This document shows positions 1 to 39,498 of a stretch of 39,498 nt of DNA, one piece after another. The notes under the pieces were generated by a model. That model saw only the letters and a program-made list of their open reading frames with translations. It searched no databases and was not told the DNA's origin. A program made the translations under genes and the position numbers. Source of the DNA: a virus. Lineage: Duplodnaviria > Caudoviricetes. Each line of letters begins with the position of its first letter. Within the stretch, counting starts at the first letter, position 1. The stretch lies in the IMG/VR virus record IMGVR_UViG_3300033067_001759, positions 1 through 39,498 of that record. One strand, written 5' to 3'.

Positions 1-573
1 ATTGAATTAACAGATGGAAAAGTAGATGATCAGAAGGATATAAACGCATCATTTTTAAAACATCAGTTATCCAAAAAAGGTAAATTAAGTACAGAAAATT
101 CAGTAAAAAATACAGAAACTACAGATAATTCTGTTACATCACAACAAATATTAACCAGCAAACGCAATAAATCAACATCAGCAGGTACGGAAGAATCAGG
201 AAATGGATCACTTCATCAGTTAAATATTAAGAAAAAAGCGCTTGAAATTGAAAAGATTTCAGAAGAAACAGAACTTTTAAAGAAGAAAAATGAAAAAATG
301 GAAGGTGAATTAATACCAACTGGTATGGTTTCATCACTTCTTCAATTACATTTTTCCAGCGTATCTAGTCAATTTAAAAATTCTATTGAAAATATTTTAA
401 CAGAGTGGACCAAACGAAAAGATTTTAGCCGTGAAGAACTAGCGGAATTAAGAGGACAAATGACTGGTGAATTAAATAATTCAATAACAAAATCAGTAAA
501 AGAATCACAACGAAATTTGAATAAAGTACTGGAAGAATTTTCACTACGCAAAGGAGTTGGAGAAAGAATGTAA
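1..573 (+). CDS. terS: Terminase small subunit (Nu1-like), 5' partial
   Basis: Frame 1 is open from base 1 into the 298..573 ORF. LEIEKISEETELLKKKNEKMEGELIP resembles the coiled coil plus GELI motif of Nu1-like proteins. Lies upstream of a GpA-type terL. Confidence 0.65.
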   Translation: MELTDGKVDDQKDINASFLKHQLSKKGKLSTENSVKNTETTDNSVTSQQILTSKRNKSTSAGTEESGNGSLHQLNIKKKALEIEKISEETELLKKKNEKMEGELIPTGMVSSLLQLHFSSVSSQFKNSIENILTEWTKRKDFSREELAELRGQMTGELNNSITKSVKESQRNLNKVLEEFSLRKGVGERM

Positions 574-604
574 ACAAACAATTATTTAATATTTTCTATT
601 TAAA

Positions 605-1420
605 ATGCCACAATTATCACTATCAATCAGTCAAATTAAGTACATAGAAGCACACCGCTTAGAAGAAAGCGGCGCAGATATGGCGCGCAAATTTGGTGTA
701 TCAAAAAGTGTTGTAGGTGTTTATATGCGTAAGCATGGTTTAACTGTACCAAAATCAGTAGTAGGAAAATTTAAAGCCGAAGTTTTAAAAAACAGAACCA
801 CATCAGATGCAAAGACTGACAAATTTATAAAGAAAAATTATCTGCAGATGCCGATAAAATACATGGCGGCAAAGATAAACCGTTCTAATTGTTTCACTAG
901 AAAGCGTATGCAGCAACTTAATCTTATTGTTCCTGCAGAAATTATTGAACAACGAAAAAAAGACAGTCAGTTTAAGAAAGGACAGGAATCACATACAAAG
1001 GGAAAAAAAATGTCACCTGAAACTTACGAAAAAGTAAAAAAAACTATGTTTCAGAAAGGGCACATCACACATAATGCATATCCTGAAAATGGTACAATAG
1101 TAATCAGAAATGATAACAAAGGCAGACAATACAAATACATTCGTATTTCTTTAGGAAAATGGCAGTTGTTGCATCAGTACAATTACGAAAATAAATATGG
1201 AAAGATACCACCAGGACATTGTTTATGGTTTAAAGATGGTAATTCATTGAACTGTGAAGAAGAAAATATAGAACTAATTACCAGATCAGAAAATGCACGT
1301 CGGAACAGACAGAAGTTTCTGCAATTACCGGAAGAATTAAAAATGACTATAAAGATTGTATCAAAAATTAAACGAAAAATCAGAAAAAATGAGCACAAAA
1401 AACAAACTATCAGACCTTAA
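605..1420 (+). CDS. HNH endonuclease-family protein with N-terminal HTH
   Basis: FKKG/FQKGH repeats, then WQLLHQYNYENKYGKIPPGHCLWFKDGNSLNCEEENIELITRSENARRN (HNH_3-like pattern). Confidence 0.75.
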   Translation: MPQLSLSISQIKYIEAHRLEESGADMARKFGVSKSVVGVYMRKHGLTVPKSVVGKFKAEVLKNRTTSDAKTDKFIKKNYLQMPIKYMAAKINRSNCFTRKRMQQLNLIVPAEIIEQRKKDSQFKKGQESHTKGKKMSPETYEKVKKTMFQKGHITHNAYPENGTIVIRNDNKGRQYKYIRISLGKWQLLHQYNYENKYGKIPPGHCLWFKDGNSLNCEEENIELITRSENARRNRQKFLQLPEELKMTIKIVSKIKRKIRKNEHKKQTIRP

Positions 1421-1643
1421 CAATCACCTGTTCGAACAACTGGAAAGATTAAATGATGATGATTTAAAAGGCGAAGATCTTCAGAAAGAAATTGACCGGG
1501 CAAATGCTATGGCAGACATTGGTGGTGTAATTGTAAACAATGCCAAAGTGGTGCTAGCCGCATTCAAACGGATTAATCCGGATGGCGATGTGCTTCCTGA
1601 TATTTTTGAAAGCAGACAAATTGAAATAGGACATAAAAAATAG
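1389..1643 (+). CDS. Conserved small phage protein, commonly adjacent to HNH genes
   Basis: KNKLSDLNNHLFEQLERLND...EIDRANAM motif. The ATG at 1389 is the likelier start. Confidence 0.7.
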   Translation: MSTKNKLSDLNNHLFEQLERLNDDDLKGEDLQKEIDRANAMADIGGVIVNNAKVVLAAFKRINPDGDVLPDIFESRQIEIGHKK

Positions 1644-1645
1644 CC

Positions 1646-1873
1646 ATGCAATCACAACCAAAAACAGAATTTCAAAAATCATTCGAACAACTGCTGCAGC
1701 AGAATAAACAATTATTTGAAGATGTGGAACTAAATAGTAAAAGTGCAGATGAAGCTGCAATAGCATCAGCCAGTATTTTTCAGCAATTTATTAATAAAAT
1801 GCGCTATCCATCTGAACCTAAACTAAATATAATATCAGGAAATACAAATGAAAACACACAGGTATTAGTATAA
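1646..1873 (+). CDS. Hypothetical protein; its TAA stop is the core of the first array site
   Basis: 75-aa ORF starting 2 nt after the previous stop and ending in gtaTAAC. Confidence 0.6.
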   Translation: MQSQPKTEFQKSFEQLLQQNKQLFEDVELNSKSADEAAIASASIFQQFINKMRYPSEPKLNIISGNTNENTQVLV

Positions 1874-1998
1874 CGTCCGTCGGCTTTATCGTCGTTGCTT
1901 AGAATTAAAAAGAACCATTACAAATACACAAATACTATAAAATTATGAATACAGTTTTAGAAAATGCCGAAAGTAGCAATGCGTTAAAACCGATGTTA
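1871..1998 (+). repeat. attC-like hairpin site 1
   Basis: TAACgtccgTCGGctttatcgtcgTTGCT ... AGCAAtgcgttaaaaCCGAtGTTA. Confidence 0.75.
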
Positions 1999-2292
1999 GC
2001 ATTAGCCTTAACTTCACCTGCTTTAGAATGGCAATCAAATAGAAAAGGTCGTTGCAGTTATCCTGCAAATTTTAGAGGAAAAGTTCCTTTAAAAGTAAAA
2101 GTTGCTAAAAATGTAACTCCTGACTTACCAATGTTTAGTAATATTTTAGGAATACAGAAAGATGATATTTGCTTAAAAGACAACGAATACTATGTTTGGG
2201 TTAATTCTTATGGCGCAGTTTCCGCTATACTTCCAAATGGTAAAAAATTAGGATTACTACCTTCGGAATTCGATGTTACAGAATGGCACTAA
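1945..2292 (+). CDS. Cassette 1 hypothetical protein (starts inside the site 1 loop)
   Basis: 115-aa ORF. The unit is flanked by GTTAGCattagcctt and aaggttgatGCTAAC. Confidence 0.7.
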   Translation: MNTVLENAESSNALKPMLALALTSPALEWQSNRKGRCSYPANFRGKVPLKVKVAKNVTPDLPMFSNILGIQKDDICLKDNEYYVWVNSYGAVSAILPNGKKLGLLPSEFDVTEWH

Positions 2293-2304
2293 AAAGGTTG
2301 ATGC

Positions 2305-2397
2305 TAACGGTTGGGTATTTGTGTCAGGTTTTGCCTTGCACAATGCTCAATTCAAAGCACAAATGTTGATGGCAAAACTTGCACAAATACCTTGTTA
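2305..2397 (+). repeat. attC-like hairpin site 2
   Basis: TAACggttgGGTATTTGTGtCAGGTTTTGCC ... GGCAAAACTTGCACAAATACCttGTTA. Confidence 0.85.
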
Positions 2398-2468
2398 CCT
2401 GCTGATGCGGTTAATTATGGCAAAACTTTAATTGGAACACGAAACAAAAACATTTTAAATTTTAAGCG

Positions 2469-3044
2469 ATGGAAACAATTACAATTTTAATTATTTGCGG
2501 TTTTATGGGATGGTTTTTTGCTAAATCATTGCGAACTGAATCGACAAGTAAAAGCAATATTACCCGAATTGATGATAAGAATTGGATAGTGAACAACGAA
2601 TTTGTATCGTTTGAAGAAGATACTCCAATTCTTAGATTTAAACAGGAGATGGAAGATAATAAGCATTACCGCAATTATGAAAGCGAAAAACTAAGTAGGG
2701 ACAGAGAACGAATATTTAATGACTGGATGAAAACAACACAAGCCATTCACAAACACGCTGATTTGAAAAATTGTGTGACGGAAGAGAAGTTAGAAGCGAT
2801 AACAGAAAAATACGACAAGTATCTTTTTATGTGCAAAAAACTTGACGAAACAACAATGATATTGAGCAAGGAAGAATTTTTAATCAAAGAAGAAAACCCT
2901 GCGTTTTGTGTTGATTGGACTAATATGATGTGGTTTCCGAAACACTTAGGAATTTATGAAATACATAATGAAAAAACCGCAAGGTATTACAAGGGAAATA
3001 TGAATGAACTGATAGCAAAAGAATTTAAAACGAAATGGTATTAA
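2469..3044 (+). CDS. Cassette 2 protein with N-terminal membrane anchor
   Basis: Hydrophobic start METITILIICGFMGWFF; 191 aa. Confidence 0.7.
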   Translation: METITILIICGFMGWFFAKSLRTESTSKSNITRIDDKNWIVNNEFVSFEEDTPILRFKQEMEDNKHYRNYESEKLSRDRERIFNDWMKTTQAIHKHADLKNCVTEEKLEAITEKYDKYLFMCKKLDETTMILSKEEFLIKEENPAFCVDWTNMMWFPKHLGIYEIHNEKTARYYKGNMNELIAKEFKTKWY

Positions 3045-3118
3045 AAGTGCGTAGGCAAAAATTTAAAATGTTTTTTGAACCGAAATGTTATTGGGAACAC
3101 TAATGTAGCATTTGCAGG

Positions 3119-3243
3119 TAACGTTTTGCAGATACCCGAAGGAGGGATTAAGAAGTATAAAAATTAATATAACAAAAAATGTTTAATCGAAGCAAAAATG
3201 TTCATATAACCACTAAAACCCCTCTTTTGGGTATGTGCTGTTA
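3119..3243 (+). repeat. attC-like hairpin site 3
   Basis: TAACgttttGCAgATACCCGAAGGAGGG ... CCCTCTTTTGGGTATgTGCtGTTA. Confidence 0.85.
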
Positions 3244-3275
3244 TAAGCCGTTTTTCTTCACAAATCAACTTTAAA

Positions 3276-3533
3276 ATGATAACAGATAAATTAACAAGAG
3301 AACAACAGCAAGAGTTATTAAATACTCTTTTTGGATTTTACTTTGTAAACACCAATGATGACCATTGGGTATTGTATGACGAAGAAGGACATGAATTTTA
3401 CGGAAGTAATGAAAATTGTCAATTTGACTTTTCAACTCTTGCTGGTATATTTTCATATACTGCCCATAGAGCAAAAAATCAAGGGTATTCAGATTGTCAA
3501 TTTGCAATGCGTAAGGTTTTGGGTATCCGCTAA
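3276..3533 (+). CDS. Cassette 3 hypothetical protein
   Basis: 85-aa ORF with an A-rich leader, between GTTATAAGCCgtttt and aaaatGGCTTATAAC. Confidence 0.7.
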   Translation: MITDKLTREQQQELLNTLFGFYFVNTNDDHWVLYDEEGHEFYGSNENCQFDFSTLAGIFSYTAHRAKNQGYSDCQFAMRKVLGIR

Positions 3534-3542
3534 AATGGCTTA

Positions 3543-3747
3543 TAACGATTAACAGATTTATTTAGTTTTAAAAGTATTATTATGAGAAAACCAAAAGATA
3601 TTTTACATAAAAAATTGTATGCTTTTTTTATGATTTACGGTATAAAAACATCTGACAAATCAATACCATATATTGTTCAAGCAATGCAGGAATACGCAGA
3701 GGAATACCACCATTCCGAACTTTTAAAATTGAATAAATCTGATGTTA
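3543..3747 (+). repeat. attC-like hairpin site 4 (long coding loop)
   Basis: TAACgattaaCAGATTTATTtAGTTTTAAAAGT ... ACTTTTAAAATTgAATAAATCTGatGTTA. Confidence 0.8.
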
Positions 3748-3851
3748 TAAGTTCGGTTTGCAATCATACATGGAAACTTATGAGAAATACACACTATTTA
3801 TACAGATGCACAAAGTGTGGAATGCCAAACGAAATGCAAACTTACTTATAA
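3582..3851 (+). CDS. Cassette 4 small protein with C-terminal zinc-ribbon-like motif
   Basis: CNH...CTKCG motif. Reads through the right arm of site 4 as KLNKSDVISSVC; its stop is the next TAAC. Confidence 0.65.
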   Translation: MRKPKDILHKKLYAFFMIYGIKTSDKSIPYIVQAMQEYAEEYHHSELLKLNKSDVISSVCNHTWKLMRNTHYLYRCTKCGMPNEMQTYL

Positions 3852-3973
3852 CGTTTTGGGGCTTGTAGCAGTAGGGGATTTATAGCACTACTGTTCAACC
3901 TACCACCAAAGCTGATTAGAAGTACACAGCTCAAAATTTGCACTTCTGCCCCTATTGCTACAAACCCTTGTTA
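3849..3973 (+). repeat. attC-like hairpin site 5
   Basis: TAACgttttgGGGcTTGTAGCAGTAGGGG ... CCCCTATTGCTACAAaCCCttGTTA. Confidence 0.85.
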
Positions 3974-4013
3974 TGCGTTCGGGCTTTTGTTTAACGAATT
4001 AAATTTTAAAAAT

Positions 4014-4439
4014 ATGATAATAGCAATTGATTTTGATGGAACGTGTGTAACTCACGAATTTCCAAAAGTGGGAAAGGATATAAAAGCCGTTCCTGTACTA
4101 AAAGCATTGGTTGAAAATGGACACCAATTAGTATTATTCACAATGCGAAGTGATATAGTTAATCCTACTGGTGAGGATAACGAATTGCACCTTGAAAGTG
4201 GCAACTATTTAACCGATGCCGTTAATTGGTTCAAAGAAAATGAAATACCACTTTACGGAATACAAACTAATCCAACTCAACACACTTGGACTACAAGCCC
4301 AAAAGCTTATGCTCAAATGTATATTGATGATGCTGCATTAGGCTGTCCATTAACTTACGATAAAGAATATGCAGAACGTCCATTTGTGGATTGGACTGTT
4401 GTCGGTAATATGTTAAGGTGGAACGGTCTTTTAGCCTGA
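4014..4439 (+). CDS. Cassette 5 HAD-superfamily hydrolase (BT0820-like)
   Basis: IIAIDFDGT (motif I), LFTMR, SPKAYAQMYIDD (motifs III/IV). Confidence 0.85.
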   Translation: MIIAIDFDGTCVTHEFPKVGKDIKAVPVLKALVENGHQLVLFTMRSDIVNPTGEDNELHLESGNYLTDAVNWFKENEIPLYGIQTNPTQHTWTTSPKAYAQMYIDDAALGCPLTYDKEYAERPFVDWTVVGNMLRWNGLLA

Positions 4440-4443
4440 CGCA

Positions 4444-4571
4444 TAACGCTCTGGCGGCTTGCCGTTCGTTGGCGATTAAGAAGTAGAAAAATTCAAGATA
4501 GCAGAATATGAAAAAGAAACCAATAACTCCATTTAAACTGAAAACCGCCAATGACGGCAATGTGCCTGTTA
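4444..4571 (+). repeat. attC-like hairpin site 6
   Basis: TAACgctctGGCggcTTGCCGTtCGTTGGCG ... CGCCAATGACGGCAAtgtGCCtGTTA. Confidence 0.85.
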
Positions 4572-4759
4572 GCGGCAGTTTTATGAGTGTAGTTGCTTTG
4601 GAACGTCTAATTAAAAAGTGGAATGAAGATGCAGACAAAATAAAACTACTCACAGATGTAAAGGAAACAAAACATCAAAGAGAAGTAGCTAACCACTTTT
4701 TAATTCAGTTATACAAGTGTATAGGTGATGCAGAAGCGGAGTTGAAAAATTGCCGCTAA
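4508..4759 (+). CDS. Cassette 6 hypothetical protein (starts in the site 6 loop)
   Basis: 83-aa ORF; its stop is the TAA of the next core. Confidence 0.65.
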   Translation: MKKKPITPFKLKTANDGNVPVSGSFMSVVALERLIKKWNEDADKIKLLTDVKETKHQREVANHFLIQLYKCIGDAEAELKNCR

Positions 4760-4951
4760 CGTTTTGCAGATTTATTTAGTTTATTAATTTATACAATATG
4801 GAAGAAATTAAAAAGATACTTGAAGAAATAATGGATTATCAGATGAATAATGTTCAGTTAGCAAGAACTACTAAGCCATACTTATTGGCAAAGAAAGGAC
4901 TTGAAATTTTAAAAGGAACTGAAATTAATAAATTGAATAAATCTGATGTTA
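4757..4951 (+). repeat. attC-like hairpin site 7 (long coding loop, related to site 4)
   Basis: TAACgttttgCAGATTTATTtAGTTTATTAATTT ... AAATTAATAAATTgAATAAATCTGatGTTA. Confidence 0.8.
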
Positions 4952-5037
4952 TAAGTTCGGTTTGTGAGCATGAAAAAACATACTATTGCTTAGTTACTGG
5001 CGGAATGAGATGCAGAAAATGTAAAAGATGCTTATAA
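4798..5037 (+). CDS. Cassette 7 small protein with C-terminal zinc-ribbon-like motif
   Basis: KLNKSDVISSVCEH...CRKC; shares the arm-encoded peptide with cassette 4. Confidence 0.65.
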   Translation: MEEIKKILEEIMDYQMNNVQLARTTKPYLLAKKGLEILKGTEINKLNKSDVISSVCEHEKTYYCLVTGGMRCRKCKRCL

Positions 5038-5052
5038 CCACAAACTGACTTA

Positions 5053-5178
5053 TAACGTTGGTGCGCTTTGCGTCAGTTGCTGACTTAGAACCGCATATTT
5101 TCCAATAAACCAAAACAAAATTATGAAAACAAATAGTTCAAATACCACAGATTCAGCAATTGCGCAAAACGCCGGTTA
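5053..5178 (+). repeat. attC-like hairpin site 8
   Basis: TAACgttggtGCGcTTTGCGtCAGTTGCTGA ... TCAGCAATTGCGCAAAaCGCcgGTTA. Confidence 0.85.
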
Positions 5179-5641
5179 TGCGCTGCGCAAGAATGATTGT
5201 TTACGCACTCCAAAATATATTACGGATGCGCTCGGAACTTTCAATTTAGATCCGTGTGCTGGTGAACATACAAATATTGCAACTTTCAACCTTTGGGATG
5301 GTCGCGGCGAAAATGGATTAACGGCAGAATGGAACGGTTTTGTTTGGTGTAATCCGCCATTTTCTCAAAAAGAAATCTGGGCCCAAAAAATGATTGAGCA
5401 TAACAACGGAATTTTGATTTTGCCGGAACGCGGATCTGCTCCTTGGTTTGGACCATTAGCTAAAAAAACAGGATGTTATTTTGTTATGGGTAAAAAGATC
5501 AACTTCGAAGGCGGTAGTAGTTCTAATAATCTCGGAAGCATTTTATTTCCGTTCGGAGATCTTGCGGTACAAAGAATTGCTCAAAGCGGACTTCCGGGAC
5601 ATTTCGTGTCGGTTGAATGGTTCCGTGAGCGTCGCGCATAA
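5123..5641 (+). CDS. Cassette 8 phage DNA N6-adenine methyltransferase (phage Dam-like)
   Basis: TPKYITDALGTFNLDPCA, NGL, and the catalytic VWCNPPFS motif. Confidence 0.85.
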   Translation: MKTNSSNTTDSAIAQNAGYALRKNDCLRTPKYITDALGTFNLDPCAGEHTNIATFNLWDGRGENGLTAEWNGFVWCNPPFSQKEIWAQKMIEHNNGILILPERGSAPWFGPLAKKTGCYFVMGKKINFEGGSSSNNLGSILFPFGDLAVQRIAQSGLPGHFVSVEWFRERRA

Positions 5642-5735
5642 CGTTTTGCAGCTTGGTGTCTGTTATTTTGCCTTGCAGATACTTCAAGCATTAGATAAAA
5701 TTTATAGGCAAAATAATAGCACCAAATCGCTGTTA
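5639..5735 (+). repeat. attC-like hairpin site 9 (related to site 2)
   Basis: TAACgttttGCagcTTGGTGtCTGTTATTTTGCCT ... AGGCAAAATAATAGCACCAAatcGCtGTTA. Confidence 0.85.
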
Positions 5736-5770
5736 CCAGCAGTTAATATTCACAATTTAAAAACGAAAAT

Positions 5771-5998
5771 ATGATTTGGTATAAGATTGAAAACAAAAAG
5801 CCACTTGCCTATATGACTGGCGGATGGGATGGCAAAAAGAGCGACAAAGTATTAGTATGCACAAGAAGTGGTAGATACTACGTTGCGGAAATGTATGAAG
5901 GTATTTTAGATGGAAGCGAATTTTGCGACTTCTATGATGACCGAGATTTTGAAATTGAAAACGTGGCTTTTTGGACAGAGATTGATAGTCCGTTTTAA
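5771..5998 (+). CDS. Cassette 9 DUF551-like phage protein
   Basis: W..I..KKP...VLVC...Y.VA.....V.FW.EI..P pattern. Confidence 0.7.
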   Translation: MIWYKIENKKPLAYMTGGWDGKKSDKVLVCTRSGRYYVAEMYEGILDGSEFCDFYDDRDFEIENVAFWTEIDSPF

Positions 5999-6002
5999 TT
6001 GC

Positions 6003-6030
6003 TGGTAACATACAATATATACAGCAACCT
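6003..6030. other. Putative attI-like insertion site (lone core without a partner arm)
   Basis: tggTAACatacaatatatacagcaacc. It closes cassette 9, has A rather than G after TAAC, has no downstream GTTA arm, and lies about 55 bp before the recombinase. Confidence 0.55.
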
Positions 6031-6062
6031 ATCAAAATTATTAATAACCAAATAATTAAACC

Positions 6063-6899
6063 ATGAATATTCCCAAGTACATAGATTTATTCAGGAATGA
6101 AATTACCAGAAAAGGTTTTCGTCCGGCAACCATAAAAAACTATGTTAGCTGCATCGAATGCTTTCTACATTATTTTGAAGGTAAAGTTACGGAACCGGTA
6201 AAAATTAACGAACAACAGATCAAAGACTATCTGGCAACTTTTCAAACACAAAACACACAGCGCGCAAATCATTCTGCCATAAAATGTTTTTTTATATACA
6301 CACTGAAACAGCCAAACAAATTTAAATACATTGAATATTGCAAGCGCGATAGAAAATTACCGATTGTTTTATCTGTAGAAGAAATACAGAAACTATTTAA
6401 TGCCTGCACCAATGTAAAGCACAAAGCAATTTTGTCATTATTGTACAGCGCAGGGCTTCGAGTATCAGAAGTAATTAACCTGAAAATTACGCATATTGAC
6501 AGCAGCAGAATGATCATAAATATTATCAATGCAAAAGGTGGAAAAGACAGACAAGTAATGCTTAATCAAAACGTGCTGGAATTGCTGCGTACTTATTATA
6601 AAATGTACAAACCTAAAGAATATCTGTTTAACGGACAAAATTCACAGCAGTATTCTTCCAGAAGCATCAATGAGTTTTTAAAAACATATGCAGATAAAGC
6701 TGGCATTGAAAATAAAAGAATTTACGCACATCTGATGCGCCACACTTCATTTACGCACATGGTAGAAAACGGAACAGATATTAATCTTATTCAAAAATTA
6801 GCCGGACATTCTTCTGTAAAAACAACATTGCTGTACACGCACATCAGTCATAATCTAATAAAAAATATTCAATCACCAATTGCACAAATTAATTTGTAA
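6063..6899 (+). CDS. Integron-integrase-like tyrosine recombinase lacking the IntI-specific insertion
   Basis: N-terminal TIKNY SAM-like domain, LPIVLSVEE, GLRVSE, KGGKDR, HLMRH, LAGHSSVKTTLLYTH, terminal SP. R-K-H-R-H-Y residues are intact. Only a short linker precedes YLF. Confidence 0.9.
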   Translation: MNIPKYIDLFRNEITRKGFRPATIKNYVSCIECFLHYFEGKVTEPVKINEQQIKDYLATFQTQNTQRANHSAIKCFFIYTLKQPNKFKYIEYCKRDRKLPIVLSVEEIQKLFNACTNVKHKAILSLLYSAGLRVSEVINLKITHIDSSRMIINIINAKGGKDRQVMLNQNVLELLRTYYKMYKPKEYLFNGQNSQQYSSRSINEFLKTYADKAGIENKRIYAHLMRHTSFTHMVENGTDINLIQKLAGHSSVKTTLLYTHISHNLIKNIQSPIAQINL

Positions 6900-8902
6900 T
6901 GCTAGTTGATTATTCGAAATACCACCAAACATTACACGAAATTCTGGAATCTTTAGACATCCGATTTTCAGATATTAAGCCATCAGAATGGGTAGAGAGA
7001 AATCGGGTAATGACATCTGCAGAAAGCAGCATGCCGGGACCGTTTTCCTATAATCGTACACCATATTGCCGTGAAATTGTAGATTGTATGATGCCGGACC
7101 ATCCAGCACGTATCATTTCTGTGATGAAAGGCGCACAGATCGGATTTTCTACAGGTGTAATTGAACCGGCAATTGGTTGGATAATTGCAGAAAGTCCTGG
7201 AACTACCATGCTTTTAACTGGTCATTCAGACTTATCAGAAGAAGCAGTTACTAAAATTGATGGATTAATAGACAGTTGCGGAATCCGGCATTTGATAAAA
7301 CCAACTGTACAGCGTGCCAGAAACACAAAAACCGGTGATACCAATAATAAAAAAGAATTTGCCGGTGGTAGTTTAGTTTCTGGAAGCGCAGGCAATCATA
7401 AATTATTACGTCAGCGTTCTATCCGTTATGGTTTTATAGATGATTTTGATGCTGCAAAGAATAAGTCAAAAGAATCAGGTAGCACGCGTAAAATGATTGA
7501 AAAACGTTTTGCTGCTTATGATGATAAGATGAAGCTGTACTACATTTCCACACCAGAAACACGGCCATCGAATATTGAAGAGGTTTATTTACTTGGTGAT
7601 CAGCGGAAATGGCATGTTCCATGTCCATGTTGCGGTGAAATGATAGTATTAGAATGGTCAATACCTATCGAAAATTCAAAAGAAACCGCTGGAATTACAT
7701 ATAGATTAAATGAAAATAACCGTTTAATTCATGAAAGTGTTGGTTACATATGTCAAAAATGTGGCGATTTCTTTACAGAAAAACATAAATACGACATGAA
7801 TTTGAATGGCAAATGGATTCCAACAGCTATTCCATACCAGGAAGGAAACTATTCTTACCATATTTCTGGATTAAATGCACCACCTAGTAATGCCGGTTGG
7901 GAACAATGTGTGCTGGATTATCTGGAAGCAAATCCACCTGATGGCAATCGTAAGGAAGATTTGCATCAAACTTTTATGAATTTATGCCTAGGTGAAGCTT
8001 ATGAAATTTCTGCAGAAGAAATTAAAGCGACAGAACTGCAGAAGAATATCAGAAATTATGAAATAGGCATTATACCTGAAAAATTATCTATAGAAGATGG
8101 CAACGGTAAAATAGTAATGCTCACGCTAGGTTGCGACTTAAACGGAAAGCTGGATGATGCGCGTTTAGATTTCGAAATTGTTGCGCATTCAGAAAATGCT
8201 GCTACTTATTCTATTTTACACGGAAGCATCGGAACATTTATACCACGTGAAGGCAAAAACGGAATAGATCGGGAAAGATGGACATATCAGCACGGCATGG
8301 AAAAAAGCGTATGGAAAGAATTGGAAAATATTTTACTGAAAAAATATGCAACTGATACTGGCAGAAATATAATGATAGCAGCTGCAGGTATAGATATTGG
8401 ATATGAAACAGAACACGCATGGCAATATATCAATAAAACTAATCATTTTTTTGTAGTTGGTTTAAAAGGAAAGGATATTAATAAATATGTTCCGCTTAAC
8501 AGAGATGCTAAAACTTTTAAAAAATCGTTGGAAAATCCTAAACTGTATCTGGTAGAATCCAATATTTGTAAAGATAAGCTGGCAGAACTGATGCGCTTAA
8601 AGTGGGACAAATCGCTTTCTGATGTGCAGCCTTCCGGATTTATGAATTATCCGGTGCCATCCGGCGGAAAATACCTGTTTGATAATTACTTTTCACATTT
8701 CGAAGCAGAACATCGAAAAATTGACAAAGACGGCCATTACCGCTGGCTAAAAAAATCAGACATGCACCAGAACCACTTGTTTGACTGCCGCATTTATGCC
8801 AATACTGTACGTGATGTATTAGTATGGAACATCTGCAAAGAAATGAAAATACAGAACGGCACCTGGACAGACTATTGTGATATTTTATTAAAAAGAAGAT
8901 AG
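6899..8902 (+). CDS. terL: Terminase large subunit, lambda GpA family
   Basis: GPFSYNRTPY, MKGAQIGFS, YISTP, GDQRKWHVPCPCCG, YICQKCG, NHLFDC. Confidence 0.95.
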   Translation: MLVDYSKYHQTLHEILESLDIRFSDIKPSEWVERNRVMTSAESSMPGPFSYNRTPYCREIVDCMMPDHPARIISVMKGAQIGFSTGVIEPAIGWIIAESPGTTMLLTGHSDLSEEAVTKIDGLIDSCGIRHLIKPTVQRARNTKTGDTNNKKEFAGGSLVSGSAGNHKLLRQRSIRYGFIDDFDAAKNKSKESGSTRKMIEKRFAAYDDKMKLYYISTPETRPSNIEEVYLLGDQRKWHVPCPCCGEMIVLEWSIPIENSKETAGITYRLNENNRLIHESVGYICQKCGDFFTEKHKYDMNLNGKWIPTAIPYQEGNYSYHISGLNAPPSNAGWEQCVLDYLEANPPDGNRKEDLHQTFMNLCLGEAYEISAEEIKATELQKNIRNYEIGIIPEKLSIEDGNGKIVMLTLGCDLNGKLDDARLDFEIVAHSENAATYSILHGSIGTFIPREGKNGIDRERWTYQHGMEKSVWKELENILLKKYATDTGRNIMIAAAGIDIGYETEHAWQYINKTNHFFVVGLKGKDINKYVPLNRDAKTFKKSLENPKLYLVESNICKDKLAELMRLKWDKSLSDVQPSGFMNYPVPSGGKYLFDNYFSHFEAEHRKIDKDGHYRWLKKSDMHQNHLFDCRIYANTVRDVLVWNICKEMKIQNGTWTDYCDILLKRR

Positions 8903-8905
8903 ATT

Positions 8906-9307
8906 ATGAAAGCAAATGTATTAAGGATTGGAAACCATATTGAATATTATATGGAAGATTCACAGGATGAAAGACAAAAATGGTGGGAACTTGATGTAGT
9001 TGATGCAGAAACAATTTTGCATTTTCAATCATATCCGGATGATACAGATTATAGACCTATTCCACTAACTGAAGAATGGCTGATTAAGTTCGGATTTGAA
9101 AAAGATGATACAGGCGTAGATATGTTTGATCAGGATTATCATGAATGGTATCAAAAAGAATTTCCAATTATTGGAGTTCTTTGCCAAAGTAGCGATAAAG
9201 AATATTTATTTGATGAAAATACCGATAAGCTAAGGATTAAATACGTTCATCAACTACAAAATTTATATTTTGCATTAACAAGTGAAGAATTAATTTATAA
9301 AAATTAA
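8906..9307 (+). CDS. Conserved Bacteroidota-phage hypothetical protein
   Basis: LRIGN...PIPLTEEWLIKFGF...IKYVHQLQNLYFALT motifs. Confidence 0.75.
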   Translation: MKANVLRIGNHIEYYMEDSQDERQKWWELDVVDAETILHFQSYPDDTDYRPIPLTEEWLIKFGFEKDDTGVDMFDQDYHEWYQKEFPIIGVLCQSSDKEYLFDENTDKLRIKYVHQLQNLYFALTSEELIYKN

Positions 9308-9310
9308 ATA

Positions 9311-9327
9311 AAAAGTGTTGCACTTTT
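9311..9327. promoter_or_regulatory. Palindromic operator candidate
   Basis: AAAAGTG-ttg-CACTTTT just upstream of a small DNA-binding-like ORF. Confidence 0.4.
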
Positions 9328-9351
9328 AATTTATTATGCTTAATATTGTGC

Positions 9352-9522
9352 ATGGCAAAGGACAAACGCGCCAATAATGGCGGCAAAGGTGGCAGAAAAA
9401 AGATGTTTGAAGAAGGTACAGAACGTATCACAGTAGCAGTACCGGCACCTAAAAAGCAAGAATACAAAGAAAAAATAGAAGAATTTATACAGATAAAATA
9501 CAAAAAAGACAAAGAATTATGA
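9352..9522 (+). CDS. Small basic DNA-binding-like protein (not in ORF track)
   Basis: MAKDKRANNGGKGGRKKMFEEGTERITVAVPAPKKQEYKEKIEEFIQIKYKKDKEL; ATGA overlap with the next gene. Confidence 0.65.
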   Translation: MAKDKRANNGGKGGRKKMFEEGTERITVAVPAPKKQEYKEKIEEFIQIKYKKDKEL

Positions 9523-10082
9523 AAAAAATCATCATTACCGCATGCTTGTTTATGTTGACAGCATCCGCATTTTCTCTACAATTAGCTATTACAGCTACTT
9601 CATTTGATACATCAGCAACAGTAGAACCTGGAAGTGCTCAATGGGCCAATATAAAGTTTGTAGCAGGACCGTATGTTGGTTCCGATCGTCTTCAAATTTT
9701 TATACAGTACAAAGACGCCAACGGATTTTATAATGGTCAGCTGGTAAAATGCTTTGATACGGCATTCTATCCGTTTTATTTTAATCTTCCGGAAAATACA
9801 GATTTAACCAGACGTGTAAATTTTAATTTGCCTGCTACTGCACTTGGCCGTGCTTTTAAAATAATGGTAAACCTTGCACCAACTACATTTTACGGCATTT
9901 TTAATTATACACCGATTATCAGTAGCATTAAAAACAATATAAATAGAAACCAGCCGGTTAAAGAAGTACAATACTTTAACTTTGCCGGGCAACCGCTTTC
10001 AGAACCTGATGGCTTATGCATCCGTAAAACCATCTATGAAGATGAATCATTTGAAAGCAAACAAGTTTTTATAGTAAAATAG
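9519..10082 (+). CDS. Secreted protein with signal peptide and T9SS C-terminal-domain-like tail
   Basis: Signal MKKIIITACLFMLTASAFS. C-terminus ISSIKN...VQYFNFAGQ...GLCIRKTIYED...KQVFIVK. Confidence 0.6.
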   Translation: MKKIIITACLFMLTASAFSLQLAITATSFDTSATVEPGSAQWANIKFVAGPYVGSDRLQIFIQYKDANGFYNGQLVKCFDTAFYPFYFNLPENTDLTRRVNFNLPATALGRAFKIMVNLAPTTFYGIFNYTPIISSIKNNINRNQPVKEVQYFNFAGQPLSEPDGLCIRKTIYEDESFESKQVFIVK

Positions 10083-10089
10083 AATTATT

Positions 10090-10290
10090 ATGTTTATAAC
10101 AGATGATGGATTTCAATTACAAAAATACGGAATGTGGTTTGTAGTTACTCATAATTCTGAAACTACAAATAGTATTCCAGCCAATAATGCTATTATTGGT
10201 GTAAATAATAATAGTTATTCAAATTTATTTCTAAAAGAAGAAAATGCAATTAAATTTATAGAATTATTACAAAATAATAATTCCAAATAA
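10090..10290 (+). CDS. Hypothetical protein
   Basis: 66-aa ORF in operon position, converging on the reverse-strand operon. Confidence 0.45.
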   Translation: MFITDDGFQLQKYGMWFVVTHNSETTNSIPANNAIIGVNNNSYSNLFLKEENAIKFIELLQNNNSK

Positions 10291-11025
10291 ATCATCCACT
10301 TCCACTAGCTTCTGTCTGTAATCTTTCAGGTAATAACCGGATTTAGTTTCATCAGAATAGTAATCCTGCAATAGCTGGCTGCGTTCAATATTTGCTTTTG
10401 CAGAAGAATTGCGCGCTTTTCGTTCAATATCTTTGCGAACCCAGCTGTAATGATGCATTGGCGCATCCATTAATTCTGTATTGTATAAATTTAAACATAC
10501 ATCATTTATTTGTATTTTCCGTGTAGGATCTACATAATACGGATAGTATTTTGCACCGGCAAACGTGCTTTCTTTTAGTTCATGGATAAACGGCACGTAA
10601 TAATTGTCCGGCGCTTCCAGACGTAATGTTGGCTTTTTAAAATAGGTCATTATTTTGCAAACAGATCCTTTTGCACCGGATGCCAGAAACTGCTGTTTCA
10701 TGCCGCCAAAATTTTCATAGTATTCATCACAGTCCAAATGCAGAAAGTGTGTGCATCCTTCTTCTTTGGCATACTGCAGGCCTAAATTACGTTTCAGTAT
10801 CTCATTTTCAGTTCCACAATATCTTCTCGGTTCATATTTTACCAGCAATACTTCACAACCAAAGTCCGGCACTTTAAAATCATCCATCGGATTATACCGT
10901 TCACCAAAGTTGGAAACATCCTGCCACACCAGGATAAAAATATCTACTTCATCCTTCAGGCATTTCATACTGCCGTACAGCAGTTCAACACCATCCCAAA
11001 CATTATAAATGGCGGCTAATTTCAT
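10267..11025 (-). CDS. Glycosyltransferase, GT-A fold (GT2-like)
   Basis: MKLAAIYNVWDG start, KRNLGLQYA, HLDCDEY (DxD), MHHYSWVR. Confidence 0.75.
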   Translation of the reverse strand: MKLAAIYNVWDGVELLYGSMKCLKDEVDIFILVWQDVSNFGERYNPMDDFKVPDFGCEVLLVKYEPRRYCGTENEILKRNLGLQYAKEEGCTHFLHLDCDEYYENFGGMKQQFLASGAKGSVCKIMTYFKKPTLRLEAPDNYYVPFIHELKESTFAGAKYYPYYVDPTRKIQINDVCLNLYNTELMDAPMHHYSWVRKDIERKARNSSAKANIERSQLLQDYYSDETKSGYYLKDYRQKLVEVDDLFGIIIL

Positions 11026-11300
11026 TCTTTACAAGTTGGTTCAGGTAGTTCTTTACTATCATTTCCACGTTGTGGCTTATTTTGTAATTCTCTTAAATAG
11101 ACTTTTGCCCAATTTTTAAGGTAATCAGCAGTCGCTTTTTTACCTTCATGAAATCCAATCTGATAAATTTCATCATTAGATGCATATTGATCAGTGCGGC
11201 ATTGTTTAATACCATCGGATTTTCCGAAAAAATACCCGGATAAAAATGCCAGTAATCCAACAACCGGTATGGCAATAGATAAAATTGTTTGTAATTCCAT
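11022..11300 (-). CDS. Small membrane-anchored protein
   Basis: N-terminal TM segment; ATGA-coupled to the downstream gene. Confidence 0.65.
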   Translation of the reverse strand: MELQTILSIAIPVVGLLAFLSGYFFGKSDGIKQCRTDQYASNDEIYQIGFHEGKKATADYLKNWAKVYLRELQNKPQRGNDSKELPEPTCKE

Positions 11301-11306
11301 AATTTT

Positions 11307-11900
11307 TTATTTACACAAAATGATATTTTCAGCGTTTAAATACTTTGTTTGTAAACCAAATGGTTCAAGTTTACTTACAATTTCTACAATACGTTCATCG
11401 TGCTCAATGCAAATCATTTCTATCTGTTGCCAGAACCAATCCGGAATAGCATTAAAAATTTGCATGTTGGTAGCTTCCGTATCAATGCTGATAAAGCTGG
11501 CATCTTTGCCATGCGCTTCCAGAAATTCTACGACATGCAGCTGCGGAACTTTAATAGTTTGAAAATTAACACCACCTTTCTGCCACTTTTCTTTATGTTC
11601 CTGCACTGATGTAGAAACAGCATCACCACCGGAAGAATAGAATTCCAGTTCTTCATTTGAAACACCGATGGCAACATTCAGCACTGTAATGCGTGGTATA
11701 TTTTCGTAATGTTCGGCGATTGCTTTATAGTTTATTGGATCCGCTTCAACCAACACACCATTCCATCCTTCTTCAAAAAGTTTGCGCGTATTGGATAACT
11801 GAAATACATGAAAAGCGCCGATGTCAATAAATTTTCCAACCTTGTTTTTTTTGGCAAAATATTCCGTAATAATCTGTTCTTCTTTGTTTTGTGAGTACAT
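11307..11900 (-). CDS. FkbM-family SAM methyltransferase
   Basis: YSQNKEE, FIDIGA, SNT..L...GWNGVLVEA, FISIDTE, ICIEH. Confidence 0.9.
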   Translation of the reverse strand: MYSQNKEEQIITEYFAKKNKVGKFIDIGAFHVFQLSNTRKLFEEGWNGVLVEADPINYKAIAEHYENIPRITVLNVAIGVSNEELEFYSSGGDAVSTSVQEHKEKWQKGGVNFQTIKVPQLHVVEFLEAHGKDASFISIDTEATNMQIFNAIPDWFWQQIEMICIEHDERIVEIVSKLEPFGLQTKYLNAENIILCK

Positions 11901-11906
11901 AAATGC

Positions 11907-12476
11907 TTATTTTATAATGACTAATACATCATCAAAACGGTTCAGAATATGCCTTCTGTCCAGAATGGTGACTGTTTTACTTTTATCAATATTTTCAAAA
12001 GCGGCCCGGCTTTTATCAATGTCTTCAATGTCTTCAATAATGTAAATGCCACTTGGTGCCAGGTATTCTTTGTAAATTTGGTACAGCTTAAGTTGCTGTT
12101 CCAGCGAGTGGTTTGCATCTTCAATAATGACATTGAACTTCTTACCATAAAAATGAAAATCCACTTCTTCAGGGTTTTCCGCATCAAATATTTTAATGGT
12201 ATGTTCACCGCTTTTAATCATTTCGCGCAAATCTGCCATGCCATCGTGTGGTGTTTCGTGGCAATCCACACCAATTACATCTGCAAATTCAAAATACTGT
12301 TCCCACAAGCGTAAAGAATTTCCTTTAAACACACCGATTTCCAGCACTTTATTGGCTGTTTTACGATATGGTTCCAGGAATTCTTCATACACATCAATAT
12401 AACTGTGTACGGTGCCTTTGTCCGTTTCAAATCCCTGTTGCTGCAGTGTTTGAAATATGTTTTTTAATGTGTTCAT
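11907..12476 (-). CDS. Class I SAM-dependent (sugar O-) methyltransferase
   Basis: TDKGTVHSYIDVYE, VLEIGVFKGNSLRLW, IIEDANH, GIYIIEDI. Confidence 0.85.
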   Translation of the reverse strand: MNTLKNIFQTLQQQGFETDKGTVHSYIDVYEEFLEPYRKTANKVLEIGVFKGNSLRLWEQYFEFADVIGVDCHETPHDGMADLREMIKSGEHTIKIFDAENPEEVDFHFYGKKFNVIIEDANHSLEQQLKLYQIYKEYLAPSGIYIIEDIEDIDKSRAAFENIDKSKTVTILDRRHILNRFDDVLVIIK

Positions 12477-13333
12477 AATGGATATCTTTTGCCTGCTATT
12501 TCTACCTGATTATCCATTTTTTCATAACCTAAATTTTCAGGATGTCCTAAGTTTATAATAATTCCTTCTGAAAGCCAACTGGCAACCGAACCGGTGCTGC
12601 TTCTGTTTTTTATATACCAGAAACATTTCGAAAATAACCAAACCATAAGCGCAGGTTGCATGCCGCGTTCAAATCCGCTTATTGGAATATGTCTTTCAGG
12701 ATTATCCAGGCTGCCAAGCGGCGAAGAATGAAATTCATCAATATTAAATGACTGCGGATAACGGTCCAGCAGCGGCTGCAAAATGGTTTCTTCTTCTGCT
12801 GTACACATGATGCGCGCATCTGGTGTAGCTTCCAGTGCCAAATCTATGTATTTAAAATACGTTTCAATTGGCATCCGCGGACGGCCATCTGTTACGTTAT
12901 CCGTTCCGCGCCAGGTAATACCAATAGTTTTAGAAAAATTTATGTTGTATTTTTCTACTATCTGTTGTCCGCGCTGGTTAACCACATCATTAAAATGCAG
13001 GTATTTTTTGTAATATTCTTTAATGACATCCAACGGTTGTGCCATAAACGGCACAGGGCTGCTATCCTGCCAGTTTTCCCAAGTCCATACTTCAGTTGCC
13101 GGTTGAACTTCTTTTATTTTTGGCTGTGTAAAATACCACTCAAACATATTTGGAATCGTCGAAAACTTTTCAGTATCGTGGTATGGTAGCAGCGCGCGTG
13201 GCGGTGTATGTCCATCCGGCCAGTTAATGTAAACGTCTTTTCCCTGTTGTTCTGCTGCCCACATTTGCCAGAATGCACAGTAAATCCATGTGGTTAAGGT
13301 AGCTGCAACGTCTGTTTTTTCTAAATAAATCAT
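12473..13333 (-). CDS. NodZ/fucosyltransferase-like glycosyltransferase
   Basis: NMFEWYFTQP, IGITWRGTD (H/W-x-R-G-T-D GDP-fucose motif), LFSKC..YI...SS. Confidence 0.65.
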   Translation of the reverse strand: MIYLEKTDVAATLTTWIYCAFWQMWAAEQQGKDVYINWPDGHTPPRALLPYHDTEKFSTIPNMFEWYFTQPKIKEVQPATEVWTWENWQDSSPVPFMAQPLDVIKEYYKKYLHFNDVVNQRGQQIVEKYNINFSKTIGITWRGTDNVTDGRPRMPIETYFKYIDLALEATPDARIMCTAEEETILQPLLDRYPQSFNIDEFHSSPLGSLDNPERHIPISGFERGMQPALMVWLFSKCFWYIKNRSSTGSVASWLSEGIIINLGHPENLGYEKMDNQVEIAGKRYPL

Positions 13334-14031
13334 TGTATCAGTTTTTGTAATTCATATTCATAACTTGCCGTTAAATCTTTTGTAGTATCAGTGCTGTCAA
13401 CTTTTCCGGTAGAAAAATCTATAGTTTGCCAGGTACGATGAAAACCAAATGGAAATTCACGTAAATATTTTGGATTACGGTTTCCGCCCTGTGCAAAATC
13501 ACATGCCTGTTCTTTAGTTGCAAACTTAAAGTGACTAAAAGATTTATTCAAACACAATACACCATCTTCATAATAACCTAATCCTTGCTGCAATATTTCA
13601 GTATCTTCAAAAGATTCATTCCAATCTGGTAATAATTCTGCTGCATATTGCATAAGTTTTTTAGACCGCAAAGAAAATCCACCGCTTCCAACCCCATCAA
13701 ATTGTACAAATAATGGTCCTATATAATCCAGTTCCAGCCATTCCATTTTAAATGATTGCGCATTTAATATCCAGCCATCACGTTGTACAATCAATAAATT
13801 TGGCGTGTCAATATATTGATGCAGCTTTTTAAGCATAAAAACAGAATACATTACTAAAGAAGTCAGCGGCATAATTTCTACACGGTGTTCAGATTCTGCC
13901 GGAAGATGTGTTAGCAGCTTCACAGCACCAAAATCAGCCTTTTGTTTACAGATTTCCAGCACCATTGCCGCGCGGTTTGCATCTACGCAGTCAACACAAA
14001 CTAATGTAACTGTAGGTAATTGTAGTTTCAT
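13330..14031 (-). CDS. DUF5672-like putative glycosyltransferase
   Basis: LPTVTLVCVD, YSVFMLKKL..YIDT..LLIVQRDGWILN, DYIGP, VGSGGFSLRSKKL, ED, PFGFH. Confidence 0.75.
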   Translation of the reverse strand: MKLQLPTVTLVCVDCVDANRAAMVLEICKQKADFGAVKLLTHLPAESEHRVEIMPLTSLVMYSVFMLKKLHQYIDTPNLLIVQRDGWILNAQSFKMEWLELDYIGPLFVQFDGVGSGGFSLRSKKLMQYAAELLPDWNESFEDTEILQQGLGYYEDGVLCLNKSFSHFKFATKEQACDFAQGGNRNPKYLREFPFGFHRTWQTIDFSTGKVDSTDTTKDLTASYEYELQKLIQ

Positions 14032-14621
14032 TTATTGCTTATAAATCTGTAGTGATACAATATTTTTTCTGTGTAAAATTCATTTTTTAGTAATCCCGAT
14101 TTGTGTATTTGTTTGGACCAGTCATGATCTTCACCAAAATTCTTTTCAGGAAACTTAAACTGTTTGGCAATTTCCGCCCGAATGCAGTTCAAATGATTTG
14201 GATAACGTTCGTATTTTACAAAGTTGTCTGTGGTTTTCCATTCATTATATTTTAAAGAATGTTCGAAAATTTCTGGATTGTTACCGTTGGTAGTCATTAT
14301 GCCACGTAAAGAAACTACATCAGGTTCTGTTGCTAATGCCGTTCTGATAGTAGAAATATAATCGCTTTTTGGAAAATCATCATCATCAAAGGAGCAAATA
14401 TATTTACCTTCTGCAGCTTTTAAAAGTCTGTTTCTTTTAGCACCTAAGCATAAATTTTCATCTTTATCCATTAAAATTTCTATATCAGAAAAAATGTATT
14501 TTTTAATTTCACCAATAGTAATACGTAAATTACCACCTATTTGTATTTCAAATTCACTTAAAAGTGAATACAGCATTTCTTTTCTGCTGCTTATAGTAGG
14601 TATTAAAATAGATAGCATCAT
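14028..14621 (-). CDS. Glycosyltransferase family 2
   Basis: LSILIPT..R, GAKRNRLL..AEGKYICSFDDDD, FGEDHDW. Confidence 0.85.
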   Translation of the reverse strand: MMLSILIPTISSRKEMLYSLLSEFEIQIGGNLRITIGEIKKYIFSDIEILMDKDENLCLGAKRNRLLKAAEGKYICSFDDDDFPKSDYISTIRTALATEPDVVSLRGIMTTNGNNPEIFEHSLKYNEWKTTDNFVKYERYPNHLNCIRAEIAKQFKFPEKNFGEDHDWSKQIHKSGLLKNEFYTEKILYHYRFISNK

Positions 14622-15268
14622 AGTGGAAAATTTACAGATTTACGTTTATAATAAGTTAGCTTTCCAGAATCCCAGTGTTGATTATTTCGTAAATAAGTAG
14701 CATCCTTTTCTGCTTTTCCGTTGCAATAATGATGATGTGGAAATACAAGTGTTGGAACTTCCAATAGCCAGTTGTTATTTTTGCTGGTCCAGTATAAATC
14801 CTGGTCAACAAACATAGATTTGTATTGCGGATGCCATAAATAACCTAGCTTATTATACAAAGTCCGGTTCATTATTGGTATGGTAATAATATCTACTTCA
14901 AATTTCTGTAAAGCATCGTCTGTTTTTAAAATCAATGGCTTTTCCATGCCAGCATCTAAAAAAATACGGATTATTTTTTCATCCCATCCGGCAGGACAAA
15001 CAAAATCATCTGATAGATAAACTAGAATATCACCGGTCGCAACAGATGCAGCTAAATTCGTAGCTTCTACTAAACAACTGTTATTATTTTCTATAATACA
15101 AGATCTTGTAAAAAGCAATCTATATTTAGAAATTTCAGGATCATCAGTATCTAATGATAAAACATGTTCAATTTCAAACATCAAACTACTGCAATTAAGC
15201 CAATTCATAAAAGTATGATAAGCTTTCATGGCACGTCCGCGCGATGGATGTATTAAAGATATTTTCAT
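14618..15268 (-). CDS. Glycosyltransferase, GT-A fold
   Basis: ISLIHPSRGR, ATN..A..ATGDILVYLSDD, Y.SMFVD.DL, HHH. Confidence 0.8.
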   Translation of the reverse strand: MKISLIHPSRGRAMKAYHTFMNWLNCSSLMFEIEHVLSLDTDDPEISKYRLLFTRSCIIENNNSCLVEATNLAASVATGDILVYLSDDFVCPAGWDEKIIRIFLDAGMEKPLILKTDDALQKFEVDIITIPIMNRTLYNKLGYLWHPQYKSMFVDQDLYWTSKNNNWLLEVPTLVFPHHHYCNGKAEKDATYLRNNQHWDSGKLTYYKRKSVNFPL

Positions 15269-15396
15269 GATAATTGTAATTCTAACTGTTTCATTTCAGC
15301 CGCAGTTTTTTTTATCTGAATTAATTTCTTTTTTGTTGATGGATGATTTTTCCATTCTTCAAACGTAAAAGGATATTTTAAAGGCTTAATTTTCAT
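15265..15396 (-). CDS. 43-aa hypothetical protein (not in ORF track)
   Basis: MKIKPLKYPFTFEEWKNHPSTKKKLIQIKKTAAEMKQLELQLS; fills the gap and overlaps both neighbours (ATGA coupling). Confidence 0.55.
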   Translation of the reverse strand: MKIKPLKYPFTFEEWKNHPSTKKKLIQIKKTAAEMKQLELQLS

Positions 15397-16054
15397 TATA
15401 ATACTGTGTATAAAAATTAAAACTTTCAAAATCATCATGTTCCTGTATCATGTGCTTATGCAGATACACAAACTTTTCATCTTTATTGGTAAATCGGTGC
15501 AGTTTGTCAACATGGTTTACACCGCCGCAAAGTCCTACACCATGTTTTATACCTATTGCAATTGGATTTACAGGATTAACAATTTTGCCATTTAATCCGG
15601 TATGCAGCCATAAATGTAAATCTGTGTAAGGATCATTGTCAGCACACCAGCTAAAATGCAAATCTGGTTTTATAAGCGTATTCATGGCGCTGGCACGTTC
15701 CGGATGATTCATAGTAAAATATCCGCGTTCTTTCAAGTGATAATATACAGTGTATGCAGTACCAAATAAATCTGGCATATCATAATGCATCCATCGTTTC
15801 ACCATGAATTCTATATAATTAGGTGCATACCAGTCGTCATTTTCAATCAATAAAATACAATCAAATCCTTTTCCGCGCAAACGTTCATATCCTGTACGAT
15901 AACGCCAGGTAATATCTTTTTCTGCAGAAAGTGGAGGATCAGCCACAATTTCGATGTGATCAGGTGGTATTGTTTGTTTGCGCATCATCCGCAAACAATT
16001 ATTTAAAAATTCGTGGCGGTCGCCACGGTCCGGTATGATGATTGCAGTCTTCAT
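15386..16054 (-). CDS. Glycosyltransferase, GT-A fold
   Basis: MKTAIIIPDRGDR..FL...L....QT, ILLIENDDWY. Confidence 0.75.
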   Translation of the reverse strand: MKTAIIIPDRGDRHEFLNNCLRMMRKQTIPPDHIEIVADPPLSAEKDITWRYRTGYERLRGKGFDCILLIENDDWYAPNYIEFMVKRWMHYDMPDLFGTAYTVYYHLKERGYFTMNHPERASAMNTLIKPDLHFSWCADNDPYTDLHLWLHTGLNGKIVNPVNPIAIGIKHGVGLCGGVNHVDKLHRFTNKDEKFVYLHKHMIQEHDDFESFNFYTQYYNEN

Positions 16055-16058
16055 ACAC

Positions 16059-16148
16059 CAAAAGTAAGTATGCAAATACTGTTCATTATTTTTTCATTGG
16101 TAAATAACCCATAAAAAAAACTGATGTTGCTTTTGTATTATAGTTTTG
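16059..16148. promoter_or_regulatory. Divergent promoter pair around a 35-bp palindromic element
   Basis: TAnnTTTG boxes at 16066-16059 (minus, TACTTTTG) and 16141-16148 (plus, TAGTTTTG), nearly symmetric about element 16087-16121. Confidence 0.65.
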
Positions 16149-16180
16149 ACTTATCAATTTATAACAATAAACGTATTTCA

Positions 16181-17698
16181 ATGATTTCAGACGCTGTAGG
16201 CACCGAATTAATCAGCAAAATTGTTGGTTACAAGATTACCAAAGGTGATTTTTCTGAAGCATCACCAAATTTACCACAGCGCATTGCCATCTTAGGTGAA
16301 GCCAATCATGCCAATCAGGGAACATTAGACACTACACCAAAAGTAATTACATCAGCAAAACAGGCTGGTGAATTATATGGTTATGGTTCACCAATTTATA
16401 GCATTATGCGTATTTTACGCAGTAATTATGGTGCAAATGTTGGTGGCATTCCTACTGTAGTTTATCCGCAGGCAGCAGCCGTTGGTGCAACTGCCAAAGT
16501 TATGACAATAACACCATCTGGTGTTGCAACTGGAAATGGTACACATACCGTTTTAATAGCTGGTCGTACAGGTTTAGAAGGTGGTAGTTATTCAATTTCT
16601 GTTGAAGAAGGTGATACTACTGATGATATTACTGCAAAAATTTATGATGCAGTAAACAATGTTTTAGGATGTCCTGTAACTGTCACTGATTCATCTTATG
16701 AAAATACTTTTACCACAAAATGGAAAGGTTTAACTGCAAACGATTTGCAGATTTCGGTAGATACCGGATTGGATGCATTAGGATTAACCTATACTGTAGC
16801 AACAGTTACTGCAGGTAGTGGAACACCAAGCATTACAAGTGCTTTAAATCAGTTTTTAAATAACTGGAATACTATTGTTATTAATCCATATGGATTACAA
16901 TCAACGGTGTTGTCTTCACTTCAATCTTTCAACGGTATTCCTGATCCAACTTCACCAACAGGAAGATATAAAGGTATTGTAATGAAACCTTTTATTGCAC
17001 TTACCGGTACAGTAGCAGAAGATATTTCAGCATCAACAGATGTATTGAGTGAACAGGTAACAATTGCAATATGTCCGGCACCGCTTTCAAAAGGATTTCC
17101 ATTTGAAGCAGCTGCAAATATGGCCGCATTGTTTGCCAGAACATCACAAGATACACCACATTTAGATGTTTCCGGACAGTCATACCCGGATATGCCTACA
17201 CCAACAGCAATTGGTGTTATGTCTGATTATGACAGTCGCGATGCAATCGTAAAAAAAGGTTGTTCAACTGTTGATTTAGTTGCCGGAAGATATAAGGTAA
17301 TGGATTTTGTTACAACATACCATCCTGAAGGTGAAACACCACCGCAATTCAGATATTGCAGAAATCTGATGTTAGATTTCAATGTTCGTTACGGATATTA
17401 TCTGTTAGAGCAAATAAATGTTGTGGATCATGTAATTGCCAATGATGTAGATGTTGTATCTGCAAGCAAGGTTATCAAACCAAAACAGTGGAAACAGATT
17501 CTATTTAACTACTTTGAATCTTTAGTTAATAGAGGTTTGATTGTAGAAGCAACATTTTCACAAACATCTTTACAGGTTGGACTTTCTTCCACAAATCCTG
17601 ACAGGCTGGAAACATTTTTCAGATATAAAAGATCAGGCATTGCACGAATTGCTTCTACTACAGCAGAAGCAGGCTTTAATTTTGGAACTTTAAATTAA
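16181..17698 (+). CDS. Tail sheath protein (Mu gpL-like)
   Basis: About 505 aa; LPQRIAILG, SAKQAGELYGYGSP, TAKWKG-like TTKWKG, VTTYHP; heads the tail operon. Confidence 0.85.
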   Translation: MISDAVGTELISKIVGYKITKGDFSEASPNLPQRIAILGEANHANQGTLDTTPKVITSAKQAGELYGYGSPIYSIMRILRSNYGANVGGIPTVVYPQAAAVGATAKVMTITPSGVATGNGTHTVLIAGRTGLEGGSYSISVEEGDTTDDITAKIYDAVNNVLGCPVTVTDSSYENTFTTKWKGLTANDLQISVDTGLDALGLTYTVATVTAGSGTPSITSALNQFLNNWNTIVINPYGLQSTVLSSLQSFNGIPDPTSPTGRYKGIVMKPFIALTGTVAEDISASTDVLSEQVTIAICPAPLSKGFPFEAAANMAALFARTSQDTPHLDVSGQSYPDMPTPTAIGVMSDYDSRDAIVKKGCSTVDLVAGRYKVMDFVTTYHPEGETPPQFRYCRNLMLDFNVRYGYYLLEQINVVDHVIANDVDVVSASKVIKPKQWKQILFNYFESLVNRGLIVEATFSQTSLQVGLSSTNPDRLETFFRYKRSGIARIASTTAEAGFNFGTLN

Positions 17699-17705
17699 AA
17701 TATAA

Positions 17706-18113
17706 ATGGCATCAGGCGGCGATATTATAGAAATAACATACAACCATCCAACAATTGGATCTGGTGTTCTTTATCCAAAAGCAGGTGAAGACAATTCTTA
17801 TTTTCCAGGCGGTGTTACTACCGGTTCCGATGCAAATATGATTACCGCTGCAGGTGATCCAATTTGGCAGCAAAATCGTTCACGTGGTTATTTTGTTGCT
17901 ACTGTTGCTAATGAACAAAATACGCAACAAACATTAGAAAAAATCATTGAATTATCAGCATCACCAATACCAGCAGACTGGACGTTTTCTGTAATTAACG
18001 GTGTAACGTATGGTGGCAAAGGAAAGCCGGTTGATGTTCCGGAAGGAAATATTAACCAGTCTACTTTTTCACTACGTGTGGAAGGTGGTAAATTCATGAA
18101 AATTGTAGGATGA
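17706..18113 (+). CDS. Tail tube protein
   Basis: 135 aa, beta-rich, directly after the sheath gene. Confidence 0.75.
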   Translation: MASGGDIIEITYNHPTIGSGVLYPKAGEDNSYFPGGVTTGSDANMITAAGDPIWQQNRSRGYFVATVANEQNTQQTLEKIIELSASPIPADWTFSVINGVTYGGKGKPVDVPEGNINQSTFSLRVEGGKFMKIVG

Positions 18114-18142
18114 TTTTAAAACAGTTCTTTAAATAAATAAAA

Positions 18143-18541
18143 ATGTCAGCATTATCACCGGAAGTAGCAATGCTAGAAATTGAAAAATGGTTAGACCATA
18201 AAAAAGTTTCTGCAAACAAAAGAGAATCGAATGAAGAAGCAATCAAAACATTAGCAGAAGAATTTTCTTCTGGAAATATGATTTTGAAAGATTCTTTTGA
18301 TTTGCAGTATAAACTGAAAGCACCTATACAATCTGAAAGGGCAACATCAGAATTGATTTTTAAGCCTAGGTTAACTATAGGTTCAGTTTATAATCATTTA
18401 CAAGGTGTAAAACCAACGGATGCTGATGGAAGATTATTCGCTTATGCTGCGGCATTAACCGGTAATCCAAAAGATTTAATTAAAGCATTGGAAATTGATG
18501 ATTGGAACATCGTACAGGCAGTAGTGGTTTTTTTTCTTTAG
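18143..18541 (+). CDS. Tail assembly chaperone (G)
   Basis: Between tube and tape measure; ends VVVFFL over a T8 slippery run. Confidence 0.75.
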   Translation: MSALSPEVAMLEIEKWLDHKKVSANKRESNEEAIKTLAEEFSSGNMILKDSFDLQYKLKAPIQSERATSELIFKPRLTIGSVYNHLQGVKPTDADGRLFAYAAALTGNPKDLIKALEIDDWNIVQAVVVFFL

Positions 18542-18720
18542 ACAATGAAAGTTTAGAAAATATTATAAAAACAGTTGTTCGTGAGCATCATTTTTCGCCA
18601 GTGGAAATTGATGCTTTTTTTATGGATGATCAGGATTACCATGGTTTGCAATTTTGGTATAATGACTGTAAAGAAATGAATGAAGAACTTAAACCTAAAA
18701 AAACCGGAAATAAAAAATAA
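18526..18720 (+). CDS. Tail assembly chaperone frameshift extension (T)
   Basis: Open -1 frame entered at GGTTTTTTTTC; ends overlapping the tape measure ATG. Confidence 0.65.
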   Translation, partial: GFFSLDNESLENIIKTVVREHHFSPVEIDAFFMDDQDYHGLQFWYNDCKEMNEELKPKKTGNKK

Positions 18721-20582
18721 TGAATGCTGCACTAAAGGTTCCAACCATATTTTCTGCTGTCGATAAATTCAGTTCGGTAGTAAAAGGTATGTCAAAATCT
18801 GTATCATCATTTGGAAATGATACAGATGTAGCTGTTGCCAAAGTGCAACGTAAATTTCGTGGAATTTCAGAAGCTTCAAAAAACTTTGCTATTGGAACGG
18901 CAGCAGCCGGAACCGCAATTTTAGCGCCATTAGGAATGGCTGTAAAAGCAGCATCAGATTACGAAACATCTATAGCATCATTATCAGCTATTACCGGTGC
19001 TACAGGTACTGAATTACAAAAGTTTAAATCTAAAGTGGAAGAAGTTGCCGATGCACAGAAGATGGCATACGGTGAAACCGCAAAAGCATTTGAATTGGCA
19101 GGATCCGCCATGCCTGAATTATTAAAAAGTGCTGATGCATTAGGAAAAGTTTCCACTGCAGCAATAGTATTATCAAAAGCATCTGGCGAAGACCTGGAAT
19201 CTTCCATACGTTCCGTTACCGGTGTAATGAATCAATTCAGTTTAGGTGCAGAACAATCAGAACGTACAATAAACGTAATGGCTGCAGGTGCCAAAGTTGG
19301 TGCTGCTTCCATAGCACAAACTGCAGAATCAATGGTAAACTTTGGTTCTGTTGCCGCAGCGGCAAACATGAGTTTAGAACAAACGGTAGGTGCTATCCAG
19401 GTAATGAGTAAATATAGCTTGTTTGGTGCTGAAGCAGGTACTAAATTGCGCGGATCTGTGTTAAAATTACAGCAGGCTGGTGTTGGCTATGCCAGCGGAC
19501 AATTTAAAATAAACGATGCATTAATTGAAGCAAAAGCCAATATTGATAAATTGAGCACCGCAAAACAAAAAGATGCTGCTTTACAAAAATTATTCGGTGC
19601 TGAAAATATTTCTACAGGTAAAATTTTATTAAATAATATAGCAACTTTGAATGAATACACTTCCGGTGTTACCGGTACATCAGAAGCCCAGATTCAAGCT
19701 GCCATAAAATCTGAAACATTAGCAAAGAAAATGGAAGCCATGAAAAACAGGGTTGCTAATTTATCTGTAAAAATAGGTGAAGTATTATTGCCAATAGTTG
19801 AAAAATTAGCTGATAAAATTGGACCGGTTATTGGCAAAATTACAGAATGGGTAAAAGCAAATCCAAAATTAACTGAAGGATTAGTAAAAGGTGCAGCAGC
19901 AGTTGGTGTTTTATTAATTGCAATGTCCGGAATATCAACAGTAGTTTCTATAGTAACAGGATTTGTAGCTACATGTTCTACATTGGCTACAGCTTGGGTA
20001 ACTGTTGGTGGTGTTATAAGTTCATTTGTAATACCTGCATTTCAATTTTTAAGTGCCGCTTTTAGTTTTGTAATTAATATGATTTTAGGGTTTGCCGGTG
20101 TATCTGCCGGTGTATTTGCGGCGGTAGCAGCAGCTATTGCTTTTGTAGTTTCTTTAGTGCTTTCATTTATCAGAAACTGGGATCGAATTACAAACGCATT
20201 TAAAAATGATGGTATTGTTGCTGGGTTGAAAGCTATAGGAACAACAATTTTGGATGCAATATTATTGCCATTACAGAAAGTATTAGAATTAGCTTCTAAA
20301 CTTCCAAAGTTTTTAGGTGGCGGATTGGCGGCGGATGCGGCAGCCAGCGTTAAAGACTTTCGTGCCAGTTTAGGTGTAGAAATGGGTGCAGATGCAACAC
20401 AGCCAGCACCTGTAATTAATACAAAAAAGACAAATCAGGATGCAATTGTAAGCAGAACGGAAAATACGCAAAATAAAAACGTAACGCTCGATTTTAAAAA
20501 TGTACCGAAAGGAATGATAATGAGTGGTGATGGAATTTCTAATAACATGATGCCACAGTTAAGTTCGACATTTGGATTATAA
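18720..20582 (+). CDS. Tape measure protein (TP901-family core)
   Basis: SAVDKFS start, Ala/Gly-rich, GAEAGTKLR, hydrophobic C-terminal half. Confidence 0.9.
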   Translation: MNAALKVPTIFSAVDKFSSVVKGMSKSVSSFGNDTDVAVAKVQRKFRGISEASKNFAIGTAAAGTAILAPLGMAVKAASDYETSIASLSAITGATGTELQKFKSKVEEVADAQKMAYGETAKAFELAGSAMPELLKSADALGKVSTAAIVLSKASGEDLESSIRSVTGVMNQFSLGAEQSERTINVMAAGAKVGAASIAQTAESMVNFGSVAAAANMSLEQTVGAIQVMSKYSLFGAEAGTKLRGSVLKLQQAGVGYASGQFKINDALIEAKANIDKLSTAKQKDAALQKLFGAENISTGKILLNNIATLNEYTSGVTGTSEAQIQAAIKSETLAKKMEAMKNRVANLSVKIGEVLLPIVEKLADKIGPVIGKITEWVKANPKLTEGLVKGAAAVGVLLIAMSGISTVVSIVTGFVATCSTLATAWVTVGGVISSFVIPAFQFLSAAFSFVINMILGFAGVSAGVFAAVAAAIAFVVSLVLSFIRNWDRITNAFKNDGIVAGLKAIGTTILDAILLPLQKVLELASKLPKFLGGGLAADAAASVKDFRASLGVEMGADATQPAPVINTKKTNQDAIVSRTENTQNKNVTLDFKNVPKGMIMSGDGISNNMMPQLSSTFGL

Positions 20583-21037
20583 TGGATTTAAAAGTAATTG
20601 AAACAGGAAACGGTGGTGATATAACCAAAAATGGCAGCGATTTAGCCATGGTTTTTTCATTTGAAAACATGCCATATCTGTCACTGTTTGGCGGTAACGT
20701 GGAAGCAGTAACACAGCAGAAACGTTTAGAATCGGAACAAGCATTTGATTTTTGGGGAAATAGTTTGTTGTTTACAAATGATACCAGCATCCAGTTCAAT
20801 TCTTTAACAGAAAAAACACTGCAGGAAACACCATTAACTTCATCAGGAAGGCTGATTATAGAAAATGCTATAAAAGCTGATTTAGAATTTATGGCACCAT
20901 TTGCAGAAGTAACGGTTACCACTCAAATAGTTTCTTCAGACAGAATTGATATTTTAATAGGATTAAAAGAACCCGGAAATCTAACTGAAAAAAGATTTAT
21001 TTATATCTGGGAAAATGGAAAATTAATCATTGAATAA
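20582..21037 (+). CDS. Baseplate wedge protein (Mu gp46-like)
   Basis: YLSLFGGN...FWGN...AIKADLEFM; precedes baseplate J. Confidence 0.65.
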   Translation: MDLKVIETGNGGDITKNGSDLAMVFSFENMPYLSLFGGNVEAVTQQKRLESEQAFDFWGNSLLFTNDTSIQFNSLTEKTLQETPLTSSGRLIIENAIKADLEFMAPFAEVTVTTQIVSSDRIDILIGLKEPGNLTEKRFIYIWENGKLIIE

Positions 21038-21046
21038 TTTAAAATA

Positions 21047-22222
21047 ATGCAAGCAATACCAACATATACTGAATTATATAATAGTGTAATATCTGATTTA
21101 GAAGCACAGTTCAGTATTAATATACCAGTATTTGGAAAAAACTTTTTACGTGCTGTGGCTGTAGTACAGGCAGCAAAATTGAAGTTATATTATTTAGCAA
21201 TAGCAAATATTCAGAAAAATATTTTTGTAGATACAGCAGAAACAGAAGCTATTGGTGGTACATTAGAGCGATTTGGCCGTGTAAAATTAAACAGAAATCC
21301 ATTTCCTGCAACAGCAGGACAATATACGCTGGAAGTTACCGGCACGATCAATGCTGTTATACCGGCACAAACAACATTTAAAAGTGATGATACGTCACAG
21401 AATCCGGGAAACCTGTACATTTTGGATTCAGAATACACATTGGTTGATACCACAGATGAAATAACGGTACGATCATTATCTACCGGCATTGAAACAAAAT
21501 TAGCAGTAGGCAATACCTTAACAGCCACTGCACCAATTGCATTAGTAAATAAATCAGCAGAAGTGACCGCAGAAATAGTGGAACCATCTGCAGCAGAAAC
21601 GATTGAAGATTACAGAACAAAAGCACTGGATGCTTATCGACTGGAACCGCAAGGAGGTGCCGCTACGGATTACCGTTTATGGGCTGCCGATGCGCAAGGT
21701 GTTAAACAAACGTATGCGTATGCTAAATCGGGCACAGATTATCAAATAAATTTGTATGTAGAAGCAACCATAGCAGATTCTACAGATGGAAAAGGAACAC
21801 CATCTGTATTATTATTAGCGGAAGTGGAAGAAGTGGTGGAGTTTGATCCGGATGATACGCGCCCGGATGAAGAACGTGGCCGCCGACCGCTGCAGGCAAT
21901 TGTAAATTTTCTTCCGGTATCTATTCGTGAAGTAGATATTGTAATAAATGGATTGGTTGGCAGAAACACTGATATTGAAAATTTAATCATCGATGCATTA
22001 ACTACTGAAATAAACAAGGTACGTCCGTTTGTTTCAGCATGTGATGTGCTGGCAGACAAAAATGATATTTTAGATAATAACAAAATTATTGCCACCATTT
22101 TAAATGCACGTCCGGGTTCTGTATTTGGTGCAATCACATTACAGGTAGATTCTACTACCTATTCATCGTTCACATTTGTAAATGGTTTTATACCGCATGT
22201 AAATTCTATTACGTTTGCTTAA
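21047..22222 (+). CDS. Baseplate J / Mu gp47-like protein
   Basis: IFVDTA, LERFG, ETIEDYR, PQGGAATDYRLWA. Confidence 0.9.
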   Translation: MQAIPTYTELYNSVISDLEAQFSINIPVFGKNFLRAVAVVQAAKLKLYYLAIANIQKNIFVDTAETEAIGGTLERFGRVKLNRNPFPATAGQYTLEVTGTINAVIPAQTTFKSDDTSQNPGNLYILDSEYTLVDTTDEITVRSLSTGIETKLAVGNTLTATAPIALVNKSAEVTAEIVEPSAAETIEDYRTKALDAYRLEPQGGAATDYRLWAADAQGVKQTYAYAKSGTDYQINLYVEATIADSTDGKGTPSVLLLAEVEEVVEFDPDDTRPDEERGRRPLQAIVNFLPVSIREVDIVINGLVGRNTDIENLIIDALTTEINKVRPFVSACDVLADKNDILDNNKIIATILNARPGSVFGAITLQVDSTTYSSFTFVNGFIPHVNSITFA

Positions 22223-22925
22223 TTTTATACCTGACATATTATCCTTAACGAAACAGCTTTATCCAACAGGCAGGGCTTTTAAGATGCCTAAAGACGGATG
22301 GCTGGAATCTTTACATTATGCACTTAGTTTAAGTGAAAACAGGGCATACAATGATGCCGTGGCTTTATTATATGCCATCCTTCCGGACAATGCAGAATTT
22401 ACAGAAGATGATGCGTATGACTGGGAAAGACGTTTAGGAATGATTACCGGTTTAGGTGTTAGTCTGGAAGACAGAAAGAAAGCCATAAAGCGGAAAATTA
22501 ATCATCCTGGTAATATTCCGGCACGCCAGCACTATTTGTACATACAAGGACAGTTGCAAGCTGCAGGATTCAATGTATATGTTTATGAAAACAGATTTCC
22601 TTACGGTGGCGGAACGTATTATACACGTAGTATTTTTGATGTTGCAGGTATAGTAGGTGTAAATGAGTTTCAACATGGTGATGCGCAGCACGGCGATGAA
22701 CAACATGGCGGCGCGTATGGGAATATCATTGTAAATCACATTGATGAAACACTGGACCAGTCATTTTTCATAACCAGCAATTTAAGAAATACATTTTTCA
22801 TCGGCGGCAATCCATTAGGCAGTTTTGCCAATATTCCGGCAAATCGTAAAGATGAATTTCGACAATTGATTTTGAGATTAAAACCTGCGCACATGGTAGG
22901 CTATTTATTAATTAACTACGTTTAA
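22215..22925 (+). CDS. Baseplate protein (Mu gp48/DUF2313-like)
   Basis: QLYPTGRAF, DWERRLG, LEDRKKAI, LKPAH. Confidence 0.8.
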   Translation: MLNFIPDILSLTKQLYPTGRAFKMPKDGWLESLHYALSLSENRAYNDAVALLYAILPDNAEFTEDDAYDWERRLGMITGLGVSLEDRKKAIKRKINHPGNIPARQHYLYIQGQLQAAGFNVYVYENRFPYGGGTYYTRSIFDVAGIVGVNEFQHGDAQHGDEQHGGAYGNIIVNHIDETLDQSFFITSNLRNTFFIGGNPLGSFANIPANRKDEFRQLILRLKPAHMVGYLLINYV

Positions 22926-22935
22926 AATTTTAGAT

Positions 22936-23526
22936 ATGGCAATAAAATTAGAAGATAAACCAAATACGCTAGCACCTAATGCAGACTATCCGTATGGTAA
23001 TATTCAGGATAATACAGGCAGCAATAACGGAACGCCGGTAAATACGTTGGTATATGCTGATTTACATCAGTTTTTTGCAAAAATGATGGCAGAATCAGGT
23101 ATTGTTTACAATGATCAGCCGGATAATGCCACAAATGGATTTCAGTATTTTTTAGCATTAATCAAAGTAGTTACTGATAATGTTAATGTTATGGGTGCTG
23201 ATAGTTTAGTAAAACTTAAAAGAAAAATAATAGATATTGGAGAATGGAAAATGGAAGATAATGCCAGTACTACAGTAGCACACGGCATTGCAGATCTTAG
23301 TAAAATTCGTTCTGTTGAAGTGTACATTAGAAACAATACAGGTACAAATATAATACCATTAAATACAGCCTATAATGCTTCATTGGGTTCGGTTCAAGGT
23401 TCTGTTGGTATTGTTGATTCAACAAATGTATCATTATACAGGCTTTCCGGTGGTTTATTTCAAGCAACATCCTTTAATTCATCAGCATATAATCGTGGAT
23501 GGATTCATATTATATACGAAGATTAA
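22936..23526 (+). CDS. Short tail fibre / baseplate-attached protein
   Basis: YPYG...GTPVN...DL..FF.....SGI......DN....Q...AL fibre N-terminal pattern after gp48. Confidence 0.6.
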   Translation: MAIKLEDKPNTLAPNADYPYGNIQDNTGSNNGTPVNTLVYADLHQFFAKMMAESGIVYNDQPDNATNGFQYFLALIKVVTDNVNVMGADSLVKLKRKIIDIGEWKMEDNASTTVAHGIADLSKIRSVEVYIRNNTGTNIIPLNTAYNASLGSVQGSVGIVDSTNVSLYRLSGGLFQATSFNSSAYNRGWIHIIYED

Positions 23527-23527
23527 G

Positions 23528-24274
23528 ATGCAGTTAAATGTAAATACAGATGCAGTCGTGGCTTTTACCAACAAGTTGGAAAAGCTGCATCGGGCCGCCT
23601 TTCCGGTGGCGGTCCGTACTGCACTGAATTCTGCCGCGTTTGATATGAAGAAAAGTTCTATTCAGCAATCAGCAGATGATGAATTTACTATTAGAAATAA
23701 AACATTTTTTAAAGCTACAAGCAAGGTTAATAAAGCTACTGGTTTTGATGTAGATAATATGCAATCAATTGTAGGCTTTACAAAAAACTCACTTGCAGCA
23801 CAAAAAAAAGGGTATGATCAGGCAATAGATGATTTAGAACAACAGGAAAGTGGTGGTAAAATCAAAGGAAGATCTTTAATACCAACATTGTCTGCCAGAA
23901 TAGGAGCATCTAAAAATAAATCTATTCGTCCAAATGCAAGATTAAAAGAATTGGATGGTAAAATAGTAGATGCGTCAAAAGCTTCCGGTAAAAATGATAA
24001 ACAAAAATTTGTAAAATCTGTATTTTATGCTGGTGTTGGTGGTCATGTATTATCTGAAATCAATGGAAAAGGTTATGTATGGCGTGTAAATTCATTGAAA
24101 AGAACGGATGGTGGAAACTTTAAACTGACACCATTATATACTTATAAAAAAGGACGTTCTGTTAATGTAAAAGCTACACATTTTATGGCAAAAGCTACAG
24201 AAATGACAACAAAAAAAATAGAAGATTTTTATATAAAAGCAGCTGAAGTACAATTTAAACGAACATTACAGTGA
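23528..24274 (+). CDS. Basic virion morphogenesis protein (neck/tail-completion-like)
   Basis: Lys-rich; AVRTALNSAAFD pattern. ATG at 23528 follows the previous stop. Confidence 0.5.
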   Translation: MQLNVNTDAVVAFTNKLEKLHRAAFPVAVRTALNSAAFDMKKSSIQQSADDEFTIRNKTFFKATSKVNKATGFDVDNMQSIVGFTKNSLAAQKKGYDQAIDDLEQQESGGKIKGRSLIPTLSARIGASKNKSIRPNARLKELDGKIVDASKASGKNDKQKFVKSVFYAGVGGHVLSEINGKGYVWRVNSLKRTDGGNFKLTPLYTYKKGRSVNVKATHFMAKATEMTTKKIEDFYIKAAEVQFKRTLQ

Positions 24275-25509
24275 GTTGGGTAGAACAAATAAAATCTGAT
24301 TTAATAATCCAGACAGGTGACGGAAAGCAATACAAGCCGCATTATTTGAATCCTTCAAAGTCAAAGGAATATAATATTACCACGTTTGATTTTCCAAATG
24401 TCAGTGGTTCATTAGTGGACCGCCGATTACCTAAAGGAAGAAAATATCCGTTGCAGCTTTATTTTCAGGGTGATGACCATCTGATAGTTTGTGCTGCATT
24501 CGAAAAGTCTGCAGATGATCCGCGGCCATGGATTCTGATTCATCCGTATTACGGACGTATTACCGTACAGCCATCATCTTTAGAAATCGATAATTCCAGA
24601 ATGAATGTTTCTGAAATAAAAACAGAAGTCATTGAAACCATATTGCAGGATTATCCAAAAACAGCCGTTGTACCGGCAGATAAGATTCAGAATAATGTGG
24701 AGGAATGCAATGCATCACTGGGTGCCGCATCTATTGAAAAAATAAACAGCATTGGTGTAAAACCACTTACAATCAGCAAAACATCCGCATTCATTAATAA
24801 AAGCAATTCTAAAGTAAGCAAGCTATTATCTACTACTGCAGATTCAGAAACCTATATAAACAAATTTAATAAGGTAAAAGCATCTGTAAATTCATTTTCT
24901 ACGGCACCGGCAGATGTAATTACACAAACCATTGATATCTTAAGAACTACGGCAGAATTACCACTGTCAGTTACTGATAAGTTAACTAATTATACAGGAA
25001 TGATTTCCGATGCTCAAAATTCGTTTTTATTAGGAACTGTAGCATTGGCAGATAAGTTTCTGTATATGTCAAATGTTGGAAGTATAATTTCTGCCATGTG
25101 TTTATCTGCATCCAGACCAATTACAACTGATTATTCAAACAGGGTAGATGTATTGAACACAATTGATACCTTACTGGATGCAAATACAACCTACATTCAG
25201 ACATTAGATGATATTCAAACAGCAAACGGCGGTTCTATTGATAGTTTTATTCCGGATGCCACCGCATTATTTCAGCTAAATCAATTACTAAATTATACAG
25301 TATCAAACTTATTTAACATTGCATTAGATGCAAAACAGGAACGTTCAATTATTTTGGAAGAAGATAGCAACTGGATTCTGCTGGCACATCGGTTCTATGG
25401 ATTAAAATCTGATGATTCTTCTATTGATCAGATAATAAGAAACAATAACGCTGGTTTAAATGAAATGTTGCAAGTAAAGAAAAACCGAAAAATATTTTAT
25501 TATATCTGA
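24271..25509 (+). CDS. DNA circularization / Mu gpN-like tail protein
   Basis: FDFP, GRKYPLQLYF, LIHPYYG; C-terminal LAHRFYG LysM-like segment. Confidence 0.75.
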   Translation: MSWVEQIKSDLIIQTGDGKQYKPHYLNPSKSKEYNITTFDFPNVSGSLVDRRLPKGRKYPLQLYFQGDDHLIVCAAFEKSADDPRPWILIHPYYGRITVQPSSLEIDNSRMNVSEIKTEVIETILQDYPKTAVVPADKIQNNVEECNASLGAASIEKINSIGVKPLTISKTSAFINKSNSKVSKLLSTTADSETYINKFNKVKASVNSFSTAPADVITQTIDILRTTAELPLSVTDKLTNYTGMISDAQNSFLLGTVALADKFLYMSNVGSIISAMCLSASRPITTDYSNRVDVLNTIDTLLDANTTYIQTLDDIQTANGGSIDSFIPDATALFQLNQLLNYTVSNLFNIALDAKQERSIILEEDSNWILLAHRFYGLKSDDSSIDQIIRNNNAGLNEMLQVKKNRKIFYYI

Positions 25510-26576
25510 TGGAATTAATTATAAACGATAGAATCCGTAATTATAAAATCACTTTTTTCAATGATTTTACATTGTCATTGAAATATGATAGTGTTGGAAG
25601 TGCGTTTTCTTTTACGTTTAAATTCAATCCGGAAAATCCGGAACACAAAGAAGTGATGTGTATAGGTCATTATCATATCTGTAAAGTAACACACAACGGC
25701 GAAACCTTACTTACCGGGTACATTTTATCACAGGATTTCAATTCATCACCAATTCCTGAAATGGTAAGTATTTCAGGTTATTCATTACCAGGTGTGCTCG
25801 AAGACTGCGAAATACCAACTAAATTATATCCTTTACAAAGTGATGGGCTTTCTTTAAGAAATATTGCGCAAAAATTAATACAGCCATTCGGCTTACAATT
25901 AGTGGTAGATAGTTCAGTAGCCAGTCTGGTAGATTCAACCTTTAATACATCCACAGCAACGGATTCGCAAACGGTAAAATCTTATCTTTCAGAATTGGCT
26001 TCACAGAAAAACGTTATTATTTCGCATGATGAATTTGGCAGATTATTATTTACCAAAGCAAAAACAAATTTACAGCCAATACTGGATTTTAATGTTCCGC
26101 AGAACGGAATACCGGCAACCAGCATGAAATTAAGCTGCAACGGACAGGCAATGCATTCACACATTACTGTACAGAAACAAGCCAGCAGCGATGGCGGAAA
26201 TGCATCAGAATATACTATTACAAATCCGTTTGTAATAAATTCTGTTTACCGGCCAAAAACAATGTCCCAGAATAGCGGTGATGATAACGATACGGAAAAG
26301 GCGGCAAAAACTGCATTATCTGCAGAATTAAAAAACATAAAACTGATCATTAATACAGATAGATGGATTGTAGATGGTAAAATTTTGAAGCCAAATAATA
26401 CCATTACAGTTACCAATCCGCAATGCTATTTATATAATAAATCAACATGGTTTATTGAAAGTATTGATTATAAAGGTGATGAAAAGATAAACACCGCCGT
26501 TCTTACATGCGTATTACCATGCGTGTACGATGGCAGCACACCGGTATATTTATGGAAAGGAGTTAATTTACACTAA
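25509..26576 (+). CDS. Baseplate hub (Mu gp44-like)
   Basis: LLTGYI, PGVLEDC, IAQKLIQPFGL, DEFGRLLF, W......KPN. Confidence 0.8.
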   Translation: MELIINDRIRNYKITFFNDFTLSLKYDSVGSAFSFTFKFNPENPEHKEVMCIGHYHICKVTHNGETLLTGYILSQDFNSSPIPEMVSISGYSLPGVLEDCEIPTKLYPLQSDGLSLRNIAQKLIQPFGLQLVVDSSVASLVDSTFNTSTATDSQTVKSYLSELASQKNVIISHDEFGRLLFTKAKTNLQPILDFNVPQNGIPATSMKLSCNGQAMHSHITVQKQASSDGGNASEYTITNPFVINSVYRPKTMSQNSGDDNDTEKAAKTALSAELKNIKLIINTDRWIVDGKILKPNNTITVTNPQCYLYNKSTWFIESIDYKGDEKINTAVLTCVLPCVYDGSTPVYLWKGVNLH

Positions 26577-27103
26577 TGTTGAACATTACAAAAATATTAT
26601 CTACTGATTTTGACGATATAAAGCGCAGAATTGTAAAGGTATTGCGTAAAGGAAACAGCGATGTGCAGACTTCTATGGAAGCAACACCGTTTGGTATTGA
26701 CAGTAATCCGCTAAAAGATATGATTGCCATTTACGGACCAACGGAAGAAAAAGGAAAAACCGTTATAATTGGATATGTTCAGAAAGATAAATTAGCAGAA
26801 ATAGGTGAAACCCGGCTATTTTCTACAGATGCTGATGGTGCCGAACAGTTTTTTATTTGGTTAAAAAATGATGGAACAGCGGAAATTGGCGGAACGGATT
26901 ATCACATGGTGCGATACGAAAAAATGGAAGAAGCATTTAATGAACTAAAAAGTGATTTTAATCAATTAGTAAGCATTTTTAACAGTCACACACATGTAGG
27001 TGTTATTGCAGGTTTTGCTGTTTCAGGTGTATCAACAACAACCGGAACTTCAAGCACTGCAGATATTACACCAGCTAAAATTGATGAAATAAAATGTTTA
27101 TAA
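26576..27103 (+). CDS. Baseplate spike (Mu gp45/gpV-like)
   Basis: PFGIDSNP, GETRLFS, C-terminal HTH (His-x-His) iron-binding motif. Confidence 0.8.
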   Translation: MLNITKILSTDFDDIKRRIVKVLRKGNSDVQTSMEATPFGIDSNPLKDMIAIYGPTEEKGKTVIIGYVQKDKLAEIGETRLFSTDADGAEQFFIWLKNDGTAEIGGTDYHMVRYEKMEEAFNELKSDFNQLVSIFNSHTHVGVIAGFAVSGVSTTTGTSSTADITPAKIDEIKCL

Positions 27104-27151
27104 ACCAAAAATATATTTTTAAGGTTGTCTAAAAAATACTAAATTTACAGC

Positions 27152-27457
27152 ATGATTTACTTCGATTCAGCAGATATATACATAGAAAGTGCTACATCTG
27201 TCAAAGATAAGATAACACGTATAAAAGCAGTTATTACTGCACTGGAAACAAGTGCTTTAAAGGCAGCTGCCAACGGAAATATTTCAGAATATTCATTAGA
27301 TGATGGGCAAACTAAGATAAAAACAGTATATAGAAATCCTACAGAAGTAGCAAATTCTATTTCTGCTTTTGAAACTATTTTACAACGGTATATTAATAAA
27401 CTAAATCCGCGAATCGTAAGATTAGTAGATCATAAAAATTTTAGAAATGGCAGATAA
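27152..27457 (+). CDS. Head-tail joining protein (gpW-like)
   Basis: Small protein directly before a lambda-type portal; EYSLDDGQ. Confidence 0.55.
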   Translation: MIYFDSADIYIESATSVKDKITRIKAVITALETSALKAAANGNISEYSLDDGQTKIKTVYRNPTEVANSISAFETILQRYINKLNPRIVRLVDHKNFRNGR

Positions 27458-29030
27458 CATTTTTACAAAAGCATGGCAATTAATTTTTCAGGACAATAAA
27501 CCGAAAAACAAGCCATCTATACAGTCATTTTATGGTGGTACAGGTAATTATAATCAGTTTGCTATTTCATTCAATGGTGAAAAAAATCTAGGTGAAATAG
27601 GACCGCTGCGTAATTATTCACTGGATTATGATGCTTTGAGAATTAGAAGTTTTCAATCTTATTTAGAATCAGAAATTTCCAAAACAGTACTGGATAAGTT
27701 TACACTTTGGAATGTTTCTAAAGGCTTAAAACTGCAATCTAATCCTGATAAAATTGCATTAGAATCAGAAGGTATTACCATAAATCCTGAATTATTTAAT
27801 GCTGTAACAGAAGCACGTTTTGCAGTATGGGCAAAATCTAAATATTCAACATTTTCCGGAAATGATAACCTTCATGAAATAGCTAAAGAAGCATTCAAAA
27901 ATTCAAAAATTGGCGGTGATGTTCTGGTAATTTTACGTCTGGTTAATAACACAGTAAATGTACAATTAATTGATGGTGCTCACGTTCAGTCACCAAATTA
28001 TGGAACTGATTTTTCACCAGCTAAAACTGCAGAAGGAAACTTTATTAAGCACGGAATTGAAATGTCACCATCAGGAAAACATGTTGCATATTGGATACGT
28101 ACTGAAACATTGAAATATGAACGAATTGAAGCTGTCAATTCCGCAACCGGATTAAAGCAGGCGTTTCTTGTTTATGGCAGTAAATTCAGAATAAATAATC
28201 ATCGCGGAATGCCACTAATTGCGGTATGTTTAGAAACGGTTAAAAAATTAGAACGCTATAAAGAAGCAACCGTTGGCAGCGCAGAAGAACGTCAAAAAAT
28301 TGCATATCAGATTGTTCACGATCAGCATTCAACCGGCGAAAGTCCATTAGTAAGTGCAATGGCACGCGCTAATGATATGGATGGCGATAGTGAGCATTTA
28401 CCAAAAGATATTAATGCAAAAGAACTTGCAAATACTGTAGCTGCTACAACCAATAAACAGACATTTAACATGCCTATTGGTTCTGAATTGAAAGCATTGG
28501 AATCAAAAAATGAACTATTCTTTAAAGAGTTTTATAGTACAAATGCAGATATCATTTGTTCAGCAGTAGGTATTCCGCCAAATGTTGCATTTTCTATTTA
28601 CAATGATAGTTTTTCCGCCAGCCGTGCAGCCACAAAAGATTGGGAACATACCATCACAGTAAATCGTGATAATTTTTCCATGCAGTTTTATCAGGAAATT
28701 TATAATTTTTGGTTGCATTTTGAAATTTTGAAAAATAAAATTCAAGCGCCTGGTTATTTGGTTTCATATTATGCCAATAACTGGATGGCTGTGGAGGCAT
28801 ATAGAAATGCACGTTTTACAGGTCCAATGTTCCCACACATAGATCCATTAAAAGAAGTAAATGCAGAACGTGCAAAACTAGGTGAATTAGCAGTGAATAT
28901 ACCATTAACTACTGTAGAATCTGCCACTGAAGCATTAAACAGTGGTGATTCAAATTCTAATATGGATCAGTTCGCAGAAGAATATAAAAAATCAAAAATT
29001 TTAGATATTCAGCCAGTTGCTGTTAATTAG
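27447..29030 (+). CDS. Portal protein, lambda family
   Basis: GLKLQSNP, GDVLVILR, HGIE, RGMPL, SFSASRAA, HIDPLKEVNA. Confidence 0.9.
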   Translation: MADNIFTKAWQLIFQDNKPKNKPSIQSFYGGTGNYNQFAISFNGEKNLGEIGPLRNYSLDYDALRIRSFQSYLESEISKTVLDKFTLWNVSKGLKLQSNPDKIALESEGITINPELFNAVTEARFAVWAKSKYSTFSGNDNLHEIAKEAFKNSKIGGDVLVILRLVNNTVNVQLIDGAHVQSPNYGTDFSPAKTAEGNFIKHGIEMSPSGKHVAYWIRTETLKYERIEAVNSATGLKQAFLVYGSKFRINNHRGMPLIAVCLETVKKLERYKEATVGSAEERQKIAYQIVHDQHSTGESPLVSAMARANDMDGDSEHLPKDINAKELANTVAATTNKQTFNMPIGSELKALESKNELFFKEFYSTNADIICSAVGIPPNVAFSIYNDSFSASRAATKDWEHTITVNRDNFSMQFYQEIYNFWLHFEILKNKIQAPGYLVSYYANNWMAVEAYRNARFTGPMFPHIDPLKEVNAERAKLGELAVNIPLTTVESATEALNSGDSNSNMDQFAEEYKKSKILDIQPVAVN

Positions 29031-29092
29031 TATTTTTTCATTGGTAAATAACCCATAAAAAAAACATGATAATAAAAGTGGATATACTTTTG
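29031..29092 (+). promoter_or_regulatory. Head-operon promoter with second copy of the 35-bp element
   Basis: 29031-29065 is identical to 16087-16121; TACTTTTG at 29085-29092 has the same spacing. Confidence 0.7.
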
Positions 29093-29099
29093 TTATCAA

Positions 29100-30104
29100 A
29101 TGGCAAAAGAAATTTTACTATACGGTACCATTGATTCATACAGTTCATCTGAATTCATAAAAGAATTCAATGATATTGATGATAACGAAGGTATTGAAGT
29201 AAGAGTTAATACGCCTGGTGGTTCACCTGAATACGGATTTGGAATGGTTTCTAAATTCGCAGAATACAAAGGTGACAAAAAAGTAAAAGTAGATGGTAAA
29301 GCTCATTCAATGGGCTTATTTTATTGTGTATATGCTGCAAAAGAAAATGTGGAAGCACTTGATGTTTCCGAATTTTTATTGCATCGTGCAGCTTATCCTG
29401 ACTGGGTTGAACGCGATAAAGAATATTTCAACGATGCAATGCGTACTAACCTGGAACGCATCAACAAATCACTTCGTACTGCTTTTGAAAACCGTGTGGA
29501 TGTTCCATTGTTTGAACAGTTAACCGGTTGTAAGGTGAAAGATGTGTTTTCTATGGATAGTAGATTAGACGTTACCTTCAGCGCAGCAGTTGCAAAAAAA
29601 ATTGGTTTGATTTCAAAAATCATTCCTATCACACCTGCTAAATCAGCAGAAATTAATACTTACTTATCGGCAGTTGTATCAAAAACATATGATATCGCTG
29701 CTTTTAATACTATTACGGTAGAAGAAAAAACAATCATTAAAAATTCAAATCAAAATAAAATGACATTAGAAGAATTAAAAGCACAGCATCCTGAAGCATA
29801 TGCAGCAGCAGTTGCAGTCGGAGTTTCAAAAGAAAATGACCGTGTAAAATCAATCATGGTATTTAACCATCTTGATCCTGCAGGATGCAAAGCGGCAATT
29901 GAATCCGGTAAAGATTTAACTGCTACACAAATGGCAGAATTTTCCCTGAAAGCAATGTCACCAGAAGCATTGAAAATAGCTGCACAACAGGCACCACCTG
30001 CTGTTAGCACCACTGCAGAAGAAACAGTTGAAAAAACTGCAGAACAAAAAAAGAATCTTGATTTTGAAGCTGAAGTAAAAAGGCATTTAGGTTTAGCAAA
30101 GTAA
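29100..30104 (+). CDS. ClpP-like prohead protease with C-terminal scaffold
   Basis: ILLYGTI, VRVNTPGGS, VDGKAHSMG (Ser), FLLHRA (His); tail MTLEELKAQHPEAY...ENDRVKSI. Confidence 0.85.
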   Translation: MAKEILLYGTIDSYSSSEFIKEFNDIDDNEGIEVRVNTPGGSPEYGFGMVSKFAEYKGDKKVKVDGKAHSMGLFYCVYAAKENVEALDVSEFLLHRAAYPDWVERDKEYFNDAMRTNLERINKSLRTAFENRVDVPLFEQLTGCKVKDVFSMDSRLDVTFSAAVAKKIGLISKIIPITPAKSAEINTYLSAVVSKTYDIAAFNTITVEEKTIIKNSNQNKMTLEELKAQHPEAYAAAVAVGVSKENDRVKSIMVFNHLDPAGCKAAIESGKDLTATQMAEFSLKAMSPEALKIAAQQAPPAVSTTAEETVEKTAEQKKNLDFEAEVKRHLGLAK

Positions 30105-30130
30105 TTTTTAATTAAAGAAAAAAATAAAGC

Positions 30131-30574
30131 ATGTCACAGGAAATAACATTGCAGAACGGAAATCAGTTAAACGTTAACACTGATACTACAAAAATATTTG
30201 TTTGGAACAACAGATATGATACAGCACAATCCACTACCAATTCAACTTACGATGATGTTACATGGCCAGCCGGTACATTATTGGGAAAAGTTTCTGCAAC
30301 TGGTTTGGTAAAACCATTGGCATCAGCTGCATCAGATGGCAGCCAATATCCAATTGGTATTTTGAAAGAAGATGCTGTAATTCCAGCCGGTGATTCATTG
30401 GTGCTTACATTCTGTGTAGCAGGCGATGTAGTAGAATCTAAAGTAGATTTAGCTGGTTCTGATACAATGGACACTGTTATCAGTGGAAGAAGCATCAGAG
30501 ATAGAATTGGTGCTGATACCGTTGGTATCAAATTGGTTGGATCAGATCAGTTAACTGCCACAGACAACGAATAA
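30131..30574 (+). CDS. Head decoration protein (gpD-like)
   Basis: GTLLGKV, ASDGSQYPIGIL; between protease and capsid. Confidence 0.8.
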   Translation: MSQEITLQNGNQLNVNTDTTKIFVWNNRYDTAQSTTNSTYDDVTWPAGTLLGKVSATGLVKPLASAASDGSQYPIGILKEDAVIPAGDSLVLTFCVAGDVVESKVDLAGSDTMDTVISGRSIRDRIGADTVGIKLVGSDQLTATDNE

Positions 30575-30612
30575 AGAAACATAAATTATTAAATAAAATT
30601 TAAACATAAAAA

Positions 30613-31674
30613 ATGGGTTCAATAGCAACAAGCGAAGCACGCGGTTTATACACTAAAATGATTGTGGATGTGTATAAAGAAAGAAATGTACCACAGTCTT
30701 TTTTGCGTTCTTTCTTCAAAGTAAAAGAATCAGCTACAAAACTGATTAGTGTGGAGGTTCAACGAGGAACTGAAAAAATCGCCGTAGATGTACAGCGTGG
30801 AACAGAAGGAAATCGAAATGCATTCGGCTTAAGCACTGAACGCATTATTTTACCGCCGTACTACCGCGAATATTTCGATGGTACAGATTTGGATTTGTAT
30901 GATCGTTTGTTTGGTGCTTCCGGTGAAGTAGATGCAGCCATCTTTTCACAGTTCATGGACACTGTTGCTGAAAAATACGGCATGTTGCAGGACAAAATTG
31001 ACCGTGCATACGAAAAACAATGTGCTGATGTATTTACAACAGGTGTTCTTACACTTGCTGACGGAAGCAAAATTGATTTCAAAAGAAAAGCGGAATCAAT
31101 TATCGATGTAGCTGACATCAATGCCAACAGACGTTGGACAGACAGCACAAACTCTAAACCGTTTACCGATTTAGAAAATGGTGCAAAATTCCTGCGTGAA
31201 AAAGGTAAATCATCCGGTTCTGTTATCAATGCAATCATGGGTGCAAAAGCACTGGCTGCATTCCTGGATAACACGAAAGTTCAAAGCCGTGCTGATATCA
31301 AAAATTTCAGCTTAGATATGATTTCTGCACCACAACGTAATTCAGTAGGTGCTTCTTACAATGGAAGTGTTTCTGCCGGTGCATACCGTGTAGATTTATG
31401 GTCATACCCAGAAATCTTTGAAAATGCATCAGGTGTTGCTACGCCATTCATTGAAGAAGAAAAAGTAATCTTATTGCCGGAAACACCACGTTTCACCATG
31501 GCATTCGCAGCAGTACCGCGTTTATTAAACGATGGTGCGCAGCCAATGAAAGGACAGTATGTGTTAGGCGATTACATCGATGAAAGAAATTCTGCACACA
31601 TCTTCGACATTAAGTCTGCAGGTGTAGCAGTACCGGTAGCAGTAGATCAAATCTACACTATGAAAGTTGCATAA
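30613..31674 (+). CDS. Major capsid protein, lambda gpE family
   Basis: 353 aa; FLRSFF, PPYYRE, IDRAYEKQCADVFTTG, IDFKR, W......PF.DL. Confidence 0.9.
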   Translation: MGSIATSEARGLYTKMIVDVYKERNVPQSFLRSFFKVKESATKLISVEVQRGTEKIAVDVQRGTEGNRNAFGLSTERIILPPYYREYFDGTDLDLYDRLFGASGEVDAAIFSQFMDTVAEKYGMLQDKIDRAYEKQCADVFTTGVLTLADGSKIDFKRKAESIIDVADINANRRWTDSTNSKPFTDLENGAKFLREKGKSSGSVINAIMGAKALAAFLDNTKVQSRADIKNFSLDMISAPQRNSVGASYNGSVSAGAYRVDLWSYPEIFENASGVATPFIEEEKVILLPETPRFTMAFAAVPRLLNDGAQPMKGQYVLGDYIDERNSAHIFDIKSAGVAVPVAVDQIYTMKVA

Positions 31675-31699
31675 TTGCGCGCTGTTGTATAAATATTTT

Positions 31700-31729
31700 A
31701 AAGGCGAATGTAACTATTCGCCTTTTTTT
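31700..31729 (+). terminator. Rho-independent terminator after the capsid gene
   Basis: AAAGGCGAAT-gtaact-ATTCGCCTTT followed by a T run. Confidence 0.85.
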
Positions 31730-31742
31730 CTAAGTAGTAAGT

Positions 31743-32111
31743 ATGGGTTTAATAGATCAGGCAAAAGCAGACATCGCACAGATTACATCCAACTTGGATG
31801 ATTTTGCTGTAGAAATAAAGTTGACGGCACCTGACGGCACCGAAAAAAATATAACCGGGCTGCATACAAAAATTCATTTAGGTGTAGATACCGATGGAAT
31901 GCCGGTAAACAGCAGAAAAGCGCATATATCATTCAGTGAAGTGAATATAACGAATTACCCGATGCGCAATAGCCGCGGCGAAGTGGATTTAAGAAACCAT
32001 AATATGGAAGTAAAGGATTCTACAGGTATAACTAAAAAATATACTATTAATCAATTCTTCCCGGATGAAACCATTGGACTGATTGTTTGTATTGTTGAAG
32101 ATTACGAATAA
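31743..32111 (+). CDS. Head closure / head-tail connector protein
   Basis: 122 aa, beta-rich, directly after the capsid gene. Confidence 0.55.
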   Translation: MGLIDQAKADIAQITSNLDDFAVEIKLTAPDGTEKNITGLHTKIHLGVDTDGMPVNSRKAHISFSEVNITNYPMRNSRGEVDLRNHNMEVKDSTGITKKYTINQFFPDETIGLIVCIVEDYE

Positions 32112-32716
32112 TGGCAAAAATAGAAACTATCATACAACCTCAGAATTACGAAATCATACGTGATAGGATAGGTGCTGTTATTTTTACAGAAATAAAAAAT
32201 CAGTTGCAGCTTTCTAATAATAATATTTTGCAATGCGATGTATTTGTAGAACGCAATACGCCGGTAGATAAAGTGGAAGTGCCAACCATTATCATATCAT
32301 TGGCCAGTGGAAATTACGACAGTAAAAATCAAAGCAGTGTACGCGGTACCTATGAATTCTTTGTGGATGTCTATACATCTGCAATTTCAAACAATGCAGC
32401 TGATGGTGCCGTACGTGCTGCATTTATCCTGCAACGTATTTTAGGTATTTGCCGCTATATTTTAGAGCATCCGGCATATAAGACGCTGGATTTTGCCAAT
32501 CCGCTGATATCGCATACCAGCATAAAATCATTAAATATACGGCAGATGCAGGGAAACGATGCGATGAACACAGCTATGGGCCGTCTGGCTTTTACAGTGA
32601 TAGCAAATGAAGACAATGGCTTCCAGTGTGCCTGTGAACTGGCAGATTATTACACCAGCGTAAAAATTGATACATCAAATCAGGGATTTGTATACTTAAC
32701 CGAACAAACAGCATAA
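32111..32716 (+). CDS. Tail terminator / neck protein
   Basis: IRDRIGAVI..E, PTIIISL, YEFFVDVY pattern and position. Confidence 0.55.
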   Translation: MAKIETIIQPQNYEIIRDRIGAVIFTEIKNQLQLSNNNILQCDVFVERNTPVDKVEVPTIIISLASGNYDSKNQSSVRGTYEFFVDVYTSAISNNAADGAVRAAFILQRILGICRYILEHPAYKTLDFANPLISHTSIKSLNIRQMQGNDAMNTAMGRLAFTVIANEDNGFQCACELADYYTSVKIDTSNQGFVYLTEQTA

Positions 32717-32717
32717 A

Positions 32718-33071
32718 ATGGCATGTCAGGAAGATAGAATAGAATGTGTAAAAGGAAATAGCATTGATGGAATTGATGTTGAACTGCTGGTTAATGATCA
32801 GCCTAAAAGTTTGGCATATACTGACATTGAAGCCATATTTACTTATGAACCGCAGCTTACTATTAGCACCTATAAAGAAACATTACCGGCGTCTAAAACA
32901 TTTACCATTGATGATGGAATATCAGATGTGATAGAAGCGCAAGGAAAATATACAATTTTGAAAAATACCGTTCTGGACTGGGAAAAAGGAAAATGGAATT
33001 TTGCAGTTACTTATACTTTTCCAAATGAAACGATTAAAACATGGACATTTGGCACACTATGGATAATATAA
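32718..33071 (+). CDS. BppU-like fibre adaptor protein
   Basis: KGNS...D.......G.W......T...G.L pattern; precedes the fibre gene. Confidence 0.4.
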   Translation: MACQEDRIECVKGNSIDGIDVELLVNDQPKSLAYTDIEAIFTYEPQLTISTYKETLPASKTFTIDDGISDVIEAQGKYTILKNTVLDWEKGKWNFAVTYTFPNETIKTWTFGTLWII

Positions 33072-34831
33072 TTTCAAACATAACAGCGCAAAGAATTTCA
33101 GTAAAAAGCATTATTACTGAAGGATTAAGATCTGTTGCTGTGGATGGTACTACTATTACCGGGGATGGTACTCCTGGTAATCCATTAGTTTCTTCCGGTG
33201 GAGGTGGTGGCGGTGCCGTAGATTCTGTAAATGGTCATACTGGTGTTGTTCTTTTAAACACTGGTGATATTTCTTCTGTAAGTGATTTACGATACGTTAC
33301 AGATGCACAATTAGTAGTATTAGGAAATACAAGCGGAACAAATACAGGTGATAACGCTACAAACTCACAGTATAGCGGATTAGCTACAAGTAAGGAAGAT
33401 GCAGCCAATAAAAGTACAAGTGTAGTTACAGATCAAGCCAGTAACACTAAATATCCGAGTGTAAAAGCGGTTTACGATTGGGTAATTTCTTTGGGTTACA
33501 TTACAGCATCTGCATTAACTAATTATCTGCAAAAAAACGTTGCTATAACAGGTGCAACAAAGACAAAAATTACTTATGATGCTAATGGGCTTGTAACAAG
33601 TGGTGCAGATGCTACTACTGCTGACATAGCAGACAGTACAGATAAGCGTTATGTTACAGATGCACAATTAGTAGTAGTAGGTAACACATCCGGAACTAAC
33701 ACTGGTGACAATGCCACAAATTTACAATATAGCGGACTTGTAAGTAATGCTACACATACAGGCGAAGTAACAGGCGCAACGGCATTAACCGTAGATAAAA
33801 CCGCAATAAGTAATAAAACCGCAGCAACTATTGTTGGAACTGATTATGTATTATTTGGCGACACTTCGGATAGTAATAATCTTAAAAAAGGTTTAGTTTC
33901 TGATATAGTTGCATTAGTTAGTGGTACAGCTTTAAATTCTATTACTGCTGCATCAGCAGTAAATACAATAGACAACGGTAATTTTCAACAAGAATGGCGT
34001 TGGAATAGTTTGCAAAGCAATACAGGTTTAAAAATAAGCTCATCAAGTGGCGGTTTATTAAATACGCAGAACAGATTATTTGAATGTGAACTAACAGGAA
34101 TAATGGCAGGAACAGGTAATTCATCTTATGCAGGTTATTTCAGAAATACACAAACATTAGGCAATAATTTTGGAATTTATGCAGAGGGTGTGACATCTGC
34201 TATTCAGTCTAATGGCTCAATAAATATAACTTCAGGCGCATTACAATTAGGTGGTTCAAGTGGTGCCTTGTTTTATAGGCTTTCAGGAAATACATATTTA
34301 CAAGCTTCAAATTCTCAAGGATTAGTGTTAGAGTCTGGAAATGGTGTTAACTACCTTAGAGGTGGAACTGATGAAAATATGTTTGTTGCATCTCGAAAAA
34401 CTTTAAATCAAAGATACGTTTTAGGTATTGGCGGTTCTGCTTATCAAAGTTCCAATTATATATCTGCATACACAACGGCAACGGTAATTGAGAGAGATTT
34501 GGGTAAATTGATTTTTTCAGCAAACACAGGATTAGCGGGTGGCTTTGCTTCATTCACTCCTAATAACGTTATGACAATAAACGGTGGTGCTACAGAAGCG
34601 ACATCTAATGTAGGTATAGGAACGACCTCACCAGTTGCTTCTGCAAAATTAGAAGTTAGTTCTACTAAATCTGGTTTTTTACCACCACGAATGACAGCAA
34701 CACAGGCGAGTGCAATTAGTTCACCTGCTAAAGGTTTGATTTTGTATGCAACAGACACAAATGGAACTTTTACAAGTGCAGGATTATGGATGTATAACGG
34801 TACAATTTGGAAATTAATTTTAGCAGAATAA
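33059..34831 (+). CDS. Tail fibre / receptor-binding protein
   Basis: VDGTTITGDGT, VDSVNGHTGVV, KITYDANGLVTSG, internal repeats, C-terminal NVGIGTTSP...LEVSSTKSGFLPPRMT. Confidence 0.8.
   Translation: MDNIISNITAQRISVKSIITEGLRSVAVDGTTITGDGTPGNPLVSSGGGGGGAVDSVNGHTGVVLLNTGDISSVSDLRYVTDAQLVVLGNTSGTNTGDNATNSQYSGLATSKEDAANKSTSVVTDQASNTKYPSVKAVYDWVISLGYITASALTNYLQKNVAITGATKTKITYDANGLVTSGADATTADIADSTDKRYVTDAQLVVVGNTSGTNTGDNATNLQYSGLVSNATHTGEVTGATALTVDKTAISNKTAATIVGTDYVLFGDTSDSNNLKKGLVSDIVALVSGTALNSITAASAVNTIDNGNFQQEWRWNSLQSNTGLKISSSSGGLLNTQNRLFECELTGIMAGTGNSSYAGYFRNTQTLGNNFGIYAEGVTSAIQSNGSINITSGALQLGGSSGALFYRLSGNTYLQASNSQGLVLESGNGVNYLRGGTDENMFVASRKTLNQRYVLGIGGSAYQSSNYISAYTTATVIERDLGKLIFSANTGLAGGFASFTPNNVMTINGGATEATSNVGIGTTSPVASAKLEVSSTKSGFLPPRMTATQASAISSPAKGLILYATDTNGTFTSAGLWMYNGTIWKLILAE
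33290..33739 (+). repeat. Two copies of a 31-aa fibre repeat (approx. 33290-33382 and 33647-33739)
   Basis: RYVTDAQLVV(L/V)GNTSGTNTGDNATN(S/L)QYSGL occurs twice. Confidence 0.85.
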
Positions 34832-34841
34832 AAACTAAAAT

Positions 34842-34991
34842 ATGTCAAACGAAGAAATATTAAAACAGGCACAGGAAATACAAGAGCAGCAGAAAAAAGA
34901 AAATGCGCAGAATTTTCAAAAAGAGTTATCGGAATTACTAAAAAAGTATAACGTACAATTATTGCCACAAATAATAATACAATCACTATGA
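34842..34991 (+). CDS. 49-aa coiled-coil protein, possible fibre chaperone (not in ORF track)
   Basis: MSNEEILKQAQEIQEQQKKENAQNFQKELSELLKKYNVQLLPQIIIQSL; ATGA overlap with the next gene. Confidence 0.6.
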   Translation: MSNEEILKQAQEIQEQQKKENAQNFQKELSELLKKYNVQLLPQIIIQSL

Positions 34992-35422
34992 AATTAAAAA
35001 TAACAAACCGAGAAATATTTTTTGCCACACATAGCTGTTGGTCAGAATTACCGTTTCTGTTGCAAATACAACTTAACAAATTAGTGAATGAAAATTCGGC
35101 AGATGACTATCTGCAAGAAATTGATATAGATGCGGATTCATTTATAAAGGTAATGTTGGCTACTAATTCACAACCTCAAGGCGTTGCTAAAGACATAAAC
35201 CCAGCAATGCATATTAGTTTGAAACAACAGATTAAAGACATCGCATATCCTATATTGCAACAGTTGCATGAGTTCACGGATGTTGAATTGTTGGAAGCAT
35301 TCAAATTGGAAAACAAAGAAATTTTAACAATAGCTGAAAGAGTACAATCTATATTATCGGAAAACGAAGCAGTTTTAGATTCAAAAATACTAAGCGGTAA
35401 AAATCAGATTTTAGGAAAATGA
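34988..35422 (+). CDS. Hypothetical protein
   Basis: 144-aa ORF coupled on both sides. Confidence 0.65.
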   Translation: MKLKITNREIFFATHSCWSELPFLLQIQLNKLVNENSADDYLQEIDIDADSFIKVMLATNSQPQGVAKDINPAMHISLKQQIKDIAYPILQQLHEFTDVELLEAFKLENKEILTIAERVQSILSENEAVLDSKILSGKNQILGK

Positions 35423-35820
35423 CAACAACCTTAATCATAATATCAATTGTATTTGCCGTGCTTGCTCACGCTTTTTCCGCTATTTCAGGCTATGCAAAAA
35501 TGATATGTGATTTAAGTGAAGAAGAAAAATTGAATAAAACACCTTTCGAGTATTGGCATAAGCGTTTAAGCAGTAAAAACAAGCACCAATACACAGGTAA
35601 AATAAAAGTCTGGTTAATGAAAAATTTACTGGTAATGTTTACAGACGGCTGGCACAAATACCAGTTCGTGCTTACTATCTGTTTGCTTGTTTCAGGTTTC
35701 TTAGTTGGTTTTATTTCCGGTAAAATAACACCTTACTATTCATTCATGTTGCTTTCTGTTTACTTTGTAAGAACACTAACATTTCATTTATTGTACACAT
35801 CTAAAAAATACAGGTTATGA
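35419..35820 (+). CDS. Membrane protein (FTDGWH motif)
   Basis: Three hydrophobic segments; W......KNK...FTDGWH. Confidence 0.65.
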   Translation: MTTTLIIISIVFAVLAHAFSAISGYAKMICDLSEEEKLNKTPFEYWHKRLSSKNKHQYTGKIKVWLMKNLLVMFTDGWHKYQFVLTICLLVSGFLVGFISGKITPYYSFMLLSVYFVRTLTFHLLYTSKKYRL

Positions 35821-36029
35821 TCTTAGAAGTCTTATACAACCATCCATTACCAATAGGCGCAATTATAGCGTGTGTAATTGGTTTGATTATCGGAGCCGGC
35901 TTATTTGTCGGCAACACTATTTTGATTCAAAAAGAAATTGTCAAGAAGCTGGCTGCAGTTGTTTTCTACTTGCTGTCATTTGCAATTATAGCAGCATCTA
36001 TTTTTTCACTCGTAAAAGCAGTACAATGA
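35817..36029 (+). CDS. Small two-TM membrane protein
   Basis: Two hydrophobic helices; ATGA-coupled. Confidence 0.6.
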   Translation: MILEVLYNHPLPIGAIIACVIGLIIGAGLFVGNTILIQKEIVKKLAAVVFYLLSFAIIAASIFSLVKAVQ

Positions 36030-36397
36030 CACCATTACAAATTATGTTAGTCGGATTTGTTGGCTTTATAACTTTTAAGTTAGCCAACTTTACAGCAAGC
36101 GGCAAACGTGCCGAATATTCACCAGAAAAATTTGATATAAAGTATTGGTTTTCTGACAGAGGAAATTGGAATGATTTACTCTTTGGATTGGTTGTATTTG
36201 CGGTAATAGCAAGGTACAAAGAACAATTATTTACAGCATTTGCCGGAAATTTTATAGTTGATTTTTTTACACCATATAAAGATACAGAGTTCTTTTATTT
36301 TGGATTAGGATTCACTATGACATTTATACTAATGCTGATTAGAATGCTAATAGATAAAATTAAGTCAACTATAAAACTTTTGAAGAAAACAAAATAA
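36026..36397 (+). CDS. Holin-like membrane protein
   Basis: Starts MTPLQIMLVGFVGF; three TM segments and a basic C-terminus; lysis region. Confidence 0.5.
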   Translation: MTPLQIMLVGFVGFITFKLANFTASGKRAEYSPEKFDIKYWFSDRGNWNDLLFGLVVFAVIARYKEQLFTAFAGNFIVDFFTPYKDTEFFYFGLGFTMTFILMLIRMLIDKIKSTIKLLKKTK

Positions 36398-36446
36398 TCC
36401 GTCAGTTCCTTAGAAGCGTAAGAACCCTATAAAACGCTACAAAGAA

Positions 36447-37133
36447 ATGACAGCAATAATTAAAAAAGTCTATCCAAATATTTTTCAAGAAATTGAAAAT
36501 CTATATCATAAAATGACATTAGACACTAACAACATAATCGAAAATGTTTTCAAGCTTATTGGCGGTGCTTTAGGCGTAAAGTTGTTTGATTACTGGATTG
36601 AAAGATATAAGGAAAGAAAAAATAAAATACAGACCGATGTAATTTTAGCGAATCTAAAAGACATTTCAGATATGAATGTGATTATGTCTGATGTGGTTGC
36701 TAAAACTTCAGCAACAAGATTTTTAATTTTCAGAGGTCACGATTCCGGCAGCGTTCCTAATCCAAAGCATCCGTATTATACAAAGTGTTTATGGCAGCAA
36801 ACAAAGGATGGTTCCGAATTAAACAAACTTAGAAATAAGTATGAAAGCATTCAGGTGGATGTTCCATATATCAACATGATGATTCAAGTTTTGGTAAATG
36901 GATTTACAAAGCTGTCTCTTGAAAAAATGGAAGATTCAATGCTAAAAAATCTGTACTTAGATGAAAACATAAAGTATTCAGAAATCTATTTTTTAGCACA
37001 GGAAAAAAGTAACTACATATACTACTGTTCAGTAGCTACCAATGTAAAAAATACAGATTTCAGCGACAAACACGAAAGAGTTGAAATTGATTTGGCAATT
37101 AATAAATTACGGCAAATTTTTAAAAAGATTTAA
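36447..37133 (+). CDS. Membrane-anchored protein with soluble C-terminal domain (holin/antiholin-region protein)
   Basis: Short hydrophobic segment then a roughly 170-aa globular domain; lysis region. Confidence 0.5.
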   Translation: MTAIIKKVYPNIFQEIENLYHKMTLDTNNIIENVFKLIGGALGVKLFDYWIERYKERKNKIQTDVILANLKDISDMNVIMSDVVAKTSATRFLIFRGHDSGSVPNPKHPYYTKCLWQQTKDGSELNKLRNKYESIQVDVPYINMMIQVLVNGFTKLSLEKMEDSMLKNLYLDENIKYSEIYFLAQEKSNYIYYCSVATNVKNTDFSDKHERVEIDLAINKLRQIFKKI

Positions 37134-37134
37134 A

Positions 37135-37827
37135 ATGAGAACTAAACTATTTATATTAGGCCTGTTGGGTATATTGGCCATTGGGTGCAGTCGAAAGGTT
37201 GCACCTACTATCTCACTACCAACTGAAAAAAATCCTTGCAACGATAAAATTCAGGCATTGTTAGATAGTATTACTGAAGTAGAACCGGTTTACATTTATG
37301 AAACTGTATATGAAAACGGAATTGAAAAAACTGATACAATTCGGATAACAGACACTTCTAATTGCAATTATTATAAAGTTGCAGCTTTGGATATGGCAAA
37401 AAAATATAATACTGCTATTCAGGAAAGAGATTTTTATAAAACATTGGCACAAACACAGGCTAAAAAAATAATAAACAATACCTACATAAACTCAAAAAAT
37501 AAAAACAGCCAGGTAGGTGATGGCAATCAGGCATCCAAAAGCGGAACCAATCAAAGCGGAACCGGAAACGTAAATCAGGAAGCTAAGAAAGGGCCTGCGC
37601 AAAATGGAAATGATAATGAAGCTGTTTTCAAGCCAAATAAATCCGCTACCGGCGAAGGATCATCTGTTGATAATAGTAAGAAAGGCAGCATCTGGCCGTG
37701 GATTATGGTAGGCGCAGCTTCATGGATTATAATACAGAATTTACTTTGGCCGTTGGCTAAAAATTACATACCATTTGCAAATATTGCATTTAAATCTAAA
37801 AATATAATTAAAAAATTATGGTCATGA
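37135..37827 (+). CDS. Lipoprotein with C-terminal TM helix (u-spanin-like)
   Basis: Lipobox MRTKLFILGLLGILAIG-C; C-terminal IWPWIMVGAASWIIIQNLLWPL; overlaps the endolysin. Confidence 0.6.
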   Translation: MRTKLFILGLLGILAIGCSRKVAPTISLPTEKNPCNDKIQALLDSITEVEPVYIYETVYENGIEKTDTIRITDTSNCNYYKVAALDMAKKYNTAIQERDFYKTLAQTQAKKIINNTYINSKNKNSQVGDGNQASKSGTNQSGTGNVNQEAKKGPAQNGNDNEAVFKPNKSATGEGSSVDNSKKGSIWPWIMVGAASWIIIQNLLWPLAKNYIPFANIAFKSKNIIKKLWS

Positions 37828-38336
37828 TAATAGATAAAATAGTACAAACAGCAAAAAAGTATATTGGCAAAACTGAAAAACCTAATAATTCCGGATTTAA
37901 TGATGCAGATTTTGAAAAACGCATGAAAGAAACCGGTTGGGATAAAGGAATGTCATGGTGTTCTTTTTTTACTGAATTGGTTTGGAAGGAAGCTTACACA
38001 GGTTCATCTGAAACATCTGCTATTGATAAATTGTTTAGTGGATCTGCAACAGCTACATTTAAAAACTTCGATTTAGCCAAACAAAGTGGCTGGAATACTG
38101 GAATGACACCAAAGCCTGGTTCTTTAGCAGTGTGGAGGAATGGAAATAGCTGGCAGGGTCATATTGGAATTGTAATTGAAAATAATGGCATTACCTTTAA
38201 AACAGTGGAAGGCAACACAAACGATAAAGGTGGTCGTGAAGGTTACATTGTAGCTACTAAGAACCGGGTATTAAAATCAGCATATCAAAAAAACGGATTG
38301 AATCTGATTGGATTTATTTATCCTAAAGAAATTTAG
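37818..38336 (+). CDS. CHAP-domain endolysin
   Basis: AKKYIG..E, WCSFF (Cys), PKPG, GHIGIV (His), TVEGNT. Confidence 0.9.
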   Translation: MVMIIDKIVQTAKKYIGKTEKPNNSGFNDADFEKRMKETGWDKGMSWCSFFTELVWKEAYTGSSETSAIDKLFSGSATATFKNFDLAKQSGWNTGMTPKPGSLAVWRNGNSWQGHIGIVIENNGITFKTVEGNTNDKGGREGYIVATKNRVLKSAYQKNGLNLIGFIYPKEI

Positions 38337-38358
38337 TTTTTTTCATACATTATGTCAT

Positions 38359-38384
38359 AAGGCGGATTTTTATCCGCTTTTTTT
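38359..38384 (+). terminator. Rho-independent terminator after the lysis cassette
   Basis: GCGGAT-tttt-ATCCGC followed by TTTTTTT. Confidence 0.75.
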
Positions 38385-38393
38385 ATTTAACGT

Positions 38394-38617
38394 CCGCAAT
38401 AAATACCGCAATAAAGCTTCTTAAAATATTAAAACCGCTATAAAATATAGCGGTTTCAGTTGTTAAAGTAGCCCGTACGGGGCTGTTATACTTTACTTTA
38501 TTTGGTTTTTTATTACCTTTTTTGTGTGTTAAATACGCTTATTGTCTAAATTAGTGCTAATAATTGTTTTAAAAATCGCTTTAGTGAAATTTTAACCGCA
38601 ATAAATAACGCAATAAT
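38394..38617. other. attP-like region: tRNA-3'-end core with flanking arm-type repeats
   Basis: Core 38468-38481 reads CCCGTACGGGCTAC on the minus strand. CCGCAATAAA occurs at 38394, 38406 and 38596, with a variant at 38608. Confidence 0.7.
38432..38456 (-). terminator. Hairpin downstream of the tRNA-like core (terminator candidate)
   Basis: AAACCGCTATA-aaa-TATAGCGGTTT. Confidence 0.55.
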
Positions 38618-38622
38618 TTACT

Positions 38623-39483
38623 ATGAATGTCTTTTTTAAATTAGCCAACAAAAATAAAAAAGGTGAAAAGCTGATTGTATTGGCAATGTACTACAATAAA
38701 GACAGGTTCGTTTTTTCTACCGGTGAAACAATTCTACCGGAACACTGGCATCCGGAAACCATGCGGCCTTCCGCAGACAAAGAACTTCCGCGCCAAATAG
38801 CGGCTGCCAATAAAATTAAGAAAAATATCTTAGATAGATACGAAAATACGTTGCTGGAAATTATAGGTGAATACAAACGTGCCGGTATTGATTATGATAA
38901 TCAAATTCTGAAAAATGAAATGTTGCAGCGCCTGAAACCAGGTAAAGCAGAAAAGAAACCAATTGTAAAACAGAAAGACGGACATCTGACTGATTTCTAC
39001 CAAATAATAGATGCATTCATTCAGGATAGCAAAAGCGGCATCCGTAACACCAGAAAGGGTACCAATATAAAGTTCAGAAGAATACAGAAGTATGAAGCTT
39101 TAAAAACCATGCTGCAGGAATGGCGGCCTGTAATCCATATCAATGATATTGACATGGATTTCTACCAGGAACTGGTGGCACACCGCAATGATAAAAAGAA
39201 AGCCATTAATACCATAGGTATGGATATTAAAGTGCTCAAAAGTATTTTAAAGTATACCTACGGAAAGCTGCACCACAACGATATCTTTAAAAATGATGAT
39301 TTTCGTGCTTTTGAAGAAATTGGTGAACACATTTACCTAAACGATGCGGATCTGGATAAATTATGGAATCTGAAAAATTTAAAGCCTAACCTGGAAAGGA
39401 CCAGAGATGTTTTTTTAATTGGCTTCCATTGTACTTTCCATTCTCGTACATTCTGTACATATTTTCTGAAATACCCAATTTAA
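38623..39483 (+). pseudogene. int: Phage tyrosine integrase truncated before the catalytic motifs
   Basis: Arm-binding N-terminus (RFVFSTGETILPEHW), SAM-like domain, IYLNDADL, RDVFLIG; then unrelated sequence and a stop instead of the expected TGLRxSD. Confidence 0.75.
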
Positions 39484-39498
39484 TGGACATTTCATTTT
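39424..39498 (-). CDS. Fragment of an XRE/CI-type HTH regulator (partial)
   Basis: Minus strand reads NEMSIKLGISENMYRMYENGKYNG, matching the Q.E.A.KLGIS...Y..YE.GK pattern. Confidence 0.55.

Follow-up and report, generated by a model that had tools for sequence, protein, structure and literature searches.

Classical integrons and clusters of attC sites (CALINs) carried by phages have already been published (Qi et al. 2023, PMC9892861). The polarity of an attC site has been described from its bottom strand, where AAC is cut between A and C and followed by G (PMC2727003). The I2 helix of the integron integrase, described as the innovation that enabled the use of single-stranded sites, is reported to dock extrahelical bases and block exchange of the second strand (PMC7790495). 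Genome surveys have classed recombinases near attC sites that lack I2 as not IntI (PMC4889954), and IntegronFinder, applied to complete genomes, named one complete Bacteroidota integron, in Salinibacter (PMC9024848).

The window analysed here is a 39,498-nt stretch of DNA from a phage of myovirus type, probably with a Bacteroidota host. Like classical and sedentary chromosomal integrons, it has an array of one-gene cassettes and a recombinase gene whose 5' end lies beside a hairpin-less insertion site. The AAC/GTT cores carry G after AAC, in the attC polarity set out in PMC2727003; the sites are imperfect hairpins with a variable loop and an unpaired T on the 3' arm; and complementary cassette ends in the circle, repeat families of sites and shuffling are common to both. 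Unlike those integrons, the enzyme has no I2 insertion and belongs to a separate clade, the sites have no conserved extrahelical G but an outer arm of 11 nt whose position 7 is G.T, and the genes lie on the TAACG strand with the hairpin at the gene head. A +4 spacer offset is no difference, as it is also found in 13/17 sites at canonical Bacteroidota IntI loci. The missing I2, the branch apart from IntI and a gene strand that is reversed with respect to the sites ruled out a classical integron.

With the phage integrons and CALINs of Qi et al. the locus shares cassette sites in a phage genome and DNA methyltransferase cargo. The portion of that paper considered here gives a canonical IntI or no enzyme, and does not describe an I2-less recombinase, a lone core or reversed polarity (PMC9892861). 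Our arm-pairing detector picks up one of its sites, P12002L_attC1 of a Polaribacter phage, as a TAACG..TGTTA site at the head of a methyltransferase gene. In Treponema inverted-integrase integrons, as presented in PMC4889954, integrase and cassette genes are also co-directed, but a true IntI lies ahead of the array, whereas the phage enzyme is downstream of co-oriented genes; in the phage it is the gene rather than the integrase that is flipped relative to the site. Longer chromosomal homologues of Flavobacteriaceae have a Treponema-like layout. A literature search found no paper describing the present system.

Layout of the locus

The features are listed in Table 1. An earlier note on this DNA had placed the array between terS and terL. 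terL does follow the recombinase directly, but the terS call is weak and that gene does not adjoin the array, three other genes intervening. In locus L082, a terS homologue (31% identical) abuts terL.

Table 1. Features of the array and its surroundings
Feature	Position	Strand	Description
Terminase small subunit, probable, C-terminal part	1..573	+	cut by window edge; phrog_57 E 8e-4, phrog_5193 E 3e-14
HNH endonuclease gene	605-1420	+	backbone before array
phrog_2044 protein gene	about 1389-1643	+	backbone before array
75-aa ORF	1646-1873	+	last backbone gene before array; stop codon = TAA of first core
Distal joint	1871..1875	+	backbone fixed at left, cassette at right variable
Cassette 1	1871..2304	+	434 bp; ORF 1945-2292, 115 aa, no family
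Cassette 2	2305..3118	+	814 bp; ORF 2469-3044, 191 aa, no family above cut-off
Cassette 3	3119..3542	+	424 bp; ORF 3276-3533, 85 aa
Cassette 4	3543..3848	+	306 bp; ORF 3582-3851, 89 aa, mainly in loop, stop at next core
Cassette 5	3849..4443	+	595 bp; HAD-type phosphatase-like ORF 4014-4439; NF046079 E 3e-19, below cut-off
Cassette 6	4444..4756	+	313 bp; ORF 4508-4759, 83 aa
Cassette 7	4757..5052	+	296 bp; ORF 4798-5037, 79 aa
Cassette 8	5053..5638	+	586 bp; Dam-like N6-adenine DNA methyltransferase 5123-5641; PF05869 E 5e-10, over cut-off
Cassette 9	5639..6005	+	367 bp; ORF 5771-5998, 75 aa; adjoins lone core
Site 1 hairpin	1871-1998	+	128 bp
Site 2 hairpin	2305-2397	+	93 bp
Site 3 hairpin	3119-3243	+	125 bp
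Site 4 hairpin	3543-3747	+	205 bp
Site 5 hairpin	3849-3973	+	125 bp
Site 6 hairpin	4444-4571	+	128 bp
Site 7 hairpin	4757-4951	+	195 bp
Site 8 hairpin	5053-5178	+	126 bp
Site 9 hairpin	5639-5735	+	97 bp
Lone core and conserved AT-rich motif	6006..6062	+	predicted attI-like insertion site; 57 nt before recombinase start
Tyrosine recombinase, 278 aa	6063..6899	+	PF13495 + PF00589; Xer-sized; R133, K161, H223, R226, H249, Y258
Terminase large subunit (gpA type)	6899..8902	+	1-base overlap with recombinase stop codon

Each of the nine sites starts with TAACG and ends with GTTA, and the tenth core, TAAC at 6006, has no hairpin. The detector, run over the whole window, returned exactly these nine on the + strand at thresholds of 20, 24 and 28. 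All the hairpins reported earlier are in place. Dinucleotide shuffles of 1801-6100 (n = 200) gave no site in 194 cases and one site in 6. Folding free energy was no better than that of shuffled sequence for site 1 (z +0.8), and z ranged from -1.2 to -6.0 for the remaining eight. An Rfam scan gave one chance match. A strict alternation of hairpins and genes, as had been proposed, is not seen, since 5/9 ORFs (starting at 1945, 3582, 4508, 4798 and 5123) begin within a hairpin. The bodies of cassettes 4 and 7 are only 109 bp, and these two cassettes have arms in common and different loops.

Among the 90 longest cassette ORFs, 29 match Pfam, including 15 DNA methyltransferases, one Mom and four PAPS-reductase-like proteins. 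PADLOC calls the methyltransferase of cassette 8 an orphan MTase. Cassette 9 is predicted to be the newest, as it adjoins the lone core.

The recombinase

The lone core and the intact tyrosine recombinase beside it were confirmed, the gene being an open frame with all the residues of Table 1 in place. Aligned with an annotated integron integrase, the protein is missing insertions of 28 and 11 residues, and its match to IntI4 splits, query 178-203 lying against IntI4 180-248; the IntI-specific I2 insertion in the catalytic domain is thus not present. It scores 153 bits with the IntI profile TIGR02249 (cut-off 265). In a quick, unrooted IQ-TREE tree of 89 rows, the 16 IntI rows fall together in a single branch (SH-aLRT 100) and the window recombinase sits in a separate branch of 28 rows (99), outside the IntI clade, with its sister relationship left unresolved. 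The lack of the I2 helix is a point counted against a folded-strand mechanism.

The highest TM-score in fold matches was to IntI4 (2A3V, 0.77). The best sequence match was archaeal XerA (5HXY, E 4.5e-34) and the best profile NF040815 (204 bits, cut-off 220); size and two-domain fold are also shared with archaeal XerA and XerC/D. Membership of the XerA/C/D family was nevertheless rejected: the protein is below the cut-offs of NF040815, TIGR02224 and TIGR02225, stands apart from XerC/D-like rows in the tree, and lies beside a cassette array rather than a single dif-like site. The family comprises 4167 protein clusters at E <= 1e-40, more distant relatives included. A separate, longer integrase is the next gene in 5/67 homologue loci, so a recombinase of the window type need not serve lysogeny.

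Association of recombinase and sites

Because the detector geometry was tuned on the nine window sites, the proper test is at other loci. In 80 viral homologue loci, 198 same-strand sites were found in 432 kb upstream of the recombinase, against one in 659 kb downstream. Of the 68 loci in which the upstream sequence reaches 500 nt or more, 64 have at least one upstream site, as do 39/43 clusters at 90% identity; at threshold 24, a downstream site was also found in 10/80 loci, and an upstream site was missing in 4/68. A hairpin-less YAAC lies 53-57 nt before the ATG in 66/80 homologue loci, together with a conserved motif found with a motif matrix. Cassette content changes exactly at the lone core, which, lying beside the recombinase gene, is predicted to function as attI.

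Site design and polarity

The sites have AAC/GTT cores and fold as imperfect palindromes, as attC sites do, and what is conserved across them is only YAAC and GTTR, rather than full seven-base boxes. C stands at the 3'-arm-complement position of the extrahelical G in 11% of 203 sites, against 71% of 17 canonical ones. An unpaired T is conserved in 92% of sites. The core ends covary, with 53 cases of GTTA..TAAC, 6 of GTTG..CAAC and none mixed.

The earlier note had given each gene unit its own complementary ends of ~15 bp. The own partner was indeed best or tied best in every row, but outside the core the match covers only 7-11 of 14 positions. In 134 unselected consecutive pairs, positions 1-11 are complementary in 58-92%, except for position 7 (1%), and those beyond in 18-32%; control arms in the same comparison gave 25-46%. 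Of 155 pairs, 70% have a G.T pair at position 7; at canonical loci 1/6 do. Each cassette has an 11-nt self-complementary outer arm with a conserved G·T, an arm that exists only in the circular form. The window sites folded better in circle than in array form in 9/9 cases, and the top strand better than the bottom in 8/9. A strand bias of 181/184 stems from sites chosen for the quality of their outer arm, and wobble pairs of the inner arm show a mild bias (341 to 253).

In 146/147 pairs the gene is on the TAACG strand and points to the lone core, while at canonical loci the gene is opposite to the site strand in 5/6. Read from the attI side, the order is not a gene and then its attC, as the hairpin heads its gene, and the gene starts within the hairpin in 58/128. 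As the cassette genes face the lone core, a Pc there could not drive them. Scans for sigma-70 promoters and for terminators were at chance level, and the coding strand shows no enrichment of the Bacteroidota -7 motif, with 41 occurrences against an expected 40.

Cassette mobility

The array consists of discrete mobile units with exact boundaries, which are gained, lost and reordered. A contig of run X2, which comes from another study than the best holder X1, is identical to the window over 839-2309, continues with 974 other nt and rejoins at 3119; cassette 2 is replaced core to core. In a second X2 contig, 2326-3118 is joined to 4757, which leads from cassette 2 into site 7. At this joint 15 letters are common to both sides, and short-homology recombination could be its origin. 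In L341, a 91% copy of cassette 2, covering 2305-3124, has different neighbours. Cassette 5 has core-to-core copies of 84-95% with unrelated flanks in L115-L118, and an identical copy of cassette 6 (4441-4759) in run X3 has other sequence on both sides. At the distal joint, X4, X5, X6 and L340 match the window up to the first core, and X5, X6 and L340 then enter another hairpin start; a T at -7, present at 9/9 cassette ends, is missing left of this joint. At the proximal end, contigs of X4 and X5 have the same recombinase side and diverge left of 6006, with cassette 9 replaced. In related phages whose recombinase regions are 98.8% identical, identical cassettes stand in the order G-H-I (L011/L013) or I-H-..-G (L009/L012). 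The earlier note had named an invariant gene set in relatives, and the absence elsewhere of cassettes with identical boundaries, as findings that would tell against it; near-identical phages instead hold replaced, joined and other first or last cassettes, and cassettes 2, 5 and 6 recur core to core elsewhere.

That note took the gene unit from GTTA to TAAC as the mover. Among 63 near-identical hairpin pairs, 9 keep the downstream side and change upstream, one shows the opposite pattern, both sides differ in 52 and neither in one. The hairpin moves together with the gene downstream of it, a cassette being a hairpin plus the next gene, from TAAC to the next TAAC. Following a TAA, two contigs depart from the window and share the unit that comes next, whose first letter is T, and most joints have only TAAC(G) in common; judged by the letters, the joint falls within Y-A-A-C. 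Hairpins also repeat before unrelated genes (52/63 pairs, with loose ends after 3972 and 5735), and in L342 gene 2 and the following hairpin are kept while its own hairpin is altered, so exchange on the GTTA side is possible. Among the joints listed, all from contigs, there was no circle junction or empty site.

Mechanism and alternatives

The nine cassettes are mobile, and close relatives of the phage swap and rearrange them at TAAC joints. We consider it likely that the adjacent I2-less recombinase moves them via folded single strands, as in an integron; catalysis, circles and single-strand chemistry are the parts we infer. The TAACG (coding) strand would be folded and cut between A and C, as attC bottom strands are. 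Recombination of two neighbouring sites would release a circle, whose own ends would lengthen the hairpin by 11 bp, making it a better substrate than in the array and favouring insertion over excision. The circle would insert chiefly at the double-stranded lone core, and phage replication would both resolve the one strand exchange and provide DNA in single-stranded form. Strand choice would depend on the G.T pair, on the asymmetry of the spacer and on a single extrahelical T, in place of the I2 helix and the extrahelical G. The purpose may be to replace accessory genes quickly, often ones for DNA-modification enzymes that counter host restriction.

The same enzyme and cassettes could instead work with double-stranded chemistry, with Xer- or Cre-like binding of duplex arms, two strand exchanges and hairpins as a by-product of symmetric binding sites. 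The Xer-like size, the missing I2, the best sequence matches to archaeal XerA and the unconserved extrahelical G suit this reading. We nonetheless regard it as unlikely, as arm complementarity is conserved and arm sequence is not, the paired arms are 50-200 nt apart, and only a folded strand gives a meaning to the fixed G.T mismatch, the fixed unpaired T and the asymmetry of the spacer. Second-strand exchange by tyrosine recombinases is checked for homology, for which the 4-5 nt shared by neighbouring sites at the joint are too few. A host enzyme acting in trans, either the longer chromosomal homologue or a canonical IntI, would leave the phage recombinase dispensable or with another job, e.g. 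dimer resolution. Sister phage L081 has a cassette and lone core before terL with no recombinase there, and phage P12002L likewise has site(s) of this type and no recombinase. Flavobacteriaceae chromosomes bear related arrays: the homologue is found in 95/151 genomes of the family of a Flavobacterium (G002), with 68 same-type site matches downstream of it in 20 regions. A canonical IntI, over the cut-off in 90/301 Bacteroidota genomes, could also act on these cassettes. Against this, the phage gene keeps its lone core at 53-57 nt, and arrays on that side only, across enzymes 41-69% identical, and of the six sites tried with IntI1 only P12002L_attC1, the sole one of this type, was not recombined, a single data point (PMC9892861); we hold a host mover to be distinctly improbable.

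Mosaicism by short homology between repeated intergenic elements (promoter or terminator boundaries), with the hairpins as regulatory RNA or DNA and no site-specific enzyme, would account for hairpin families that recur ahead of different genes, for the joint with 15 shared nt and, through translational control, for the many genes that begin in a loop. It is very hard to reconcile with joints that mostly share TAAC(G) alone, with cassette-specific end complementarity of use only once circular, and with the chance-level Rfam, promoter and terminator scans. We find it barely credible that each GTTA..TAAC unit is a MITE-like transposon, bounded by 15-bp terminal inverted repeats and inserting into hairpins: each unit does have its own repeat, but the repeats vary from unit to unit, there is no target duplication at the joints shown, the genes that were scanned around the array include no transposase, and whole cassettes are mobile, the upstream hairpin moving along with the gene. 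The folded-strand reading is preferred. The earlier proposal of a phage platform for cassette capture and shuffling is supported by the variable gene set and the recurring cassettes; the system behaves like an integron, although its enzyme does not qualify it as one.

Implications

The novelty lies in the family of the enzyme, in the polarity of the cassettes and in how the sites are built; the phage location is not new. On balance, we lean towards a second, independent kind of integron, in which an Xer-sized, I2-less recombinase acts on folded single-stranded DNA with another structural code, in Bacteroidota phages by the thousand and on the chromosomes of many hosts. If so, the code would be an outer arm marked by G.T and formed only in the circle, plus one extrahelical T, and the system would have been missed by IntI-based searches, filling a gap in Bacteroidota. 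The small recombinase and structure-defined sites might also serve as a cloning tool. With its natural substrates and an enzyme of 278 aa, an I2-less family with active cassette arrays would open the origin of single-strand chemistry to direct tests, as either a living model of the pre-I2 step of IntI or a convergent invention of cassette shuffling. For the phages, it would offer a site-specific mechanism by which accessory genes become mosaic, DNA-modification genes being abundant in the cargo and cassettes being oriented opposite to host cassettes, and may be the phage-side counterpart to host defence-cassette banks.

Cassette array of the window

All nine TAACG..GTTA sites described in the earlier note are present, as is the lone TAAC. 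A detector based on alignment of each hairpin's two inner arms (the arm-pairing detector) returned precisely these nine sites from the + strand of the entire window, and of 200 dinucleotide shuffles 194 gave no site and six gave one. Site 1 is poor by folding energy (z +0.8), yet its arms align. A cassette is taken here as a hairpin site with the gene after it, core to next core, numbered 1–9 along the window. The complementary ends that the note had assigned to each unit were also recovered, the 11 nt past each GTTA complementing the 11 nt ahead of the next TAAC. Five of the nine cassette ORFs begin within the hairpin, and at four places the ORF before a core uses the core's TAA as its stop codon, an arrangement also seen in 21 of 128 cassettes of related loci. 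An Rfam search, promoter scans (sigma-70 and the Bacteroidota −7 motif) and terminator scans gave results at chance level.

The 39.5-kb single-contig virus record carries genes for tail sheath, baseplate, portal, protease and major head and is thus a myovirus-type tailed phage. Among named genomes, assemblies of Taibaiella (77%), Chitinophaga (61%) and Flavobacterium (57%) contain the closest recombinase homologues, which argues that the host is probably a member of the Bacteroidota. Elsewhere in the window, eight or nine genes, among them two glycosyltransferases and two methyltransferases, face against the structural genes; this block, with no cassette sites in it, is likely a surface- or DNA-modification island.

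Coordinates of features in the window and of sites in two cultured phages
Feature	Position	Strand	Remark
Array	1871–6005	+	nine sites
Core TAA as stop of preceding ORF	1871, 3849, 4757, 5639		four places
Lone core	6006		TAAC; X4 and X5 diverge to its left
Recombinase	6063–6899
Recombinase stop/terL start	6897–6901		overlap of one base
Cassette 4	3543–3851		arms in common with cassette 7
Cassette 7	4757–5037		arms in common with cassette 4
Site-5 hairpin	3849–3973
X2 contig	839–2309; from 3119		identical to 2309; rejoins at 3119
Cassette 6 in X3	4441–4759		intact
X5 and X6 backbone	to 1875		followed up to TAACG
L340	1322–1878		97.5%
Cassette 2 copy in L341	2305–3124		91%
Modification block	10267–16075	−
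Leef_1 TAAC	L112:8900–9010
P12002L sites	L113:30008–38936	−	four TAACG..TGTTA

Cassette exchange in the same phage and its relatives

Public contigs were compared with the window at 99% identity (four runs, three studies) and at 90%. A contig from sequencing run X2 is identical to the window as far as cassette 2, continues with 974 foreign letters and then rejoins it; cassette 2 has therefore been swapped core to core. In a second X2 contig cassette 2 is fused straight to site 7, with 15 letters matching either side. Cassette 6 is intact in an X3 contig, where both its flanks are foreign. At the left end of the array, X5, X6 and the metagenome contig L340 leave the phage backbone where a different hairpin starts, and at the right end X4 and X5 have the recombinase side in common with the window and diverge left of the lone core. 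The sister phage L081 (terL 93%) has a different cassette and a lone core, without a recombinase, before terL. Further afield, copies of cassette 5 (84–95%, 595–596 bp) lie between unrelated flanks in L115–L118, and L341 holds a copy of cassette 2. A different phage lineage has identical cassettes in the order G-H-I in two contigs (L011, L013) and I-H-..-G in two others (L009, L012), the pattern expected if cassettes were excised one after another and re-inserted at the lone core. The comparison of related phages largely supported the cassette platform proposed in the earlier note, with replacement, reordering and cassettes elsewhere with the same boundaries.

Most joints have only 4–9 letters in common, and at the word lengths normally used in assembly such short overlaps should not cause errors. 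No excision circle or empty site was among the joints listed for X1–X6, which come from contigs only, so that their absence is uninformative. The matrix meant to reveal a conserved 'other half' of the empty site at distal ends mostly captured cassette ends, the chain walker having halted early in most arrays (4 of 9 in the window), and carries no information on such a half.

Moving unit, joint and site code

Among 63 near-identical hairpin pairs, nine keep the downstream side and change upstream, in one it is the other way round, 52 differ on both sides and one on neither. The nine against one indicate that the unit is the hairpin plus the gene after it; judged from the same pairs, the hairpins make up repeat families. 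The core's first base changes in step with the start of the cassette upstream (GTTA..TAAC 53, GTTG..CAAC 6, mixed 0), and two contigs depart from the window after TAA, entering one same next unit whose first letter is T. Exchange therefore falls within Y-A-A-C. PMC2727003 reports the cut in attC bottom strands between A and C, which falls inside this motif.

The outer arm, formed by the two cassette ends outside the cores, was examined in 134 unselected consecutive pairs. Positions 1–11 are complementary in 58–92%, apart from position 7 (1%), and further out complementarity is at background. In 70% of 155 pairs, position 7 on the coding strand is a G facing a T. One paired A and one unpaired T in the 3′ arm are nearly invariant (92% each). 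For all nine window sites, circle forms are more stable than array forms by 2–12 kcal/mol. These outer-arm features, which pair in the circle only, together with the better folding of circles, are our main ground for inferring that the TAACG strand would be recombined as a single strand, via circular cassettes.

Cassettes 4 and 7 have their hairpin arms in common and also a short C-terminal piece rich in Cys and His, while their N-terminal halves are loop-encoded and different; the same arms carry further loops in other contigs, which suggests half-gene shuffling. The summed depth of the site-5 family in unrelated contigs is far above the phage's own, a sign of a repeat family common across many phages.

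Recombinase and homologous loci

The tyrosine recombinase is, as the note stated, intact by sequence, its catalytic residues are conserved in a 77-row alignment, and its structure model is confident (pLDDT 94). It lies under all curated cut-offs tried, at 204/220 for the Xer-type profile NF040815 and 153/265 for the integron integrase profile TIGR02249. A fold search ranked XerA and IntI4 top. Two insertions present in an annotated integron integrase, of 28 and 11 residues, are missing from the enzyme, and its alignment to IntI4 is split into two blocks. In a quick tree (89 rows drawn from 184 by subsampling, with up to 10 fragments or fusions omitted) it fell in a 28-row branch (SH-aLRT 99), separate from Xer-like rows, from IntI (16 rows, 100) and from the long host forms (11 rows, 100); this tree separates branches and gives no deeper order and no sister group for IntI. 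The recombinase and terL overlap, so the recombinase is probably co-expressed with packaging genes.

A homologue occurs in 139 viral stretches; in the best 80 of these (41–69% identity), a threshold of 28 gave 198 same-strand and 10 opposite-strand sites upstream, and one of each downstream. At threshold 24, 64 of the 68 loci that have 500 nt or more of upstream sequence had a site there; after clustering at 90% identity the count was 39 of 43. A downstream site occurred in 10/80. A YAAC lies 53–57 nt ahead of the ATG in 66/80 loci; nine of the other 14 are one lineage, with YAAC 71 nt before the gene. Of 67 loci scanned (out of 77, near-duplicates omitted), 12 have terL as the next ORF of at least 120 aa, two have terS and five have a second, longer integrase. 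One locus, L063, has six opposite-strand sites besides four same-strand ones upstream, possibly a second, facing array.

Host chromosomal arrays and canonical integrons

In the family of the Flavobacterium genome G002, 95 of 151 genomes have a homologue, mostly longer; in L229–L248 the open frames are mostly 370–410 aa, with an extra N-terminal part. Arrays upstream of the chromosomal gene were near-absent, the strict TAAC-only detector giving two upstream matches and one downstream in 20 regions; the arrays are instead downstream on the other strand. With the detector loosened to YAAY/GTTR and scanning that compartment, 68 matches were found there, against 6, 12 and 5 in the remaining compartments, so some of the 68 are noise. 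Most host chains finish at a lone core about 55–140 nt beyond the gene. The G.T arm is present in 83% of 35 host pairs, and gene direction is canonical in 31/33 host pairs but flipped in 146/147 phage pairs. Host and phage thus have one site code with oppositely oriented cassettes.

Canonical IntI scored above the cut-off in 90 of the 301 Bacteroidota genomes sampled (L270–L299, L318–L337), far commoner than a RefSeq-based survey suggests; attC sites at these loci often have a longer spacer. The control was 20 such loci with 17 array sites, a small and repeat-dominated sample. A +4 spacer offset, a candidate feature special to phage sites, was dropped, being present in 13/17 canonical sites and therefore not diagnostic. 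The canonical sites have an extrahelical G in 71%, follow the G.T rule in 1/6 and have genes opposite the TAACG strand in 5/6. By enzyme, strand-selecting base and gene polarity, the phage platform falls outside the integrons.

Cassette cargo

Pfam matches were found for 29 of the 90 longest among 171 cassette ORFs, 20 being DNA methyltransferase, Mom or PAPS-reductase-like. With PADLOC, a methyltransferase was the sole match among the nine cassette proteins of the window, and an ESM Atlas search with the cassette 2 protein gave nothing informative. Homologues of cassette 8 at 69–75% had a detected site in one of four cases, and four of 56 HAD homologue loci had one at the gene; the HAD loci L115 and L116 begin with CAAC, which the detector used there misses. 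Since few methyltransferase or HAD homologues have a site, these families are not restricted to cassettes.

Relation to known systems

Of 10,705 phage genomes examined by Qi et al. 2023 (PMC9892861), 21 are reported to carry classical integrons and attC clusters; in that study P12002L_attC1, from a Polaribacter phage, was the sole one of six sites that IntI1 failed to recombine. Our arm-pairing detector picks up P12002L_attC1. We found no account of the cassette system in the open-access PMC and bioRxiv literature, and the relevant parts of PMC2727003, PMC7790495, PMC4889954, PMC9024848, PMC8138268, PMC8618304, PMC11602168, PMC8776804 and bioRxiv 10.1101/2024.07.02.601686 contain none; it may be in print elsewhere.

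The arm-pairing detector found no array in the cultured phages Leef_1 (39% homologue) and Ingeline (32%). In the Polaribacter phage Leef_1 a TAAC precedes the annotated integrase by ~58 nt (hand count), and one short site lies 3.7 kb upstream. In P12002L, which is without an annotated integrase, three of four sites lie right before DNA-modification genes.

The array is a real cassette platform, demonstrably variable, and is integron-like in its working. The link between enzyme and cassette movement is strong but correlative, and we regard the full single-strand recombination model for the window cassettes as likely. The cultured phages Leef_1 and P12002L could serve as models, and the value of this window lies in a complete unit together with same-phage variants that fix the joints.

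Follow-up and report, generated by a model that had tools for sequence, protein, structure and literature searches.

What is the mobile unit in an array in which hairpins alternate with genes, and which strand of the hairpin is used? The question is raised by the window analyzed here, a 39,498-nt stretch of a virus of the class Caudoviricetes (IMGVR_UViG_3300033067_001759), in which such an array precedes a tyrosine recombinase gene (Table 1). A preliminary description had proposed a reversed cassette polarity, with each hairpin travelling with its downstream gene, folding on the coding strand and being crossed at TAA|C, and with the genes pointing to an attI-like half site and the co-oriented recombinase. 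Site search confirmed nine TAAC...GTTA hairpins and a terminal half site at 1871-6009, and the array opens with a full hairpin (S1, at 1871) and closes with the half site (TAAC at 6006), as had been described. The sequences reported as common to certain sites were also located, downstream of sites 4 and 7 (3744 and 4948), in their closing motif (3837 and 5041) and in a 12-mer of sites 2 and 9 (2329 and 5666). The host phage is of the Bacteroidota type, and the genes around the array form a series that is oriented in one direction.

Table 1. Array features and flanking genes, with positions in the window
Feature	Position	Strand	Hairpin	Content
Left platform gene	1646..1873	+		75 aa; stops on the TAA of site 1
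Cassette 1	1874..2307	+	S1, 1871-1998	115-aa ORF, 1945-2292
Cassette 2	2308..3121	+	S2, 2305-2397	191-aa ORF, 2469-3044
Cassette 3	3122..3545	+	S3, 3119-3243	85-aa ORF, 3276-3533
Cassette 4	3546..3851	+	S4, 3543-3747	89-aa ORF, 3582-3851; start in loop, stop is the TAA of S5
Cassette 5	3852..4446	+	S5, 3849-3973	HAD-type phosphatase-like ORF, 4014-4439
Cassette 6	4447..4759	+	S6, 4444-4571	83-aa ORF, 4508-4759; start in loop, stop is the TAA of S7
Cassette 7	4760..5055	+	S7, 4757-4951	79-aa ORF, 4798-5037; relative of cassette 4
Cassette 8	5056..5641	+	S8, 5053-5178	Dam-family adenine methyltransferase ORF, 5123-5641; start in loop, stop is the TAA of S9
Cassette 9	5642..6008	+	S9, 5639-5735	75-aa ORF, 5771-5998
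attI-like half site	5998..6025	+		11-6-11, no hairpin; TAAC at 6006
Tyrosine recombinase	6063..6899	+		278 aa; PF13495 and PF00589
Terminase large subunit	6899..8902	+		PF05876, PF20454; phage context, outside the array

We examined the flanks of the hairpins and their distribution. The 3' flank of GTTA in each site pairs with the 5' flank of TAAC in the next site in 9 of 9 cases, with runs of 4-6 nt, whereas it matches the TAAC flank of its own site at merely 0-1 nt; family-wide, the two ends of a body are complementary at at least 4 of 5 nt in 209 of 229 cases. This pairing demonstrates circular units. It was rejected as proof of polarity because both polarity models predict it. A detector whose geometry was set after a strand-neutral scan found 317 sites in the 618 kb that precede related recombinases, compared with 10 when the opposite strand was read and 6 in the 920 kb that follow them; on the whole window it returned the nine array sites and two weak, chance-like hits outside. 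S5 had no match among GenBank phages, a loose site-pattern search did no better than its control, and promoter and terminator scans gave chance levels on the coding strand.

Breakpoints were then mapped in related arrays (8 of the 21 listed runs were compared, run X1, possibly the source of the window itself, was not counted as support, and the inverted half of the L063 array, which looks like an assembly inverted repeat, was left out). The results showed that 11 of 13 clusters of downstream bodies kept one stem while their upstream contexts differed, and that no cluster of upstream bodies (0/9) did so; pairwise stem retention was 15/22 downstream versus 0/18 upstream, and 12/19 versus 0/14 in the other comparison. 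Among 89 ends of matches of at least 95% identity, left ends lay at TAAC (14), at the half site (11) or elsewhere (24) and never at GTTA, and right ends lay at TAAC (12), the half site (3), GTTA (6) or elsewhere (19). Identical units occurred in different orders in sibling arrays, both platforms end at TAAC, and of 209 cassettes, 199 have their longest ORF directed at the half site. The first base of YAAC (T or C) varies together with the body upstream of it, a CAAC end being found for 6 of 7 GTTG bodies and 0 of 196 GTTA bodies. On these comparisons the breakpoints establish the cassette as hairpin plus downstream gene, from TAAC to TAAC, with the gene oriented toward a fixed half site, and the reversed polarity read earlier is supported. 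The outcome that the preliminary description had set against its own reading, breakpoints at G|TT, was absent from the left ends of these matches, and six right ends lay at GTTA. The crossover itself is bounded by the mapped breakpoints to AACG; the exact TAA|C bond, as proposed earlier, would follow by analogy with the attC cut position (PMC5027507).

Individual cassettes were traced in other contigs. The cassette 4 unit (3543-3853) recurs in a contig of run X7, where its left flank is different, and the whole cassette 5 unit in L192-L194 at 92-95% identity with different neighbours on both sides. Cassette 6 (4441-4759) is matched without a difference within a run X5 contig of 1937 nt, and cassette 9 (5638-6009) was found with two differences in a run X14 contig, followed by the 5' arm of another stem; all four recur from TAAC to TAAC. 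A run X2 match covers 2326-3118 of cassette 2 and then continues into a different stem. The cassette 5 ORF matched NF046079 with an E of 2.7e-19, under the cutoff, and the cassette 8 ORF matched PF05869 with an E of 5.1e-10. ORF starts and A/T-rich leaders lie within or right behind the hairpin: of 199 ORFs in the family, 86 have their start within the hairpin and read through GTTA, and 39 end on the TAA of the next site. In cassette 1, a second ATG at 1993 overlaps GTTA.

A different kind of breakpoint was observed at GTTA. Stems that are 95-99% identical stand ahead of unrelated bodies, with homology stopping 0-2 nt past GTTA; the six GTTA right ends are such stem-only matches, and loose ends directly after GTTA at 3973 and 5735 were seen in several runs. 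The HAD body has kept its paired flanks yet carries three stem classes, and high identity between L195 and the HAD cassette begins at GTTA. Homologues of cassette 1 (L272-L279) stop at the next TAAC, carry other stems and differ up to GTTA. Of the multi-member stem clusters, 40 of 46 stand before two or more bodies, and several stems occur in 2 of 13 body clusters, so the link between stem and gene is not absolute. Judged by these matches, a second junction is present at GTTA and the stem-gene link is not permanent.

To determine which strand folds, both strands of each site were compared. Stem wobbles in the window, counted by eye on the alignments, included 18 G:T pairs on the plus strand and 7 on the minus strand, and in the family 470 on the coding strand versus 173 (218 versus 69 without positions 6, 14 and 15), in agreement with the G:T bias noted before; position 15 is G:T in 247 of 269 family sites. 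Folding energies, which the preliminary description had suggested comparing, favoured the coding strand in 222 of 265 family sites, with a mean gap of 1.9 kcal. Within the window seven of the nine sites had the lower energy on the plus strand, with gaps of 0.3-4.1 kcal, and this test is weak since S5 and S8 favour the minus strand; S1 folded no better than shuffles. Across the family, these results support the coding strand as the predicted folding and recombining strand, as does tyrosine-recombinase chemistry. The family values are close to those of attC bottom strands, which have a gap of 2.12 kcal and G:T values of 1.24/0.39 (PMC5027507). The TAAC arm carries 3-4 extra nt (350/364) and an optional bulge, mostly T; the spacer is 10 nt over 6 nt, no conserved extrahelical G is present, and the partner of the inner AA|C is C in 128 of 133 sites and T in three. 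Spacers and arms vary from site to site, and each 3' arm reads as a duplex 11-6-11 site. The extra bases sit on the arm with the cut AAC, a geometry that IntI disfavours (PMC5027507).

The recombinase is intact and lacks the IntI-specific insertion (I2 helix, intI_Cterm region). All six catalytic residues (R133, K158, H223, R226, H249 and Y258) are present and are 98-100% conserved in 140 proteins. The match to VchIntIA (2a3v) splits into 17-178/16-180 and 203-275/248-319, leaving 24 residues between the blocks in the phage enzyme and 67 in VchIntIA, and the K-to-H spacing is 59-68 aa in the 125 relatives having both motifs. The enzyme scored 153 bits against TIGR02249 (cutoff 265) and fell under the cutoff of the XerC, XerD and XerA models; its best solved relative is XerA (5hxy; E 4.5e-34). 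A site was present at 83 of 94 loci with a recombinase at least 40% identical and more than 1.5 kb of upstream sequence. In the window the half site lies 57 nt upstream of the recombinase start, and across the family mostly 53-57 nt.

The two platforms were compared with those of related arrays. Left-platform DNA is common to runs X3 and X7 up to 1875 and then leads into a different first stem; no complementary GTTA flank was found upstream of this boundary, and no relative of the left platform protein was found. At the right, homology to L081, L084, L161 and run X3 starts exactly at 6006, and no hairpin starts at the half site in 91 arrays; L161 is a one-cassette array with its hairpin ahead of the gene. 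Consensus promoter scans gave no excess on the coding strand, and a Pc in the platform could not read the cassettes, since their genes face it. An empty allele, which the preliminary description had proposed to look for, did not turn up: the exact 16-mer of the left junction occurs in 31 viral stretches, all of them without homology to the window, and a degenerate half-site pattern had no matches, which does not prove its absence. Cassette orders in sibling arrays were too shuffled to give a direction of addition; we infer that new cassettes are added beside the recombinase.

The locus is best explained as an integron-like array of TAAC-to-TAAC units, hairpin first, and we consider it likely that the adjoining Xer-like recombinase acts on the folded coding strand, with its cut at TAA|C. 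One strand would be swapped with the half site or another hairpin, and replication would then resolve the junction; this single-strand scheme is suggested by the variable spacers and the strand bias. In the circular cassette, the body's own inverted ends may supply the outer binding arm of 11 bp, with the stem as the inner arm. The 10-nt over 6-nt spacer and the G:T at stem position 15 could mark the strand, and a second cut may be blocked at the inner mirror AA|C by its C:A mismatch; together these features would take over the job of the integron extrahelical bases and I2 helix. The half site would serve as the entry point of new units, and the cassettes are presumably read from upstream rather than from an attI-side promoter, given the co-directional gene run. 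More rarely, stems would be swapped at GTTA, for which a cut on the opposite strand is the likeliest route, and the gene would thereby receive a changed leader or N-terminus.

Other readings were weighed against this one. In the canonical polarity, a gene would move with its downstream hairpin, cross over at G|TT on the plus strand and recombine through the non-coding strand. As in integrons, gene ends indeed coincide with TAAC or lie close to it, some of them on that very TAA, the extra bases oppose AAC on the minus strand in the geometry preferred by IntI (PMC5027507), and the six stem-only ends lie at GTTA; however, upstream bodies keep no stem, the stem after the left platform varies, none of the 91 arrays is hairpin-terminated, and many ORFs start in the hairpin and run through GTTA. 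We regard this polarity as scarcely credible, and as the main pathway it is refuted by the breakpoint mapping. If instead both boxes were cut regularly, stem with leader (TAAC-GTTA) and body (GTTA-TAAC) would be separately mobile and leader swapping would be a main function. The shared stems, the loose ends, the HAD body and the cassette 1 homologues described above favour this, but the direct product of G|TT excision, a pair sharing upstream body and stem and differing downstream, was seen in 0 of 18 cases, and sharing of stems by unrelated genes could reflect a template used at cassette birth, for which species-specific attC repeats offer a parallel. We judge the two-module reading unlikely, though less so than the other rivals.

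The mapped polarity might also hold with a strand bias that stems from RNA, through leader or terminator folding or RNA-mediated cassette birth, the DNA substrate being another structure such as the duplex 11-6-11 of the 3' arm. The favoured strand is the transcribed one, starts and leaders cluster at the hairpin, and every 3' arm offers such a duplex; yet the crossover maps to the 5' arm, Rfam gave no significant family (best E 0.17), and the spacers differ between sites, which excludes classical two-strand exchange on the established chemistry of tyrosine recombinases. This makes an RNA origin improbable. A coding-strand G:T bias would be expected equally from an RNA hairpin. Movement by a host enzyme, XerC/D-like or IntI, with the adjacent recombinase incidental, would suit the dif-like 11-6-11 half site with TAA at the inner edge of its left arm (cf. 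ODN3, PMC7399989) and the P12002L sites without an annotated recombinase, but it is very hard to reconcile with the fixed spacing of half site and recombinase, the co-occurrence of sites and recombinase, the conserved catalytic residues and the failure of IntI1 to recombine P12002L_attC1 (PMC9892861). Terminators or MITE/REP-like repeats without site-specific recombination have a negligible chance of being the explanation: depth peaks show stem families in multiple copies in metagenomes, but body ends are complementary, terminator-like sites show no excess (5 versus 3.6 +/- 1.7), and this reading is refuted by identical units reordered at TAAC. No link emerged from the passages of a MITE paper (PMC11602168).

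The array works like an integron yet falls outside IntI and attC. Common to both are a tyrosine recombinase beside a non-palindromic insertion site at the 5' end of the integrase gene, single-gene units, imperfect hairpins with AAC/GTT cores, ends pairing in the circle and a preference for one strand, through G:T pairs and a gap of about 2 kcal; viewed from the minus strand, enzyme, half site and unit boundaries are arranged as in an integron. In contrast, the phage genes lie on the opposite strand and face the half site, whereas an integron cassette is a gene followed by attC and points away from attI. The phage enzyme lacks the I2 insertion, and its sites have the 10-over-6-nt spacer, no conserved extrahelical G, ORFs that often begin in the hairpin, and extra bases on the AAC arm, whereas the extrahelical G and T of attC lie opposite the cut AAC. 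Cassettes facing the promoter were never observed in integrons (PMC5027507), a rule that this array breaks with respect to the attI side. In the 'inverted integrase' integrons, the part of PMC13323075 that describes them indicates that apparently only intI is flipped, unlike here. The Xer likeness lies in XerA as the nearest structure and in the 11-6-11 layout. According to portions of PMC4792948 and PMC3442271, an I2-less Xer can perform one strand exchange on folded ssDNA in CTXphi; however, CTXphi and Acinetobacter pdif use host XerCD and no array, whereas here a dedicated phage enzyme stands beside an ordered array of variable hairpins. XerCD/dif, pdif and IMEX have dif arms and a fixed central region, unlike the varying arms and spacers here.

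Sections of Escudero 2016 (PMC4792948) present the I2 helix and the attC extrahelical bases as a chicken-and-egg problem and speculate on a viral, Xer-like integron origin; a phage system that combines hairpin cassettes with an Xer-like enzyme devoid of I2 makes this question testable. It is possible, though doubtful, that Bacteroidota phages hold a second, I2-less cassette shuffler, either a pre-integron relative or an independent invention, that cuts both strands on purpose, the coding-strand cut moving whole genes and the other-strand cut swapping leaders and N-termini, with the C:A mismatch and asymmetric spacer replacing extrahelical bases. Some of the 'integron-type' recombinases for which IntegronFinder reports no attC, 97.4% of contigs in the portion of PMC13323075 consulted, may belong to such arrays. 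The sharp stem/body junction at GTTA bears on cassette birth, and the array accounts for a part of Bacteroidota phage genomes where turnover is fast and where methyltransferases and other accessory genes are found.

We found no published description of this system, save that Qi et al. 2023 call one such site attC. In the accessible parts of that paper (PMC9892861), phage CALIN sites are treated as IntI-type attC in 'divergent directions', IntI1 recombined all of six sites except attC1, and polarity, geometry and cognate enzyme of the P12002L sites are not described. P12002L_attC1 of this Polaribacter phage lies on the coding strand before a methyltransferase gene in the same layout by eye, and our detector found seven further sites there, all on the coding strand. 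P12002L has no annotated tyrosine recombinase. The full layout is present in the cultured Polaribacter phage Leef_1 (MT732473), which brings experiments within reach.

The window is a complete linear virus record (39,498 bases) with phage genes for terminase, portal, capsid, baseplate and tape-measure proteins. Since relatives of the array recombinase were mostly located in Bacteroidota genomes, the phage host is probably a member of the Bacteroidota. Plus-strand phage gene order is broken by a minus-strand ORF block at 10267-16075, where inspection by eye found ORFs 11307-11900 and 11907-12476 (both minus) to be SAM-dependent methyltransferase-like and ORF 10267-11025 (minus) glycosyltransferase-like. 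A second integrase, with an arm-binding domain, begins at the window end (38623-39483); the bases ahead of it (38468-38481) may resemble a tRNA-type attachment core.

Features of the array and its borders
Feature	Position	Strand	Description
Left boundary gene, 75 aa	ends 1873	+	array starts after
S1	1871-1998	+	imperfect palindrome, TAAC to GTTA
S2	2305-2397	+	imperfect palindrome, TAAC to GTTA
S3	3119-3243	+	imperfect palindrome, TAAC to GTTA
S4	3543-3747	+	imperfect palindrome, TAAC to GTTA
S5	3849-3973	+	imperfect palindrome, TAAC to GTTA
S6	4444-4571	+	imperfect palindrome, TAAC to GTTA
S7	4757-4951	+	imperfect palindrome, TAAC to GTTA
S8	5053-5178	+	imperfect palindrome, TAAC to GTTA
S9	5639-5735	+	imperfect palindrome, TAAC to GTTA
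Half site	TAAC at 6006	+	unpaired, without GTTA partner
Tyrosine recombinase, 278 aa	6063-6899	+	abuts large terminase gene

Every motif quoted in the preliminary description was located in the window. It had taken a cassette to be a hairpin plus the downstream gene, the reverse of the integron order. We compared the stem arms (the TAAC-to-GTTA hairpin) in pairs of sites whose downstream 120 nt were alike (at least 90%) and whose upstream DNA differed, or the reverse. Similar arms were seen in 15 of 22 pairs with shared downstream DNA and in 0 of 18 with shared upstream DNA; a smaller set gave 12/19 versus 0/14, and at the cluster level the stem was kept in 11/13 downstream-body clusters versus 0/9 upstream-body clusters, the body being the gene-bearing DNA from GTTA to the next TAAC. 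Breakpoint mapping between homologous arrays agreed: of the 89 points where high-identity matches ended, 46 were no more than 12 nt from a detected feature, the left ends at TAAC (14) or the half site (11) and never at GTTA, and the right ends at TAAC (12), the half site (3) or GTTA (6). The remaining 43 lay elsewhere, at backbone differences or missed sites.

Whole units also recurred. Cassette 5 was 92-95% identical in three related loci (L192-L194) from the S5 TAAC to the S6 TAAC, with different neighbours, and cassettes 4, 6 and 9 were TAAC-to-TAAC pieces in contigs of metagenome runs X7, X5 and X14, respectively. The constant DNA left of the array was common to runs X3 and X7 up to 1875, followed by another stem, and that on the right was common to loci L081, L084 and L161 and run X3, starting exactly at 6006. 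Locus L161 is a single-cassette array with the hairpin ahead of the gene, and sibling phages carry identical units in different order. None of 91 arrays ended in a hairpin. These results support the reversed polarity. An empty allele, sought as a further check, was not found, and no direction of cassette addition was readable from sibling arrays.

We surveyed 187 loci around recombinase relatives (the best 80 viral, the best 80 metagenome and 27 genome loci). Scanned without strand preference, the first 80 loci and the window gave 243 hairpins on the upstream side of the recombinase, of which 228 had 2-4 extra bases beside TAAC on the recombinase's coding strand. A second detector, its geometry fixed after that scan, found 317 sites in 173 loci; the opposite strand gave 10, and 920 kb of DNA downstream of recombinases gave 6. 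A site was present in 83/94 loci with a recombinase at least 40% identical and more than 1.5 kb of upstream DNA, a count that leaves out 10 more distant loci. Genes had been said to point toward the half site and the co-oriented recombinase, and among 209 clean cassettes the longest ORF was on the recombinase strand in 199 and the opposite strand in 4, with no ORF in 6. An in-frame ATG within the hairpin opened an ORF continuing past GTTA in 86 cassettes, with GTT read as Val in 59 of these. ATG overlapped the GTTA box in 47/269 stems (e.g., window 1993-1998), so the start codon can fall on the stem-body junction. L163:1413-5718 (a Flavobacterium MAG, 452-kb contig) carries seven sites at least 4.3 kb upstream of the recombinase, and L063:2542-5700 has seven inverted sites, separated by a perfect inverted repeat (~5367-5700) from the normal array that they face, the inverted half likely being an assembly artefact. 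L170 and L187 each encode a 32-39% identical recombinase in three copies, and L170 also has a pair of identical stems on the opposite strand.

The nucleotides following the GTTA of a site complement those preceding the next TAAC (9/9 in the window), the site's own flank being unpaired; across related arrays (229 cassettes) complementarity averaged 4.63/5 versus 1.69 with the own flank. This pairing of body ends shows that the units are able to close into circles. Both models predict it, so it cannot assign a stem to the preceding or the following gene. The half site has an 11-6-11 layout with TAA at the left arm's inner edge, as does dif (PMC7399989, table), and the 3' arm of every site also reads 11-6-11.

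Whether YAAC has T or C depends on the upstream body, and in identical copies the variable spacer goes with the stem; the crossover, placed at TAA|C in the preliminary description, is therefore bounded to AACG. Integrons are cut at TAA|C (PMC7439510, PMC5027507), and by analogy we adopt this as the putative exact cut. Spacer positions 6-9 after the T of TAAC (e.g., window 3854-3857) differed in 22-31% of 67 near-identical stem pairs, compared with 11% for the loop and mostly 0-6% for the stem, which may reflect repair or short-patch exchange next to the cut.

A tyrosine recombinase of this type cuts the AAC-reading strand (PMC5027507); with a constant platform right of TAAC, the predicted cut strand is the coding strand. 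Counts of G:T pairs over 269 unique stems were 470 for the coding strand and 173 for the other (218 versus 69 without three conserved positions); position 15 was G:T in 247/269 stems and 9/9 window sites. Folding of both strands gave lower energy on the coding strand in 222/265 stems (mean gap, 1.9 kcal), so the expected preference held for the family; within the window, S5 and S8 favoured the minus strand, and S1 folded no better than shuffles. The gap reported for attC bottom strands is 2.12 kcal (PMC5027507). The coding-strand bias is, however, equally expected from an RNA hairpin. An A at 3'-arm position 6, which creates a mirror-image AA|C in the inner arm, was partnered by C in 128/133 stems and by T in 3, and other bases there paired normally. 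Such a C partner runs opposite to the G:T bias, and we infer that the C:A mismatch acts as a built-in block on a second cut. A Bacteroidota -7 promoter motif occurred in 55/269 stems on the minus strand and 19 on the plus (plus-strand shuffles, the only control, 19.4), and in 16/119 half-site-to-ATG regions on the minus strand and one on the plus.

The stem is also a module by itself, which the preliminary description missed, and its link to the gene is not permanent. Among multi-member stem clusters, 40/46 led more than one body; in several stem pairs of 95-99% identity homology ended 0-2 nt past GTTA, and contigs from several runs diverged directly after the GTTA of S5 and S9. The cassette 5 body, with a phosphatase-like (HAD) ORF, occurred with three stem classes and kept its paired ends, and high identity of locus L195 to this cassette began at GTTA. 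Stems might be a template that is joined on when a cassette is born, or a less frequent G|TT cut on the other strand might transfer a neighbour's stem to a body. For the HAD body the kept flanks speak for such a cut, but its direct product, the same upstream body and stem with a new downstream body, appeared in 0/18 pairs, so this route must be much rarer than that through TAAC.

The recombinase has intact catalytic residues, conserved among relatives, and its closest solved relative is XerA. Its match to VchIntIA was interrupted where IntI carries its insertion (24 residues versus 67), and it scored below cutoff on the integron, XerA, XerC and XerD models. It is an intact enzyme without I2, the IntI-specific insertion helix. 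We consider it quite probable, for the mechanism as a whole, that the coding-strand hairpin would be the recombination substrate, with a single strand exchange followed by replicative resolution, that new units would enter at the half site and that cassettes would be expressed from upstream phage promoters. The array works like an integron, yet by I2, polarity and extrahelical bases it is not a member of that class.

A full-text literature search, with most subscription papers outside it, found no description of this array system. Neron 2022 (PMC9024848) lists only one complete integron for Bacteroidetes proper. In Qi 2023 (PMC9892861), two sites of Polaribacter phage P12002L were tested, and attC1 was the sole one of six sites without recombination by IntI1. 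By eye, attC1 has the layout of the window family, on the coding strand ahead of a methyltransferase gene, whereas attC2 lies on the opposite strand and differs in geometry. In P12002L (NC_028924, 29150-40950) we detected seven sites besides attC1. These and attC1 are all coding-strand sites, several of them ahead of methyltransferase genes; the phage's annotation is without a tyrosine recombinase. The cultured Polaribacter phage Leef_1 (MT732473; L280:4843-6940) has the same layout, with a 39.5% identical recombinase, three detected sites upstream, a half site 58 nt ahead of the recombinase and a last body whose ends are complementary, and offers a ready test system.

Follow-up and report, generated by a model that had tools for sequence, protein, structure and literature searches.

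The window analysed here is a stretch of 39,498 nucleotides of viral DNA, from a tailed phage with relatives that have links to Bacteroidota. Near its start, nine hairpins bound mobile gene cassettes, several of them with an open reading frame (ORF) that starts in the hairpin loop. The array is followed by a lone TAAC and by the gene for a tyrosine recombinase (Table 1).

Table 1. Features of the cassette array. Site coordinates run from the start of TAAC to the end of GTTA. Offset, excess nucleotides on the TAAC arm after TAAC; extra T, unpaired T on the TAAC arm.
Feature	Position	Strand	Details
Site 1	1871-1998	+	128 nt; offset 4 (1875-1878, GTCC); extra T 1892; mispair G1894-T1980
ORF	1945-2292	+	starts in loop of site 1
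Site 2	2305-2397	+	93 nt; offset 3 (GGT); extra T 2324; mispair G2327-T2379
Site 3	3119-3243	+	125 nt; offset 4 (GTTT); no extra T; mispair G3141-T3225; second G-T 3 bases closer to the core
Site 4	3543-3747	+	205 nt; offset 4 (GATT); no extra T; mispair G3565-T3729; additional T-G 2 bases closer to the core
ORF	3582-3851	+	starts in loop of site 4
Site 5	3849-3973	+	125 nt; offset 4 (GTTT); no extra T; mispair G3871-T3955; no second defect at positions 9-14
Site 6	4444-4571	+	128 nt; offset 4 (GCTC); extra T 4465 or 4466, within a run of two Ts; mispair G4468-T4552
ORF	4508-4759	+	starts in loop of site 6
Site 7	4757-4951	+	195 nt; offset 4 (GTTT); no extra T; mispair G4779-T4933; additional T-G 2 bases closer to the core
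ORF	4798-5037	+	starts in loop of site 7
Site 8	5053-5178	+	126 nt; offset 4 (GTTG); extra T 5073; mispair G5076-T5160; base preceding GTTA is G, not T
DNA adenine methyltransferase ORF	5123-5641	+	starts in loop of site 8
Site 9	5639-5735	+	97 nt; offset 4 (GTTT); extra T 5659; mispair G5662-T5717
Lone TAAC, no partner arm	6006-6030	+	predicted attI-like insertion site
Tyrosine recombinase	6063-6899	+	278 aa; catalytic R133 K158 H223 R226 H249 Y258 intact

The cassette array and its recombinase

TAAC and GTTA, scored here for the R''/R' core boxes RYYYAAC...GTTRRRY, are present in all nine sites. Re-alignment of the arms reproduced the one-sided excess on the TAAC arm described in an earlier, sequence-only reading of the locus, ie 4 nt in eight of the sites and 3 nt in site 2, and the excess reads GTTT in four of the nine. 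The unpaired T which it had also noted lies 18, 16, 18, 17 and 17 nt after TAAC in sites 1, 2, 6, 8 and 9, respectively, and is absent from the TAAC arm of sites 3, 4, 5 and 7. A G-T mispair, which that reading had missed, is also found in every one of the nine hairpins; its distance from GTTA is 16 nt in site 6 and 15 nt in the other eight. A scan of positions 1800-6000 at a score of at least 6 returned the nine sites and one overlapping alternative; 60 dinucleotide shuffles of the same stretch gave a mean of 0.43 sites and a maximum of 2. The arms of the nine sites are on average 42% identical, and an ungapped repeat search missed most of the hairpins. The + strand is the more stably folded in only six of the nine. 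For sites 6, 8 and 9, the DNA fold of lowest energy fails to close the TAAC/GTTA core in register.

Comparison with related loci and sister contigs shows that the array changes in content and order at a fixed point. Stretches shared among loci begin at TAAC in 26 of 30 cases, and their ends (n = 27) fall at TAAC in 7, at GTTA in 2 and elsewhere in 18. Over 132 cassettes, the 8 nt that follow GTTA are complementary to the ones preceding the next TAAC (5.8/8), not to those of their own site (2.4/8). Breaks in sister contigs were found at 1875, 2309/3119, 4441-4759 and 6006. The phage backbone stops at the TAACG of site 1; contig matches from runs X3, X4 and X7 end at 1875, the X4 and X7 contigs themselves continue into different hairpin-like sequence, and the backbone match resumes at 6006 in the X3 and X7 contigs. 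One X1 contig joins 2309 to 3119, ie cassette 2 is missing, an X4 contig matches 3543-3853 as one unit, and 4441-4759 is matched without difference in an X2 contig, where it is embedded in other sequence. Breaks at the GTTA end of a site (2397, 3973, 5735) are likewise seen in many sister contigs, and in some the match covers the body of a cassette but not its hairpin. For habitat inference, runs with small word shares were excluded.

The 278-aa recombinase does not contain the insertion which holds I2 in IntI, and two IntI blocks are missing in 53 aligned members of its family. It scores 153 bits against TIGR02249 (cut-off 265) and is 26% identical to a Vibrio IntI. Its best structural match is 2a3v (Z 23.4, rmsd 3.4, 267 aligned), with XerA 5hxy tied (Z 22.5), and XerA is its best sequence match among solved structures. 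Arrays are found immediately before genes of this recombinase family, and a conserved attI-like motif accompanies them; in most of the 34 related loci inspected by eye, the AT-rich motif after the lone TAAC lies about 55 nt ahead of the recombinase gene. We infer the link between recombinase and sites from this arrangement.

Offset and covariation in the site family

Upstream of related recombinases 253 sites were collected at a score threshold of 8. Removal of near-copies left 182, and exclusion of 20 with an offset outside 2-5 left 162; site 1 of the window, which scores 6 and so falls short of the threshold, was included manually. When 108 sequences were scanned on the recombinase coding strand with no preset offset (score at least 8), +4 was obtained 137 times, +3 74 times and +2 24 times, and an offset of 0 or +1 once. 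Sequence upstream of the recombinase (519 kb) contained 244 sites, compared with 20 in the 722 kb examined downstream. In 140 of the 162 sites it is the + strand that gives the more stable fold (mean 2.4 kcal/mol); an advantage of 2.12 kcal/mol is given for canonical attC bottom strands in the available text of PMC5027507. Of the loop bases 49% are A. When only Watson-Crick pairs are counted, what looks like a bulge is an internal loop with unequal sides (5x1 in 67 of 162, 5x2 in 34, 6x2 in 18, 4x1 in 9). If pairing is allowed between the first G and the T that precedes GTTA (G-T 35/36), it becomes a simple bulge of 4 nt, separated from the core by one base.

Sites chosen by sequence signature alone were used to examine pairing. 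At least 6 of 8 positions pair in 137 of 152 such sites, compared with 15.6 ± 3.3 in an arm-swapped control, so that the arms covary in a larger site set, which was the check that the sequence-only reading had proposed. Held-out positions pair at 74% and 91%, and the conserved T is faced by G in 113 of 117. The offsets of the 137 pairing sites, selected without complementarity, were +4 in 70, +3 in 46, +2 in 15, +5 in 3, 0 in two and +7 in one, ie +2 to +4 in 131. Held-out sites from bacterial genomes, unselected on position 15 or on pairing, pair in 14 of 20 cases, and all 14 have offset 4 and G-T at position 15. In the alignment chosen by complementarity, where selection is circular, double changes in arm pairs numbered 235 compared with 66.5 in the control, and pairs changed on both sides were not above chance (17 vs 16.3 in shuffles, 217/500).

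A covariance model of the family sites recovered all nine window sites and found none in a Vibrio integron record at E values up to 1. It matched 32 of 61 sampled Bacteroidetes genomes, with up to 36 sites in one. At model-found loci G-T was present at position 15 in 12 of 12, with offset 4 in nine and 3 in three, figures which are partly circular because the model selected them. A plain IUPAC pattern applied to five genomes gave counts below its reversed-pattern control in four and about equal to it in the fifth; it is unspecific at genome scale, and the covariance model was therefore used instead.

The fixed mispair and the optional second defect

The near-constant marks of these hairpins are the bulge and the G-T mispair. 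In sites chosen by complementarity alone, G-T lies 15 nt from GTTA in 145 of 162. Position 15 is G-T or T-G on the + strand in 90% of the 162 and Watson-Crick in only 7%; its neighbours, positions 14 and 16-19, are 94-98% Watson-Crick. Counted from the core, the mispaired T comes after 14 stem steps, as does the flipped T23/T24 in canonical attC. Some bases are conserved as sequence: the G after TAAC (97%) and, on the right arm counted from the core, A1 (98%), T7 (97%), A/T8 (100%) and A15 (95%). A15 is kept in two well-filled reading frames (47/48 and 13/13) and where there is no ORF (92/99), so a coding constraint was rejected as the source of the conserved bases. The earlier statement that structure rather than sequence is conserved goes too far: it passes over these five positions, which match canonical attC anchors.

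These conserved bases bear on a reading in which the folded DNA is still the substrate, the G and T are plain sequence contacts on each arm or a folding bias, with no base flipped or recognised as a distortion, and the bulge is the sole structural mark. T7 and W8 are conserved as sequence as well, and flipped bases in IntI are bound by I2 (from part of PMC7790495), which the present enzyme does not have. The G and T of the mispair hardly vary (G-T 35/36) and so the pair itself gives no covariation. The base facing a single contacted base would, however, be free to pair, yet it rarely does so, and the mispair occupies the position of the canonical flipped T. We regard this reading as unlikely, though it deserves some weight.

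The geometry might instead have been selected in RNA, the + strand being the message, G-U tolerated and the stem controlling translation or termination of the cassette gene, with recombination using the short TAAC cores only. Cassette ORFs lie on the folding strand in 139 of 141 cases, the hairpin preceding the gene, and the ORF starts within the loop in 63 of 162 sites; with so few antisense cases the roles of DNA and RNA are inseparable by that route. Against selection in RNA, the mispair is single and keeps a set distance from the recombination core, unlike G-U pairs dispersed along a stem, that distance is fixed to GTTA and not to the start codon, and C-A is found at position 6 in 29% of sites. 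Between 1700 and 6100, terminator-like matches (4 vs 2.8 ± 1.7) and promoter matches (15 vs 18.3) were at shuffle level. An Rfam scan of positions 1-10000, with Flavo-1 as a lead among described structured RNAs, gave nothing at the gathering threshold, and one match at E 0.38 (23.5 bits vs 44). Overall, selection in RNA seems to us very improbable.

The sequence-only reading had combined the bulge and the extrahelical T in one recognition code in which sequence would not matter. Each of the two features exists. Among the 162 family sites, 16 have the extra T, which recurs in 12 of 58 loci and 13 clusters (70% identity), nearly always in a G-T-C or G-T-T-C context; it is also present in 4 of the 14 pairing bacterial-genome sites. 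A single recent lineage is not supported as its origin, the right arms of extra-T sites being 44% alike compared with 41% overall. As a core part of the code, however, the T is not supported: it is missing from four of the nine window sites, beside the same enzyme, and from 146 of the 162. It is one form of an optional second defect, in place of which a second G-T, an extra A, G or C, or another mismatch may be found, and 27 of 162 sites have no second defect. An extra base and a mismatch at positions 9-14 are nearly exclusive (7/28 vs 74/91; 7/40 vs 95/122 in the full set of 162), with a Fisher p of 8e-8 that overstates independence because the sites are related, the 162 forming 60 clusters at 70% right-arm identity. 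With the fixed G-T and the five conserved bases far more constant, a code made of bulge and T together is very unlikely. What stands of the distinct structural recognition code is a structural signature unlike canonical attC: the offset differs, the arms covary, the neighbouring recombinase is without the IntI insertion, and the covariance model finds the window sites but none in the Vibrio record.

Relation to attC sites and proposed mechanism

Canonical attC sites (VCR type and attCaadA7; PMC2727003, PMC5027507, PMC7439510; PDB 2a3v) and the family sites share the TAAC/GTTA core, the G after AAC, T7 and a spacer of 5 nt on the R'' side, arms that covary, a variable loop, complementary cassette ends, lengths of about 70-130 nt (some family sites reach about 200 nt), and, 14 stem steps along the R''-L'' arm, a conserved T. 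The strand predicted to be cut in the family is purine-rich, like the canonical one, and is the better-folding strand in most family sites but in only six of the nine in the window. They differ in offset, 0 or +1 in canonical attC and +2 to +4 here, and in the spacer beyond the bulge, which is mostly paired in the family. The distal T faces G, the optional extra base sits on the arm opposite the canonical extrahelical bases, and there is no regular extrahelical base on the R''-L'' arm, ie no equivalent of G16. The two or three canonical extrahelical bases (G16, T20 and T23/T24) were found on that arm in none of the nine window sites, and right-arm gaps in 15 of 162 family sites are at scattered positions. 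As a control, 14 Vibrio attC sites all had offset 0 and extrahelical bases, the last extra base being A (T on the bottom strand) in all 14, at position 17 after two earlier extras or 16 after one, which equals 14 stem steps; the aadA7 primer, read by eye, has the same arrangement. Family cassette genes are read on the folding strand towards the insertion site, often starting in the loop, whereas integron genes are read away from attI and have their attC site behind them. The recombinase gene is downstream of the array in the direction of the cassette genes, unlike that of IntI. The two enzymes have a common tyrosine recombinase fold, but IntI (VchIntIA) has 320 aa, and the phage enzyme has 278, is without the insertion and is below the family cut-off.

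Phage CALINs, including that of Polaribacter phage P12002L, were described by Qi et al. 2023 (PMC9892861, available in part). P12002L_attC1 is a short site with offset 3 and, read by eye from the printed arms, an extra T and a G-T mispair; it precedes a methyltransferase gene on the folding strand. It is treated there as an ordinary attC without integrase, and the available text and tables are silent on bulge, mispair and short recombinase. Our search of the open literature, as text without figures, did not find this site geometry described. A reading of the hairpins as deviant attC sites on which a canonical IntI of the host acts, with an unrelated phage integrase as their neighbour, is hardly credible: the core boxes, G after AAC, A1 and T7 are those of canonical attC and IntI1 recombines sites without extrahelical bases (part of PMC2727003), but the arrays adjoin this recombinase family and its attI-like motif, P12002L_attC1 was the one of six phage sites not integrated by IntI1 (part of PMC9892861), extra bases on the AAC arm lowered IntI1 bottom-strand recombination in two of three sites (part of PMC5027507), and complete integrons are rare in Bacteroidetes (PMC9024848). 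A folded strand can also be a substrate of Xer recombinases, which like the 278-aa enzyme have no I2, as in the IMEX of CTX phage (part of PMC7790495). The CTX-type strand mimics a dif duplex for host XerCD, whereas in the family the boxes are 60-200 nt apart, the arms free and the defects fixed.

We consider it probable that the hairpins, as cassette boundaries, are attC-like sites cut as a folded single strand by the adjacent I2-less recombinase, with the bulge and the G-T mispair as predicted marks of strand and position. The + strand would be the analogue of the attC bottom strand, because like canonical bottom strands it has TAAC-G on its 5' arm and T-GTTA on its 3' arm, because it folds better in most family sites, and because cassettes break at its 5' TAAC. 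Against this assignment, position 6 of the + strand carries a C-A mismatch in 47 of 162 sites, which favours the other strand, and outside position 15 the wobbles are near even (125 on the + strand vs 101 on the - strand). In the proposed scheme the TAAC/GTTA box would be bound by one monomer, which, like IntI, would cut between A and C. The freed strand would then enter the bulge directly, which may provide unpaired slack for exchange with almost no homology and may also make re-ligation harder, as has been proposed for the unpaired spacer of canonical sites. The box starting 6 nt from the 3' core (N-T-W conserved) would be taken by a second monomer. The mispaired T, on the same arm and at the same step as the extrahelical T23/T24, would mark the right strand, the mispair being G-T on the + strand and C-A on the other, and it may keep the second monomer inactive. 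The extra T, as one form of an optional distortion 2-6 bp closer to the core, may tune binding but cannot be required. Our guess is that the marks are read by the family-invariant patch G191 Q192 Y197 S201, which is located where IntI has its insertion. In canonical sites, deletion of the extrahelical bases costs little bottom-strand recombination (from parts of PMC5027507 and PMC2727003), so conserved marks need not be essential.

More tentatively, and short of an even chance, a widespread I2-less recombinase of Bacteroidota and their phages may shuffle cassettes on folded single-stranded DNA by means of the bulge and the G-T wobble, the wobble T being the evolutionary counterpart of the flipped T23/T24. 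The ability of IntI to recombine folded single strands is ascribed to I2, but since IntI1 does not survive its deletion there is no direct proof (both from the available part of PMC7790495). An intact enzyme without I2, beside hairpins with marks of their own, makes that question testable. If the proposal is correct, single-strand cassette recombination would not need I2, and Xer enzymes and IntI would have in this family a living intermediate. Such a geometry would be part of the reason why few integrons are found in Bacteroidetes by attC-based tools (PMC9024848), and given the proportion of sampled genomes matched by the covariance model, a large pool of cassettes may be unannotated.

The nine sites and their setting

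Genes for terminase, portal, major head, tail sheath and tape measure were found in the window, which at 39,498 bases is the entire virus record. A run of small genes and the large terminase flank a region of nine short ORFs with TAAC...GTTA hairpins between them, after which come a lone TAAC and then a tyrosine recombinase gene. The nine sites were recovered by aligning every TAAC arm in the whole window to the reverse complement of every GTTA arm; 60 shuffles gave a mean of 0.43 such pairs and at most 2. Eight sites carry 4 extra bases on the TAAC arm and site 2 carries 3. Counted from the core, an extra T lies at 18, 16, 18, 17 and 17 nt in sites 1, 2, 6, 8 and 9. Both features are as the sequence-only reading had described. 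Across the family, site lengths cluster at about 70-74, 85-92, 115-131 (the commonest) and 195-205 nt.

Features of the window and of related records, by position
Record	Position	Feature	Observation
Window	1646-1873	Backbone gene	Among the ORFs whose stop codon is the TAA of a core
Window	1871-1873, 3849-3851, 4757-4759, 5639-5641	TAA of TAAC core	Stop codon of the preceding ORF
Window	1871-5735	Sites 1-9
Window	1875, 6006	Phage backbone	Ends at 1875, picks up again at 6006 (public assemblies, contigs only)
Window	2397, 3973, 5735	Hairpins	Near-identical copies in other assemblies are followed by different sequence beyond GTTA
Window	3543-3853, 4757-5057	Sites 4 and 7	About 200 nt; gene start inside loop; GTTA to next TAAC only 101 nt; both ORFs contain LNKSDVISSVC, encoded by the right arm
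Window	3543-3853, 4441-4759	Stretches on other contigs	Carried in different contexts (public assemblies, contigs only)
Window	6006	Lone TAAC
Window	6063-6899	Tyrosine recombinase gene	278 aa
Window	10267-16075	- strand gene block	Between terminase and tail sheath; translated genes resemble glycosyl-/methyltransferases (by eye)
L063 (fetched locus)	~2500-7700	Six opposite-strand sites, then usual-direction sites	Upstream of one recombinase
P12002L (L108)	29223-29250 / 30008-30056	Published 'attC2'	Without a family partner arm upstream
P12002L (L108)	14502-14625, 32491-32695, 38879-38936	Further family-like sites

Offset, mispair and extra T across the family

The offset, ie the number of extra bases on the TAAC arm relative to the GTTA arm, was scanned from -8 to +8 in loci surrounding related recombinases, 80 of them viral and 27 from genomes. 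On the recombinase's strand there were 137 sites at +4, 74 at +3 and 24 at +2, and a single site at 0 or +1. Upstream of the recombinase gene 244 sites were counted, downstream of it 20. To avoid circularity, 152 sites were selected on a short sequence signature alone. At least 6 of 8 positions were paired in 137 of them, compared to 15.6 +/- 3.3 with arms swapped between sites, and 131 of the 137 had an offset of +2 to +4. Positions held out of the signature choice were 74% and 91% paired. For 36 offset-4 sites, a set chosen by complementarity, RNAalifold on a MAFFT alignment gave the same fold, its 4-nt bulge placed one base away from the core. Changes on both sides were seen in 235 cells compared to 66.5 in shuffles, and the count of covarying pairs was no better than shuffles (17 and 16.3). 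In the Vibrio phage integron from PMC9892861 that served as canonical control, the offset was 0 in 14/14 sites. The one-sided offset is a family-wide feature.

In 162 family sites the GTTA arm, read from the core, has A1 in 98%, T7 in 97%, A/T8 in 100% and A15 in 95%, and the base directly after TAAC is G in 97%. At position 15 on the + strand, G lies opposite T in 145 of these sites and in all nine of the window, with neighbouring positions 94-98% Watson-Crick. The mispair was also present in 14/14 pairing bacterial-genome sites picked without position 15, a further 6 candidates being unpaired. The G and T could instead be read as plain sequence, which we consider unlikely. A C-A mismatch on the + strand at right-arm position 6, where the second box begins, occurs in 47 of the 162 sites.

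In 14/14 Vibrio sites a bottom-strand T, reached after 14 stem steps, is the last extrahelical base, and the aadA7 primer printed in the PMC9892861 supplement, read by eye, agrees; the corresponding aadA7 T is named T23 in the available text of PMC5027507. The mispaired T of the family likewise follows 14 stem steps, and it shares arm and strand with that base; the wobble T would correspond in place to canonical T23/T24. According to the same portion of PMC5027507, cis binding of T24 keeps the L box from being attacked.

With TAAC-G in its 5' arm and T-GTTA in its 3' arm, the + strand is bottom-strand-like, G following AAC in the canonical attC bottom strand (PMC2727003, in part). It folds better in 140/162 family sites, by 2.4 kcal/mol, and in only 6/9 window sites; predicted folds of three window sites leave the core unclosed. 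The A15/G-T position is retained irrespective of reading frame. Selection of the hairpin geometry at the RNA level is very improbable.

The extra T is found in 5/9 window sites but only 16/162 family sites, those outside the window being one each in 11 other loci; any extra base on the TAAC arm occurs in 40/162. A mismatch at positions 9-14 was present in 7 of those 40, where the stem is mostly perfect, compared to 95 of the 122 sites without an extra base, where it is usually a second G-T. The contrast was the same in the signature-picked set (7/28 and 74/91), and 27/162 family sites have neither. Because the extra base and the mismatch mostly replace each other, with some sites having neither, the extra T counts as one version of a second, optional defect. 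Its arm is the one bearing the cut AAC; in canonical sites, extrahelical bases are defined as belonging to the opposite arm (PMC2727003, in the section available). The near-constant mark is the G-T mispair, not the extra T. The suggestion that bulge and extra T form a distinct recognition code is partly supported, keeping its offset and losing its T; as the full explanation of the sites it is highly improbable.

Recombinase and proposed mechanism

All six catalytic residues of the recombinase are intact. Its integron-integrase (TIGR02249) score is 153 against a cut-off of 265, and two blocks of Vibrio IntI are missing. A structure model (mean pLDDT 92) matches VchIntIA and XerA about equally. 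Across 58 sequences G191, Q192, Y197 and S201 do not vary; they occupy the place of the IntI insertion, and our guess is that they may read the site marks. The best genome relatives are in Bacteroidota assemblies.

We think it fairly probable that the folded + strand hairpin is cut by this I2-less recombinase, with bulge and G-T as marks, each step being modelled on IntI. Folding of the + strand would occur while it is single-stranded in replication or in a cruciform. A monomer would then cleave TAAC at the A/C step, in the manner of IntI (PMC7439510, excerpt). The freed strand would enter the bulge, easing near homology-free exchange with the predicted attI-like site (about 5990-6060) or another hairpin, and the G-T would mark the strand and second box.

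Cassette movement and known systems

In 26/30 cases a stretch common to several loci begins at TAAC; where such stretches end is less clear (7 at TAAC, 2 at GTTA, 18 elsewhere). One public-assembly contig is without cassette 2, the joint lying inside a shared TAACG (contigs only). Some sister-contig breaks fall at GTTA ends, which may reflect re-use of hairpins during cassette making or some cutting at the other arm. Some cassette bodies in other assemblies are paired with a different hairpin, and hairpins apparently get used again with fresh cargo.

A covariance model found all nine window sites, on the + strand only, and no site in the Vibrio integron record at E up to 1. Among 61 genomes sampled from the phylum to which the bacterial assembly G002 belongs, it matched 32. 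Long arrays were seen in bacterial assemblies (G002:C12, G017:C12 and G052:C28, with 36, 29 and 27 model hits per genome). Three fetched loci (L110, L114, L116) have a related recombinase nearby at 40-44% identity, in L110 and L116 on the strand opposite to, and facing, the array.

These sites and the recombinase beside them differ from canonical attC sites and integrons in their extrahelical bases, in the symmetry of the spacer, in how the genes are oriented and in the lack of I2. P12002L_attC1, a short site of this kind, was tested by Qi et al. 2023 as an ordinary attC and, in the part of PMC9892861 seen, was the only one of six sites that IntI1 did not integrate; service of the sites by a host IntI is a very remote possibility. 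No description of their geometry was found in a literature search. New here are the extra T as an interchangeable, optional second defect, the putative match of the wobble T to T23/T24 and the published IntI1 negative as a datum on this kind of site. The sites likely work like attC. 'attC2' of P12002L looks like the far end of the methyltransferase cassette led by attC1, which would account for the 'divergent' attC sites in that portion of PMC9892861.
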